From the NCBI GenBank assembly GCA_964016885.1, contig OZ024740.1, forward strand, positions 350,672,001 through 350,736,000: DNA of 64,000 nucleotides, in the 5' to 3' direction. Shown in pieces: positions 1-64,000 of the stretch. Made by a program: the position numbers and the translations under genes. Each line of letters opens with the position of its first letter. The stretch's first letter is position 1. Source of the DNA: Eledone cirrhosa. Its lineage: Eukaryota. The notes under the pieces were generated by a model. That model did not search any database and had not been told where the DNA came from. It saw only the letters and a list, made by a program, of their open reading frames with translations.

Positions 1-462
1 CGAATTAAATGGGTTTTCGTATTTCCCGCACACCTTTTTCGTCGTTGTCGTCGTCGTCGTGGAGAAATCTTGCACGCTCTGCACGTGATTTTTCTTTTCT
101 GGCGTCGCTTGCCTAAAGAGAAGGGAGGGAGAGAGACACATTTAGAGAAGGGACCGAGAGAGACAATCTTCTCTCTGCTGTAGTGACGATTGAGGAAGAA
201 GGCGGAATGAGTGGGAGTGACCTATGAAAATTCTTTTTCGTAGCCATGTTGTTTTTTTGTTTAAAATAAATATTCGGCACAAAACCCCAATAAGCGTTTA
301 TTTAACCCCGAAGGGCCAAATAACGGACAGAAAGACCCCTCTCACGAGGAGGAGGGTGTTTTTGTCTACAATTTGGTTAAAGTTTTAAACAATTTACAAT
401 TGTTATAGCGGTCAAAATTTACAATACCTTACAGAGCCGAGCCTCCGTCAACCATAGCATTC
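1..462 (-). mobile_element. Tx1/L1-clade LINE, 5' end (5'UTR plus start of ORF1); runs off window edge
   Basis: Reverse complement closely matches 10457-10920; 5' terminus GAATGCTATGGTTGAC abuts (ATT)n. Confidence 0.9.
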
Positions 463-498
463 AATAATAATAATAATAATAATGATAATAATAAATAA

Positions 499-851
499 TT
501 GATTGTGGATGTGGCCTGCCCATTCGACACGAGAGTGCAAGAGAAGGAGAGGGAGAAAATTAACCGATACAAGGACTTAAAGTGGGTGGTAAAAAGGATT
601 TGGAACTGCCATGAAGTCAAACTCGTCACGATTGTCATAGACGCACTAGGTACTATCTCAAAAAGTTTCCAAGGATGGTTAATGAAAATTGGCCCCACCA
701 CGCTTTTTGGAACGCTTCAAAAGGCATGCTTGCTGGGACCAGCAAGAACCCTCCGATACGTCCTGAATATCTGAGGCTGCAGGTAGTGGCTTGATATTAA
801 TTTCAACAAACTTTCCAGTTAACTAACATCAATGACTGAGACTCAAAGAAC
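499..851 (+). mobile_element. R4/Dong-like non-LTR retrotransposon, 5'-truncated 3' end (restriction-like endonuclease tail and 3'UTR)
   Basis: ORF 499-774 IVDVACPFD..EKEREKINRYKDL..IVIDALG..LQKACLLG matches the RLE C-terminus of R4/Dong elements; (AAT)n on both sides. Confidence 0.8.
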
Positions 852-1114
852 AATAATAATAATGCTTTCTTTATTAATCACAAGGGTTTACATAAAGTAG
901 ACATTAAGGACAGTACAGCAAAATACAGGACGGTACAAATGGGCATTTCTGCGTGTAAAAAATAAAAACAGAGGATGCAACAAAAAAATAACAATGAAAA
1001 ATTCCCCAATACAGGGGAGACTTCCGAGGGACATTCGTGGAGAAAGCCCATTAAAAAGCCACAGTGACCCTGACCACCAGGGCAACTGCCCTCTCCCTGT
1101 TTTCCACCTTTAAT

Positions 1115-4100
1115 TTACAGATACATACTCATAATAGGCCCATTCACTCGGGCCATTCTTGCCTCTCTCACCCATCTTTCAACAAAATGCTGGGAAGAGA
1201 GCACTTCCTTCTCTACCCTGATTTTCCTTTTCAAATGAAATTTGAAAAGGTTAATCAGGGCATCACCGAAGAGGTAAGTGCTCGTCTCCAGCCCTTTCTA
1301 ACGTGTCCACCATACTATCTCTTTCGCCATGGCCACCAGACAGATAAAAACAGCCTGCCCTTCCCGGCTAAAGGAAGAGGGCGGGGCAATCCTCACGATG
1401 GAATCAGCTGATAGCTGGAACCGTCCTACACGTGACAGCAGGTGTTCGATATAAACCCACTAGTCAGCAATGCTCGGACGCTGGACGAGTGCGTGCAGGA
1501 CGGTTTCGTCGCCCTACGCGCATCTCGGACATGCGCGGCTGACGGCACCTCCATGACTATAAAGTTTATCGCGAACTGGCAAAGCTCCTCCGTAGCACTG
1601 CCAGGCCAGGGATTTCAGGAAGTTGTCCATAGGCCCCGGTCCGAAAGTTCTTCCGAAGAGATTGGCTAGTTGATTTTCGTCGACGCCTAGAGTTTCCCCT
1701 GAAACATTCCAGTATCCAAGCGCTTCCTCTCGGTCTTCGCTTACCCAGGACTGCATCTCCGTCAAGGAGACGAGCTGGGGAAAGACGCGTCTAGCAAACG
1801 GCGACCACACCTGATCATCGTCGAGGAAGAGGTGGACATGTCGTAGCCTGAGCGCGTGTCTGCGCATCATCAGCCACGGCCTGCCCAGACCTCAACGTAG
1901 CGGCTGTTGACAGCAGATGGACCGCCTGACCATCGGAGCGCGTCCCTTCCACAAAAAGCGAAAGAGCAAACGCTCTAGCGCAGTCAGGCGAGGCTTAGGA
2001 GAAGGTACGACGGTCAGGCGGTAGCAGATGACAGACGCGATGTACGCGTTAGCCACCTCCGCTCGACCTTTCAGGGATAGCTTCCTCTCTGCCCATTTCT
2101 GGGTGAGAGAAGCCACCCTGCTCGTCACCTCGTCCCAGTTTTGTCCGTCTGGAGGTCCGGACCGAACCAGACCCCTAGCAATTTAACCGGTCCGTCCGTC
2201 CAGCGTCCGACGACGCTGTTGGACGGCATGGACCTGCCTCTCCGAGCTGCAGGCCCACTGACTTTTCCTGGTTGATCATTGCTCCTGTCACCGCTTCGTA
2301 TTCTCTTAGTGTAGTGCCGATCGCCTCGATGTGTTTGGCGTTCGACACCATTACGGTGACACCGTCCGCATATGCTGACACAGATCTTCCGCATCCTAGT
2401 TCGCGCGGAACCCCCCTCAACGTCTCCAGTTTGTGCAGTTATGGCTCGAGAGTCAATACGTACAAGAGCGACGAGAGGGGGCATCCTTGGCGGATCGAGC
2501 GCATGATGCTGAACGGTTCCGAAAGGTGACCGTTCACTCTCACCACAGAGCAGATGTCGCTGTGCATGGTCGCGATCCAGCTGCTCAAGACGGGCCCAAA
2601 CCCAGCCGCCCTCAGGACTGTCGCTAAGTAACGATGGTCGACCCTATCGAAAGCTTTCGACTGATCTAAATTGATCAAGGAGCCACCCAAGCCCGGTTAC
2701 CTAGCTACCCCCTCCACGATGTATCGCATGAGGTGGAGGTTGTCCATGATGGATCTATCAGGAATGGCGCATGTCTGCGCCTCTCCCACCAGACGATCAG
2801 CGACAAGCGCCAACCTCTTTGCTAGAACCTTGGCGAAAATCTTGAACTCTGTGTTTAGCAGAGTTATGGTCCTGAAATTATCCCCCTTGTTATCCCCCTT
2901 GTTCGGATCCTTTCTCAGCAGTGCCACCGCTCCTCGGCTCACAGGGCTGAGAATCCTCCCGTTCTGTTGCCAGTTGCAGTAGACGTCCGCCAAGCGGCCT
3001 CCGACCAAGTCTGGCATCTGTACGTAAAATTCGTAGGGCAAACCATCCAAACCAGGCGATTTACACCTTGTGCTTCAAGTCATTGCCTCCCGTACTTCAG
3101 CGGCTGTTATCGGCTTTTCGCAACACTCCGCCTCAGTGGCAGAGAGCCGCGGCTGTCCGTCGAGGTAGACACTAACGTCCAATCCTCGATACGGCCCACC
3201 GCAGCCCCCGAAAAGCTGAGCGAAGTGTCGCTGAAAAGCTTCACACATTTGCCCGGGATCGAGTAGCATGCGCCCGTCGTGGTCCACCAATACCGGATCG
3301 TGATTTTGTTGCCTCGACGTGCCTCCGCCACTCGGGCCCATTGAACGGCTTTCGTCCCCTCGTGTCTGAGAGCACGCACCCTAGCTCTGACAACGCAGCC
3401 TTCGTGCTTTCCATTGAAGAATTGGTCAAGGGCCAATTTCGACGCAAGTACGTCGGTCGCGATGCCTTTGCTAAGCGCCTTGTCTAATTTTCTAACTAGT
3501 TCTCCCTCTGCTCTATTTTTCTCTATAGCTAAAGTCTTACTAAACCTAATGGACTCTATTCTAATCGCTCTTTTCAGAGCAAACCACCACTTGTTGTTGA
3601 CGATGGCCCCCGTCAACGCCCGCTTAACTAGTTCGCTAATCCGGTCTCTGCAGGCCTTGCGCGCTGGTAAGGACGCGTTTAGCTTCCAGTAGCCGGGTCC
3701 TCGTCTATGAAGCCTATCTAAATCAAGCACACAGATCACGAACTTGTGGTCCGTGTAGCTGACTATCTTGAATTGTGGACAGCCTATGCTAGACCTATCT
3801 ATTTCCCTACAAAATACTCTATCTAGATATGATCTGGATGACCCGATGTGGTTTGTCCAAGTTCACATTGGCACATTCGGGAAATCCAATCGGTACCTGT
3901 CAGACAGTTCAAAACGCCTGAGCAGGTTGGTGGGGCTCTTGCACCCTCCATCCCTATCCGATAATCCCACACAGTCCCAGCGTGCATCTAAGATCCCGTT
4001 CCAGTCGCCCACTAACACTAAAGAGTAGGACGTTCCAAGAAAGGTCTCCAGGCGCCGGAAGAAATCAGGCCTGTTCGTGCCGGGGCATAGACGGCCACTA

Positions 4101-4422
4101 GCCTGAAAGCTTGCCCGTCTCCGCTGGTCACGTCCAGCACCACCAACTTACCTTCTGGTCCAGGAAGATGGCCCGTATGGCGAGATCCAAACCTCTCCGA
4201 AAAAGCACAGCAACTCCCCCCCCCCCGATCCAGGACGGCTAGGAGATGCGTACACATCGTAGCCGCCGAAGATCGTGCGAAAGTCCGTGCCTCGGAGATC
4301 CTGGTCTCGCTGATGGCCACTACACCTATGTTTAGTGACCTGAGGTCGTTGAGCAGGGGGCCCTGCTTCCATGACGACCCCAAACCACGCGCATTTATGC
4401 TGCCTATTCTGAGTGAGGTCAT
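1115..4422 (-). pseudogene. Tx1 ORF2 (APE endonuclease plus reverse transcriptase), multiply frameshifted
   Basis: ORF fragments 4018-4422, 3107-3739, 2697-3050, 2439-2690, 2175-2420, 1892-2128, 1514-1870. Confidence 0.88.
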
Positions 4423-4456
4423 GTTGAAATGGAGTGGAAAAGATGGGAAAGACCAC

Positions 4457-6194
4457 TTACCTTACTTCTCGAAGAGGAAGGATGGTTTCTCCATCCCTTT
4501 CCACTTGATCGTCTGGAGAAGGGACCGTTGAATCGTCCCTTCGGCTGGTCGTCGGCTCTTCTGTGAGTATATCCGAATATACTCTCCGGTTGAGTGTCCC
4601 TCCTAGGTCTCTGAAATCCCCAACTGCGTTTGGGAATTTTATTTTAATGTTTGTGTATTGTTTCTGTGCTATTCTTACCAGTCTTATGTTCGTTGATGTT
4701 TTGATTGGTGCTGGTATTATGTAGTCCTGCTGTGAAATGTCTGTGTGTTCAATTATGTAAGTCATTAGTTTCTTGTTGTGTGTATTTATTGTTGTGCATT
4801 TCTTTTTCTGGTGGCGGGGTGTGGTTCTGCTATTTTCTTGTCGTTGTTGCTGCGTGTGTGTTAGCGATATTGGTGCTTGTGGTGGTGGGGTTGAAGGTGT
4901 TGTTGTTGGTGGTGGTTGGGTTGCCGCCGGTGGTGATGGTGGTGCTAGTCTGGGTGGTAATGGTGTTGGTGGTGTTGTTGCTGTAAGTCTCTTTGCAGTA
5001 GCCTTTACCCTTTTTTCATTTCTTCCCTCCCTTTTCGAAGGCGACGATGCGCTGCTTCTGCGTCTGTGCCTTCTTGCAACCTTTTGCCATCCCTCTCCCA
5101 CCTCACACTCCATGTCCGATTCTGTGAGGTCGGGGATGGGTACCAGCTCCACTCTTTCATTTGTTCGTGTTGGTGATGGTTGCAGTGGAGTCTCTGTTGC
5201 AGCTGCAGTTGGTATTACTGTTGTTGTTGTTAATACTTCCACTGCTGCTGCTGTTCTTGATTTCCGTGGCGTGGGTATGGGTGCCACGGACCTATCCTTC
5301 CTGCTTGCCGCCTGTCCTGTTGCTGTAGCAGTGGAGCCGGTATCGCAAGGAGGGGGGTTTTCTCCTTTCTCAGGTTCTTCTCATTGCAGAAGGCCCTGAG
5401 GTGAGTCTTCGACCCACAGTGAAAGCATTTCGGGCGTTTACCCTCAAAACTTATGGGCAGTTGAGTGCCGTTATCGAAGTCTATCATATCCGGGATAGCT
5501 TCGATGCAATCCTGGGTGGTTTGAATTAATATCTCAATGGAGGTGCCTACCCAATCTTCTCGTACTTTTTCTGTACTTGCAGTACAGTTGTTTTGTCCTC
5601 GATTCCGACGAGGACAGACGCGGCCAGTCAAGAAGGGGCCATCCTGGGGAGGGGGGGGGGGTCAGTTTGACCCTTACAATTTTTTCCCGCAGTAGGAGGG
5701 CACCAACAGCATTTACTCGCTCCTTAGGGTCACTAAGGATTGAGCCTTTGCCTCCTGGGGTGTGGCAAAAAGCACGTCCACGGTGGGATATTTCTTGCCT
5801 CGGGTGATATGCGTTTTCCGCTGCCACACAGACGCTAAGGTTTTTTGTATTTGAGCCTCTGTGGCTCTTTCAACCCTATCTGATTTTGTGCTTACTGTAC
5901 GGTAGGTGACCGTACAGTGCTGTTGGATTTCGAAATATTCTTCGGCTGCCTGGCAGATTGCTCGATGTCCGGTTTTCGTCACCACCTTCTTTGCTTCCTG
6001 TAATTCCTCATTTGTTATAAGGATAGTTTCCAGGTTCTTTGCGATAGCTGCAAACGAGATTGGTTTTTCTTCCTTGTTGTTGTTGTTGTCGTCAGAGCTG
6101 CTGTTATTTTTGTCGTTGCTGCTGGTACTACGACCGCCGCCGCCGCCGCTGTTGCTGTGGTTGTTGTTGTTGTTGCTGCTGCTTCTGCTGTTGT

Positions 6195-6227
<33 letters not shown>

Positions 6228-6599
6228 TGCTGCTGCTCATGTTGTTGCGGCTGCTACTATTGTTTTCCTTGTCACTGTTGCTGCTGCTGCTGTTATTACG
6301 GCTGCTGCTGCTATTCTTCATGACGTTAGACGAATGAAATGGCTTTCCGTATTTACCGCACACATTTTTCGTCCTTGTCGTCGTCGTGCAGAAATGTTCC
6401 ACGGAATGCACGTTCTCTTGGTGAAAGCTACCAGAAACTATATATTTTTTTTCTTTAATGGCGTCGCTTGCGAAAGAGGTAACACCCCATTTAGATAAAG
6501 GAGTGAGAGAGACAATCTTCTCTCTGATGTAGTGACGATTGAGGAAGAAGAAGACGGAATGTGTGGGAGTGACTTGTGAAAATTCTTTTTTGTAGCCAT
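4457..6599 (-). pseudogene. Tx1 ORF1 (gag-like; Asn/Ser-rich tract, zinc knuckle, Pro/Thr-rich tail), frameshifted
   Basis: ORFs 5713-6642, 5230-5631 and 4457-5287 are collinear with copy 2 ORF1. Confidence 0.8.
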
Positions 6600-6834
6600 G
6601 TTTTTTTTTGGGGGGGGGGGGGGGGGGGGGGGTTAAAATCAATATTGATCACAAAACCCCAATAAGCAGTTATTCAACCCCGAAGGGCCAAATAACGGGC
6701 AGAAAGAACCCTCTCACGAGGAGGAGGGTGTTTTTATCTACAATTTTGTTCAAGTTTTAAATAATTTACAATTGTTATAGCGGTTAAAAATTACTATACC
6801 TTACTGAGCCGAGCCTCCGTCAACCATGGCATTC

Positions 6835-7530
<696 letters not shown>

Positions 7531-7559
7531 ACCTTCTTTGAGAAAACTGAATCCAGAGA

Positions 7560-8472
7560 CCGAATCGACTACGTTGGGGGCAGAGAGTTACTGCCCTTGC
7601 CATTCTGAATTCAAATCCCGTTGAGGTTAACTTTGCCTTTCATCCTTATGGGGGTCGATAAAATAAAGTACCAGTAATGCACTGGGTAATTGTTGGCCTT
7701 GTGCCAAAAGTAGAAATAATTATTTTTGATTCAGAAAAAATATGTTAGCCTCGACTGAAATTTAATTGGGGGCACATTGAACCGGAATTCACAGGCATGC
7801 ATGCTATTCGACGTAACAATGACATTCTAATTAACTGTCTTTATAGTTAATGCAAGTTAACTAGAAATAATTATATGGTGGGAAAAATTTATATTGAATG
7901 ACTACTATCACTATTTTAATTTTTTCGAAAAGTGTGACAGTCAATTCCGAACATATTTAAAAAAACATGTTGACCTTCCAAATGTATTCTGGCTTCCAAA
8001 GTGAATCGTTATTATCAAAATAGTGCTGAATTCATTATTATATAAGGGTGGTGGATTGGCAGTATCGGTAGAGGGTCGGACGCCATGCTTTGATGCATAG
8101 AGTTACAGTCCTTTCCAATCTGAGTTCAAATCCCGCCGAGTTTAACTTTGCCTTTCATCCTTACGGGGTCGATAAAATAAAGTATCAGTAATGCACTGGG
8201 TAATTTGCTGGCCTTGTGCCAAAAGTAGAAACAATTATTATATAAGATTGAAGGGCGATGGATTGGCAGTATTGGTAGAGCGTCGCATAATCTGCTTCGC
8301 GGCAGAGAGTTACGGCCCTTTACGTTCTGAGTTCAAATCCCGCCGAGGTTAGCTTTGCCTTTCATCCTTACTGGGTTGATAAAATAAAGTACCAGTAGCA
8401 TGCTGGAGTCGAGTTAATCGACTTTCCTCTCCCTCAAAATTGCTTGCTTTGTGCCTATAGTAGAACTCATTA
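7560..8472 (+). mobile_element. Cluster of three octopus-type tRNA-derived SINEs (about 7560-7722, 8047-8240, 8251-8472)
   Basis: Shared body GAGTTCAAATCCCGCCGAGGTTAACTTTGCCTTTCATCCTTACGGGGTCGATAAAATAAAGTACCAGT with B-box-like GTTCAAATCC. Other copies near 10170, 16360, 17255, 29010, 39300(-), 39760(-), 40475(-), 50287(-), 55870, 56205. Confidence 0.85.
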
Positions 8473-8606
8473 TTATATAATACTGAAATTTGATTGGTGC
8501 GGGAAAGTAGAATTGGGAAAAGATGTATATCTTAAAGTAGATCGCCCTGAAAAACATATGGTTCAGCATGATAAAGTGTATTTCAACAAAATTAAGAAGA
8601 AAAATC

Positions 8607-8669
<63 letters not shown>

Positions 8670-8673
<4 letters not shown>

Positions 8674-8798
8674 GTTTCTACTTTAGGCACAAGGCCAGCA
8701 ATTACCCAGTGCATTACTGGTACTTTATTTTACCTTACGTGGTCGATAAAATAAGGTACCAGTAATGCACTGGGTAATTGCTGGCCTAAAGTAGAAAC

Positions 8799-8802
<4 letters not shown>
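8670..8802. repeat. Inverted pair of SINE 3' halves between two (TA)n tracts
   Basis: aattgtttctacttt...ggtactttatttt mirrored by aaaataaggtacc...aaagtagaaacaatt. Confidence 0.75.
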
Positions 8803-8874
<72 letters not shown>

Positions 8875-10456
8875 TATCGACAGCGAAGGGATGAAAGGCA
8901 AAATTGATCTTAGGGAGCTGAACAAAGTAATGACTCTACCCATTCACCAACTTGATAGACTGATAAGGTTCGCCTCCGTAACTAATGACAGCAATGTAAG
9001 AGTAACGCAACAACCATAATGCTAAAATAGATAAAAGGTAAACTTACTGTAATTTTTGACTGATGACGAACATTTTTATTTCCTTGCCGCGTTTAACATC
9101 AAAGAATTTTCAACATTTTTTCAGTATTCTAAATGACTAGGATTTAAGAATGTATAGATTTTCGTAGGATGTCACGCTAGAAATCGTTCTTTAGTGTAAA
9201 CTATTCGAATGGAAAGGTTAAGACGAACAAAATGCTATTGATGCCTGCGGCAGTTGTGTATATATAAGAAATACTGAGTACACTTCATTAAAGTCTTCTG
9301 AGAACCGGAAATACACCGAGTAAGAGAAGGGAAGCGTAAAGAAAGGTTAATAAAGCGCACTTTGCTGATTTGAATTAATATATTTAAATATATTTGCATG
9401 GATGTATTTGTGATAATTTGTGTTAAGCTCTGTCAAGGTTACATTGCTTGATAAAAACTGTGTTTATTCGTCAGTTTCACAATATCAAAGAAACACTTTT
9501 CATGCTTATAAACGAATATATGACAAATATAATTGAGTCATTTCATAGTGGTGACAACATCGATGGTTTAAAGGGTATTAAAAATAGACCTTTTGAAAGG
9601 ATACCCGATTTTTACCGATCTGTTATTGATAAACGTTCTCAGGACGATGATTTCTAAGGTAACCTATTGAATTAAACACTAGCTGCCTGAAGGTGATATG
9701 TGCGCCAGGAAGAAAATTCTAAGATTTAGGTTTGAACAGACTTTTTTCATGAGACGTTTTGCTTGAAATATTAAAGATGTTAAAATAATTTTCTGCTCGC
9801 CAAAATCTAACATTTCCCACTAAAACACCCTCACATTTTATAATACATCGTTAATGAATTTTTTTTTTTTGTGTGTGGTGGTGGGGGCTGCAGCGAGTAA
9901 ACACTCACGGCAGTTGAATTTCACTGCACTAATTCATTCATAGGTTAATTTAGTAACGAGGTGGTTAATTGCATATTTATTCTTAATTATCAAAGTTCTT
10001 TCATCACCCATCCTGCCACCACATCAATGACTATTCTTGCTCCTCTGTGTCTTCTTTTTGTTCTGATTTTAATCTATTTATACACCCCACACATACACAT
10101 ATACACACAGAAACACACACACACACACGCACACACGCACACACGCACACACATATATATATACAGGTGCTAAGACGTCGGATAGAATACGTTACGGTAT
10201 TCGTCCCACCTCACTGCGCGCTCTGAGTTCAAATCCCGCCGTGGCCAACTTTCATCCTTTCAAGGTCGATTAAAAAAAGTACCAGTCCAGTATTGGGGTC
10301 GATTCTTCCTCTATAGAAAAAATCTTCTGTGTTCAGATCTGGAGAGGGTTGGGCTCCGCCCTGTTTAAATATGCCCAAGACATGCCGTATGACGGTGCCA
10401 CTACAACTCCACAAGGAGTTATGGTATCTTTATACTTTATTATTATTATTATTATT

Positions 10457-13400
10457 GAATGCTATGGTTGACAGAGGCTCGGCTCTGTAAGGTATTGTAA
10501 ATTTTGACCACTATAACAATTGTAAATTGTTTAAAACTTTAACCAACTTGTAGACAAAAACACCCTCCTCCTCGTGAGAGGGGTCTTTCTGCCCGTTATT
10601 TGGCCCTTCGGGGTTAAATAATCGCTTATTGGGGTTTTGTGCCCAATATTTATTTTAAACAAAAAAAACAACATGGCTACGAAAAAGAATTTTCATAGGT
10701 CACTCCCACTCATTCCGTCTTCCTCTTCCTCAATCGTCACTACAGCAGAGAGAAGATTGTCTCTCTCGGTCCCTTCTTTAAATGTGTCTCTCTCCCTCCC
10801 TTCTCTTTCGCAAGCGACGACAGAAAAGAAAAATCTCGTGCAAAGCGTGCAAGATTTCTCCACGACGACGACGACAACGACGAAAAAGGTGTGCGGGAAA
10901 TACGAAAACCCATTTCATTCGTCTGACGTCAGGAATAATAGCAGTAGCAGCCGTAATAACAACAACAACAGTTACAATGAAAACAACAGTAGCAGCCGCA
11001 ACAGCATCAGCAGCAGCATAAACAACAACAGCATTAGCAGCAGCAACAACAACCACAGCAACAGCGGTGGCGGCAGTAGTCGTAGTACCTGCAGCAACAA
11101 CAAAAGTAACAGCAGCTCTGACAACAACAACAACAAAAACAACAGCAGCAAAGAAAAACCAATCTCGTTTGCAGGTATCGCAAAGAACCTGGAAACCATC
11201 CTCATAACAAATGAGGAATTAGAGGAAGCGAAGAAGATGGTGACAAAAACTGGATACCGAGCAATCTGTAAGGCAGCCGAAAAATTTGTCGAAACCCAAC
11301 AGCACTGTACGGTCACGTACTGTACAGTAAGTACAAAATCCCGTAGGGTTGAAAGAGCCACAGAGGCTCAAATACAGAAAGCTTTGGGGTCTGTGTGGCA
11401 GCGAAAAACGCACATCACCCGAGGCAAGAAATATGCCACCGTAGACGTACTTTTTGTCACACCCCAGGAGGCAAAGGCTCAATCCTTAGTGACCCTAAGG
11501 AGCGAGGAAATGGTGTTGGTAGCCTCCTATTGCGGGCAAAAAATTGTGAGGGTCAAACTGAACCACGTCCCCCCCCCCCCGGGATGGCCCCTTCTTAGCT
11601 GGTCGCGCCTGTCCTCGTCGGAATCGAGGACAAAACAACTGTACTGCAAGTACAGAAAAAAGTAAGAGAAGATTGGGTCGGTACCACCATTGAGATGTTA
11701 ATTCAAACCAACCAGGAGTGCATCGAAGCTATCCCGGATGTGATAGACTTCGATAACGGCACTCAACTGCCCATAATTGTTGAGGGCAAACGCCCGAAAT
11801 GCTTTCGCTGTGGATCGAAGACTCACCTCAGGGCCTTCTGCAACGAGAAGACCCTGAGAAAGGAGAACCCCCCCCTCCTTCCGAAACCGGCTCCACGGCT
11901 ACCAGCAACAGGACAAGCGCAAACAGGAACGATAGGTCCGTCGCACCCATACCCACGCCACGGAAATCAAAAACAGCAGCAGCAGTGGAAGTATTAACAA
12001 CAACAACAGCAATACCAAATGCAGCTGCAACAGAGACTCCAGTGCAAACATCACCAACAACAATAAGTGAAAGAGTGGAGCTGGTACCCCTCCCCGACCT
12101 CACAGAATCAGACATGGAGTGTGAGGTGGGAGAGGAATGGCAAAAGCTCGTAAAAAGGCACAAACGCAGAAGCAGCGCATCGTCGCCTTCGAAAAGGGAG
12201 GAAAGAAATGAAAAAAGGGCTACTGCAAAGAGACTCACAGCAGCAACACCAACACCATCACCACCCACACTAGCACCACCATCATCACCGGCGACAACCC
12301 CACCGCCAACAACACCTTCAACACTACCACCACAAGCACCAACATCGCAAGCACAACAACAAAACACACACACCCAGCAACAACGACAAGAAAATAGCAG
12401 AACCACACCCCACCCCCAGAAAAACAAATGCACGGCAATAAATACACACAACAAGAAACTAATGACTTACATAAGTGAACACACAGACATTTCACAGCAC
12501 AACTACATAATACCAGCACCAATCAAAACGCCAACTAACATAAGACTGCTAAAAATAGCACAGAAACATTAAAACGAAATTCCCCAACGCAGTTGGTGAT
12601 TTCAGAGACCTAGGAGGAACACTCAACCACAATTCAAGATAGTCAGCTACACGGACCACAAATTCGTGATCTGTGTGCTTGACTTAGATAGGCTTCATAG
12701 ACGAGGACCCGGCTACTGGAAGCTAAACGCGTCCTTACCAGCGCGCAAAACCTACAGAGACCGGATTAGCGAACTAGTTAAGCGGGCGTTGACGGGGGCC
12801 ATCGTCAACAACAAGTGGAGGTTTGCTCTGAAAACAGAGATTAGAATAGAATCGATTAGGTTTAGTAAGGCTTTAGCAATAGAGAAAAATAGAGCAGAGG
12901 GAGAACTAGTTAGAAAATTAGACGAGGCGCTTAGGAAAGGCATTGCGACCGACGTGCTTGCGGCGAAATTGGCCCTTGACCAATTCTTCAATGCAAAGCA
13001 CGAAGGCTGCGTTGTCAGAGCAAGGGTGCGTGCTCTCAGACACGAGGGGACGAAAGCCGTTCATTGGACCCGAGTGGTGGAGGCGCGTCGTGGCAACAAA
13101 GCCACGATCCGGTCTTTGGTGGACCACGACGAGCGCATGCTACTCGATCCCGGGCAAATGTGTGAAGCTTTTCAGCGACACTTCGCTCAGCTGTTCGGGG
13201 GCAGCGGTGGGCCGGGTCGAGGGATGGACTTTAGTGTCTATCACGACGGACTGCTGCGGCTCTCGGCCACTGAGGCGAAGTGTTGCGAAAAGCCGATAAC
13301 AGCCGCTGAAGTAAGGGAGGCAATGACTGGCTGCACAAGGGGTAAATCGCCTGGTTTGTATGGTCTGCCCTATGAACTTTACGTACAGATACCAGACTTG

Positions 13401-15596
13401 TTCGGAGGCCTCTTGGCGGACGTCTACTGCAACTGGCAACAGAACGGGAGAATTCCGAGTTCTGTGAGCCGAGGAGCGGTGGCACTGCTGAGACAGGATC
13501 CGAACAAGGGGGATAACATAGATAATTTCCGGCCCATAACTCTGCTAAACACAGAGTTCAAGATTTTGGCGAAGGTGCTAGCAAAGAGGTTGGCGCTTGT
13601 CGTTGGTGGTCTGGTGGGAGAGGCGCAGACATGCGCCATTCCCGACAGATCCATCCACGACAACCTCCACCTCATGCGATACATCGTAGAGAGGGTAGCT
13701 AGGGAACCGGGCACGGGTGGGTCCTTGATCAATTTAGATCAGTCGAAAGTTTTCGATAGGGTCGACCATCGTTACCTAGCGGCTGTCCTGAGGGCGGCTG
13801 GCTTTGGGCCCGTCTTCAGAGGCTGGATCGCTGCCATGCACAGCGACATCTGCTCTGTGGTGAGAGTGAACGGTCACCTGTCGGAACCGTTCAGCATCAT
13901 GCGCTCGATCCGCCAAGGATGCCACCTCTCGTCCCTCTTGTACGTATTGACTCTCGAGCCATTACTGCACAAACTGGAGACGTTGAGGGGGGTTCCGCGC
14001 GAACTAGGATGCGGAAGATCCGTGTCAGCATATGCAGACGATCTCACCGTAGTGGTGTCGAACGCCAAACACATCGAGGCGATCGGCACTACACTAAGAG
14101 AATACGAAGCGGTGACAGGAGCAATGATCAACCAGGAAAAGTCAGTGGGCCTGCAGCTCGGCACCTGGAGAGGCAGGTCCATGCCGTCCAACAGCATCGT
14201 CGGACGCTGGACGGACGGACCGGTTAGACAAAAACTGGGACGAGGTGACGAGCAGGGTGGCTTCTCTCACCCAGAAATGGGCGGAGAGGAAGCTATCCCT
14301 GAAAGGTCGAGCAGAGGTGGCTAACGCGTACATCGCGTCTGTCATCTGCTACCGCCTGACCATCGTACCTTGTCCTAAGCCTCGCCTGACTGCGCTGGCG
14401 CTTTTTGTGGAAGGGACGCGCTCCGATGGTCAGGCGGTCCATCTGTTGTCAACACCCACTACGTGGAGGGCTGGGAATGCCGTGGCTGATGATGCGCAGG
14501 CACGCGCTCAGGCTACTACATCTCCACCTCTTCCTCGACGGTCTCCAGGTGTGGTCGCCGTTTGCTAGACACGTATTTCCCCAGCTCGTTTCCTTGACGG
14601 AGCTGCAGTCCTAGGTCAAGCGAAGACCGAGAGGGAGCGCCTGGAGACTGGAATGTCTTCAGACGCTCACAGCCCTCGACCAATCAGGCAATGTGATCGG
14701 TGGAAACTCCACCTCGGCGTTCTATAGAGGATTAGTGGAGGGGAAGAGCGACGACGTACTTGGGGAAACTCTAGGCGTCGACGAAAATCAACTAGCCAAT
14801 CTCTTCCGAAGAACTTTCGGGCCAGGGCCTATGGACAACTTCCAGAAATCTCTGGCCTGGCAGTGCTACCGAGGAGCCTTGCCAGTTCGGGATAAACTCT
14901 ACAGGCATGGAGGTGCCGTCAGCCGGGCATGTCCGAGATGCGCACAGGGCGACGAAACCGTCCTGCACGCACTCGTCCAGTGTCCGAAAATTGCTGACTT
15001 GTGGGTTTATGTCGAACACCTGCTGTCGTGTGTAGGACGGATCCGGCTATCATCTGAGTCCATCGTGAGGATTGCCCCGCCCTCTTCCTTTACCTGGGAA
15101 GGGCAGGCAGTTTTTATCTGTCTGATGGCCATGGCGAAAGAGATAGTATGGTGGACACGTTTGAAAGGGCTGAAGACGAGCACTTACCTCTTCGGTGATA
15201 CCATGATTGACTTTTTCAAATTTCATTTGAAAAGGAAAATCAGAGTAGAAAGGGAAGTGCTCTCTTCCCAGCATTTTGTTGAAATATGGGTGAGAGAAGC
15301 AAGAATGGCCCGAGTGAATGGGCCTACTCTGAGTATATATCTGTAAATTAAAGGTGGAAAACTGGGAGAGGACACTTGCCTTGGTGGTCAGGGTCACTGT
15401 GGCCTTTTTACTGGGCTTTCTCCACAAATGTCCCTCCGAAGTCTCCCCCCTATTGGGGAATTTTTCATTGTTATTTTTTTGTTACATCCTCTGTTTTTGT
15501 TTTTTACACGCAGAAATGCCCATTTGTACCGTACTGTATTGTCCTGCACTGTCCTTAATGTCTACTTTATGTAAACCCTTGTGGTTAATAAAGAAA

Positions 15597-15598
<2 letters not shown>
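10457..15598 (+). mobile_element. Tx1/L1-clade LINE copy 2, both ends intact, ~810-bp internal deletion of the endonuclease region
   Basis: ORF1 from ATG near 10673; ORF 12666-14324 with RT motifs (YADD); 14693-15346 zf-RVT-like (CPRC..ETVLHALVQC); (ATT)n on both sides. Confidence 0.93.
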
Positions 15599-15653
<55 letters not shown>

Positions 15654-15654
15654 T

Positions 15655-16230
15655 CTAGCAGTCGTACCCGTCGTTGCACGGGATAAGGTATTTTGGAACG
15701 CGGGCCACCAACAGACCTAATCCTGGAAAAACTGCAAGCCTGGACAATATGTAAAGAAAATAAACCGAATACTCTGATGGCTGGATAACCTTTAAGATTT
15801 TCCTCGATGAAGCAGGAAAAATGCAGGTTTTCACCTAATGCTGGCCCTAGGGGATCAAGAAAATGAATTTGTTTTTATGTGCACAATATGCCCTGAAATT
15901 TCAGGAAAATCGGCTAGACGTAACGCCTCAAAAAAGCCATAAAAAGCTGAAAAAATGAAGTTTTTCACCTAATGCGGGCCCTAGGCCATAAAAAAGTTGG
16001 ATTTTCTTTGCTCACGGTATGAAGAAGAGACTGACTAATACATAGTTACAATTTCAAGGAAATCGGTCTGATGTAATGCCTCAAAAAAACCCTAAAAATA
16101 TTTAAAACGCAGTTTTTGACCTAGGGGATCAAAAAGTTGAATTTTATTTGCATAACACTTCCTGAAACATAAGTAATACACATGTAAAGTTTGAAAAAAA
16201 AATCGTTTGGGTACTTCTCTAGTTTTGGGG

Positions 16231-16318
<88 letters not shown>

Positions 16319-16355
16319 ACACCCACACAGACATTCTCAGTTTTATATATATAGA
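15655..16355 (-). mobile_element. Non-autonomous Helitron
   Basis: Minus strand starts TC (TCTATATATATAAAACTG), has a (TG)n tract and internal subrepeats, and ends with hairpin CCCGT-GCAACG-ACGGG about 8 nt before terminal CTAG. Confidence 0.75.
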
Positions 16356-19300
16356 TAACTGTGGTGGATTGGCAGTATCGGTAGAGGGTCGAACACCATG
16401 CTTTTGATGCATAGAGTTACGGCCCTTGCCATTCTGAGTTCAAATCCCAACGAGGTTAACTTTGCCTTTCATCCTTACGGGGTCGATAAAATAAAGCACC
16501 AGTAATGCACTGGATAATTGCTGGCCTTGTGCCAAAAGTATAAACAATTATTATATATAACTGTGGACACATCTAAGAAGATAAGAGGAAAAAACACTGA
16601 AAACACTTAAATGTCGGTTTAAAGCATTTGTTTGTTTTTTTTTTCTAAGTCAAAAGTGAGATTAGGTTGTAACTTTTTTCTTAGTCAAAAGTGTGAGTTT
16701 TTTCTGTGAGTTATTTTTCCACCTGTGATTATGTTTCAATTCACCTTGGTAATATATCATGGTTTACAAAAGACAAAGGTTGGCGAGTCGTCAGACGAGA
16801 ATTTTAAAGTTTCAGGAATAGTCCTTTGTCTCATTCATTATTTTTTCTTTTTATCGATTTTTGGCTTTTTTTCAATTTTTGTATTTTATGTATTTCTTCA
16901 TCTTAGCATATCTTTTTTCTCATTACTGCCTCTTGCTCAGTTATTTCCTCCTTTCGTCTCTATATTTCCCCCTCCTATATATTATTTCATTTCTCACTAT
17001 ATACTTACTTTACCTCTATATCACTCCGTATATATCTATTTCTCTACTTCTCTTTTGAAACTACTATTCGATTTGTTGCTTTTTTACTAACCCACTTCTA
17101 TTTTCTTTCTCACCTTACCCTGCTTTACATCATGATTTCTTCATTTCCTTCACTCTGATTCTGTCCTTCTTTCCTGTTTTTAATCTATTTTGTTTCAAAT
17201 TATATTTTCTTTATTGGCTTCTCCTTTGCATCTCCCTCATCGTTATCAAGACTATAGAGGATCGGGCGCCATGCTTTGACGCATTGAGTTACGGCCCTTG
17301 CCATTCTGAGTTCAAATCCCGCCGATGTTAACTTTGCCTTTCATCCTTACGGGATCGATAAAATAAAGTACCAGTAATGCACTGGGTGATTGCTGGCCTT
17401 GTGCCAAAAGTAGAAACAATTATTATCATCATCGTCATCTCAATAACAGAGCAAACTCTGCCTCAAATTACACGCTAGAGTCTAATTTATATATTTTTAT
17501 ACCTCATTTATCAATTCAATAAATTTCAATTAAATTATATAATGTTTGCAATGAAAAAGAAAAACAATTATGACAAAGAAAAGTTAAATAACCAAAGGGA
17601 GAGCAGCGAAGGAGCGGCAGACTCTACAACACAGTGTAAGCTCTATATCTCAGCAGCGCTCCGTGGACAAAATGGTGACGGCATTGTGACGCGGTGAACA
17701 GACAGTGACACACACAGCATCAGGTATTCTACGTAAAGGAGCCCTTTCTTCAGACGGGATGCCCTCCTCCGAATTTTTGCGGACGTAAACGGCAGTTCGT
17801 GAGCCAAGAACACCAGAGCTCTCAAAGAAGACCGGCACGAAAAAGAAGCGATCAGTCTGTGCCCGAAGCGTCATGGCTAGAGGCGTAGACCGAATTGCAG
17901 CACGTGATGCTCCATATTAGAGTAAATGTGTGTGTGGAGGGGGGGGGGAGCTTAATGGATAATATGATTCTAGAAAAAGTATTTGAAAAGAAAAACAGGA
18001 AGCTCATGACTGGAACGCTGTTAATCATAGTTTTGCTTGGTCAATGTATTATCACCGTCACCGTCGCCATCATCAACACATCATCTATGTTACCATTTTC
18101 CTTTCTCCAACGTTCCTTCCCACTCCACCTTATACTCTACTCCTTTTTCTTCGACACTTTCCTCTCGCTTCATCATCGTTTTATTCCTCTCCCTTTCCTT
18201 TCCTCCCTCCCTCTATTCTACCTTCTACTTCCCCACCCCTCCTCTATATCGTCATTTCCCGTTCGGCTTCGTCACCATTTTCTCTCTGTTCTAATTTACC
18301 ATATTCTTCACATTCCCCCCCCCCCCCATCTTGACCTTCTATGTTTGATCTGAATTTATTAAGGACAAATGTCCTTGCTTCCATCTGTCCTCTTCTGTTC
18401 TATCATTTTCTCTTTCTTAACTTCTTTCATATAAATTTATTTGTTGCGTTATTTGTGGTTGTTTATATATTTTACTCTTTTCTTTTTACATTATTTCATC
18501 TGTAATTATGATGACGATGATGATGACCATAATCATCATTATCATCATCATTAGTATTGTCCCCTTTCTTTTCTTCTTTGTCTTCATCGTTTTCTTTTTT
18601 TTACATTTTCAGTTTTCTCCTCCCCACCTCTTGTGCCTTTTTTTATATTCGTTATTTATTTCTTTAGTCGGCTTCTAGCAAAGCAACTCACTTGCTCACC
18701 TCCTACTTCGCTGTAAACGATTAACCACCACCCACTAACTTACTTCCGTTTGACATGCACCCGTTCACTTTCCTACGAATTATGGTCATTGAGTGAAAAG
18801 CTGACCTCCTTGTCACTTGAAGAGTGTAGTCGACGGGTGCGCCGTTGTTTTAGTAACGATGAGAAGGTGGGATTATGAACGAGGGAAATGGAGGTGGTGT
18901 GATACTATTCCTAGTTAGCAGTTTGGTGCTCCTCGCATACATTTGTTAAAATTTTTAGTTTGCTTTATTTTTGATTCCTTTCGTTTCGTCAGGTTTTGTG
19001 GAGTTGGGTGAGGCAGAGGTTGGATTTGGTGATAGCTAAAGGGAATGAGTTTAAGAAAACAGAACGGAGTTGTGTGTATGCGTTAGGGATGTGAGAAATG
19101 TGTCCGTTTGGTGTCGAACATTAAATTTCACTAGAGCAAGAGAAAAAGGAACGACGTTAAGGGCGATTATGATGATAACGTTGATAAGCGGTAGATCTTA
19201 ATGATGAAGGCAGTTAAAACAAAAAAAAACACAACTGAAAAGGCGCGAGTGTAATACTAAGAGGGGAAAAGAACTAGTGTATTCTGCTCAGTTTTATTTT

Positions 19301-19593
19301 GTTCTATACATTTTTATTTTCCCTATGGTAAGCAAACTCCACCCCAGTCTTCGTTCAAAATCTCCACCTCCTCTTTCTATGTACGTATGTATGTATGGTT
19401 GGTGGTTATTCAGTATAGTGAAGTATATCTATATTTGTAATATAATCTACCGCTGTTCTCCTTGAGTTTAATATAGGTTGCAATACGATTGGTTTTTGCA
19501 CTCAAGTAGCCCCAGCTGAAGACCAACCCAGTAGGTCAAAAAGGTCAGCTGTACCACAATTTACCAGCTTTCTAAAACTTAAATGTCGCTTTA

Positions 19594-19693
<100 letters not shown>

Positions 19694-19901
19694 ATTGAAG
19701 TTAGAATTATATAGGCATGTAAACATGCCAAATATATTTCACTGTAAATTGAAAACAATGATAAACAATGTTCGAATCTAATTGGGTTTCCATCAGAAGT
19801 TATATATAACATATAAACAACCACAATGAAACACGTAACCGAGGGGCTTATGAGCCCCCTCCCCCTATTGTAGTTACGATATATATCATGATACAAAAAT
19901 A

Positions 19902-19943
19902 CCATCTGATGAGAACGAAAATAGGTTCGAAAATCGCCTAAGG
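19902..19943 (+). ncRNA. Degenerate type I hammerhead ribozyme
   Basis: CTGATGA-GAAC..GTTC-GAAA; stems I and III poor. Confidence 0.4.
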
Positions 19944-20195
19944 AATTCACAATGACTTGATGATACTGTGGTGAAGCTAACTCTGACCAATACATAGTGG
20001 CCTTATATGTCCCTTTTGGTGATGCTGGGAGGCTATCTATTCTACGTCATATGTCACCGGTGCTTTGAGAAAGCAACACCAAATATCAGACCGGGTCAAA
20101 TCAATGGATCGAAACAACAGGAGTAAATTTTATTTCTTCTTCATGTATTTATTTCTGTTCAAATTCTAGCCGTTTGATGCGGACCTTCACAATCG

Positions 20196-20326
<131 letters not shown>

Positions 20327-20811
20327 TAAACGGAATAGAAAATGCTGACAAATTGTTCACAGTGAAAAATAGTTTAATTACGAATAAGTGAGAATTAGTA
20401 ATTGTATTGGTTAGTATTCAGTTTTGGTTTTAAGTTTTACCGGTTGCGCATTTCTAATGGTTTTCAAAAATAATTTTGAGATAGAGCGTCCGTGATGTTT
20501 GCTCTGATCTGTATATATATATATAGTAGTGAAAGTAACGTAATTTCGAATGATTAGCGGCCTTTAGACTCACCTGATCAATGAAACAATTGTTAATACT
20601 ATAAATAAAACCCTTTTTATACAGCCTACCATGTTATTCTACACTCTTTCACTACTATTAGTGCAAGAATAACCTGCATGGGACTTCTCGCGAACTCGAT
20701 ACCTAACTATAGAAACCTATTGTTGAGTCAAACAACGCTGTACGTTAAAATTATTCCACAGTACAGAGTACTCACAACCTCTAACTGGATTACCTAAAAC
20801 GATAACTTATC

Positions 20812-20898
<87 letters not shown>

Positions 20899-20940
20899 GG
20901 AATACTGTTGGGTTTTTGCTACAATATTTTCTATACCTTT

Positions 20941-20989
<49 letters not shown>

Positions 20990-20993
<4 letters not shown>

Positions 20994-21170
20994 CGAAGGA
21001 AATGTGGTAAGGAACGAGATGGACCATAACGCACCAGAGTACTCAATACTTAGGGTAGTAGAGTGGGAAATAGGAAAAAATATGACCCCGACGGCAGAGC
21101 TCAAGCCGTTTCGACGGCTATTTCCAGAAATAGCCGGCGAAACGGCTTGAGCTCTACCGTCGGTGTCATA
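20990..21170 (-). mobile_element. PLE pLTR fragment with fold-back hairpin (21081-21170); related copy at 63310-63520
   Basis: ~43-bp inverted arms; in (TA)n; homologous to 63386-63520. Confidence 0.65.
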
Positions 21171-21185
21171 CTTTATATATATATA

Positions 21186-22650
21186 TTGTTATACTTGGGG
21201 AGGGTCATATTGTTGTAATAATATTGCCAGAAATAAAAACAGAACACACGTACTGTTTGGTTGGTTTTCGCTTCTGTATCTTTTATAACTCCGCACTTAA
21301 TTCATTCGGTCCTCAATGTTTACCATTAACTGACCAACGGTCAAAAATACAGATATAATATAGATATAAACACATATATATAGTCTAAAAAGTTCTTTCG
21401 TTGCACATCTGCAATATCATCGGTGGTGCTATTATGTTCCTCCTGTTGTATTATTGTATATCTACGCCATTTTTATTTTATCTGTTTATTTACTTATTTA
21501 TTTTTGTCTTGTTCTCTGCGCATGCGTTTGCGTGTGTGTATAGTGTTTGGTGTGTGTTCGCGTTTGGGTGACTGTGTTTTGGTTATTGTATTCTATCTTA
21601 GTTTACTCATGTGCGTTTATATGCGTTTGTTGTTATTGTGCTTGTGTATATATTTATTTATTCATTTATTTATTTATATTTCTCTTGGTATTCCATTCAT
21701 TTTTTCTGTTTAGCTTTCGCCTTCTAAGTTCTATTTCACTTGCCTCTCTGATTTGCCTATCTGTTGGGTCAATTCTATGTTTAGATATTATTTTAATTTC
21801 TATGTTGTCTATGTTACCGACATGTTGTTGTCTGGTGTGTTCGTATAGGACCGAACCATTTTTCCGCCCTTTTAGTTCCCCCCAATGTTGGTCTATCCTT
21901 TCACCTATGCTACGGGCTGTCTCGCCTATGTATGTTGTTGTCATGTTTCTGCAAGTACCCTCTGTACATCTTATGCTATAGACTACGTTTCAAGTTTTAC
22001 AGTTTATCTGGGGGTTTACTTTACATATAACACATTTCCTATTAGTACAGTTGGTTTTCTTAAAAGGGTATGTTTTGCTGATCAGGAATTTTATGGTAGT
22101 TTCTGGCTTTTCTACCACTTTAATCTTTAAGTGGGTCTTTCTCAGGGTCCTTTTACACTGGTTAGCTAATTTCCCTCTGGAGGTAGCGTCCACGAACATT
22201 ACACTCTGGTATCTCTGGTTGTCGTACCATGAGGTGGCTTTCCCTATCTTATGTTTAGTCCTATCTAAGCTATTCCATGATTTGCTCCTGTATAATGGGC
22301 AAATCCCTTTCATGTCCAGTTCTATGAGTGTCTTATACTTCTCCGTGGCTTCTTTGTATACTCTGATTCTGTCTCTTTGGTTGTAGCCAGAGAACTGCAT
22401 GCGGTTGATGAAGTGTTGGATGTGTCTTTTCATTTCTGTTGGGTCGTACATGCGGGACACGTTCTTCATCACTCGTACCAAGTCTGCGATCAGAATATTA
22501 AACTTAGCACTACTGGACATTGCTGAGTTTTTGAGTATCTGGTATTTGGAGGCCATGGATTTAGTGTAGTGCGAGTGGATAATTTGGGCTCTCTCGTCTA
22601 TAGTGTTAATCCAGAGTTCCATGTCTAATACAGGTAGTCTACTGTTAGGG
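21186..22650 (-). mobile_element. Penelope-like element, 5'-truncated (RT thumb, Cys motif, C-terminal GIY-YIG, pLTR with HHR at about 21385-21430)
   Basis: LPVLDMELW..HYTKSMAS..; CxxxxCxxC; VVYSIRC..YIGETARSIGERIDQH; pLTR homologous to 62660-62915. Confidence 0.82.
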
Positions 22651-23523
22651 TGTTAATCCAGTGTTCTAAGTGGGTTGCTAACCCACTTAGAATACTGGAT
22701 TAACCCCTTTACTTTCCCCAGAGGAGAGATATGATCTGGAAATATCAGGATAAATTAAGGTAAAAGACTAATTGTCAGCGCTATCTTTTACAAATATATT
22801 TATATTCTATATCCAAACCTGCATTGTTCTGGCCTTCTAACTTCAAACGTTTATACTTCACTACACAATGCTTCAAGTAAACTACCAATTCCTTATATTT
22901 ATATATATATATATATACTTCCTTCTTGTATTATTATCTCCTAGCCTTAATGATTAATTGATTAATGTAATTAGACAATTCTATTGATTTGTTAATTGTT
23001 TATGTTTGTTTCATAACATCTAGTTGAGAACTTTTATTCGGTTTGTGTAAAGGATATAAATCCTTTGTTCAAATTTTGAATTTCATCGCCAAGACCGGGG
23101 GTTACCTCCCTTCGGATAAACCACGTGACTACTGGCGGTGTTTACTGCTAGTTTTTACAACCGGTGGCGGCAGAACGAAAACTTGTTGACGAAGTAAATT
23201 CCACTGTTCTGCCTTCCAAAACCAATAACATGCAGGCCCCTGCAAATGGATTTTATTGATTTCGGATTTACAGAAACCTAGCGGAGATATTATATATCTC
23301 CACGATGGTGCAGGTATGTGAACATTTTCCTGAGTCGGTTCTTTTCGTTGTTCTGGTCCTAAGCGGCTCGCTTATCGGTCGTTGTCTTTAATTTGCATAG
23401 CTATCTAAACGTAATGTATAAACTCTAAAGTAAAATTCCTTATTGAGTGCTTTAGCTGTATATTTCGACTGCATTCGTTAGCTTGGCTGCAACCAGAACT
23501 TCGATTATGCTGTACTTCCTTCT

Positions 23524-23610
<87 letters not shown>

Positions 23611-23613
23611 ATG

Positions 23614-23670
<57 letters not shown>

Positions 23671-23766
23671 ATGTATATGTGTATGTATATGTGTATGTAT
23701 ATATATATGTCTGTATGTGTGTGTATATATATGTATATATATATATATGTGTGTGTATATGTATGC

Positions 23767-23822
<56 letters not shown>

Positions 23823-23919
23823 ATGTATATGTGTATGTATATGTGTATGTATATATATATGTCTGTATGTGTGTGTATATATATGTATATATATATATAT
23901 GTGTGTGTATATGTATGCG

Positions 23920-23994
<75 letters not shown>

Positions 23995-24146
23995 ACAGCC
24001 GGTCACTTTTATCCTTATGGCTTAGTATAATTGATTTTTTATATGGTTGATTGTGCTGTTTGGCAGAGGAAATGGAGTATATATTTTCTTTATCTAATAA
24101 TTCTGTAGACATGATTTATAATAATTATATATATATATATATATAT

Positions 24147-24725
24147 ATGAATAAAGTTAGTCCTTCATCAGTGATCTTCCAACCTTCATTGGTATTTCAT
24201 CGCTTTAAAGACCATATACCTCCGGTTGGTGCGAGCAACAGCTAAAGAAAGTCGTTGGGACACGCAAATAAGGGGAACGAGCGAGACTGTAAATAAACAA
24301 AGGTGGCAATGCAACGAAAAGTTAGGAAGAAAGAGTCAAGTCCCAGATTTCCATGAATATAAATTCGGTGAAGTTGTGAACGAAAGAGAATAAAGACCAT
24401 CAAACCTAGTCGAAATGTGAGCAAGGAAGGAATTCCGCACAGGTCTAACGGGAGGAAGGAGGAGTCTAGTCCCAGAATTCGGTGAACATAAGTTCTGTGA
24501 AATCGTAGACAACAGAGAAAAAAGGAACAACCAGCTTGGTCAAGCGTGCGCGAGAAAAGAATTACGCACAGGTCAAACGGGAGGAAGTAGGAGAGGTAGT
24601 AGCAGAGCGTGAGTGAGTGAAGGGTGAGGAAGAGGCTAACAGAGAGAGTGACTGTTAGAGAGGGTAAAGATACAGAGAAAGAGGAAGCAGTAAGAACGAA
24701 ATAGACGGGTCACAGCGGAGGAAAA
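24147..24725 (-). mobile_element. Retrozyme-like non-coding repeat, subfamily 1 (copy B)
   Basis: About 90% similar (by eye) to 25035-25615; flanked by TA-rich tracts. Confidence 0.85.
24160..24261 (-). ncRNA. Rearranged kink-turn hammerhead-like ribozyme (copy B)
   Basis: Same fold as 25499-25600; third K-turn pair is A.G. Confidence 0.75.
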
Positions 24726-24910
24726 TATATGTGTATATATATATAAAATATATTATATATATATGTAATTGAGATAAGCGGAGGAAGTAAGATTCAAACT
24801 TGCACCGCTTATCACAATTTTATAGTTCTAGTATGTCAAATTAATACTATAGAACAACCACTGTATCATAGGCACCCTATATATTTCCAGGGATACTTAG
24901 TACCTCTGGA

Positions 24911-25655
24911 GATCTTTAAAGCGATGAAATACCAATGATGGTTGGAAGATCACTGATGAAGGACTAACTTTATTCATATGTAACCCATTAGCAACCACGC
25001 AGCACGTTTATTCTCATATTTACACATATTTATTCCCCCGCTATGACCCGTCTATTTCGTTCTTACTGCTTCCTCTATCTCTGTATTTTTACCCTCTCTA
25101 ACAGTCACTCTCTCTGTTAGCCTCTTTCTCACCCTTCACTCACTCACTCTCTGTTACTACCTCTCCTCCTCCTCCTTCTTCCCGTTTGACCTGTGCGTAA
25201 TTCTTTTCTTTCGCACCCTTGGTCTGGCAGGTCGCTTTTTTTCTCTCTCTCGTCTACGATTTCACAGAACTTACGTTCACCGAATTCACTGACTAGATCC
25301 CTTCTTCCTCCCGTTAGACCTGTACGGAATTCCTTCCTTGCTCACATTCCAACCAGGTTTGATGGTCTTTAATCTCTCTCGTTCACGATTTCACCGAACT
25401 TATATTCATGGAAATTTGGGACTTGACTCCTGCATCCTCATTATTCGTTGCTTCACCATCTTTGTTTGTTTACACTCTCGTGTCCCCTTTATTTACGTGT
25501 CCCAACGACTTTTTTTAGCCGTTGCTCGCACCAACCGGAGGTATATGGTCTTTAAAGCGATGAAATACCAATGATGGTTGGAAGATCACTGATGAAGGAC
25601 TAACTTTATTCATATGTAACCCATTAGCAACCACGCAGCACGATTATTCTCATAT
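24911..25655 (+). mobile_element. Retrozyme-like non-coding repeat, subfamily 1; 636-nt unit with ~110-nt terminal direct repeat
   Basis: 24911-25020 recurs at 25547-25656; no meaningful ORF. Confidence 0.88.
25499..25600 (+). ncRNA. Rearranged (non-circularly permuted) kink-turn hammerhead-like ribozyme (copy A); predicted cut after 25545
   Basis: GGTA-TA^TGGTCTT..GCGA-T-GAAA-TACC..AAGATCA-CTGATGA-A-GGAC; helices covary with subfamily 2. Confidence 0.78.
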
Positions 25656-25740
25656 TTATATATATATATATGTAATATGTATATATGTATATTTGCTATC
25701 ACCACTTGTGTAGAAGAAAGTTAAATAACAGCCTACCAAT

Positions 25741-26835
<1,095 letters not shown>

Positions 26836-26924
26836 AATGTTATTGGAGGTCTGGAATGGGGGTGATGGGGGTGGGTTGAGGTGGTGTGGGTGAACTGGAA
26901 TTTAAACAGTTTGCACCTTTTTGT

Positions 26925-27282
26925 CTGTGTATGTATGTATGTGTGTAGGTAGGTATGTATATATGTAGGTGTATATGTAGGTATGTATGTATATGTGTAG
27001 TTATGTGTATGTATGTATGTGGGTATGTGTAGGTATGTATGTATATATGTAGGTATGTATGTATATATGTAGGTATGTGTGTATGTATGTATATATGTAG
27101 GTATGTATGTGTGTATGTAGGTATGTATGTATGTGTGTATGTAGGTATGTATGTGTGTGTGTATGTATATATGTAGGTATGTATGTGTGTATGTATGTAT
27201 ATATGTAGGTATGTATGTGTGTATGTAGGTATATATGTATATATGTAGGTATGTATGTATATATTTAGGTATGTATGTATGT
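26925..27282. repeat. (TATG/TAGG)n compound microsatellite
   Basis: Read directly. Confidence 0.9.
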
Positions 27283-27794
27283 GCAACCCTACCAAGGTTT
27301 CTTGGTGAGGAGGGTGACTTTGGACATCCTGCAGGACTAAAAACAAAACCTGTCAAAGGGCAAAGAAGCTATTAAGAGTCAATGGCCATCCAAAATCACC
27401 GGGAGAGATGTCCCCTTAGCCTTTGTCAAGGCAGAATTCTAGGAGAAGGAAAACTCTGATATAGTACCTGCAACCCAGATGGTATCCAATGATTTTTTGG
27501 TAAATATCATCTTGGTCAAGAGAGTGGGACTGGCTTTGTACAGTGCCTTTGCTCACTGTAAAAGCTTCACGGCACAGGCATTGCTTTATATCTGGAGATC
27601 TCTCTGCACTTGTCATCACAGGGTACAATGGGCCCAGCACTATGTGTCAGCAATTGTCACAAGTCTAGTGTTTGTACCAGAGTTTTCAAATCGCTGGCTG
27701 GACTAAAAAGTCACACTCGTTCAGCGCATCGGTAGGAGTTCTCCTACATGGATATAAAGTAGTGGTCGTACTCGAAAACGAGTTGGCAGCCACC

Positions 27795-27875
<81 letters not shown>

Positions 27876-27927
27876 TATATATATATGTATATGTATGTAT
27901 GTATATATATATGTATATATATATATG

Positions 27928-28004
<77 letters not shown>

Positions 28005-28089
28005 AAAGTTATATTTAAATTGTTGGGTTAACAACGAGTAAATATTTATAACTGATATAAAAGCACTCAACAAGTATTTGGAGTATATT

Positions 28090-28568
<479 letters not shown>

Positions 28569-28572
28569 GTAT

Positions 28573-28612
<40 letters not shown>

Positions 28613-29416
28613 CTATGCCACGTGGCTTGAACCTGTAAGTGAATTGAAGGTTCTGTAACTCTGATACACAGATTATTTATTATTAAGATGTATAAACTTG
28701 ACATAACTATTATCATCTTATATTCTCTCAACTAATCACATTTGATCATATTTCTCTATCGCGTTTTCTCCCACCATAATTATAATATTTTTTTTTTTTA
28801 TTTGAAAAAATCGTTTTTTTTACATTGTGTTTTCCCCTCCAAATATTCGCTTATATTTCTTTATATATTCTCTATATATTTTTTTACATATATATTTTTT
28901 ATCTTTATTATTTCCACTTTTATTCTCCTTTATACTTTACCTTATTCTTACTTTTATACCTTATTATAGTGTAATCTTCCCCATGCCTTATTATACATTA
29001 TTAATTATAGAGGTTGACTTTGCCTTTCATCCTTACTGGGTCGATAAAATAAAGTACCAGTAATGCACTGGGTGATTGCTGGCCTTGTGCCTAAAGTAGA
29101 AACAATTAATTATAGATTATTATTATTACTCTTTTTCCATTTCTAATTACCTCATGTACTTTCTCCTCCGTTATATATATATATATTGTATGCCCTTTGT
29201 GTTTGTGTAGCCTCTGCACGCCCTCTGCACCATACTATCGACGCCACCCCATCTATGGTTCAGCTAACCACTCGACTCCCGGGAATGAATATGACCCCAC
29301 CCTCCCACACCAAACTTAGACTTATCGTCCCCTACATTTGCTCTTTACTCTCTTTACTCTTTGTTCTTGAATGTTTGGTTGGTAGAGTCCATAACACCAA
29401 TCAAACCCCTTTTATA

Positions 29417-29461
29417 GCTCTGACGAATCCTACGGTTACGTAAGGAAGAAACATTGTAAGC
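29417..29461 (+). ncRNA. Minimal type I hammerhead in solo pLTR
   Basis: GCT-CTGACGA-aTCCTACG-gtta-CGTaAGGAa-GAAA-CATTG-TA-AGC, followed by AATAAA. Confidence 0.65.
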
Positions 29462-29506
29462 CAATAAAAATCTCTCGATGTTGTAGACGCTCTTGTGTTC
29501 TTTATC

Positions 29507-29556
<50 letters not shown>

Positions 29557-29558
<2 letters not shown>

Positions 29559-29862
29559 GCACCCCCAGAGTGAACCTGTCTATAGAATTCTTTCTGCCTT
29601 TGCTATTCTAAATATTGTTTTTAAAGAATTCCCTTTTCTTTAAACCCATCAACCAATGGCTTCCCCCCATCCCAATCACCACCCTCTCCTACCACCAGAA
29701 AAGATATAACTACCACCATATTACTTGGACAGCCAGCTTCTGATGATTTCTCCTGAATGAAACAATTCTAGTACTGTAGAAGATTTTCTATATTAAATAT
29801 TTATACTCTGCTCTGTATTGAGTACCTTACTTTCTGTGGTTACCCCCGATTGAACCCGGGAT
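29557..29862 (+). mobile_element. Solo PLE pLTR family with HHR-like core (CTGATGA..GAAAC at about 29740); other copies at 53803-54016 (-) and 60890-61168 (+)
   Basis: Three homologous copies next to (TA)n. Confidence 0.7.
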
Positions 29863-29971
29863 AAAGCTTTTGCAAGAGATATCAACATGAATGGACCTGT
29901 TATTTTTATCTAAAGATATTTTTTCCAATTCCATCCCGCCCGTCCCCTTAATCTATCTCATTTCTCATTCT

Positions 29972-30010
29972 TTCTTCTGATGATGGACTAGCGTCCGAAA
30001 CATTAAGAGC
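29972..30010 (+). ncRNA. Minimal type I hammerhead in solo pLTR (degenerate relative near 46825)
   Basis: TTCTT-CTGATGA-T-GGAC-tagc-GTCC-GAAA-CATT-AAGAG. Confidence 0.65.
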
Positions 30011-30520
30011 CTCTTCCTGCTATATCAAGTGTTAACCTAATATATCCGTTCTATATACTGTACCAATTGTGTTATTTCTGTTTACCTTTTACATACACAC
30101 ATACATGCATATATATATATATATATATATATGACCTACAGTTACCATGACACAAACCCCGTTTTTAAATCTTTTAATAATGATTTTAGCACTATGTACT
30201 AGCTAATACAAAACACAATATGTGCTATATAAAACACATCCAAATCAAAACAAGTTTATCGCAAATTCCTTTATCATCCCACTGTTCGCTTATTATTGGT
30301 ATTCCTGTAGGCCTACTCACAGTACCCTCCTACTGAATTCTTCATTCGTGTACTAATTTGTCATAGGAAAATTTCTATAGAAAAGCACTCTTAATTTAAA
30401 TGTTCTACAGGAAATCATGTGAATTTATGCACACACTCTCACACACACAAGCGCGCGCGCGCACTCACACACACACTCACACACATACACACACATTCAT
30501 ACACACATAGATACACACAC

Positions 30521-30597
<77 letters not shown>

Positions 30598-30747
30598 GTC
30601 GACGACTATAATAATAGCTGAGAAATTGGTTAAATTAGTCTTAAAGACGGAAAAATTGATCGAATTTTTTAATATACATATGTATATATGTACGTATGTA
30701 CACATATATATATATAAATATATATATGTGTGTGTGTGTGAGTGTGT

Positions 30748-30823
<76 letters not shown>

Positions 30824-30941
30824 TGTAGTGTGTGTACGTGTGTGTGTGTGTATGTGTATGTGCTTGCTTGTTCCATTTGTATCATCACATATTTGATTAC
30901 CAGAATTTTCCGACTCTGCAAATTTCTTCTAAACTTTCGCT

Positions 30942-31025
<84 letters not shown>

Positions 31026-31047
31026 AACATACACACATACACACACT

Positions 31048-31093
<46 letters not shown>

Positions 31094-31679
31094 TCACCTA
31101 CATTCTTAAACTACTAAATAATCTACTCCAGGATCAGGATATATAGAGACTTTTCTCGGAATGCTATGTTCATAATAATGACGAGAGGTTGAACAGTGTA
31201 TCTTTCATACGTATGTATCTATATATATATGTGTGTATGTGTATGTGTGTGTGTGTGTGTGTATTTCGTTTTTGAATTAGTTTTGCAAGATTTCATATTT
31301 GAAAACGTGTGTTGAAACAGATATTATTATACTGTTGCCAATAAAAACACATGCACCTGCAAGATTTCATTTCAATTTATTATAAATTTCCAGTTGGTTG
31401 GTTGGATGGTTGGTTCGATAACCGGATGGCTGTTTATATATTGTTAAAGCTCTTTCGTCACACATTCCGTATCCTCCTTAGAGACTGGGCATTTATTTTG
31501 TGTCTCGCATTTGTTCTGTCTTGCACCAATCTTGCATATATATATGCATTTAAAAGGTTAACAAAAGTAACAAAGCAAACGACATAGTATATTGAGGAAA
31601 TATATTAGCTTAACGCTTGAAATAGCAGAAAAAAGGTGTTAGAAATAGAGATTTATAAATAGAGAAACGAACGGAGCAA

Positions 31680-31781
<102 letters not shown>

Positions 31782-32320
31782 AGTGTAAGTTTCTACACAA
31801 AACGAAGGTTATAGAGAAAATTGAGGTTGGTAATGGCACATGGAATATATAAGAGACAGAATACTTTTTTGTGAAAAAACATAATTTTATAAGGTAAGGA
31901 AATAATAAAGGGTATAAAAAATGACCGGTTTCGATGGGTCTGCAAAAGCCATCTTTTCAAATGTTGATTAATATTAAGAAAATTAATAATAATAAGAGTT
32001 AAAATTTGAGATTTGAAAATTCAAGTATAAAATTCAGTGTGGGATCTCATAGTAGTTTTCATCTTGGTAGCAGCAAGTTGACTGCTGTGTGCCTTTCTGG
32101 TAGTGAATGAGGAGTTATTTGGGGGAGTGGGTTATTTTATAAAGGTCAGATTTAGCAATGGCCAGATGGCCAGCTGCTGGTCAGTGAGGGGGTGGAAGCA
32201 ATATACATACATATATCTCCCTGTGGTCGGTAGGAGAGGGGAGAGTGATAGAAAGGGATTTAGTGCACTTACACCTATATATACACACATACCCTCATCC
32301 ACACACACATACATATACAT

Positions 32321-32399
<79 letters not shown>

Positions 32400-33121
32400 T
32401 ATACATATACACACATACATACACACACACATACATATACATACACACATACACACACACACACACATATATACACACACATATATATATACACACACAC
32501 ACATATATATACATACACATACATCCAGATACACACATACACACACACACACACACACATATATATACACATACGCATACATCCAGATACACACATACAT
32601 ACACACACACACAATACATACACATACATACATCCACATGCACACACATACACACACACACATACACATACATACACCCACACACATAGAGAAATGGCCT
32701 CCAAAAATATATATATATACATACATACACATATATTTTTTCCATAATATAAGAAGTTAGGACAGTGAAATTAAAATACAAGTCATGCTGATCACATTGA
32801 GTTCTTCATGTAGATTGGGCCCCGCAACCGACAGTGGTGAATTCTGTGTGCGCATATATATATAGATATATGTGTGTGCACGTGCAGGGTTTAACATGGA
32901 TGTGTTGGTCACACAAAGGCATGGTCTGTCAACGAATAAACCTGATTCTACAGAATTGGTCTCTGGTCTTTAATAGTAGTGATAATTATATACATGCACA
33001 CATACACACACATATATCTGTCACTCCGTGCGTATGTGTGTTTATATTTTATGACAATTCTATTGGGGTGATAACCCGTTTAGTTTTGGTTTAAATTTGT
33101 TAAGGAATAGATTTTCTTTGT

Positions 33122-35330
33122 TTATTCTTTGTTGCTGTGTGAACGAATCTGAGCACTTGTAGAAGGGGAAATTTTAAAGTTGGGTAGTGTCATTCCTGCG
33201 CAGTTCGCAATATGGCTGCTCAAGGGGATTTTTCTTGTGTTAGCGTCCCGGATTTGTTGGCGGTGGATGGTCATTCTTTTGCGTAATGAGGTTCCCGTCT
33301 GTCCTATGTAGTTGTGTTTGCACCCACCGCAAGTTATTGCGTAAATCAAGTTCTCCGAGTTGCAGGTGAAATTGTTTTTTACTGTAAATGTTTGGCCATC
33401 TTTAAATGTATATTTGTGTCCTTCTGTGAGGTAGAGGCACGTTCCACAGTTTGTTCTACCACATTTGGTAACTGTAGGGTTGAGGATTGGTTTGGGTATA
33501 TTTGGTCCTTTGAGAATGCGTTTTAGTGATATGGGTTGTCTTTTACTTTTAAGGATCTTGTGTGTTTCAAGAATAGACTTCATTTTTACATCTTTAAGTA
33601 GGATGGGGAGGTTTTTGTGTAGGTGATCAAACATTTCGGTATTTCTGGGGTTGAAAGTGGGTACATATGGCAGGGTGTTGAGTGTGGTTTTCTATTTTGG
33701 ATTGTTAAGTTGATGGGGATTTAGGTGTTTTGCCCTGTCTATTCCATTGTTGATTATTTCAAGTGGAAAGGCTCTTAAGATAAGGGTGTCTTTTAGTTCC
33801 TTTAGTCTTTGCTCCCGTTTAGGTGGATCTGATACTATGGTACATATACGTTTGGCCAAATTGTAAGGAATGTTAAGTTTTGTATGTTTTGGGTGACTTG
33901 ATGTGAAAAAGAGGTATTGCTTGAAATCTGTGGGTTTATAGAATATATCTGTATCTAATTTCCCGTCTATTACAGAGATGAGAATATCCAAGAAGGCTAA
34001 TTCCTTGGGATTGGATTCCATTGTGAATTGTATGTTATTATCTATGTTGTTTATCATGTTTTTAAACATAGTAAGTGAGTTCATGTCTTCTTGCCATAGG
34101 ATAAAGCAGTCGTCTAGATATCTTTTCCAATTGGCTTTGAGGTGTGTGTGGAAAGAGTCTCCAAATAAGAGAAGGGACTGACTGTATATTTGTTGTTCAT
34201 GGAATCCCATGACTAGGTTGGCATATGTGGGTGCTACTTTCGTGCCCATTGCAGTACCTGATACTTGTCTGTATGTTGGACCATTGAATGTGAAGTAGTT
34301 ATTTTGTAGGATAAAGCGGAGTCCGTCAGTGATAAAATCTTTGTTGATGCGTGTCGGTATTTCTGATGGGTGTGTGTTAAGCCAGTATTGGACTGCTGTT
34401 ATTCCATAGTTGTGGGGTATGTTTGTGTAGAGGTTTATTACGTCAAAGGAGACAAGAATTGTATTTGCACTTACTGTTTTAGGGAGGTGCTTCAGCATGT
34501 CAAGGTCATCTCGTATGTCGCTCTGTATATGTTGTAGAAAGGGTTTCAGTAGGATGTCCAGAAAGTTGCTAAGTCTGTGGGTTTCACATGTAGGGCCTGC
34601 TATAATTGGCCTGAGTTTTAGGTCTTCTGGTGGTGTTAGTTCAATGTAATTGTTGGTTGAGGTCTCACATGCATCGTTTATGGGTTTACATTTGTGGAGT
34701 TTCGGTAAGCCGTAAAAAGAGCTTGTATTGCATTTGAAGTGGCTTATATAGTTAAACTCTTTTGTGGTTAAGCTGTTGCGGTATTTATTCAGTAAGGTCA
34801 AAAGGTTCCCATTGTTTTGGTGTATTTGTAGTTTTCTGTTTTTTCATAGTATGTGTTGTTTTCTAAAATGTTAAGTGCGAGGGTCCTATAGTAGTCCGTA
34901 TTCATAATGACAACAGTACTGCCTTTATCGGCTTCTTTGATAGTTATCTCAGGGTTGTTTCTAAGTGTGAATAATTCTTCCCATTCGTGTGTAGATAGGT
35001 TTGATTTCGTGTGTTTATTTGTAATTTTTTCATAGGGAAAGTTGGTGATGTGTTCGCAGTACGTGTCCAGTGCTTTATTTCTTCCCTTTTGTGGGCAGAA
35101 ATTACTTTTATTTCTAACCAGTGATTCGTCTTCAGTGTTGGTGTCGTTGTGGAAGAATTCCGTTAGTCGCAGCTTTCGGCAGTATTCCATGATGTCATCC
35201 TTCATTTCGGGGAAGTTTGGTTTACGTGGTGTAGGTGTAAATTTCAGGCCCTTACTTAAAATGTTGATTTGTGTGTTGGTTAGAGGTGTCTTTGAGAGGT
35301 TGATTATTTTTGGTTTCTCCTGAGGGGGGG
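33122..35330 (-). pseudogene. PLE RT/GIY-YIG ORF, frameshifted
   Basis: ORFs 34798-35205, 33692-34801, 33122-33634. Confidence 0.9.
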
Positions 35331-35890
35331 GGGGGCCATCGAGTATCCTGGTATTTCAGGCTTTTCCCTAAAAAAGGAATGTAGTTTTGTGTGTGATTAT
35401 ATTTTGTTGGTCTGTTGCGTGTGGGTCTGTAGCTTGTTGTTTCATGAGGGTGAAAGGGTATAAAAAATGACCGGTTTCGATGGGTCTGCAAAAGCCATCT
35501 TTTCAAATGTTGATTAATATTAAGAAAATTAATAATAATAAGAGTTAAAATTTGAGATTTGAAAATTCAAGTATAAAATTCAGTGTGGGATCTCATAGTA
35601 GTTTTCATCTTGGTAGCAGCAAGTTGACTGCTGTGTGCCTTTCTGGTAGCGAATGAGGAGTTATTTGGGGGAGTGGGTTATTTTATAAAGGTCAGATTTA
35701 GCAAATCTGACCTTTATAAAATAACCCACTCCCCCAAATAACTCCTCATTCGCTACCAGAAAGGCACACAGCAGTCAACTTGCTGCTACCAAGATGAAAA
35801 CTACTATGAGATCCCACACTGAATTTTATACTTGAATTTTCAAATCTCAAATTTTAACTCTTATTATTATTAATTTTCTTAATATTAATC

Positions 35891-35938
35891 AACATTTGAA
35901 AAGATGGCTTTTGCAGACCCATCGAAACCGGTCATTTT
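35891..35938 (+). ncRNA. Type I hammerhead variant with U3-A8 core (also 31918-31965 and about 35464-35511 on -)
   Basis: TTGAAAA-GATGG..CCATC-GAAA-CCGG-TC. Confidence 0.65.
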
Positions 35939-36040
35939 TTATACCCTTTATTATTTCCTTACCTTATAAAATTATATGTTTTTTCACAAAAAAGTATTCT
36001 GTCTCTTATATATTCCATGTGCCATTACCAACCTCAATTT

Positions 36041-36449
<409 letters not shown>

Positions 36450-36804
36450 ACCTAACTCGTCCCATGGACTGAGTGCTCTACCACTACGGATATTACCTTC
36501 CAGTTTTCCACCACTATATATATATATATAAAAAAAAAATTTTTAAATTATATTATATACACTCTGCATGTGGAAAGTGTTCTTGATTTAGAACCAACAC
36601 CACCAATTCCCTGTACTACCTACACACACGCTATAAATATATATATAGCGTCCCATGTACGTCAATACTCATCTTTTTCTATTTATCTGAGGGCTCTAAA
36701 CCCCATTATCAGGCTAAAATTTCTTTAGTCAAAAATACGGTGAAAGCTATTCTATTTTCTAATTTCCAATCTGCTCACTGTCTGTTTCAAAACATACTTA
36801 TTTG

Positions 36805-36840
<36 letters not shown>

Positions 36841-37055
36841 TGTCACTCTTCTTTCTTGATATATAATTACTCCAAGCATAAACTACATAGAAATCACCGC
36901 GAATTCGCAGCATCACTATGGAAACGTCTTGTTGAGTCAAACTAAGCCACACGTTAATACTATCCACTACATGGAGTACTCTAACTGGACTACATCTAAG
37001 TGGACTGCCTATAACGATAACCTGTTATCCCGTATATATATATATAGACACACAC

Positions 37056-37125
<70 letters not shown>

Positions 37126-37409
37126 GTAACACAACAGTTAGTTCACCATACCGAGAACAATTGTTTCACATTGCGGATCTTCAGCTCGGACTGACAATGG
37201 TTATACGGAACAGAAAAGGGAGAAACAACCGTGTGAAAGCGCACGCTCAGAAACGGTCACTTCTCCCAAGCGATGAAAATCCACGGTCGAAAGTTGTAAG
37301 GGGGGTAACTGCGAATGTCCGGAATAAATTGTTTGAGTTGATTAGAATATTAGAATGTTGATGTTATTTAATCCGGCGCTTTGTAATTATGCAAGATATG
37401 TTTCAGACG

Positions 37410-37538
37410 TGTGGACAGCGTGAAAAAAGTTCATTTCTTGAATTTAGGCAATTACTATTCCGCAATCTCCTTAGAATATGAGATTACGCAATAGCGATTG
37501 CCTAAATTCAAGAAATGAACTTTTCTCACGTTGTCCAC
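37410..37538. repeat. Imperfect inverted repeat (~60-bp arms); MITE-like or fold-back
   Basis: gtggacagcgtgaaaaaagttcatttcttgaatttaggcaat / attgcctaaattcaagaaatgaacttttctcacgttgtccac. Confidence 0.7.
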
Positions 37539-40297
37539 AAAGCTGTGTACACAAAGCTGTTGACGTATGCAGCATTCATGAAATTTGAAATGTGTGAGTC
37601 TCAACGCAAATGACCATTACAGTAGTCCATCGCTATAAATAGTTGAAAGAATCTGTCAACGTTCGCATTCGTCCGGCATCCGAGAGATGTGGGATTCAAT
37701 TATTCGCAGAAGCTTCACTTCACATTTTACTGTTTCTAGAACTACTTTACCCAATTTTCTCAGCTATTATTTGTGGTCCACTATTGATAGGATTATTTCT
37801 CTCGATACACATTTCAAATATTTATATATTTATTCTCATATTTTCATCGGCATAGCAGTTACCGTTACCGTGTTTCCAGCGGGTTCAAAATAGATCCAAA
37901 TTATGCGTGTTAAAAATGCCACAATAATGACAGTTACCTGAATATCGCAGACGATAAACTCTGAGTAGTGAGTCACACAGCCTTGAATAAATAATCATAT
38001 ATATATAAGCACGCACGCATCTGCACACACACCACACACCACACACACGCCCATATATATATATGTCCATTGCGCAAAATCCAGTCAGCTTATATACACT
38101 TCCGTTCTCAACACAACCTCATTTGGGTTGAAAATCGTCTAGGTGAAATGCGCGTCCTCGAGTATGGTTTGGTAATTTGTTATGGAACTAACTCTGTCTC
38201 GCTGTCTCTCTCTCTCTCTCTCTCGATATATATATACATATACATATAAACGTGTGAGTGTGTTATGTTAAACCCCACTCACACGTCGACTGCCTGCTCT
38301 AAGTTGTTACATAAACTGCAATTTGAAATATTCAGTTACTAGCAATTAAATGTAACCTGCATGAGACATCTAGGGCTTGCTGTTGACTTGTACTGATTGA
38401 CCATTGTAGGCGTTAACTTAAAAATATACACTGACACTGAAACCACCAGAGTTAGCATTTGAATAATACATCTAGGAGCTTTATAAGATATAACAGGATC
38501 ACATAGTTTTTTTAACTATTGCTTATAGAAAACGAATGAGATTTTATCTTTCATTGTGGAAGTTGTTGCATGTTATATGTTAAATATATGAGGTTTAGCA
38601 CAGGTTGAATGTACAAACCTTAATGCACATATCCATTATCTGTTTAGATCGACATTAATCATCCCTGTAGTACACTTCATTTTTCTCACAAGCCAGAGAG
38701 GGATGAGAGTAGGGGGGAGAGAGTGAGAGAGGGGGGGGGGGAGTATCAACGACGTCATTCGACATGCTAAAAATAAATATCACTTTGGATATTGTCCCAA
38801 GTATATTATGCATTCTTCTTAATTGATCACTTAGAGGAGGTTTTTCAGACTAAGTAGGATGATAATTTCGTCAGACCAGAGATCGGTATCGAATACTTGC
38901 ATCAAAGTAGAATCTGTTTTAAACAAGATGTTAGAATCGATATTGGAATTCCTTTGATCATAGATCTGCTCTGGAGTCATAAAACAGCTTTATATCCTTG
39001 GAAAACAGTTAGTGATACTAATAATTCTATTCGGGATATTCGTAATTATGAAATGAATCAATGCGCAGAGGAGCCTCTACCCGAGCCAATGAGGCAACCT
39101 CTACGATTGCACGGTCAGCAAGAAATATCAATTAAATCTGCCTCGATTGACATTATACCGTCTTAAATATGGATTGGAAACAGTTCTACAGAGCTTTAGA
39201 AACATGTGAGCGTTACGTCAAACGCTTTTGAAAATTAGCCTACTTGATCAAGATTGACCTAGGAATAAACTTAAACAATTACAATCAACCATTTTATTAA
39301 ATAATTGTTTCTGCTTTTGGCACAAGGCCAGCAATTATCCCAGTGTATTACTGATGCTTTATTTTATCGACCCCGTAACGATGAAAGGCAAAGTTAACTT
39401 CGGCGGGATTTGAACTCAGATCATAAAGGGCCGTAACTCTGTGCTGCAAAGCATGGTGTCTGACTCTCTACCGATACTGCCAATTGGACTTATGCAGTCG
39501 AGCTAGAAAGTAAGCGAGTTTGACAAGTGTGATATTGGGATTATCACGCACGTTTGTACCACATTACCTACTAAGTATATGTGTATGGTCCCGTAACTTC
39601 TGATAGAGTTGTACGCGCGCCGTATTGACATATGGCGTTTCTTGAGCATTTTAAGTCTGGTGGAACCCATCCCTCTCCAGGCCTGAGTACAGCAGATTTC
39701 TTCCAGAGAAAGATAGAGTGAGAGAGAGGAAATAAAAAAGAGATATGGAAGAAAAATCCACCCCAGTACTAGACTGATACTTTTTTATCGCCCTCGAAAA
39801 AATGAAAGGCAAATTTGACCTCCACGGTGTTTGAACTCAGAGAGCAGAGAGCCGAAACGAATGCCATAAAGCATTCTATCCGACGTTCTAACGACAATTC
39901 ACCGCCTATATTTCCTACAATAACATCATTTAATCCATCTTCACACCATCGTTTAGCGACTGATAGCTTTTCTGCGTTAAAAGTAAACACGTATTGCCTA
40001 TTGATCAACTGATTTTGTTTTTCTTTCTTTTAATACATTGCAAGGGAGATATATCAACCATCTCCATCAAACTATTAAGAGCAATACTGCATTAAAGTGT
40101 TTGATTACAAGAATAATATTTTCGAAAGTGTTCATTCATTATAAGATTTCTTCTTTGAACATCATTTTATTAGGATCAGGACTGTTTCAGGGTGGATAAG
40201 CATTTGACTGCCTTCCGTATTTCACGACATCTAAATGGTTTCATGCATAACCTTTCCAATAGTTATGTTATACCAAATTACATATCTCTACAATTAT

Positions 40298-40868
40298 CAT
40301 TTAATGCTGCAAAAACTGAGACACTCGTCCTCTCAATGAAGCCTGTGCAATGCACGCTACATGTGAATGGAGTTTCACTGAAGCAGGTAGAGAAGTTCAA
40401 GTAACTCGTGTCCGTGTTTACGAGTGATGAAGGGGTGAGGCTGAATTAAGTGCAAAAATTGCAAAAGCTGGTTTAATAATTGTTTCTACTTTAGGCACAA
40501 GGCCAGCAATCACCCAGTGCATTACTGGTACTTTATTTTATCGACCCCGTAAGGATGAAAGGCAAAGTCAACCTCGGCGAGATAATGCGCCTGCTTCAGC
40601 ATTCAGTAATCAGAAGAAGGGAAGTAGGCGTAAAAGCCAAACTCACTATCTTCAGGTCGGTTTTCGTGCCAACCCTTACCTATGGTCATGAATCAATATG
40701 AATGAAACAATACGATCGCGGATACAAGCGGCCGAAATGGGATTCTTCTGAAGGGTCTTTGGAGTAACGTTACTCGATAAAGTGCGTAGCTCGGATATCA
40801 GAGAGTCACTCCAGGTAGAGCCGCTACTTCTTCGAATTGAGAGATCACAGCTAAGAAGAAGAAGAAGA
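40298..40868 (+). mobile_element. RTE-clade (Expander/Rex3-like) RT relic interrupted by a SINE
   Basis: NAAKTETLV..LKQVEKFK; FVPTLTYGHES; IQAAEMGF; DIRESLQVEPLLLRIERSQLR; related relics at about 44050-44165 and 45705-46030. Confidence 0.8.
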
Positions 40869-43469
40869 ATTTGCGTTTTTTTTTATTTTAGTTTGTAAAC
40901 CATGACATTCTGTGTATTCAACCCAAATTCCCGGGGGGCTTGTCACGCTGTGTCTCCAAAATATGCATAAATAAATACAATAAATGAAATAAAGAGTAAA
41001 TGTCCGAAATCGAACTGTCTATGTCTGCCACAAAATACGATAGATTTCACAGTTTGGAACTTCCTTGTTTGTAAAATAATCCATATTTTCAGGTACTCTT
41101 AAGACAACTATTAATTTGGTAGTTTAAGAAACATTGAAAGCCCGAGGTAGTAAAAAATACACCCACTCTCTTTGACAGTCAAAAATAGTTTCTAATTAAG
41201 GCACAAGGCCATAATTTGTATCTCAATGTGAATTGAACTCAGGATAAAGAGTCGGAACAATTCCGATGCTCTGTGTATTCTACTAATCTGTCAACATTCA
41301 ATAATATAATTCTTTTTTACATTGACACAAGGCCAGCAATTATTGTTTTATTGTTGTTTGGGGGGCGGTAATGTCAATCATACCGAACAAGTACTTAACT
41401 ATTACTTTTTTTATAGACCCTGGAAGAACGAAAGTCAAAGTTAGCATCGGCAGGATTTGAATGTAGAAAGAAGTAATTGAATACAGCAAAGCTTTTTGTC
41501 AGAAGAATAAAGAGGAGGAGAAGGAGGATGAGGAAAAGAAGAAAGTGCAAAAATTATAATTTTGAGAAAGACATTTCTGCAACAAGATGAATCTGCGATA
41601 ATAGAATAAATATATATAATTTAACTGACATAAAAAGACATATAAAATGTAAAAGTAATCACTTTAGACCTGAAATTACTTCAAGCCTCATAAACTGTTC
41701 CTTTCACAAAATATAAGTATTACACTCATTTCTTCGCTCGTAGACACATATAACTTGTTATTTTAGTTTCTTATATATTTTTCCTTTTTTTTTTTATTCC
41801 ATCAATTTTCGCAATTATGGTTATGGTAATGAAAAGATAAAGAAGTTAGATATTAAATATTATTCTATACAAATTGATTCTTTCGATGAATACCTCAAGA
41901 TGGTTGTGGTGGTGGGTTGGGAGAAGAGAGGCGCATGCTTTGCTTTGCAGATTGGTTTTTCAATATTTGAAATAACAATGTCAGAAATCAATATTAAAAT
42001 GTTAGTGATCAATATTTGAAATTACAATTTCTTTCTTTCGATTTCTGCAATGTAATAAATAACTTTTTCTTTTATCCATTTTTATTTATCCACTGCAGCA
42101 CCACACCATCGTACTTTTATATATTTCCTTCGTCAATGTTTCTCAATTTATGTATTTATGCATTTTGCGTATTAATTTGCCAACGTATTTTGTCTATTCA
42201 TATATCTTATTGTCTATTTAAGCATTTTGTATTATTTATCTACATATTTTGTGGGCGTTTTATGTGTATTAGTATATTTTCGCATTTCTATGTTTGTTTT
42301 GCATGTATTTATGTGTCTTCGCTATTTTGTATCAATGTATGTTCTGTATTAATATATTTCTGTTTTATTCTTATGCTTAATTATATATATATTGTGTTTC
42401 ACGTATGTTATTTATGTTATTCTGTATTTATATATCAGTATATTTTGTGTATTTAATATTTTGTGTATTGATATATAAATTCTGTGTATTTATGTATTTA
42501 GAATACATAGCGAGTATTTACTATCTATGTAAAGTGTGCATTTATGTGTCTACGTATTTTGTGTATGAAGGTATCGATGCAATGTATGTATTTATATATC
42601 TCTGTATCTTCTATTCATGTATGCATGTATTTATGTATTTCAATTATTTATATGTATGTTGTGACTATATGTATTATATATGACAATAGTTTAAGATGCT
42701 TCACAACAATAAAAGGAGGCATTAATCTACTGGCAGATATACTTCTCGCGTTGTAGAGTTATAATACTTTGATTATCAGTAGCTAAATTTACTGAGGTGG
42801 GGGAGAGTAAAATGCTTTCTGATAAATTTACCGGTGATTAGTATTCAATTGAGATTAATTTCTCCGGTGATAGGTATTACGTCTAAGACTAAGAAGTATT
42901 CAATAAAAATAATAATTTTAGTTAAATATACCTAGTGATACAATCGTGGTAAATGAAATGTATGGCTGGACTGGCATTATTTATTGCGAGCGATGCATCA
43001 CGGAAAGATATGAATATCACAAATTTTCCTTAAATCATAGGAAAATTAGAAGAAGATAGTGGTCTTATGTTTCCTTGTAAATCAGATAGGATTAGTGGAA
43101 ATTAATAATATAGTACACGAGTTTTTCAATCTGGATCACTAGATAGAACCGATTGATATCTCATTCAGTAGAGTTAAGCGTCGCATCTTTGTTATGCAAA
43201 ATTATCCAAACTTCATATTTCTGGAAACGTATAGCTACTACACAGAGGCAGTTAGAACCACCAAACTTACTATAATTGCTAGGCTTCGCCATCAGTAATA
43301 ATCTCTCCAGCTGATCTAACATTTACAACATAAATACTGCGCCACAAAGAATAGCCTCCCTCTCCAGCAAATTGGCCTTGTGCAACATACAGGGTGTATA
43401 CACACTTCAACAGTATTCTAATAAATATGTGTATACATTTTTGGGGACTCTCACTCTCTCTCTCTCTCT

Positions 43470-43553
<84 letters not shown>

Positions 43554-43619
43554 TGATTGCTACTTCTTGTCAGAAGAGTGTCCTCCCTTCGTTGGACATT
43601 ACACGGTCATGTGCACGCA

Positions 43620-43830
43620 GGTGACTTTTCACACCCGCTTTGGTTTTGCAGACCCGTTCACAGATGTGACACTTGAACTGACTGTCTTCTGTCAATACTG
43701 GATGTTATACACCCTCGTAAACCTTGGTAAAGGCCATGATTTATTCTTGGCTACTCTGCAGGGTAGAGGCATACGCTGAGATGACAGTGATGAAACGTCC
43801 TCTAGAAAAAGGACACCTTTGGTGCATGAT
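43620..43830 (-). mobile_element. RTE-type endonuclease relic
   Basis: FITVISAYASTL motif. Confidence 0.5.
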
Positions 43831-45704
43831 AGGATCACTAATGCCTATCTGATAAATGATATTAAGGATAAAACTTAATGTGAACTGTTCATAATCATGA
43901 ATAGGATTGATATGCACAGCCGAGGTCGAACTGGTATCAAAATTGGTGTTTATAGGATTGTCTGCAGACGCCATAATGCTACTTAACACATCGGAAGATG
44001 ATCACCGACATGTAATGTTTAGGTTAGCTGCCAAGTCCTGCAAAACAGGTATGTAAGTCAGCCAACCGAAATGAGGTTCCTCCGAATAGTCTCTGGAGTG
44101 ACGTTGCGCGGAGGTAAGGAAGTCGGTCCAGATAAAGCCGCTACATCTCTGCATCAATGATCACATATGGTTAGAATAAGCAAAGCCAACCGGCAGGAGA
44201 TCCGAAGGTTGGTCTCACTTGGGAATCATAAGGAGTATTTGGTGACTGTTGCTCCCAATAAGAACCCCTAGAATACGTGTCTGAGGAGTATGGTCCACGG
44301 CGCTCACAACAATAAATTGGGCACAAAATCTGTATACATATATGAATAGGCAGACAGACAGACACAGATAGACGGACACATATAGACTGTGAGAGAGAGA
44401 CAGACAATCACAGACAGATAGATAGGTAGATAGAAACAGCATGTTTTCAGTTATACAAGATATTTTTAAATTGTGAGACATATTTTTAGTAGGGAAGTGG
44501 TTGAGATATTTTAGTAGGGAAGTGGTTGAGATATTTTAAAAGGTACTGTAACTGGCTAAACCTCTTCGTGTGATTGAATCGCAATGAAAGAGGTAAGATA
44601 GAATCGTTAAAATGTAGTATGACATAGGATTCCAATTTAGTCTAGATAATTAAGAATATACGATTCTCCATTGTAGGTTTGAGAAGGGGATGGAGGTACG
44701 TCCGTTTACAAACATCTGTGACCTCTGTGTAGTAGCTGCGAATAACATAATTAAAATGGAAGCCTTCAAGTTATTCCAATTAGTGTGTATTTACTAAGAA
44801 TATTCTTCGTATTTCTCTAAGATATGATTTAATTTTTCTTAACGTTGTTCCGTCCTAACATCACGTACTTTAATCTTTTACACCGTGTCTTCGTATTATA
44901 TTTATATCAAATAAAAAGATAATTCGAGTACTTTATATAAATTTCCACATTTTTAACAATGTCAACTTCTTTGGAAAACGTAAATAAAATATTTACGCTC
45001 TTGAGGCATAGTTTTAAGGACATGGATTAAATGTTTTGCGGTATTTTATCTGGCGCTTTGCATCTTGAATTCAAATACCGGAAAGGTAATCTTCGCATGA
45101 CATTAGTTTAATGACGATAAATGGCTAGGGTGGCGGATTGACAGATTATTTTTGGCATAGCATATTTAATGGCTCTGTTCATATACTGTAAATAGACGAG
45201 TAAGATTATATCATGTATACTGACTTCAGTAAATTCAACTACTTTCAGTAGAATTCGATTCTATTTTCCCCCAATATATTTCTCATAGGAACAGAATTAT
45301 CATTGGTGACCCAACAAGCCAAACAATCCATAGATGAACAGACTAATCACTAAATATGTTTGATCGCGGGAAGATTTGACTAGATGGAGGAATATGTTTA
45401 AATGTGTTTAAGCATAACGTGTTAGAATATATGTGCGGGATGTGTACAATCATGTGGTATTTTGCATATATGTATCCATGAAAGAAACGCCCTCTTTCTC
45501 CCCCCCCCCCCTTCTCTCTCTCTTTTCCATAAAAAAGCATACGAAGAAGAAAAATTGCAGTGTCCATGGTAGCTGATGAGAAAGTAAGATGCATGTGTCT
45601 GTTCATTCAACGTTTATACTTTTCTTTTAATTCCTTGTGATAATCCAAATTTTCAAAAAGAGAGACTAGAAAGATTATTTCAATTATAGAAGGATCTCCT
45701 TGTT

Positions 45705-46030
45705 AAGCGACCTCGTTTAAGTCAAGACAGCTGATGAACGGTGCGATTTTCGCCCCTGACGCAACACAGTCGATTAGATATTCACACTGTGGCAGGTCTT
45801 CGAGAAATCGAGGGAGTATTGCCAAGAGGTGTATACTTGTTTCGTAGACCTCGAAGAAGCATATGCCCGCCTTCCACGTGACGTGTTGTGGAAGATTCTG
45901 CTCGAGTATTCTTATTGATCTGATGTCTCTATATGAATGCCCAAGTATTTGTGTTTGGATGAATGATGCTAAATCGAAACCATTCAATGTGGAGGTCGGA
46001 TACAATCAAGAGTGCGCACTGTTACCTCTC
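45705..46030 (+). mobile_element. RTE-clade RT relic
   Basis: QCDFRP..IFTL.Q.FEK..CFVDLEEAY..SKPFNVEVG.QEC.L.P with stops. Confidence 0.7.
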
Positions 46031-46199
46031 TATGTTACGATTCGAGAATATAGTCGGTGCCACATTTACATTATGGATGAGTGCCGAGTTATTTGTGAAG
46101 CACTGATCCATGACATTCTCGTCTCTTGTTGAGTGTAGCACCATTTTCTCCTTGAACGGTCAGTTTGTAAGGTCCAGCAGGGACTCTCTCTGTGTTTGT

Positions 46200-46660
46200 T
46201 CTTGTGCTGTCATTCTTAAGAGGAGTTGGCCTTTAGGCCATTTGACCTTGATTAGGTTGAAGTCTGCCAGCAGCAGTATGTTGAGGTATGTTCTAGTTTG
46301 GTTAGTACTTTCATTTTTCTAGGGCTATTTTCGAATTTGTCCTCATGATTAGGAGCATCTGAGTTGCTTTACTTTTACTATTAATGTGTCACCGACTGGG
46401 TTCCACTGTAACAATAGTATTAAGGGTGTGACATCTTCACGGGTGTACAAAGCAACTCCACCATTAGTTCTTTCCCCCCTGTTAGTACAAAATACAATAT
46501 ACTTTGGTATGTGTATTTTCACACTGCTATGCTAGCTCTGGGGAGCAGTTTAGTTAGTGCCATTCACGTTGCTTGATTGCTTATGGCTAGGTCTCTCCGC
46601 TAGAGGTTTTTACTTATGTTGGTAAGTTTTACCAAGCCTCTGACATTTAGCAGTAACACT
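46200..46660 (-). mobile_element. CR1/L2-like APE endonuclease relic
   Basis: LLNVRGL, GGVALY and LLADFN motifs in decayed frames. Confidence 0.5.
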
Positions 46661-46962
46661 AGTGTGACATCTGAGTCATCGGCAGTTGTCTCTCATATGG
46701 CATTTGGGTGAGTGCCAGAGGTGAACACCCCCTGTCCTGTATTTGTTGTGGTCACGAATGTTGGTGTAAATGTTTTCGGTTTTGTATCTGATGTAGCCAT
46801 GTGTCTTTTTCTATTGCTCATTCTCTCTTTTAATGAAAGACTAGTGTCCGAAACATAACGAGTTTTCCTACAATATCAAGCGTTAAACTAATATGTTTTT
46901 GCACCATACTGTATTGTTTGCGTTGTTGTTTCCGTTTATTTTTGCATAAATATATAGATAAA

Positions 46963-46996
<34 letters not shown>

Positions 46997-47405
46997 TACT
47001 TATTTACAAAAGAATTATAAAGCACTTTTATGTTTTTGTACGATTAAACATAACATGCGTGCGCCTTTGTCTGTTTCTCGGGTGTTCTTAGTGTATGTGC
47101 GTGCGCCCGTGCATGTATTTGTCTGTGCGTATCCTTGTGTGAGCGTATATCTCTGATCACTGATTTTTAAAAAAGGAAATGGCACCCACCTCCCAATATC
47201 CAAGACGGAGATGACGTCGGGAAATGTTTTTTGTCAAGGTTTTACTTAGAAAATAGTTTTGGCACTCAATAACATTACATGCACACACACACACACACAC
47301 CCACATATATATATACATATATGCATACATACACACACACACACCCATGTATATATATATATATATGTGTGTGTGAGTGTGTATATATATATATATATAC
47401 ATGCA

Positions 47406-47468
<63 letters not shown>

Positions 47469-47503
47469 GCATATATGTATATATATATATATATATACAT
47501 GCA

Positions 47504-47600
<97 letters not shown>

Positions 47601-50600
47601 GCATATGTATATATTACATATATATACACACACACTCATTCATCCGCACACACAACACATACACATATATCTATATAATTGATGCGTTAAGCAGTGTACG
47701 TTTTGATGGTATAATGTACTTCAGTAAAAGCCTACTAGTCATCACTAATATATATATACACAGACCACTGGCACGCAAATATATACACTAGATGTATATA
47801 TTTGTGTATTAGGGTGTGCTCTTGTGATCGTTAATTGTTTTTGCAAGCTCTGGAAGAAGAATTTTGAATGCAAAAATCTTATAGCCTACAGAGAAATACA
47901 TTTCCATTCGCTACTTTGATGTATGGGTATGAGTTATAGAATGGCGCGGGTAAACCTTCTGTGTAACGTTTTTCATTTTAACTGTTAATAATTATACAAT
48001 CCACCACCTGCAACACATAACACATGCTAATAAATAACTAAATAAATAATAAAGATAAATAAAAATTACTTTTTACAATATTGAACATAATCTGTCTTTG
48101 AGAAATTGCGAAAATGCCAATAAGAAGAATTTCTAATATTGACACCAGGCCAATAAACTTTTTTTTTCTTTTTTCTTTTCGATGCAGAATACTAACATCG
48201 ATTAAATCAAACCATTGTATTCTAAGGACTCATTAAAAATAGAAAAAAAGTTGACATTGCTGGGATTTGGGCTCAGAAGTAATAATAACACAATTAAATA
48301 CCTTAAAGACTTTTGCCTGGCGCTCTGCTAATTCTGACAGTCCATCGTTTCTAATTCAAATAATAATAGTTACATTGAAACAAGATCACAAATGTCTATG
48401 TTCGATTACATCAATGCGGTGTTTATGTATGTTCCCTTACTGGTTTCAGCTATTTGATTGCGGACAAGTGGATGCACAGCATTGGAAGGTGTTTAGTCGA
48501 TATTGGCATCAGTACTTACATTTTCAAGCCTGCTACTTATTTTATCGATCTCTATTTGTTGAATCGCTAAGACATAAACATATACACAGGCCCAAGCTTA
48601 AACATAGATGTGTACACAACCACATATTCACATGAGGCTGTAGCAGAAGACACATGCGCAAAGTGCTATGCAGTGTGACGTAAAAATAGACAGACATATT
48701 CTGTATATAATCCTGTATTTAATCTACATTTTCACAGATATATTATCACAGATTTGTTAAATTAAATTATTTCCATTTCTTCATCAATTATAATATTCTA
48801 AAAGAGAAATATAGTCTATGTTTGGTAATGTGTGTGTCGCAATAATATTCACGTGAACTCGACAATATATATCTCTTATTTAAATCAAAGTATAACATAC
48901 TGAAAAAGATCAACGAATAATCAGCAGCAATTATAAATAATATGGGGCTACGGCATACTCCTTGTAAAAGAATAAAACAGAAAAAATATAGATCTGATAT
49001 GCCATATTAAAGGAAATATGCTTAGTACAGCTTCACAGCTTTGTAATTCATCTCTACGGCAATTATTTGTTTCTGTGAATTGCACTTCATTAACTGTTTA
49101 TATACTAGGATTTTCGCACAGTTTTGGTAATCCAAATCCAACTCAGGAAATGTTAGGCTGTTATAGAAAAACTTGCCCAATATTCCACACAATTAAATAT
49201 AATCCGGAGCCACGCGATTGAGAAGCAAACGTCTGAACTATAGAACCATGTCGACACTAGATTTCATTGTATCAAAAATACATGCATGCCTTTATCCTTG
49301 AATTCTTCTAATTTCTTCTGAAATAAAAATTGACCAAACATCATGCAAGACTTTTACAACATTACTTTATAAGTGTGAACGCAGGATGGCCGAATGGTTA
49401 AGAAGTGTGTTTCACAATTATAAGGCTCCATGTTCAATCACATTACGTGGTATCTTAAATATACGCCATGCACCATCGCCTCGGTTCAACCCAAGCTATG
49501 GAAATGGAATTGGAGAGATAAAATCTCTTTCGAAGCCTGTCGGATTAATTGTAGCTGTAATTCATCACGCTGATTTTCCCAGATAATTTCGGCGAGCACG
49601 CATGTATTGAGTACCCAGTCACTTCTATGTTCATTTTATGAGCTGACTGTTCTGCAGACTGTTCTGTTTAGTGAAAGCCTGGAACAATCATCGTCGAAAC
49701 TGACAGAAGTCCAACCCATTTAAAAATGTGAAATATATCTAGGAAAAACAAACACATATATGATATCTCTACCATCAAGGAGAAAGTAAATCTATACCAA
49801 AGAAAATGTCAAAATATTATTCATATTATACATGTGGTGAATATGAGACAAGTAGCAAACCGATAATGACGGTAGGGGTTTTGGTGCCCTATGACATATA
49901 CTGGTGATATTGTTAGTGTTGTGTAGGAGGTAATGAAAGTAATAAAGTGCAGATGGATGTGGTGATGAAATCTATAAGTTAATTAGAATCCCATCTACCT
50001 ACTACAGTTTCAATTACTACATAAACAACAAGTTGCGTCTGAGCGATATATATTAATGTTACACGTGTCAAGCCTGTGATCGCATGTACGTGTATGTATA
50101 TCACGATTAACATATATATATATACATATGTATGTATATATAAATACACACACCCACCCACACACCCACACACACACACACACACACACACAGATATATA
50201 CATATATATATAAACAAAATTAGAATATGGTTTTTTGCTCTAACATAGCGGATACAATAATTTGTTCGTGAGATTTATGTTGAATAATAATTGTTTCTAC
50301 TTTTGGCACAAGGCCATCAATTACCGAGTGCATTACTGGTACTTTATTTTATCGACCCCGTAAGGATGAAAGGCAAAGTTAACCTCGGCGGGATTTGAAC
50401 TCAGAATGGCAAGGGCCGTAACTATGCGTCAAAGCATGGTGTCCGACTCTCTACCGATACTGCCAATCACACCTTTATTTATGTTGAATAATAATATGTT
50501 GAATGATAATAATATTCGATTCGTTATAATAATATTTGATATAAAACTCACGAATTCATACACACACACTCACACTCAGACACACACACACACTTACACA

Positions 50601-51056
50601 CACACACATAGACACACACTCACACACTCATACACCCATGCACTCACACACACATGCACTCACACACACACGCGCACAAAAACACTCATACCCACACACA
50701 TATATGAGCAAGGAAGATGGAAAAAAACTTACCTCAACACTTAATTTTAAACCTTTAATTTCTAGTTTTTAATTCCCATTAACTCTTTTTAATTGTAATA
50801 CTCAACATTTGATAAGATGAATTTTAATAATACATCGAAACCAGAATATATTATATACTTTATATACTTTATATACATTATAAAACTGTTTTTTAAAAGA
50901 ATTGTCCCGCTCATTTTTTCAATAATGTCATCTTTTCAATAATATCACTTTGACGAAGGAAAAAAAAGAAAAACAGACCCTAAAATATATTTTCCGTGCT
51001 ATTTCCAACTTCACCTTTTCTCTATATCCACTGCTTTGTATAGAACCTTACTTCCC

Positions 51057-51094
<38 letters not shown>

Positions 51095-51227
51095 GATAAA
51101 TCTACCAAAAGTTTACGGTAGTGTCCAATCCGTATGAAGAACTCAATGTAATCCGGATATCATGAAAAGAGAAGATGCATTCAAAAACTACTTTCGGTGA
51201 AAAATAAACGGAAAAAAGAGTCAACAT

Positions 51228-51588
51228 AAATTAATAAAATAATGAATAAACAAAGAAACAGTTCCTTATATTAAAAAAACTTCATCATTTTACGATCGTT
51301 TCTAGGATATATATGTGTTAGAGTTGGTATGCATATTCTATAGATCTATGTACAATATACAATATTTATACAAACTATCAGAGGGAATATACATACCTAC
51401 ACATATATATGCGTAGTAGGTATGTATATTCCCTCTGATAGTTTGTATAAATATTGTATATTGTACATAAATCTATAGAATATGCATACCAACTCTAACA
51501 CATATATATCCTAGAAACGATCGTAAAATGATGAAGTTTTTTTAATATAAGGAACTGTTTCTTTGTTTATTCATTATTTTATTAATTT
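51228..51588. repeat. Near-perfect palindrome (~173-bp arms, 15-nt loop) of pLTR sequence
   Basis: One mismatch seen; contains GAAA-CGATCG-TA hammerhead half. Confidence 0.85.
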
Positions 51589-51598
51589 ATATATATAT

Positions 51599-51648
<50 letters not shown>

Positions 51649-51652
51649 GTAT

Positions 51653-51728
<76 letters not shown>

Positions 51729-51910
51729 CTACATATACATATATATATATACATATACATATATATATACATATATATATACATATAAATATATATATAT
51801 ATTAATAAATGGAAACTATATTTATAAAACCATAATTATTTTATTATATATATTTCTTTCAAGGGCAACCAAGGCAAATTTTGGTGCGCTTTCATTTTAA
51901 TTGTAACCTC

Positions 51911-51974
<64 letters not shown>

Positions 51975-52154
51975 ATACATTAACAGAGAAAGCTTTAAGC
52001 GATACTCTGACCAACTCCATCTCACTCAACAAACATTAGGATATACCTAAGTATAATCCCAATTTAGTGTTTGGGGTGCTAACTAATCAGTATTTCGTGG
52101 ATAGCTGGTTGTATTATTTTATATGAGACATAATTAAATAAATCTCTCTTTCCT

Positions 52155-52277
52155 TCCATACGATCGTTTCGTTATAAGATTTCTACAAGTTGGGATAAAT
52201 AATGTCCAAGTTATGTAGAAACTTGTATATAATCCATAGATATACACACAAGCGGGGCCTTATAACTCATCAGTGGA
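52155..52277 (-). ncRNA. Type I hammerhead with long branched stem II
   Basis: TCCA-CTGATGA-GTTATAAG..CTTATAAC-GAAA-CGATCG-TA-TGGA. Confidence 0.8.
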
Positions 52278-52507
52278 TGCCCATGCAATATCGATATAAA
52301 AAAAACTACATCGATATTAATAATTAGTGATGGTCTCCGTCAGTGCTAAAAGAACAGCTAAATTTGAAAAGCCAGTAGTCCTTCAAAAAGAAAATTCATA
52401 CTGTGCCCAAAAGGGAAAGGGGAGGTCATCGTAAAATATAAAATAATATACACGCTGGTCATTGAAGCCTGTAAGGTATTTTAACCACGTGTTTAAGAAC
52501 TCATTTG

Positions 52508-52532
<25 letters not shown>

Positions 52533-52538
<6 letters not shown>

Positions 52539-53120
52539 ACAAACGTGCTGCGGGGTTGCCAATGGATTACATATGAATAAAGTTAGTCCTTCATCAGTGA
52601 TCTTCCAACCATCATTGGTATTTCATCGCTTTATAGACCATATACCTCCGTTTGGTGCGAGCAACAGCTAAAAAAAGTCGTTGGGAGACGTAAATAAAGG
52701 GGACACGAGTGTAAACAAACAAAAATGGTGAAGCAACGAAAAGTGAGGAAGAAGGAGTCAAGTCCCAAATTTCTATGAATTTAAATTCGGTGAAATCGTG
52801 AACGAGAGAGAATAAAGACCATCAAACCTGGTTGAAATGAGAGCAAGGAAGGAATTTCGCACAGGTCTAACGGGAGGAAGAAGGGGTCTAGTCTGTGAAT
52901 TCGGTAAACATAAGTTCTGTGAAATCGTAGACGAGAGAGAGAAAAAATGCCGACCGGCCTGGCCAAGCGTGCGAAAGAAAAGAATTACGCACAGGTCAAA
53001 CGGGAAGAAGGAGGAGGAGGAGAGGTAGTAACAGAGAATGAGTGAGCGAGTGAAGGGTGAGGAAGAGGCTAACAGAGAGAGTGACTGTTAGAGAGGGTAA
53101 AGATACAGAAAAAGAGGAAG
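52533..53120 (-). mobile_element. Retrozyme-like repeat subfamily 1 (copy D) with rearranged HHR at 52586-52687
   Basis: Homologous to 25070-25655; core intact, three helix mismatches. Confidence 0.85.
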
Positions 53121-53593
53121 GATATATTTATATATATATATTGAAAATAGAATTAGAAGTTTTCACCGTAAATTGACTACAGAAAATAATTTAATATTGG
53201 GGCATAGGAACCAGCATAATGTAAATAAATGACCACTAGTGTGCTTGGGTATCGACCTCACACTCTTATTTTCGCGATATGTATGTTAAATCGATTACAC
53301 ACAAACAGTCACGCACACTAATGCCCATTTTTCCCCATTATGGGGGTTCGTATGATTTGATTTTCACTTGTCAAGAAAACACGATGAAGTTTTATTTACA
53401 TGTATTTTTTTTTTTATTGTGTATCGACCTATTGCGCGCATTTCACAGATGATTTCTGGACCCGAATCCACTATCGATCTGCTTCTCAGAGTAGCGATTC
53501 AACAAAAAATATAGTGATTTGTGAGATGATGGGTATATTTTTCGTGTATGTAGGCGTACGTAAGTGTTTGAATGCATAGACACGGTTACTCTG

Positions 53594-53788
<195 letters not shown>

Positions 53789-54604
53789 TTAATATAGAAA
53801 GGCTTCTACAGGTCTAGAGCTGTTTCATTTGGGTGAAATCATCAGGAACCCAACTTTCCAAGTAATATGGTGGTATTTATATCTTTTCTAGTGGTAGGAG
53901 AGGGTGGTGATTGGGATGGGGGGAAGTCATTAGTTGATGGGTTTAAAGAAAAGGGAATTCTTTAAAAACTATATTTAGAATAACAAAGGCAGAAAGAATT
54001 CTATAGACAGGTTCACTTAGGCTAACAATGCCTAAGGTCAGGTGTCTACGAGCACATTTACACACGTACACATATAAAGCCCTCACTCCCACACATTGGC
54101 AAAACACACACACTCTTATACCCATAAATATATATATATATATACATACACACATACATGTATTTGCACCATAGATGTAACCTTTTCCAAGGAAGAAAGT
54201 GAGGAGAACATTACTGGTACTTTATTATATATAATATATATAATACGACATTCCTCTTTCTTTCTTACTCTATCTTTTTAGATAGATACATAGCTATAAC
54301 GTCGCGCGCTTATAATATCTCTCTGTATGTCTGCCTGCATTGACTTCGCTGCTAACCAACTTTTAATTGATTATATATATATAATTATATATTCTTGTAC
54401 AGATATGTTTGCATACACAAACACACAATACATCGGAAAACAGAACTACAAAACAAAATATAAACAAACATTGTATTTATTTCGTTAACTACGCAGCGAG
54501 TTGTTTACATTTAGTTTGAATGTACGAAAGCACAGGCGGCTTGTCGTCTGTTTATCCAAGCGAAGCTAGGTACGCCAGCTATATATATATATATATATAT
54601 ATAT

Positions 54605-56570
54605 ATGGATGCCGTTGAACACGCCAATGATGGATTTATTGAATGAAATCGATGGAGCTGGCCTTTCTCATCTTTCCATGTAGGCGGCATACAGATTAGC
54701 ACCACCAATCTCACTAAACAACACAATGCCCCCTTTGACCCTTTGACTCACGTGCGTGCTATCACATTTTAACTGAAGCCAATCACTATCATTCATGATT
54801 GACCCCTCATAACTTGATTGGTTATTTGATTTCTATGCGTCACCCGCCCCTGAATAACACCTATATAAAGAGCAAACATGACCCTGTTCGAACAATCATT
54901 GTTGCTGCCGATATGCCACCCAAAATGTCCCGGCCTGGCCGCAAGATCCGATTTTCCAGAAGAAAAAATGTTACTAGAGCAGCAGAGTCTGAAGATGATC
55001 ATGAACGTCGCCTTCAGCAGATGAGGACTCATACAAGAGCTAGTCGAGCAGGCCTATCTCAAGAGCAGCGCCAGTCTCGCATTCAGCAACTGAGGACTCA
55101 TGCAGAAGGCAAGGCAAGAGAGCATCACAGACAGAACAAGCCAGATTTCAGCAGGTGAGTTCACAAGCTGATTGCATCCACATTGCATTACAGCATCAAT
55201 GTGCCATACAGGTCCTTGCAAAACTGAGTCCGATTTTTAAGAGGGCATAAGTAGAACAATTCTGAGCAAATTTATTACAGGGCTGTCATTAATATTTGTT
55301 TGCCTACAGTAATCAATAAGAATTTTGGTATCAGTGACTGAAAAATCAAAATATTCTGGGAACAAATGATTTTTTATGTCCTCGAAAACGAGCGTTATTA
55401 CGACGACGATCTTCTTAGATTTTAAAGTTACTTTCGACTTTCTTTTCTTAAAATTAAAGTGGTATTTACTTCATCTTAATAACGGAAATGCTTTACGTGT
55501 GCTAGCAGAAAAACCACCCTTCGGGTGGTTTTCTGCTAGCGTGTGTAGTGTGTATATTGATATTATACGCAAGTACATATACATGTAGATATGATACATC
55601 AAATAAAATCGTAATTGACAATATACACAGACATTGAACGAAGACTGTGTTACACTCTCTTATGTAATTAGTAACGTAATCCATGATACATTAAAAAAAG
55701 ACGATATTATATATAAACTGCATTAGGAGAAAATTAGTGACAGAAAATAAATATGTTTATTTAAGCGATCGCCACCGGAAGTGTTGACATTTGAAAATTT
55801 TAAAGAAGTGAATCTTTAAATAAATAATAAAATATATTTAAGGAACAGCCACGAAATTTAGTAGATAAATTAGGTTAACTTTGCCTTTCATCCTTACGGG
55901 GGTCGATAAAATAAAGTACCAGTAATACACTGGGTAATTGCTGGCCTTGTGCCTAACGTAGAAACAATTATTTATTCAAACTAATCCAACTTATTTTATT
56001 AATGGGATAAAAAATTATAAACCATACGCAGTCCCGCGCTTCTCCCTTTATTATAGTTTAGATTCGCGCGCTTATGCGTGATAACTGAAGAAAAATTAAA
56101 GAAATTTCAAAACTTAATTACCTTTTCAAAAATTTTTTTTTATTTCCACATAGATAGGAACTTTAAGTTCAGATATGTATCCTCACATAACCTTACTGAA
56201 AAGCATTATCCCGCCGAGGTTAACTTTGCCTTTCCTCCTTACGGAGTCGATAAAATAAAGTACCAGTAATATACTGACTGGTGAATTGCTGGCCTTATGC
56301 CAAAAGTAGAAACAATTATGAAAGGTTTATATGATTAATTTTGCAAGGGTACGACAATAGCAGGATTGTGGCAAAACTAATGGTCCAGTGGTGGTGATAT
56401 TTTTCACGCGTCAGAAATGAGTCACAACAATAGCCCCCCCCCCCCCCCCTGATACGTACTCGAAACGACAATGTGACTTAAGAGGGCGTGCAGTATCTTT
56501 GCACTGGAGTGGAGAGGGGCTTCCTGAAAAGATAAAATGCCGGTATACCTAGCCGGACGGGCCAGCTAAT
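54605..56570 (+). mobile_element. Probable deleted Helitron with RepHel N-terminal remnant (54912-55158)
   Basis: MPPK..RAAESEDDHERRLQQMR..QEQRQSRIQQLR resembles Helitron N-terminal STPR-like repeats; GC hairpin plus CTAA near 56545-56569. Confidence 0.45.
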
Positions 56571-56647
56571 ATATATATATATATATATATATAATTATTA
56601 TAAAATAACAGGAGGCTGGACTGGTGTAAATCCTTGACAGGTTTATT

Positions 56648-56705
56648 ATACTATGATCATTTCAATGACCGGGTTCAGTATGAATCCGGTGACATCATCA
56701 TGTAT
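56648..56705 (-). ncRNA. Degenerate type I hammerhead in pLTR
   Basis: ATAC-aTGATGA..ACCGGATTCA/TGAACCCGGT..GAAA-TGATCA-TA-GTAT; C3 is mutated. Confidence 0.55.
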
Positions 56706-57007
56706 TAAAAATATAACACAGGAATATAACAGATAAAATCCATGGGGCTGAATATCAGAGACAAGGGGACGACCGACTATTTAGCAGCTTCTCCCTCAAG
56801 TGTTGATTATTAAGTCTAGTTATGACCATCTGGCGAGGGGCCGTAAGCATATAATGTGCTACTACTTTCTTGTCAAAGAGAAATGTCAGCGTTGAGGACA
56901 TGCCACAATCAGGCCGATCATGTGTGCTAGAAATTGCCGCGAAAAATGCTTTTTCCAGGTTGACCATACGGAATGACTAGTTCTACCCAGTGGTGAACCA
57001 ACAAACC

Positions 57008-57061
<54 letters not shown>

Positions 57062-57067
<6 letters not shown>

Positions 57068-59750
57068 CGGCCGCCCCATCGTCTCCGCTTGCAACTGCCC
57101 CACCGAACTCATCTCCGCCTTTCTCGACGCCCTCCTCGCCCCCCTTGTCACCACCTTCCCCTCCACATCTCCGACACCAACCACGCCCTGCGCCTTTTCG
57201 ACTCCTTCACCTACCCACGCGGCCCACAGCCCTTCCTCTTCACCCTAGACATCAAGTCCCTCTATACAGTCATCCCCCACGCCGACGGCCTTCGCGCCCT
57301 CAAACACTACCTCGACCTTCGCCCCTCACCCATTCCCTCCACCCCCACCCTCCTTCGCCTCGCCGAGCTGGTCCTCACCCTGAATTGTTTCTCCTTCTCG
57401 GGTGAGTTTTACCAACAGGTCACGGGGGTAGCCATGGGTACAAGAATGGGCCCGAACTATGCCAACCTTTTTGTTGGCCATGTTGAGGCCCAAATCTTTG
57501 CCCAGTACACCGGCCCCACGCCCGAACTGTACGGTCGTTACATTGACGATTGTATCGGAGCCACGACCCTCACCCGAGAACAGCTCGACTCCTCTCTCTC
57601 CTTCTTCTGCTCCTTCCACCCCTCCCTCCACTTCACCACCTCTATCTCCACCACCCACGTCCACTTCTTAGACATCTCCGTCGCCTTCGACCCCTCCCAC
57701 CACTCCCACCACTCCCTCGTCACCTCCGCCTTCTTCAAACCCACCGACTCCCACTCTTACCTCGACTTCACCTCTTCCCACCCCACCCACACTAAACACT
57801 CCATTCCCTACTCCCAACTTCTCAGGATCCGCCGCCTCTGTAGCCGTGATGCTGACTTTGAGTCCCAGGCCCTTTCCCTAGTCAGCCATTTCATCCGCAG
57901 AGGTTACCCCCCTCTCTCGTCCACACCGCTCTCACCCGCGCCCGTGCTGTCCCCCGCTCCACCACCCTCACCCCACGCCACCGCACACCCACCCACCGTC
58001 TCCCCTTCCCCATCACCTACCACCCCTCCACCTTACCCCTCCACCGCACCATCCGCCGCCTCTTCCGACGCCTCCAGTCCGACCCCTCCACCTCCCACAT
58101 CTTCCCAACCCCACCACTCCCCTCCTTCAAACGCGCACGCAATCTCCGCACCTTCCTCGTCCACAGCTCCCTACCCCCCAACCCACGCTCTGTTTACCCC
58201 CCCCCGGTTCCTTTCCCTGTTCTAGGCCCCGCTGCAACACCTGTCCCCACATCACCAACACCACCACCTTCCAGGGTCACAACGGCCACTCTCTCTCTGT
58301 CCGGCATGCCTTCCGCTGCACCTCCTCCAACTTATGTCGGACAGACGGGACGTCGCCTGGCGGACCGAGTCACGGAGCACCTCCGGGATATTCGTCTCGG
58401 GGGCAGTTCCCCCATCGCCCGCCACTTTGGTGGCCCTGGACATTCCGCACGCCATCTCACAGTCTGTGGCCTACTCCAGTGCCACGGAACCCCCGCCAAT
58501 CGCCTTACGGTCGAACAACGAACTATCTTCATCTTACAGACCCACACTCCCCCCGGCCTGAACTCCCCACCCTTATTCCTTTAGCCTTCGACCGCCCCCC
58601 TCCCCCCACACTTATCTCCCACTAACACCACTAACACACCCCTCCTTTTCACCGCCCACCACACAACTAACAATACTAACACCTCCACTCCACCCCTCAT
58701 CTGACCACCCTTCCCCAACTAACATACTAACATCCCTTCCCTCCCCTCTTCCCCCCTCCTTATCACACGCACACACCCACCGGCACATATATACACGCGC
58801 TCACACTAAACACACACCCTACTACTACCACTAACCCTCACCCCCACACCTCTCACCTCCACACCTCCATCCCACCACCCCGCAACTAACCTCACTAACA
58901 CCCCCTAACCCCAAGCACACGAACACACGCACCCACTTACACCACCCACCCCACACGCAACTAACATCACTAACACCCCCCAACCCAACGCACACGTACC
59001 CACACACCCTCGTACACCACCAACTCTACACACCCTACCACCACTAACCCCCACTCACACCTGCATTCAACCCCTCCCCACCTCCCGTATACTAACACCC
59101 ACTAACACCTCTTCATCAAACTACACACACACCAGTACTCCACACTCCCTCCATAGAACCACGCACACCCTTCTCTCCCCCCTCCACCCACACCCTCGCT
59201 CCACACTCACTCATCCCACTAACACCCCTACTAATACACACACACACACCCTCCTCACTCCAAATTTCACACCTACCCATCCTCGCCCCTTTACCATTCC
59301 ACCGACTGCTGCTATGCCCTCTGACCACCTCCCAGCACAAACAGACCACAGCACTCCCACTGCTGACCACTTCCTGTTGCGCGCGCACCCCACATCTCTC
59401 CTCTTCCGACCATCGCTTCATGGAATACCCACACGCAGAAATTGACCAACAACCAATCCACTAAACATCTTCGGAATTTACCAACTTTTCAACCATACTC
59501 TTACGTAATCACCTATATAACTCACCCACACACACACCCCAAAAATTTTTTTTCTCCACACGCCACCTACACCCACAACACGCTTAAACCCCACACACAC
59601 GTGCTTTCCACCACATATCTACACCCTCAGCCTCCTGATTCCTCTCTCCCCACCCCTCTATCCACACACGCACAGACACTCCGACCCCCCCTCACACACA
59701 CCTCTTCCTGAACATGCAACCCTGTTCTTCCCCAACCCTTACTTTCTCAT

Positions 59751-59782
<32 letters not shown>

Positions 59783-60206
59783 CTACACACACACACCACC
59801 TTCAGCCCTCCCCGCTCGGACACCCCGTCTCCCTCTCCCCACTCCACCGCCACCACCCCTACACACCCCACACCCTTGCACCACCTGTTTAACCCCCTTT
59901 TAATTTCAGTTTATTTTGATCATGCCTTTATTTTAAAATTTATCTCATTCCTTGTATTTTGATCATGCTTTATTTTTATTTTTATCTTTATTTTTTATTT
60001 TTTCATTCGCACCGTTTCCTTTCGCTATATGTCTCTCCACCACTCCCCTACACACCCTTTGAACTCTGTTCCCACACACTTCCCACCCGAGGAAGGGCTT
60101 ATGCCCGAAACGTCGTCCCCCACCAACACCCCACTCTCCAGAGCGTGAAATTAATAAACAATTGTTGTACTGCCTCTCTGTTTTGTCCCTGTTCAAATTT
60201 TTCCAT
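57062..60206 (+). mobile_element. Penelope-like element (Neptune-like), 5'-truncated, with long C/A-rich 3' region and pLTR
   Basis: GRPIVSAC, TLDIKSLYTVIP, GVAMGT, RYIDD, FLDI, CSRPRCNTC, YVGQTGR; HHR-like CCGAGGA-A-GGGC-ttat-GCCC-GAAACGTCG at 60087-60117; AATAAA; (TA)n flanks. Confidence 0.9.
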
Positions 60207-60220
60207 TATATATATATATT

Positions 60221-60254
<34 letters not shown>

Positions 60255-60257
<3 letters not shown>

Positions 60258-60792
60258 ACAGACGTACAGTAGTATGTATATATATACATACATGCACACA
60301 TATATATATATACGTATGGGTTTACTGCACATTTATTATAATGTTCGGTTTGTTTGTAAACAAACAGCCCGAATTACGCCGTACAGTACTCGGTAACCAT
60401 CGTCGCCCTTTTGTTCAACACTGACAAAGGAACAATGTACTAGTTTCAAGCTTATTAGCTATCGTCAGCATCGTATACCTTTCTGTCAGATGATTGAACG
60501 TTTGAAAGTATATACTTTCCTTATGCATATTAACGGCTGAGCAACCTAATTTGCATATCGAGTGAGTTAGTCGGCCGGGCGTACCGAAAACGATAAATGG
60601 AAAAGAATGAAGCGAAAATTCATTTCTCACTCTTAGTACGGCTGATACCTAAATATAAGTATGTATACGTACATACATATATGTGTACAGACGTACAGTA
60701 GTATGTATATATATACATACATGCACACATATATATATATATATGTACGTATGGGTTTACCGAACATTTATTATAATGTTCGGTTTGTTTGT
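60255..60792 (-). mobile_element. Non-coding 429-nt-unit partial tandem (retrozyme-like) with canonical type I HHR
   Basis: ~100-nt direct repeats starting 60257 and 60686. Confidence 0.7.
60433..60473 (-). ncRNA. Minimal type I hammerhead ribozyme
   Basis: CGATG-CTGACGA-T-AGCT-aata-AGCT-T-GAAA-CTAG-TA-CATTG. Confidence 0.8.
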
Positions 60793-61197
60793 ATATATGC
60801 GAGTGTGTGGGAGTGAGGGCTTTTTAAGTGTGCTTGTAGACACCTGACCAAAGGCATTGTTAGCTTAAATGAACCTTAAAAATCAGGATTGGCACCCCCA
60901 GGGTGAACCTGTCTATAAAATTCTTTCTGCCTTTGTTATTCTAAATATAGTTTTTAAACCCTTTTCTGTAAACCCATCCCAATCACCACACTCTCCTACC
61001 ACTAGAAAAGATATAAATACCACCACATTACTTGTACAGTCGGCTTCCTGATGATTTCTCCCGAATGAAACAGTTCTAGTCCTGTAGACTAAATATATTA
61101 AATATTTATACTCTGCTTTGTATTGAGTACCTTACTTACTGTGGTTACCCCCGACTGAACCCGGGATAATCTTATATATATATATATATATATATAT

Positions 61198-61853
61198 GAA
61201 AAAATGGGGAGAAGAATACTGCTGGTTGCACATGGATAACATGTAATAAAATAAGTCCCTCATCAGTGATTTGCCGACGATCATAGATATTTCATTGCAT
61301 TAAAAATCATATACCTCACGTCGGTGCAATAATAACTAAATTAAGTTATTAGGACAATTAAAACGCGTAAAGCGAGTGAAACAAGATAACAACAAAGAGG
61401 ATAGCTAACCGTAGAAGGAAGGGAACAAGCTTCATAGTTATTCTGTTAGCATAAGCTAGGTGAATATATGAGCGCTTAGAAAAAAGACCTTTCAGGAGCG
61501 AATTCAAATGTGAGAAAGAGAGAAAATGATTTCGTCGCGAACGGGGTGAAGTGAGAAGAGGAGAAACAGTGAGTGAGTGGGTGGAAGTGTGAGGAAGAGT
61601 TAACTGACATGACAGAGGGGGCGAAAGAAAGTAGGAGAAACAGAGAGAGCGAGGGAGCAGTAAGAGAGAGAGAGAGATAGAGAAAAAAAACAGAATCGCA
61701 GTAGGTAAATATATGTGAAAAAATGGGGAGAAGAATACTGCTGGTTGCACATGGATAACATGTAATAAAATAAGTCCCTCATCAGTGATTTGCCGACGAT
61801 CATAGATATTTCATTGCATTAAAAATCATATACCTCACGTCGGTGCAATAATA
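61198..61853 (-). mobile_element. Retrozyme-like repeat subfamily 2; 519-nt unit with ~137-nt identical direct repeats
   Basis: 61198-61334 recurs at 61717-61853; (TA)n on both sides. Confidence 0.88.
61255..61355 (-). ncRNA. Rearranged kink-turn hammerhead-like ribozyme, subfamily 2 (partial second copy 61774-61853)
   Basis: GTCC-TAATAACT/AGTTATTA-TTGCA-CCGACG-T-GA-GGTA-TA^TGATTT-ttaa-TGCAA-T-GAAA-TATC-TAT-GA-T-CGTCGG-c-AAATCA-CTGATGA-G-GGAC. Confidence 0.78.
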
Positions 61854-62501
61854 TATATATATATATTAGCACAGCATTAACGAAGCTTTTGGTTGCGGCC
61901 AAGCTACCGAATGCAGATTCGGAATGCAACTTAGCACTCGATGGAGAATAATACCCCAGAGTTATAACAATACGTTTAGACAGCTTTGCAAATCAAATAT
62001 AGCGACCGACAGTCTAGCCGCATTGCCATAGCAACGAAAAAAACTGAACTCAGGAAAAGATTTTGACTGACCTGGACCATAACGTGGACATCGAATGCAA
62101 CACATAACGCATAACGTATAGCATACAATATACATGACATATAACATGCAACATCCACGCTGGGTTTCTGTAAATCCGAGATATATATATACATGTGTGT
62201 GTGCGTCTGTGTGTGCGTCTATCCATTCATATACGAAAAAAAATGGAGCTGATATTTACATCTCACAAATCACACCAGACATTGTAATTTTTGTAGAATC
62301 TCCAGTCTAAGGAGCATGTCGATAATGGAGTTGGGTCCAGAACTTCTATGGGTCGCCCTCAGCCAATCCTCTCAGAAACGCGCGTAACAAGTCGATACAA
62401 TAAATAACTGAATACATGTAAACGAAACTTAATATATACACTCTGCCTCTTCATCGAGTGTTCGTTTCGGTGTCACTACCAGTAATTCACTGAATAATAT
62501 A

Positions 62502-62584
<83 letters not shown>

Positions 62585-62588
<4 letters not shown>

Positions 62589-62909
62589 AACAATACTGAC
62601 ATAAGGGAAATATAAATAAATAAATAAAATAAAAATGGCGTAGACATTACAATACAATACAATACAATAGGAGGGAACATAATAATAGTACCACTGATGA
62701 TGTTGCAGATGTGCAACGAAAGAACTTTGATAGACTGTATATATATATATATATTCATATCTGTATTTTTAACCGTTGGTCAATCAATGATAAACGTTGA
62801 TTGCCAAATAAATTCACTATGGAGATAAGCGAAAACCAACCAAACAGTGAGTGTGTTATGTTATTATTTCTGGCAATATTATTACAACAATATGACCCTC
62901 CTCAAGTAT

Positions 62910-62915
<6 letters not shown>
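62585..62915 (+). mobile_element. Solo 3' end/pLTR of the 21186-22650 PLE family with HHR at 62689-62732
   Basis: CTGATGA-T-GTTGCA-gatg-TGCAAC-GAAA; homology to 21186-21470 (-). Confidence 0.75.
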
Positions 62916-62957
<42 letters not shown>

Positions 62958-63519
62958 TGGAGAATAGGATTGGCTGTGTAGTTGCTAGTAAGGTAGCTTA
63001 AAATGGATTGAGAATAAGAAGAAAGCAAGAACGGGGGGTGGGGGGTCCTCATCAGTTGTCTACTGGGGGTCTCGGATATTTCCACGCTTTAAAGACAAGA
63101 TATCTACCACCCAGAGCGTTCAATAACTGGGTAAGTTATTGGAAAAACGGTGGAGGGAGGAGGGGAAAATAGAAGGGAAAAGGGAAGAAAAGAGAAAACA
63201 GCCAAAAAAACAACAAACTGAGCAAACCTTAAGGTAAGAAAATCTTTCGCCCACACGCTCTTGAACTTAAGTTCTGTTATCGGTATATATATATATATAT
63301 ATATATATAGGAAAAAGTATGACCCCGAAGGCAGAGCTCTGAACTAAATTAGAATTTTTAGCCTGGCTAAAAATTCTAATTTAGTCCAGAAATAGCCATC
63401 GAAACGGCTTGAGCTCTGCCACCGGGGTCATACTTTTTCCTATTTCCCACTCTACTACCCTAAGTATTGAGTATTTTGGTGCGTTATGATCCATCTGGTT
63501 CCTTACCAAAATTCCTTTG

Positions 63520-63557
<38 letters not shown>

Positions 63558-64000
63558 GTGGGGTGAAATGTAGATGACTATGATTATAATCGGTGATTAT
63601 AAATAACACTTGAAAAAATCGGGCGAAATATCCTTTGAGACGCAAAATGTGGACAGTTTCCTGCAAGGAATAGAACCCCGCATCTCTGGACTGCCGTACT
63701 ATTGTGTTATCCATCACGTTAAAGAATCTCTGATCATTGATGGTAGCATGAAATGTAAACATCCTGGGTATTTTGTTTTTCAAACATTATTTATAGTGAC
63801 CGACTAATATTATAATCACTTGTATTGGGACGCCTGTATTTCAAATTTCTCTAATTCTCTAAAGACAAAATGGGAATGGATATATTCTTAAGATTAGTCT
63901 GGCAGCCTTTGAATGTCACAAACAGCACTTGCTAAACAACAGTAGCAAAACTAAATATATCATCCATGTGCTAAACATTTAAAAGATCGTGAGCATGTGA

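What the first reader, a model, noticed from the sequence alone, without database searches (positions are those of the whole stretch)
25499..25600. Non-circularly permuted, cage-like hammerhead ribozyme with a kink-turn and a four-way junction
Seen: all HHR core parts occur in an order that matches none of types I/II/III. 5'->3': GTCC(25499) / hairpin CAACGACT-AGCCGTTG / TCGC(25526) / CCAACC-G-GA / GGTA-TA^ (cut after 25545) / TGGTCTT / TAAA / GCGA-T / GAAA / TACC / AAT-GA-T / GGTTGG / AAGATCA / CTGATGA(25589) / A / GGAC. Pairings: stem III GGTAT:ATACC, stem I TGGTCTT:AAGATCA, stem II A10.1-U11.1 continued by TCGC:GCGA across a four-way junction (GTCC:GGAC plus the hairpin). Inference: the distal ends of stems I, II and the bent-back stem III join at a second junction, so covalent links would replace the usual loop I/loop II contact. 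Known: a few non-circularly permuted HHRs have been reported by the Weinberg group. I know of none with this K-turn plus four-way-junction architecture, or in an animal retroelement. Standard HHR descriptors would miss it.
Basis: partly seen in the sequence, partly recalled or inferred. Interest (0 to 1): 0.96.

Follow-up and report, generated by a model that had tools for sequence, protein, structure and literature searches.

The report
Rewired hammerhead ribozyme in octopod retroelements
This is very probably a self-cutting RNA whose parts are wired in a rare scrambled order and held by a scaffold I could not find described; it sits in over 13,000 copies of small jumping genes in an octopus-like animal and also turns up at the tail of "Naiad" jumping genes that were reported to lack the usual form of this RNA, but cutting has not been tested.

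Summary
Confirmed. Window 25499-25600 holds a full hammerhead core in the order cleavage site, GAAA, CUGAUGA. This is 'type SGC' of Eckert et al. 2023, which that paper found only in metatranscriptomes. The scaffold differs from theirs: stem II is at most one pair that opens into a four-way junction, and stem III runs through a standard kink-turn. The motif has 13,661 exact pattern matches in the genome (reversed control 0). Across 17 subfamily representatives, 23 of 32 pairs show two-sided changes, including helices not used to pick them. It lies in 0.5-0.64 kb non-coding tandem units that end in (TA)n and carry inverted 5' pieces, like Penelope-type elements. 5' ends of copies pile up at or just after the predicted cut. 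Read by eye in Craig et al. 2021's supplement, 16 of 53 Naiad 3' ends carry non-circular hammerheads (9 SGC, 7 CSG). The two Octopus Naiads share this kink-turn scaffold and spacing, though Naiads were reported to lack canonical hammerheads. Not shown: cleavage, expression, or an autonomous Naiad in this genome. New variant of a known kind, high interest.

The parts
25499..25600 (+). Type-SGC hammerhead with four-way junction and kink-turn (the finding)
   Evidence: 119 bits with own model R1, by construction
25499..25529 (+). 5' scaffold domain: P0 strand 25499-502 (pairs 25597-600), hairpin 25503-524, arm strand 25526-529 (pairs 25557-560); three of the four helices of the junction that stands in for stem II
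   Evidence: (helices 1-3)
25531..25539 (+). NC-helix strand (pairs 25576-581) and non-bulged kink-turn strand G3n-G2n-A1n
   Evidence: helix 4 (5 of 6 pairs with two-sided change); (GA at 2n-1n in 103 of 128 copies, UA in 16)
25540..25552 (+). Block S: stem III strand, U16.1, H17 (A25545; predicted cut between 25545 and 25546), stem I strand
   Evidence: H17 = A 94, C 32, U 1, G 1 of 128
25557..25575 (+). Block G: arm strand, U11.1, GAAA, stem III strand, then the bulged kink-turn strand (3-nt loop, G1b, A2b, U3b)
25582..25600 (+). Block C: stem I strand, CUGAUGA, A10.1, P0 strand
   Evidence: 10.1-11.1 can pair in 116 of 128 copies
25034..25669 (+). One full 636-nt non-coding repeat unit (family A), ending in (TA)n
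24913..25033 (+). Preceding partial unit; its 5' end lies about 1-3 nt after the predicted cut, so it has blocks G and C but lacks the 5' scaffold and H17
   Evidence: (D12, 97%)
24142..24722 (-). Inverted, 88% identical copy of the unit, with a complete ribozyme at 24157-24266 and the shorter 3' end in (TA)n
52517..53120 (-). Further family A copy (ribozyme 52583-52692)
61186..61846 (-). Family B tandem (519-nt spacing; ribozyme 61252-61360 and a truncated one at 61771-61846) with compensatory changes in the hairpin, arm, NC helix and stems I and III
63041..63150 (-). Family C copy of the same ribozyme, partly decayed

Best explanation
An active cis-cleaving hammerhead ribozyme of non-circular type SGC, carried by non-autonomous, retrozyme-like derivatives of Naiad Penelope-like elements. 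Shown: the fold is conserved under covariation across many subfamilies; the units are non-coding tandem repeats with Penelope-type ends; the same scaffold is at the 3' end of published Octopus Naiads. Inferred: the standard core forms. Stem II is replaced by a four-way junction stacked on the G12-A9/A13-G8 pairs. The kink-turn bends stem III back so that its extension, stem I and the junction arm meet in a second junction, which holds the helices the way the loop I/loop II contact does. Transcripts of tandem units are cut after A25545 into monomers of about 636 nt. Four helices (P0, arm, NC helix, stem III, 19 pairs) join sequence upstream of the cut to sequence downstream, so the ends of a monomer would stay clamped, which favours circles. 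A Naiad-type RT/GIY-YIG protein nicks (TA)n and primes internally about 65 or 105-120 nt past the cut. On a circle it yields the 1-3 unit arrays; on a cut linear RNA it runs off at the cut, giving the pile-up of 5' ends.
For: 13,661 matches against 0 control, and 772 more against 33 control with other stem III sequences. 23 of 32 pairs with two-sided change, 0 of 500 shuffles as high. NC helix Watson-Crick pairing 0.84 with its own partner against 0.46 with a partner from another subfamily; P0 0.84 against 0.67; arm 0.87 against 0.73. H17, which no pattern fixed, is A, C or U in 127 of 128 copies, the hammerhead UH rule (seen in the descriptors). Families A and B are 77 of 102 identical in the ribozyme against 188 of 392 upstream. 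5' ends: 9 events in the 16 nt after the cut against 4 in the next 44 nt among 100 copies (p 0.0016), one inversion exactly at the cut (L292). In 109 metagenome copies of a related scaffold, 12 of 59 still at risk end exactly at the cut (p 3.6e-5). 180 of 240 copies run into (TA)n within 200 nt, at two preferred ends, matching the PLE 'tail' and the (TA)n target of Naiads. Naiad_Obim and Naiad_Ovul 3' ends show the same order, hairpin loop, kink-turn and 14-nt spacing (read by eye). Published SGC ribozymes cleave at 0.007-0.19 per min.
Against: No cleavage assay. The usual G10.1-C11.1 pair occurs in only 3 of 128 copies and 10.1-11.1 cannot pair in 6 of 17 representatives, which could slow or abolish catalysis. 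Core conservation in this genome is partly circular, as copies were found with the core pattern. Copies and subfamilies are related, so the counts are not independent events. The 5'-end excess could come from RT stalling in strong structure or from AT microhomology (a second peak of 14 copies 6 nt from the pattern). Most copies (78 of 100) run unbroken through the cut site. No Naiad ORF was found in this genome, and Craig et al. call cephalopod Naiads long-inactive remnants, although family A is young (88-97% between units). In an anole PLE the hammerhead cut only with protein present and was not needed for insertion in vitro. RNAalifold recovers only the hairpin and NC helix.
Confidence: 0.8

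Rival explanations
1. The fold is real but is slow or needs protein. It mainly serves as the structured signal that the element's RT, or a host kink-turn protein, binds to start reverse transcription; cutting is occasional or regulated.
For: Non-canonical, single-pair or absent stem II. A standard kink-turn is a known protein-binding site (abstracts). The 3' ends lie 16 or 55-72 nt after CUGAUGA. The PAc hammerhead is protein-assisted and dispensable for insertion in vitro. 78 of 100 copies span the cut site.
Against: Avoidance of G at H17 while A, C and U are all used, and intact cores in Naiad ends read without regard to the core, point to selection on catalysis. 5' ends peak at the cut.
Confidence: 0.25
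2. The ribozyme came from Naiads, but the young families are now moved by another (TA)n-targeting Penelope-like element, such as the Neptune-like family of this genome.
For: No Naiad ORF found by five short-motif searches. Near-intact Neptune-like RT/GIY-YIG ORFs lie next to SGC copies at L081-L083 (clade name from recalled motifs, not from a tree).
Against: Those elements carry their own ordinary type I hammerhead and are separated from the SGC units by (TA)n, so adjacency is explained by the shared target. Exact short motifs easily miss a diverged Naiad.
Confidence: 0.3
3. A dead relic or chance arrangement of hammerhead words in a satellite-like repeat.
For: MFE folding is unremarkable; no Rfam hit.
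Against: Control 0 against 13,661. Covariation in helices not used for selection. The same scaffold with other sequences in ctenophore, coral, acanthocephalan, clam shrimp and octopus Naiads.
Confidence: 0.03

Closest known systems
Type-SGC hammerhead ribozymes (HRIMA-1 and SGC variant; Eckert et al. 2023, PMC10085705)
   Same: Block order S-G-C; intact core; short linker from stem I to the strand before GAAA (typically 3 nt there, 4 nt here); cut predicted at UH.
   Different: Theirs have a normal stem II of 2-6 pairs between blocks G and C and one helix 'I' binding the other sides of stems I and II. They are about 80 nt, and none was found in genomes of known organisms. Here there is a four-way junction instead of stem II, a 5' scaffold domain, a kink-turn on stem III, about 100 nt, and over 13,000 genomic copies. 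The window copy fails their SGC descriptors, which need CGAAA, CUGAUGAG or CUGAUGAUG, and a contiguous stem II.
Naiad Penelope-like elements (Craig et al. 2021, PMC8557442)
   Same: (TA)n target, tandem and inverted insertions, optional tail. The 3' ends of Naiad_Obim and Naiad_Ovul carry the same ribozyme scaffold (read by eye).
   Different: The window element has no ORF. The paper found no canonical hammerhead in Naiads and only flagged 'HHR_core' and 'HHR_half_core' cases. No Naiad ORF was found in this genome.
Non-LTR retrozymes of animals (Cervera and de la Pena 2020, PMC7229834; Li et al. 2026, bioRxiv 10.64898/2026.07.22.740005)
   Same: Non-coding tandem units with one hammerhead per unit, non-autonomous, proposed to derive from PLE pseudo-LTRs.
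   Different: Defined by type I hammerheads and searched only with type I models; RNAs of about 170-400 nt in the 2020 paper. Here the ribozyme is non-circular, units are about 500-640 nt, and circular RNA is not shown.
Type-CSG hammerheads (Eckert et al. 2023)
   Same: [quoted passage not shown]
   Different: Known from two metagenomic sequences only. It is a different order from the window motif.
Standard kink-turn (Huang and Lilley, PMC5061560)
   Same: 3-nt bulge followed by G-A and A-G pairs. The U-at-2n variant seen in 16 of 128 copies is the commonest Kt-23 variant.
   Different: I found no report of one inside a natural hammerhead. The non-cephalopod Naiad versions use other hinges.

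Membership tests
Hammerhead ribozyme | Core CUGANGA, GAAA and UH with H not G | tested here: met
   H17 is A, C or U in 127 of 128 copies. CUGANGA and GAAA were fixed by the search pattern, H17 was not.
Hammerhead ribozyme | Stems I and III flank the cut | tested here: met
   93.1% and 90.6% of cells paired, 8 of 11 pairs with two-sided change (rows were selected on these two stems)
Hammerhead ribozyme | Stem II closed by 10.1-11.1 (usually G-C) between A9 and G12 | tested here: inconclusive
   One pair at most in the window (A-U); can pair in 116 of 128 copies (A-U 60, G-U 39, U-A 14, G-C 3); direct stem II is 0-2 pairs in all 17 representatives. It is replaced by a four-way junction.
Hammerhead ribozyme | Site-specific self-cleavage leaving a 2',3'-cyclic phosphate | not testable with these tools
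   Indirect only: excess of 5' ends at the cut
Type-SGC permutation | 5'-to-3' order S, G, C | tested here: met
HRIMA-1 / SGC-variant motifs | Contiguous stem II with CGAAA and CUGAUGA(U)G, plus helix I binding the other sides of stems I and II | tested here: not met
   UGAAA, CUGAUGAAG, 1-pair direct stem II; the strand before stem I pairs with the 5' domain instead
Kink-turn | 3-nt bulge, G1b-A1n, A2b-G2n, flanking helices | tested here: met
   Non-bulged strand (not in the pattern) has GA in 103 and UA in 16 of 128 copies; NC helix covaries. Sequence level only; the kink itself is not shown.
Non-LTR retrozyme | Non-coding tandem units, one hammerhead per unit | tested here: met
   Spacings 630-640 (family A) and 496-531 (others); up to 3 units at L007 and L027
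Non-LTR retrozyme | Type I hammerhead | tested here: not met
   The order is S-G-C
Non-LTR retrozyme | Expressed as linear and circular RNA | not testable with these tools
   No run on record as RNA was offered
Penelope-like element (non-autonomous) | Partial tandems, inverted 5'-truncated pieces, optional 3' tail, microsatellite target | tested here: met
   definitions
Naiad clade | ORF with N-terminal GIY-YIG, CxC linker and C-terminal RT attached to the motif | tested here: inconclusive
   No such ORF near the sampled copies or by short motifs in this genome. The link rests on published Octopus Naiad ends, read by eye.

The most novel reading that the evidence does not exclude
A hammerhead layout outside the six three-block permutations. 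Stem II is replaced by a four-way junction built on the core. In the Naiad-borne forms (coral, acanthocephalan, clam shrimp, Octopus, and the L087 subfamily here) C11.1 pairs with a G from a remote upstream strand while the base after A9 pairs in another helix, so 'block C' is itself broken. This ribozyme, with CSG hammerheads in nematodes and twister-like folds in some bivalves, is the missing self-cleaving module of the Naiad clade, and the multi-helix clamp across the cut makes the element RNA circularise.
Probability: 0.55. Interest if true: 0.95.

Novelty: new variant of a known kind. Interest (0 to 1): 0.88.

Why it matters
If it cleaves, non-circularly permuted ribozymes are not a rarity of unidentified RNA agents but a high-copy part of animal genomes that standard descriptors miss. 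It would overturn the reading that Naiad retroelements spread without hammerheads, and make the open question of what hammerheads do for Penelope-like elements testable on a new, independent fold. It would also give structural biologists a natural hammerhead with no ordinary stem II, braced by a kink-turn, and a possible host-protein handle on cleavage.

Tried and rejected
Rfam at gathering scores: no hit in the window. MFE folding and RNAalifold cannot draw the pseudoknots and gave only part of the fold. Expression: no RNA holder listed; two runs of unrecorded kind were laid as contigs and say nothing on expression, ends or circles. Autonomous partner: degenerate short motifs for Naiad RT or endonuclease gave 2, 2, 0 and 0 matches in this genome, and the 4 matches were unrelated sequence on inspection. 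An Octopus-Naiad-like block G motif gave 6 matches (control 2): one (L114/L154) is an old ribozyme remnant without ORF, one a decayed copy, four unrelated. A DNA search with that remnant found two more remnants and no Naiad ORF. One Naiad RT motif scan of viral contigs found nothing. None of 120 metagenome loci carried a recognisable Naiad ORF. The Neptune-like element beside an SGC copy at L081 has its own type I hammerhead, so it was not taken as the source. A role in MAK16 control was rejected: the MAK16 ORF is a processed copy; the intron-bearing gene is on C7, and none of 8 other processed copies has the pattern within the 3.5 kb fetched. A standard type I, II or III fold across tandem units was rejected by reasoning: circularising S-G-C never gives C-G-S. 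My census of junction register in this genome was confounded by an alternative arm pairing in family A and is used only for the L087-type copies (A10.1 with C11.1, 5 copies). Model R1 scores the coral-type scaffold only weakly (best 24 bits, E 0.006; 5 of 18 such loci reported). Searches of earlier findings by words and by sequence returned nothing.

Full report
Observation. The order is cleavage block, GAAA block, CUGAUGA block. Rfam finds nothing in the window, and single-strand folding is unremarkable (z -1.16), as expected for a fold with crossing helices. The host is an octopod: the neighbouring MAK16 protein is 93% identical to Octopus vulgaris and 89% to Argonauta. The assembly is 3.0 Gb.

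Abundance. A 34-place pattern taken from the window's families matches 6701+6960 times, with 0+0 for the reversed control. A version with other stem III sequences adds 364+408 (control 16+17). The window alone holds seven copies from three families.

Covariation. From 225 matches in fetched loci, 162 were distinct and 114 had at least 10 of 11 pairs in stems I and III; these fell into 33 clusters. I aligned 17 representatives whose 5' domain looked intact and left out 16 that were old, decayed, deleted or truncated. The full structure pairs 90.2% of 542 cells; 23 of 32 pairs show a change on both sides; 0 of 500 shuffles reach this, and slid partners give 30-49%. The tool warns that related sequences can beat shuffles without structure, but that the pair-count measures rarely do. 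The four helices not used for selection all covary (P0 2 of 4, hairpin 5 of 6, arm 2 of 4, NC helix 5 of 6). Swapping partners between subfamilies drops Watson-Crick pairing of the NC helix from 0.84 to 0.46. Among 128 distinct copies with intact stems I and III, the non-bulged kink-turn strand, which no pattern fixed, reads GA in 103 and UA in 16. U at 2n is the commonest Kt-23 variant. H17 is A 94, C 32, U 1, G 1, and 10.1-11.1 can pair in 116 (A-U 60, G-U 39, U-A 14, G-C 3). These are copies, not independent events. Families A and B share 77 of 102 bases in the ribozyme, 188 of 392 upstream and 39 of 56 downstream. Direct stem II is only 0-2 pairs in all 17 rows, so the four-way junction is needed. 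This is also the weakest point for activity.

The element. The ribozyme lies near the 3' end of a 636-nt non-coding unit (25034-25669). A partial unit precedes it and begins 1-3 nt after the predicted cut, and an inverted copy lies at 24142-24722. Elsewhere units form 1-3 copy tandems (630-640 nt in family A, 496-531 in others), often with inverted 5' pieces. 180 of 240 copies run into (TA)n within 200 nt, 29 at 16 nt and 75 at 55-72 nt after CUGAUGA. Tandems, inversions, an optional tail and microsatellite targets are Penelope-like signatures.

Fossil evidence of cutting. In the first 100 rows, chosen without regard to upstream sequence, 78 run on for at least 60 nt and 22 fall short. I dropped 6 by eye as internal deletions or subfamily differences. 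Twelve ends (9 events) lie in the 16 nt between the cut and GAAA, one inversion exactly at the cut, against 4 in the next 44 nt (p 0.0016). Of 109 uncensored copies, 62 end at or after the cut and 12 exactly at it; the per-base stop rate is 14% at the cut and the two bases before it, against 2.7% further upstream. A second peak of 14 copies in an AT run shows that microhomology also shapes these ends, and RT stalling in structure is not excluded. This is suggestive, not proof.

The Naiad link. Craig et al. 2021 report that Naiads lack canonical hammerheads but flag 'core' and 'half-core' cases, among them Naiad_Ovul. I read by eye the last 270-300 nt of 53 of their 54 Naiad consensus records, plus core-word hits; none was run through a tool. 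Nine show S-G-C order with complementary stems: Bfor (weak stem I), Amil, Aacu, Anas (the three Acropora records are near-identical), Plae, EuTe, Obim, Ovul and Esco. Most also show the P0, hairpin and arm junction and the helix that continues stem III. Ptep is doubtful. Seven nematode records show C-S-G order (Nbra 1-3, Hcon, Hpol, Asuum and one Pristionchus record). Obim and Ovul have the same hairpin loop, kink-turn and 14-nt spacing as the families here, with different, complementary stems. In these Naiad forms C11.1 pairs with an upstream G and the base after A9 pairs in P0. The same register can be checked in tool-held loci (L173, L248, L087). One metagenome copy (L171) has upstream sequence resembling the Acropora Naiad 5' end (by eye), as an internal-deletion derivative would. 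The other 36 ends seen showed no clear non-circular hammerhead in the part visible; some carry twister-like or other conserved folds, and a ribozyme further upstream would have been missed. Against the link: I found no Naiad ORF in this genome, so the current mobiliser is unidentified.

Mechanism. Shown: conserved fold, repeat anatomy, shared scaffold with Octopus Naiads. Inferred: the core folds as in other hammerheads and cuts after A25545; the junction stands in for stem II; the kink-turn returns stem III to meet stem I and the arm. Eckert et al. noted that some SGC ribozymes join positions that are far apart in the crystal structure; a kink-turn is one way to do so. Nineteen pairs bridge the cut, which would hold monomer ends together and favour circles. 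That cutting and a protein ligase give circles comes from retrozymes (abstract), and internal priming at AT-rich nicks from an anole PLE. The same anole study found its hammerhead protein-assisted and dispensable in vitro, which supports my first rival.

Comparison and novelty. The order is type SGC. [quoted passage not shown] Searches for non-circular permutation, type-SGC, Naiad with hammerhead or ribozyme, kink-turn with hammerhead, and cephalopod ribozymes returned no paper describing this scaffold or permuted hammerheads in Naiads. The library lacks most subscription papers, so this is not proof of absence. Seen: PMC10085705 parts 2-5 of 8, passages, supplement parts 1 and 8 and search passages (no figures, not the full alignments, which could hold a closer variant); PMC8557442 passages, supplement part 1 and search passages; bioRxiv 2026.07.22.740005 parts 1-2 of 5 and passages (supplements closed); PMC11167929, PMC13725137, PMC5061560 and PMC3088659 passages; PMC7229834 abstract and outline. 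Core numbering, hammerhead geometry and the labels 'Neptune-like' and 'twister-like' are from my own knowledge, the last checked only against the twister consensus lines.

Verdict. Real, very probably a ribozyme, a new structural variant of the rare SGC kind in a new setting. It works like a retrozyme hammerhead. It is not a member of HRIMA-1, nor of type I retrozymes as defined. Interest 0.88.

Noticed in passing
window 25741-26835 (+): Intronless MAK16 ORF directly after the element's (TA)n. It is one of at least 9 processed copies of an intron-bearing gene on C7. Those viewed start after (TA)n and two show rearranged pieces, which resembles Penelope-type insertion of a host mRNA.
   Followed up: partly
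PMC8557442 supplement, 3' ends of Naiad_Mgal, Bpla, Mphi, Scon, Mmer: Twister-like motifs sit where other Naiads have the permuted hammerhead (read by eye).
   Followed up: no
PMC8557442 supplement, 3' ends of Naiad_CGi, Sglo, Olur, Tgra, Pmar, Skow 1-2, Pfla 1-2, Naiad-2_Chem: A shared conserved, structured-looking motif of about 60-80 nt at the same position, with no hammerhead core; a candidate for another ribozyme, unexplained.
   Followed up: no
PMC8557442 supplement, nematode Naiads: Seven type-CSG hammerhead candidates with complementary stems; this type was published from only two sequences.
   Followed up: partly
L160-L279 (metagenome contigs): A high-copy short element with the Acropora-type SGC scaffold, mostly cut down to the part after the predicted cleavage site; compensatory changes against the Acropora Naiad in stem I and the scaffold.
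   Followed up: partly
window 33122-35355 (-) and 57065-58225 (+): Broken Penelope-type RT with C-terminal GIY-YIG, and a second PLE-like RT fragment.
   Followed up: no
window 29740 (+), 29977 (+), 37184 (-), 53845 (-), 61048 (+), 62694 (+): CUGANGA words followed by GAAA in the ordinary order; probable type I hammerheads of other Penelope-like families.
   Followed up: no
L081:1406-5000: Neptune-like element in two frames with RT, cysteine linker and GIY-YIG, and its own minimal type I hammerhead in the terminal repeat; Pfam gave no hit on its 617-aa ORF.
   Followed up: partly
window 12600-15346 (+): LINE-type RT and zf-RVT fragments.
   Followed up: no
window 28084-28460 (arms 188 nt, 99%) and 35520-35880: Near-perfect fold-back inversions with almost no spacer, typical of Penelope-type 5' inversions.
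   Followed up: no
L114/L140:2700-2850 (-), L333, L329, L104: Old isolated remnants whose GAAA block resembles the Octopus Naiad ribozyme more than families A-C do; no ORF nearby.
   Followed up: partly

Follow-up and report, generated by a model that had tools for sequence, protein, structure and literature searches.

In known hammerheads, stems I and II lie at the opposite end of the catalytic core from stem III, and retrozymes carry hammerheads of type I. The standard k-turn is a kink of about 50 degrees with A-minor contacts, and proteins of the L7Ae family prefer U at its third bulge position (L3). Type-SGC hammerheads (HRIMA-1 and variants) have been described from metatranscriptomes and from none of the genomes of known organisms (Eckert et al. 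2023, PMC10085705), and a k-turn is known in RNase P (PMC5061560). The literature searched here yielded neither a natural k-turn in a small self-cleaving ribozyme nor an S-G-C hammerhead in an animal genome, and the words 'kink' and 'k-turn' are absent from the text and supplement of Eckert et al. (PMC10085705).

In the window, i.e. the whole 64,000-nt stretch of Eledone cirrhosa DNA under analysis, a k-turn spans positions 25531-25581 (+) of a repeat copy termed copy A, with exactly the sequence first described. The preliminary description had listed a C-stem TACC:GGTA, the bulge AAT, tandem G.A/A.G pairs and a 6-bp helix, all of which are present. GGTA at 25540-25543 pairs with TACC at 25566-25569; the bulged strand (25570-25575, +) reads L1-L3 AAU, 1b G25573, 2b A25574 and 3b U (T25575); and the non-bulged strand (25537-25539, +) reads 3n G25537, 2n G25538 and 1n A25539, with 8, 1 and 0 lineage changes, respectively. 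The NC helix is formed by 25531-25536 (+) and 25576-25581 (+), with 93.1% pairing and five of six pairs compensatory in the covariation alignment. The third pairs had also been read correctly, being U.G in copy A, A.G in the inverted copy (24160-24234, -) and U.U, with bulge TAT, in the subfamily-2 copies at 61318 (-) and 61837 (-). On every sequence feature by which a k-turn is recognised, copy A reads as one.

MFE folding returned a 2x5 internal loop at this place, and the z-scores of the window copies were only -2.2 to +0.03, so that folding energy alone supports the motif weakly. A genome search with the pattern 'GA + core + 3-nt bulge + GA', which demanded the k-turn and left the linker free, gave 16,265 matches, compared to 23 for the reversed pattern, an excess beyond chance; even with the linker free, it was mostly T-A-A.

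In copy A, AUA links the 5' strand of stem III to that of stem I; GAAA follows, leading into the 3' strand of stem III, and the 3' strand of stem I, leading into CUGAUGA, comes last. This block order is S-G-C, a non-circular hammerhead arrangement. The C-stem of the k-turn is stem III of the hammerhead, which the k-turn extends; with U16.1 (25544) added, it forms the stem III 5' strand (25540-25544, +; 95.2% paired, two of five pairs compensatory). The predicted scissile bond follows A25545 of the AUA triplet (25545-25546, +), as judged by analogy with hammerheads and by an enrichment of 5'-truncated copies. The stem I 5' strand (25546-25551, +) pairs with 25583-25588 (96.8% paired, five of six pairs compensatory) and crosses stem III as a pseudoknot. 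Positions 25552-25561 (+) comprise a UUAAA linker, the 3' strand of an extra helix (25557-25560) and 11.1 (T25561), which pairs with A25596. Block G (25562-25569, +), assigned from the sequence, holds the GAAA core and the stem III 3' strand, and block C (25583-25596, +), assigned from sequence and covariation, holds the stem I 3' strand, the CUGAUGA core (25589-25595) and 10.1 (25596).

The strand after CUGAUGA contributes a single stem II pair, 10.1-11.1 (86.1% paired, four pair types), and four more pairs come from an upstream strand. This strand (25526-25529, +) pairs with 25557-25560 in an extra 4-bp helix, in which 93.7% of cells were paired and two of four pairs compensatory; one of its pairs ranks seventh in the mutual-information list. 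This helix likely takes the place of most of stem II.

The structure sample consisted of all 100 matches within the first 35.09 Mb of C1. For the covariation alignment, 79 distinct copies were chosen, including two with a 5' truncation. Across the 22 pairs tested, 94.4% of 1727 cells were paired and 15 pairs were compensatory; the covariation score, which is inflated by shared ancestry, was 0.421 versus 0.214 for shuffled and at most 0.130 for slid alignments. Covariation extended across subfamilies and covered four helices plus one pair, including both helices flanking the k-turn. The earlier placement of the k-turn in a ribozyme is supported, and this ribozyme is of the hammerhead type. A second extra helix, between an upstream AGUU-like strand and the strand after CUGAUGA, was not supported by the covariation test. 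Of the strands for a 3' helix clamping stems I and II, the one before stem I is taken up by the NC helix; one alternative for the 3' strand was 71.2% paired, with covariation no higher than that of slid alignments. A standard (circularly permuted) hammerhead could be built neither within nor across monomers, because every reading was SGC, GCS or CSG. Rfam at gathering thresholds gave no match within the window, with only sub-threshold matches near the ribozyme.

Single nucleotides connect the distal end of the NC helix with stem I and with the helix replacing stem II. Since in known hammerheads stems I and II lie across the core from stem III, a sharp bend would be needed at the stem III extension, and the connectivity agrees with the original proposal, by which the bend brings the strand back from stem III into stem I.

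Copy A belongs to a non-coding insertion (24913-25669, +) that begins with a 5'-truncated ribozyme, continues through a monomer of 636 nt into the full ribozyme and closes with a short tail at (TA)n; its sense strand contains no ORF of 120 aa. The window additionally holds an inverted, 5'-truncated copy of the same element with third pair A.G (24149-24723, -), a further subfamily-1 copy with k-turn (52517-53120, -), a subfamily-2 tandem of two ribozymes 519 nt apart with bulge UAU and third pair U.U (61198-61880, -), and a divergent copy with a non-standard k-turn (2n = U, bulge CGA, third pair C-G; 63039-63130, -). In the 3.0 Gb genome, a 32-base core occurs in 2,229 exact copies, and a linker-plus-core pattern, of which the core letters are a part, had 19,459 matches (control, 0). 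Tandem units mostly lay 480-560 or 620-760 nt apart. Of the close pairs in a set of 186 copies, 15 were divergent and none convergent, and 79 of 100 copies had (TA)n no more than 120 nt downstream. The same features (tandems, 5' truncation, inverted neighbours and (TA)n) make up the insertion anatomy of Penelope-like elements (PLEs) in Craig et al. 2021 (PMC8557442), and by this likeness the non-coding repeat is likely a non-autonomous Penelope-like element.

Long tandem arrays were seen at C1:81546794-81562766, with at least 29 ribozyme monomers of about 515 nt, and at C1:43918164-43924210, with nine monomers of about 740 nt. Inside the monomer upstream of copy A, a degenerate copy of the ribozyme 5' half was found at about 25346-25372 (+) as part of a 129-nt duplication; copy L163 resembles a junction between such an internal 5'-half remnant and the ribozyme. 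The repeat is covered by contigs of two sequencing runs of unknown type, which are uninformative on expression or circles. Searches with the ribozyme-plus-k-turn pattern gave no match in viral contigs, and two metagenome matches were discarded as chance, both being without stems I and III.

An autonomous partner sharing the ribozyme terminus was not found in the genome with two narrow Naiad ORF patterns. The Naiad motif pattern had three genome matches, none in a real ORF, and is too narrow for this to imply absence; the ribozyme motif of two octopus Naiads had no match in the Eledone genome. PLE ORFs beside three copies were rejected as partners, as this PLE is also found on its own, lacking the ribozyme, and the two meet at (TA)n; the neighbouring C-terminal-EN PLEs are separate insertions. 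At locus L186, a 699-aa RT-EN PLE ORF (1-2097, -) and a Hydra-like PLE fragment (4405-5316, -), resembling Hydra-1_Obim by eye, were noted. The window itself carries three broken C-terminal GIY-YIG Penelope-like elements (21690-22652, -; 33122-35355, -; 57065-58584, +), none of them linked to the S-G-C ribozyme.

Other features of the window include long perfect or near-perfect fold-back palindromes (21077-21174, 28175-28369, 35453-35949, 36234-36449 and 51260-51556), which are probably inverted junctions of other PLE-type repeats, and a LINE-like element in two copies of inverted orientation (1-15616). Further CTGATGA-containing repeat families, at 29740 (+), 61048 (+), 53845 (-) and 29977 (+), may hold minimal standard hammerheads. 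An intronless MAK16-like ORF (25729-26835, +) with Ribosomal_L28e and Mak16 domains and a 36-codon GAA run begins about 60 nt past the repeat, which lies with its ribozyme just upstream on the same strand.

Copies intact from +1 and broken just upstream numbered 137, compared to 17 at a control boundary six bases further up. Among 20 that were fetched, 16 were true truncations and four were point changes or small indels; half of the 16 were fold-back junctions, at which the end could have been dictated by microhomology. The corrected ratio was 6.4 versus an expected 2.8 (p about 4e-4 in a rough model). In the 100-copy sample, six starts fell within -7 to +5 and two within -38 to -8, and the partial copy in the window itself begins about 2-3 nt past the predicted cut site. 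From this indirect footprint of truncated copies, we infer that the RNA would cleave after A25545.

Conservation of the k-turn was scored in the 92 intact copies, i.e. the 100-copy sample minus eight copies truncated or deleted on the 5' side; the sampling pattern had fixed none of the scored positions. The 1b.1n pair was G.A in 88 copies, the 2b.2n pair was A.G in 85 and A.U in seven, and the closing pair of the C-stem was C-G in 82, with GA at 1b/2b in 98 of all 100. For the lineage analysis, a tree was built from flanks only (about 160 nt) for 141 of the 186 copies, namely those with a 23-nt spacer and an intact stem III. Internal branches carried no change at 1n, 1b, 2b or either base of the closing C-G and one at 2n, compared to 11 at L1, two at L2, six at L3, ten at 3b and eight at 3n. 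Part of the 141 copies came from the 32-base core pattern, which did fix 2n and 1n. The one shared change among the G.A pairs, G/U at 2n, is a common natural departure known from Kt-23 (PMC5061560; PMC3985660). Thus, 1n, 1b, 2b and the closing C-G are as invariant as the catalytic core while their neighbours vary, and the k-turn is under lineage-level constraint in the main clade. The canonical form predominates in the most numerous families.

A looser search brought up rarer, more diverged families, one clade of which was re-collected with the k-turn letters left free. This sister clade, more decayed than the main families, gave 503 matches (control, 0), and its families align with the main ones. 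The first 40 copies fetched comprised one canonical k-turn, nine with GA/UA, 14 with GA opposite UC or UU and 16 others, the last being mostly copies with a longer stem III and an opposite-strand bulge, together with a few decayed ones. Within the group of 14, one family has a plain 3-nt bulge followed by an 11-bp Watson-Crick helix.

A comparable picture was obtained for Naiad 3' ends, parsed by eye from the supplement of Craig et al. 2021 (PMC8557442) for part of its 54 Naiad sequences. Two of the eight ends in S-G-C order have the k-turn: those of Naiad_Obim and Naiad_Ovul share the ribozyme architecture of the Eledone repeat, to which they are otherwise unrelated in sequence, and their k-turn is canonical, with AAU or AGU as bulge and U.U as third pair. 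Among the remaining ends, three from Acropora have a long stem III with a 6-7-nt bulge, one has a plain 3-nt bulge, one a 1-nt bulge, and that of Beroe is branched with a weak stem I. With sister families and six Naiad ends using other bends, it is the bend that is retained and not its kind, and a k-turn at a spot where related repeats have other bends likely acts as an elbow. The best reading is an interchangeable structural elbow and not an obligate protein switch.

Taken together, we consider it probable that the k-turn serves the predicted S-G-C hammerhead of this non-coding Penelope-like repeat as a structural elbow, placed on its extended stem III. The kink would fold the NC helix back alongside the core, whereby its strands could reach stem I and the stem-II-replacing helix via the 1-nt links. 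Mg2+ and tertiary restraints within the ribozyme itself would likely drive folding; SNU13 may stabilise some subfamilies by binding and is probably not required. Cleavage after A25545 would cut tandem transcripts into 500-750-nt monomers, which a Naiad-type PLE enzyme may copy back into (TA)n sites.

The strongest competitor, in our estimate unlikely, holds that the dominant families evolved a canonical k-turn to which host SNU13/15.5K is recruited, locking the kink and either promoting or gating cleavage or ligation. Help of this kind from the host protein is possible: the bulge, G.A pairs and closing C-G pairs of copy A match the U4 k-turn strands in PMC2952850, and with an AAU bulge like that of U4, SNU13 may bind. 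The canonical GA/GA form in 85 of the 92 intact copies could reflect a gain from protein binding, and L2 was a purine in 99 of 100 copies. The third pair was U.U in 39 of 92 intact copies, as in the octopus Naiad ends listed above, which also have L3 = U; box C/D k-turns with this pair do not fold in metal ions alone, and all 16 third-pair variants of Kt-7 fold upon L7Ae binding (PMC5061560). Under the published rules for folding without protein (PMC5061560), copy A, with U.G at 3b,3n, belongs to the 3n = G case. The classes with 3n = G or 3b = C, which fold in Mg2+ and mark the protein-free SAM-I k-turns (PMC5061560), account for 40 of the 92 intact copies, copy A among them.

Further evidence speaks against recruitment of SNU13. 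The preliminary description had relied on a conserved U at L3, and this argument failed: genome-wide, U was found in 74 of 100 copies (C in 13, G in nine, A in four), with whole families carrying C, G or A and the six changes between lineages seen in the tree. U did hold for the copies first compared, but not for the window copy at 63074 (-), which has A. L7Ae contacts have been placed on L1, L2, G1b and G2n (PMC5061560), and families with 2n = U forfeit the G2n contact. Moreover, tertiary contacts alone can fold an impaired k-turn, as in SAM-I G2nA (PMC5061560). The canonical k-turn is missing from most sister copies and from six Naiad ends. The view that the motif points to SNU13 promoting or gating cleavage is not supported as first put, given that the ribozyme persists with bends other than k-turns in sister families and at most Naiad ends and that the U.G of copy A is of the protein-free class. 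A bolder version, by which the top retroelement families converted a plain bulge into a U4- or box C/D-like k-turn and so recruited SNU13 as a ribozyme cofactor, is in our view similarly doubtful. If true, this would make it the first natural small ribozyme in an animal transposon to be gated by a host protein; plain bulge, A.U k-turn and canonical k-turn would be the evolutionary intermediates, coexisting in the same genome.

We regard it as distinctly improbable that the G.A pairs form an ordinary 2x5 internal loop, or are an inherited accident, with any flexible bulge being enough and no k-turn geometry involved. Relatives do manage with plain bulges, in one family the GA of the bulged strand predates or outlasts the k-turn as Watson-Crick pairs, and the MFE z-scores are near zero in two window copies. 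Such a loop would nevertheless leave unexplained why the G.A positions 1n, 1b and 2b and the closing C-G are fixed like the catalytic core in the main clade, and why the unrelated octopus Naiad ends have the same k-turn at the same place. A box C/D-like RNA instead of a ribozyme, its k-turn formed from GAUGA (25559-25563) and CUGA (25589-25592), can be dismissed as exceedingly improbable, for the weak Rfam match to snR66 (E 0.16) reaches 22.8 bits versus a gathering score of 65, and the box-C-like letters vary in several families while hammerhead core, cleavage triplet and helices are kept.

Having weighed these alternatives, the elbow on stem III can be set against the known systems. With type-SGC HRIMA-1 (PMC10085705), the Eledone ribozyme shares the S-G-C order, the full core and a short linker from the stem I 5' strand to the strand before GAAA. 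In the HRIMA-1 sequences compared, the strand after CUGAUGA takes part in a regular stem II of 5-6 bp, with stems I and II clamped by a 3' helix (PMC10085705), whereas in the Eledone ribozyme that strand gives 1 bp, the upstream strand supplies the rest of stem II, and stem III continues via the k-turn. The pistol-like hammerhead of Zhan et al. 2024 (PMC11300833) is similar in that helix II is replaced by distant-strand pairing and an A-rich linker is present; it differs in strand order, and the available text of that paper mentions no k-turn.

Non-LTR retrozymes are alike in being non-coding tandem monomers with one hammerhead each that are proposed to be non-autonomous PLEs (bioRxiv 10.64898/2026.07.22.740005); kinks, permuted ribozymes, molluscs and cephalopods go unmentioned in the available part of that preprint. 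Naiad PLEs resemble the repeat in their (TA)n targets, partial tandems, inverted 5'-truncated copy and tail (PMC8557442). The Eledone repeat differs in having no ORF and in a ribozyme sequence unlike those of the two octopus Naiads. Naiads were reported to be without hammerheads (Craig et al. 2021, PMC8557442), and the S-G-C ribozyme at the ends parsed here points to the ribozyme that they were thought to lack.

The standard simple k-turns (HmKt-7, U4, box C/D, SAM-I) and Kt-23 have the same 3-nt bulge, G.A plus A.G pairs and C-G closing pair, and known k-turns share the third pairs U.G, A.G and U.U and the 2n = U variants with Eledone copies (PMC5061560, PMC3985660). The Eledone candidate stands apart from them in that both of its helices are closed by long-range strands in a multi-pseudoknotted ribozyme. 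The k-turn thereby offers an answer to how a scrambled strand order can be closed, a geometric question that Eckert et al. left unanswered for their own ribozymes (PMC10085705). One genome presents a natural series at a single joint, from the plain 3-nt bulge and G.A plus A.U to the canonical k-turn and the opposite-strand bulge, and the role of the kink and of SNU13 is therefore directly testable. What is new here, beyond the known systems, is that the k-turn positions were tested by lineage, that the L3 argument failed and that alternative bends form this natural series.

Follow-up and report, generated by a model that had tools for sequence, protein, structure and literature searches.

Positions 61255-61355 of the window studied here, a 64,000-nt stretch of the Eledone cirrhosa assembly GCA_964016885.1 (contig OZ024740.1, positions 350,672,001 to 350,736,000), carry a hammerhead-type motif that reads on the minus strand. 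The first-pass annotation described it as a diverged second subfamily of a rearranged fold and took its preserved helices as a sign of selection on RNA structure. The locus raises the question of whether such selection has acted, and of what the structure would do for the element that carries it. An Rfam search returned no ribozyme hit in the window, and no hammerhead at E-values up to 1. Folded alone, 61255-61355 is no better than its shuffles on either strand (z of -1.6 and -1.8), so the evidence for a structure has to be comparative. Searched with a covariance model, the window contains six copies that are nearly complete and one that is half a copy; three of these, or close relatives, belonged to the training set of the model (Table 1).

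The 5' part of the motif comprises, in order, a junction helix strand, a hairpin, a stem II strand, a single A, an outer-helix strand and GA. It is followed by block S (stem III, U16.1, H17 and stem I), a 5-nt linker and block G, which runs from stem II through N11.1 and GAAA to stem III and leads into a 3-nt bulge, GA and an outer-helix strand. Block C (stem I and CUGAUGA), one base and a junction helix strand complete the 3' part. Comparison among copies identifies, at the level of sequence, the core nucleotides, stems I to III, an outer helix linking stems I and II, and a hairpin-bearing junction helix by which the two ends are closed. It likewise identifies a K-turn consensus where stem III meets the outer helix and, around the motif, tandem units, 5'-truncated first copies, inverted copies and (TA)n flanks. 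The outer helix corresponds both to the stem I-II "interaction" helix of type-SGC hammerheads and to the NC helix of a K-turn. From the hammerhead consensus, the predicted cut lies between 61310 and 61309. The truncated copy upstream in the same insertion retains blocks S, G and C, the stem II strand and the outer helix, and is without the 5' strand of the junction helix and half of the hairpin.

Table 1. Copies of the repeat in the window, and the predicted ribozyme of the minus-strand subfamily-2 copy element by element.
Feature	Position	Strand	Remark
Whole insertion: 5'-truncated copy, then full 519-nt unit, (TA)n tracts on both sides	61199..61850	-	
Subfamily-2 rearranged hammerhead	61255..61355	-	Covariance model 113 bits; copy itself in training set
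3' tail of about 56 nt, ribozyme to (TA)n	61199..61254	-	Commonest distance among copies 55-65 nt
5'-truncated second copy, 519 nt from subfamily-2 motif	61774..61850	-	
Subfamily-1 ribozyme	25499..25600	+	
Subfamily-1 ribozyme, inverted partner copy	24160..24261	-	
Subfamily-1 3' half, truncated 1-3 nt behind predicted cut site	24911..24982	+	
Subfamily-1 ribozyme with private pair-breaking changes	52586..52687	-	
Third subfamily of the window, cut triplet AUC, decayed	63041..63148	-	Covariance model 86.6 bits
Junction helix 5' strand GTCC, partner 61255-61258 (GGAC)	61352..61355	-	68/76 cells paired (19 subfamilies)
Junction hairpin, 8 bp, 6-nt loop	61330..61351	-	Subfamily alignment, RNAalifold
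Stem II strand upstream of cut site, partner 61295-61298 (pseudoknot)	61326..61329	-	74/76 cells paired
Outer helix 5' strand, partner 61274-61279	61319..61324	-	5/6 pairs with two-sided change
Predicted K-turn non-bulged strand (3n, 2n, 1n)	61316..61318	-	
Predicted K-turn bulged strand (3-nt bulge, GA, 3b)	61280..61285	-	
Block S: stem III strand GGTA, U16.1 (61311), H17 = A (61310)	61309..61315	-	
Stem I 5' strand, partner 61267-61272 (pseudoknot)	61304..61309	-	97% of cells paired; 5/6 pairs two-sided
Block G: stem II strand, N11.1 (61294), GAAA (61290-61293), stem III strand	61286..61298	-	
Block C: stem I strand, CTGATGA (61260-61266), following base 61259 = candidate N10.1	61259..61272	-	

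Measured against the subfamily-1 copy at 25499, the motif at 61255-61355 shows 25 differences, 18 in stems, seven in loops and none in the core, in line with the annotated constancy of the latter. Each of the 11 pairs touched by these differences is intact in subfamily 2, seven through two-sided and four through one-sided changes, one of which turns an A.C mismatch into a pair. The helix changes reported by the first-pass annotation are borne out for the outer K-turn helix (CCAACC:GGTTGG to CCGACG:CGTCGG), for stem II (TCGC:GCGA to TTGC(A):(T)GCAA, with the gain of one pair), for stem III of subfamily 2 (GGTA:TATC with a G.U pair), for its junction hairpin (TAATAACT:AGTTATTA) and for pair 10.1-11.1 (A-U to G.U). 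Stem I of subfamily 2 does read TGATTT:AAATCA, but its seventh, outermost pair is lost, T-A having become T.C. Similarly, GGTATA and GTCC:GGAC are invariant between these two subfamilies, but covary in others. The element body had been called much more diverged than the ribozyme; this holds for indels (204 gap columns) but hardly for substitutions, as the body is 70% identical over aligned columns, compared with 76% for the ribozyme (77/101, one gap) and 72% for the tail. Ribozyme and body identities being so close, the case for selection lies in the pattern of change and not in a higher identity.

We therefore rely on the comparison of many subfamilies. Of the 266 matches that could be placed, 198 are full-length and entered the alignment, and 187 of them fall into 19 subfamilies. 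The rows left out (36 unrelated or too diverged, 32 truncated or with an odd 5' half, seven unassigned, and one four-copy cluster that is another repeat) include the oldest subfamilies, which are thus absent from the 19. Older, more diverged subfamilies with GAAAC and a varied stem III occur at L085 and L270-L285 (model E-values of 1e-6 to 0.4), and were kept out of the covariation counts. According to the first-pass annotation, further subfamilies that break the pairings or lose the core would speak against selection. The majority sequences of the 19 form a pair in 589 of 627 pair cells, and none of the 11 core positions has changed. The outer pair of the junction helix alternates between G-C, U-A and A-U, and stem II shows the types U-A/A-U/G-C and C-G/U-A.

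Changes were counted once per spanning-tree edge, between observed subfamilies only. Of 91 pair changes, 55 keep the pair and 38 are two-sided, against a mean of 9.2 two-sided changes and a maximum of 20 when changes were placed at random (20,000 draws); 32 of the 38 two-sided changes are pair-keeping. Private changes in 128 young copies behave differently: the pair is kept in 23 of 74, and only six of 74 are two-sided. An unpaired state is involved in 36 of the 91 between-subfamily changes, mostly in older subfamilies of 3-7 decayed copies, where the breaks concentrate in the junction helix and hairpin and partly reflect register shifts and the small number of decayed copies. When each subfamily is represented by one real copy, 91.8% of 646 cells are paired and 24 of 34 pairs show two-sided change. 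None of 500 shuffles reaches these values (91.8%/24 pairs), in a control that ignores subfamily relatedness and with two subfamilies misaligned at the 5' end, and slid controls stay at or below 47.5%. RNAalifold by itself recovers the hairpin, the outer helix and stem III. A scan of metagenomes for the same pattern gave 118 stretches, the scorable ones reaching at most 13 of 20 expected pairs. The repeated change of both pair partners together between subfamilies makes it likely that the fold is under selection. Thus, the first-pass proposal of selection on RNA structure is supported by compensatory changes over 19 subfamilies, as opposed to mostly pair-breaking private mutations. The fold is well supported as a selected structure, and catalysis is its predicted function.

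The hammerhead core (C3 U4 G5 A6 N7 G8 A9, G12 A13 A14 A15.1, U16.1, H17) is present in all 19 subfamilies, although most copies were gathered with a pattern that fixes GAAA, GA and CTGATGA, so that this conservation is partly set by the search. Two of the core positions lie outside the main pattern and behave as expected: U16.1 is invariant in 19/19, and H17 is A in 12 subfamilies, C in seven and never G. A search that left the core free yielded 11,854 matches, compared with 16 for the control, and 99 of the 100 matches listed are elements. By eye, no core-less subfamily is found among these 99 copies; 12 of them have C at position 7, which is free, and 11 show other core changes, of which one type alone was seen twice. 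Stems I and III, which flank the core, are paired in 97% and 96% of cells, respectively, with covariation. The 4-bp stem II covaries as well, and its closing pair 10.1-11.1 is paired in 16/19 subfamilies and in 184/223 copies. Where 11.1 is A, this pair forms in no more than 17 of 44 copies and fails in 27. Part of the U-A type could be CpG decay of C.A, and a mismatch at 10.1-11.1 could slow catalysis. The sole subfamily with C at 11.1 is also the sole one in which a deletion puts G at 10.1, a coincidence that favors the pair.

Between stem III and the outer helix, the sequences conform to the K-turn consensus, with a 3-nt bulge, G1b.A1n and A2b.G2n (or U2n). G1b, A2b and A1n occur in 19/19 subfamilies, and 2n is G in 14 and U in five; G1b and A2b are part of the search pattern, A1n and 2n are outside it. 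At 2b-2n of kink-turns, A.U is a tolerated exception, and both G and U fold in Kt-23 (PMC2790904).

The motif is part of a non-coding repeat that is present about 20,000 times in the genome. The core pattern of its 3' half has 20,880 genome matches, compared with 54 for the reversed control. The best 40 of 2,673 candidate places are 96-100% identical, and many of them sit in tandem arrays headed by a truncated copy. The arrays repeat at periods of 445-706 nt, plus one of 257, the longest ATG frame of the units encodes 67-70 aa, and 39% of a unit is paired when folded as a circle. In the 519-nt unit, about 56 nt separate the motif from the 3' end. The repeat has 5'-truncated partial tandems, inverted copies, a microsatellite (TA)n target and a ribozyme-like motif near its 3' end, and by these sequence features it fits a non-autonomous Penelope-like (Naiad) derivative. 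The element is also present in contigs of sequencing runs from the coded organisms A, B and C (four contig sets, which are silent on expression). The subfamily-1 body contains a 129-nt internal duplication (window 24324-24593), which forms a satellite of about 17 copies at L453 14-2331. Another young non-coding family, about 600 nt in length (L192 1490-2110 and window 27283-27795), has 2,283 candidates that are 97-98% identical; it ends in (TACA)n and forms tandems.

Several other features were observed in the window. On the plus strand, an intronless and stop-free MAK16-like frame of 368 codons (25729-26832; Pfam L28e and Mak16), either a gene or a retrocopy, contains a long GAA-coded glutamate run and has its start some 140 nt downstream of the subfamily-1 ribozyme on that strand. 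Minimal hammerhead-like cores in canonical order (CTGANGA, short stem, GAAA) are located at 29740, 61048 and 62694 (+) and at 37184, 53845 and 60468 (-); all six belong to other Penelope-like families, and none is reported by Rfam. Frame fragments of Penelope-like reverse transcriptase (RT) and of GIY-YIG lie at 21993-22652 (-), 33125-35355 (-) and 57065-58222 (+), and LINE-like copies form a large inverted pair (1053-3778 and 12627-15408, 92-94% complementary).

Naiads are Penelope-like elements described with (TA)n insertion, partial tandems and inverted copies and without canonical hammerheads, eight of them having a "half core" (Craig et al. 2021, PMC8557442). Naiad_Ovul, one of the eight, is marked "HHR_half_core" and annotated "no pLTR" (PMC8557442). 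By eye, the 3' ends of Naiad_Ovul and of the preceding record, in the available records, show the scrambled order, the junction hairpin, the upstream stem II strand, the outer helix and the K-turn. Six further Naiad records have the S-G-C order without a readable K-turn, and in five of these the upstream stem II strand can be made out; the available Naiad_Omin consensus does not contain the scrambled fold (both by eye). N11.1 of Naiad_Ovul pairs with the upstream strand, whereas its candidate partner here is the base after CUGAUGA. The available text of Craig et al. 2021 (PMC8557442) contains no description of the scrambled fold at Naiad 3' ends.

Within the E. cirrhosa genome, no physical link between the repeat and a Naiad ORF was found. 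The 55 Naiad-like RT matches all lie in open frames of at most 236 aa, and the motif stands at the end of none of the 23 Naiad remnant loci and none of the 80 GIY-YIG loci. A motif taken from the Naiad_Ovul ribozyme has no match in this genome at up to two mismatches, and two model hits inside Naiad loci turned out to be independent truncated insertions in (TA)n. No RT remnant was attached to the older subfamilies among the matches listed. A Neptune-like ORF near a subfamily-3 copy was rejected as a partner: it carries a canonical minimal hammerhead of its own and was inserted separately. The stretch directly upstream of that subfamily-3 copy is an unrelated SINE-like repeat. In this Neptune-like family (30 copies examined), hammerheads are canonical and minimal, some related copies have open frames of up to about 900 aa, and no 3' tail shared with the units was found. 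Since the Naiad-like frames are all short and yet subfamily-2 copies are 96-100% identical, the young subfamilies may be moved by an undetected Naiad lineage or through cross-mobilization.

We also looked for a genomic footprint of cutting. L499 is a head-to-head pair in which both arms start at the predicted cut. A script placed 3/16 inverted junctions at the cut (p of about 0.05, with several junctions mis-scored); by eye, five arms at four loci begin there. Truncations of subfamily-2 copies fall within 5 nt of the cut in 4/36 cases, compared with 3/36 at another site of TA microhomology. The footprint is suggestive, but weak and not established. The (TA)n-junction test was set aside, since microhomology confounded it, as did the presence of TATATA inside full-length copies.

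Taken together, we consider it probable, at about 0.78, that the motif is a scrambled S-G-C hammerhead, kept by compensatory changes over 19 subfamilies, and that it self-cleaves a tandem transcript into unit-length RNAs copied by a Penelope-like protein. The repeat family would descend from the 3' end of a Naiad element. A tandem transcript of the non-coding Penelope-like repeat would be cut once per unit, after NUA or NUC (61310/61309), the K-turn bending stem III back so that its far end meets the outer helix. Two cuts 519 nt apart would release a monomer, possibly circularized as in non-LTR retrozymes. A Penelope-like protein may then reverse transcribe monomers into (TA)n sites, as has been proposed for non-LTR retrozymes (PMC7229834; bioRxiv 10.64898/2026.07.22.740005). 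Selection would act on a few spreading master copies, and most genomic copies would decay neutrally.

The selected fold might instead now be a protein-binding handle, recognized by the RT of the element or by an L7Ae-family protein, that cleaves poorly or not at all. The K-turn consensus is a known protein-binding motif, pair 10.1-11.1 is variable and the cut-site footprint is weak, all of which suits a handle; however, the 11 fixed catalytic positions, the variable position 7 and an H17 that is never G form the pattern that catalysis imposes, and we regard this alternative as unlikely. Dimeric folding is known for minimal hammerheads, and the units here occur in tandem, which is why a strand-swapped dimer across adjacent units, with a folded block order other than local S-G-C, was considered as the active form. 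It appears very improbable, because the junction helix, the hairpin and the K-turn-linked outer helix close a single 101-nt unit locally and the available Naiad_Ovul consensus ("no pLTR") has one such motif at its end. That the covariation merely reflects shared ancestry or DNA-level repair between inverted arms, with no RNA selection, is barely credible: the subfamilies are related and their cells not independent, the single-sequence fold is not significant and copies were collected through the core pattern, but changes counted once per spanning-tree edge come to four times the null, the interleaved pseudoknot helices also covary, private mutations show the opposite pattern and metagenome matches to the same pattern lack the helices.

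A broader reading of the scrambled, self-cleaving hammerhead is more tentative, and we place it somewhat below even odds: an active non-circular-permutation hammerhead of unpublished topology, opened in block C and folded by a K-turn, would be the hidden signature ribozyme of Naiads. Here it would have survived its Naiad parent in some 20,000 retrozyme-like copies, which a different Penelope-like clade would mobilize, and the K-turn may make it host-protein-assisted. This reading would overturn the view of Naiads as hammerhead-less, on which the argument that hammerheads may merely parasitize Penelope-like elements is based. The non-circularly permuted hammerheads known so far stem from environmental RNA and DNA contigs whose source organisms are unknown, with one case from bacteria that is doubtful. 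An animal example, genomic and present in high copy number, would provide 19 covarying subfamilies as ready constructs and natural compensatory mutants. The scrambled fold breaks the assumption that block C is uninterruptible, and it implies that descriptor searches miss a ribozyme class. The K-turn also offers an answer to how stem III could reach the stem I-II helix, a geometry left open in the available text of Eckert et al. In the literature covered, which excludes most subscription papers and bioRxiv supplements, we found no account of a hammerhead that has a non-circular permutation or a K-turn and comes from an animal genome or from a retroelement; the available text of an octopus repeat annotation (PMC13282606) does not mention ribozymes.

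Among known hammerheads, the block order S-G-C sets this motif apart from types I, II and III (CGS, GSC or SCG). S-G-C is a non-circular permutation with validated ribozymes (Eckert et al. 2023, PMC10085705), which cleave at 0.007-0.19 per min and whose RNAs are from metatranscriptomes, none being reported there from genomes of known organisms (PMC10085705). With type SGC the motif shares its block order, a complete core, a short linker that leads from stem I into stem II, and an outer helix on the other sides of these two stems (PMC10085705). The validated SGC ribozyme HRIMA-1 has the same segment of stem II strand, A and outer helix strand, and like the motif here has an extra base after CUGAUGA (PMC10085705). 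In HRIMA-1, however, that segment follows CUGAUGA and the extra base, whereas here it is located 5' of the cut site. Also unlike type SGC, the opening in the chain comes directly behind CUGAUGA, a hairpin-bearing junction helix closes it, and both strands of stem III enter the outer helix via a K-turn consensus; the terms "k-turn" and "kink" have no hits in the available supplement of PMC10085705. Block C is interrupted, in that the stem II strand is not directly 3' of CUGAUGA but upstream of block S, and we therefore file the motif as a variant of type SGC and not as a member. With known kink-turns, including Kt-23, it shares the 3-nt bulge and the G.A and A.G (or A.U) pairs between two helices (PMC2790904); here the predicted K-turn, read as a sequence consensus alone, sits on stem III of a predicted ribozyme. 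With Naiads, the repeat shares (TA)n targets, 5'-truncated partial tandems and inverted copies (PMC8557442), but unlike them it encodes no RT or endonuclease. Finally, non-LTR retrozymes consist of non-coding units in tandem, each with one hammerhead, and are regarded as non-autonomous derivatives of Penelope-like elements (PMC7229834; bioRxiv 10.64898/2026.07.22.740005). The repeat described here has the same non-coding tandem units with one predicted hammerhead each; non-LTR retrozymes, however, carry type I hammerheads and are described as highly self-paired circles, whereas the present units of 445-706 nt carry the S-G-C order and are only 39% paired in a circular fold.
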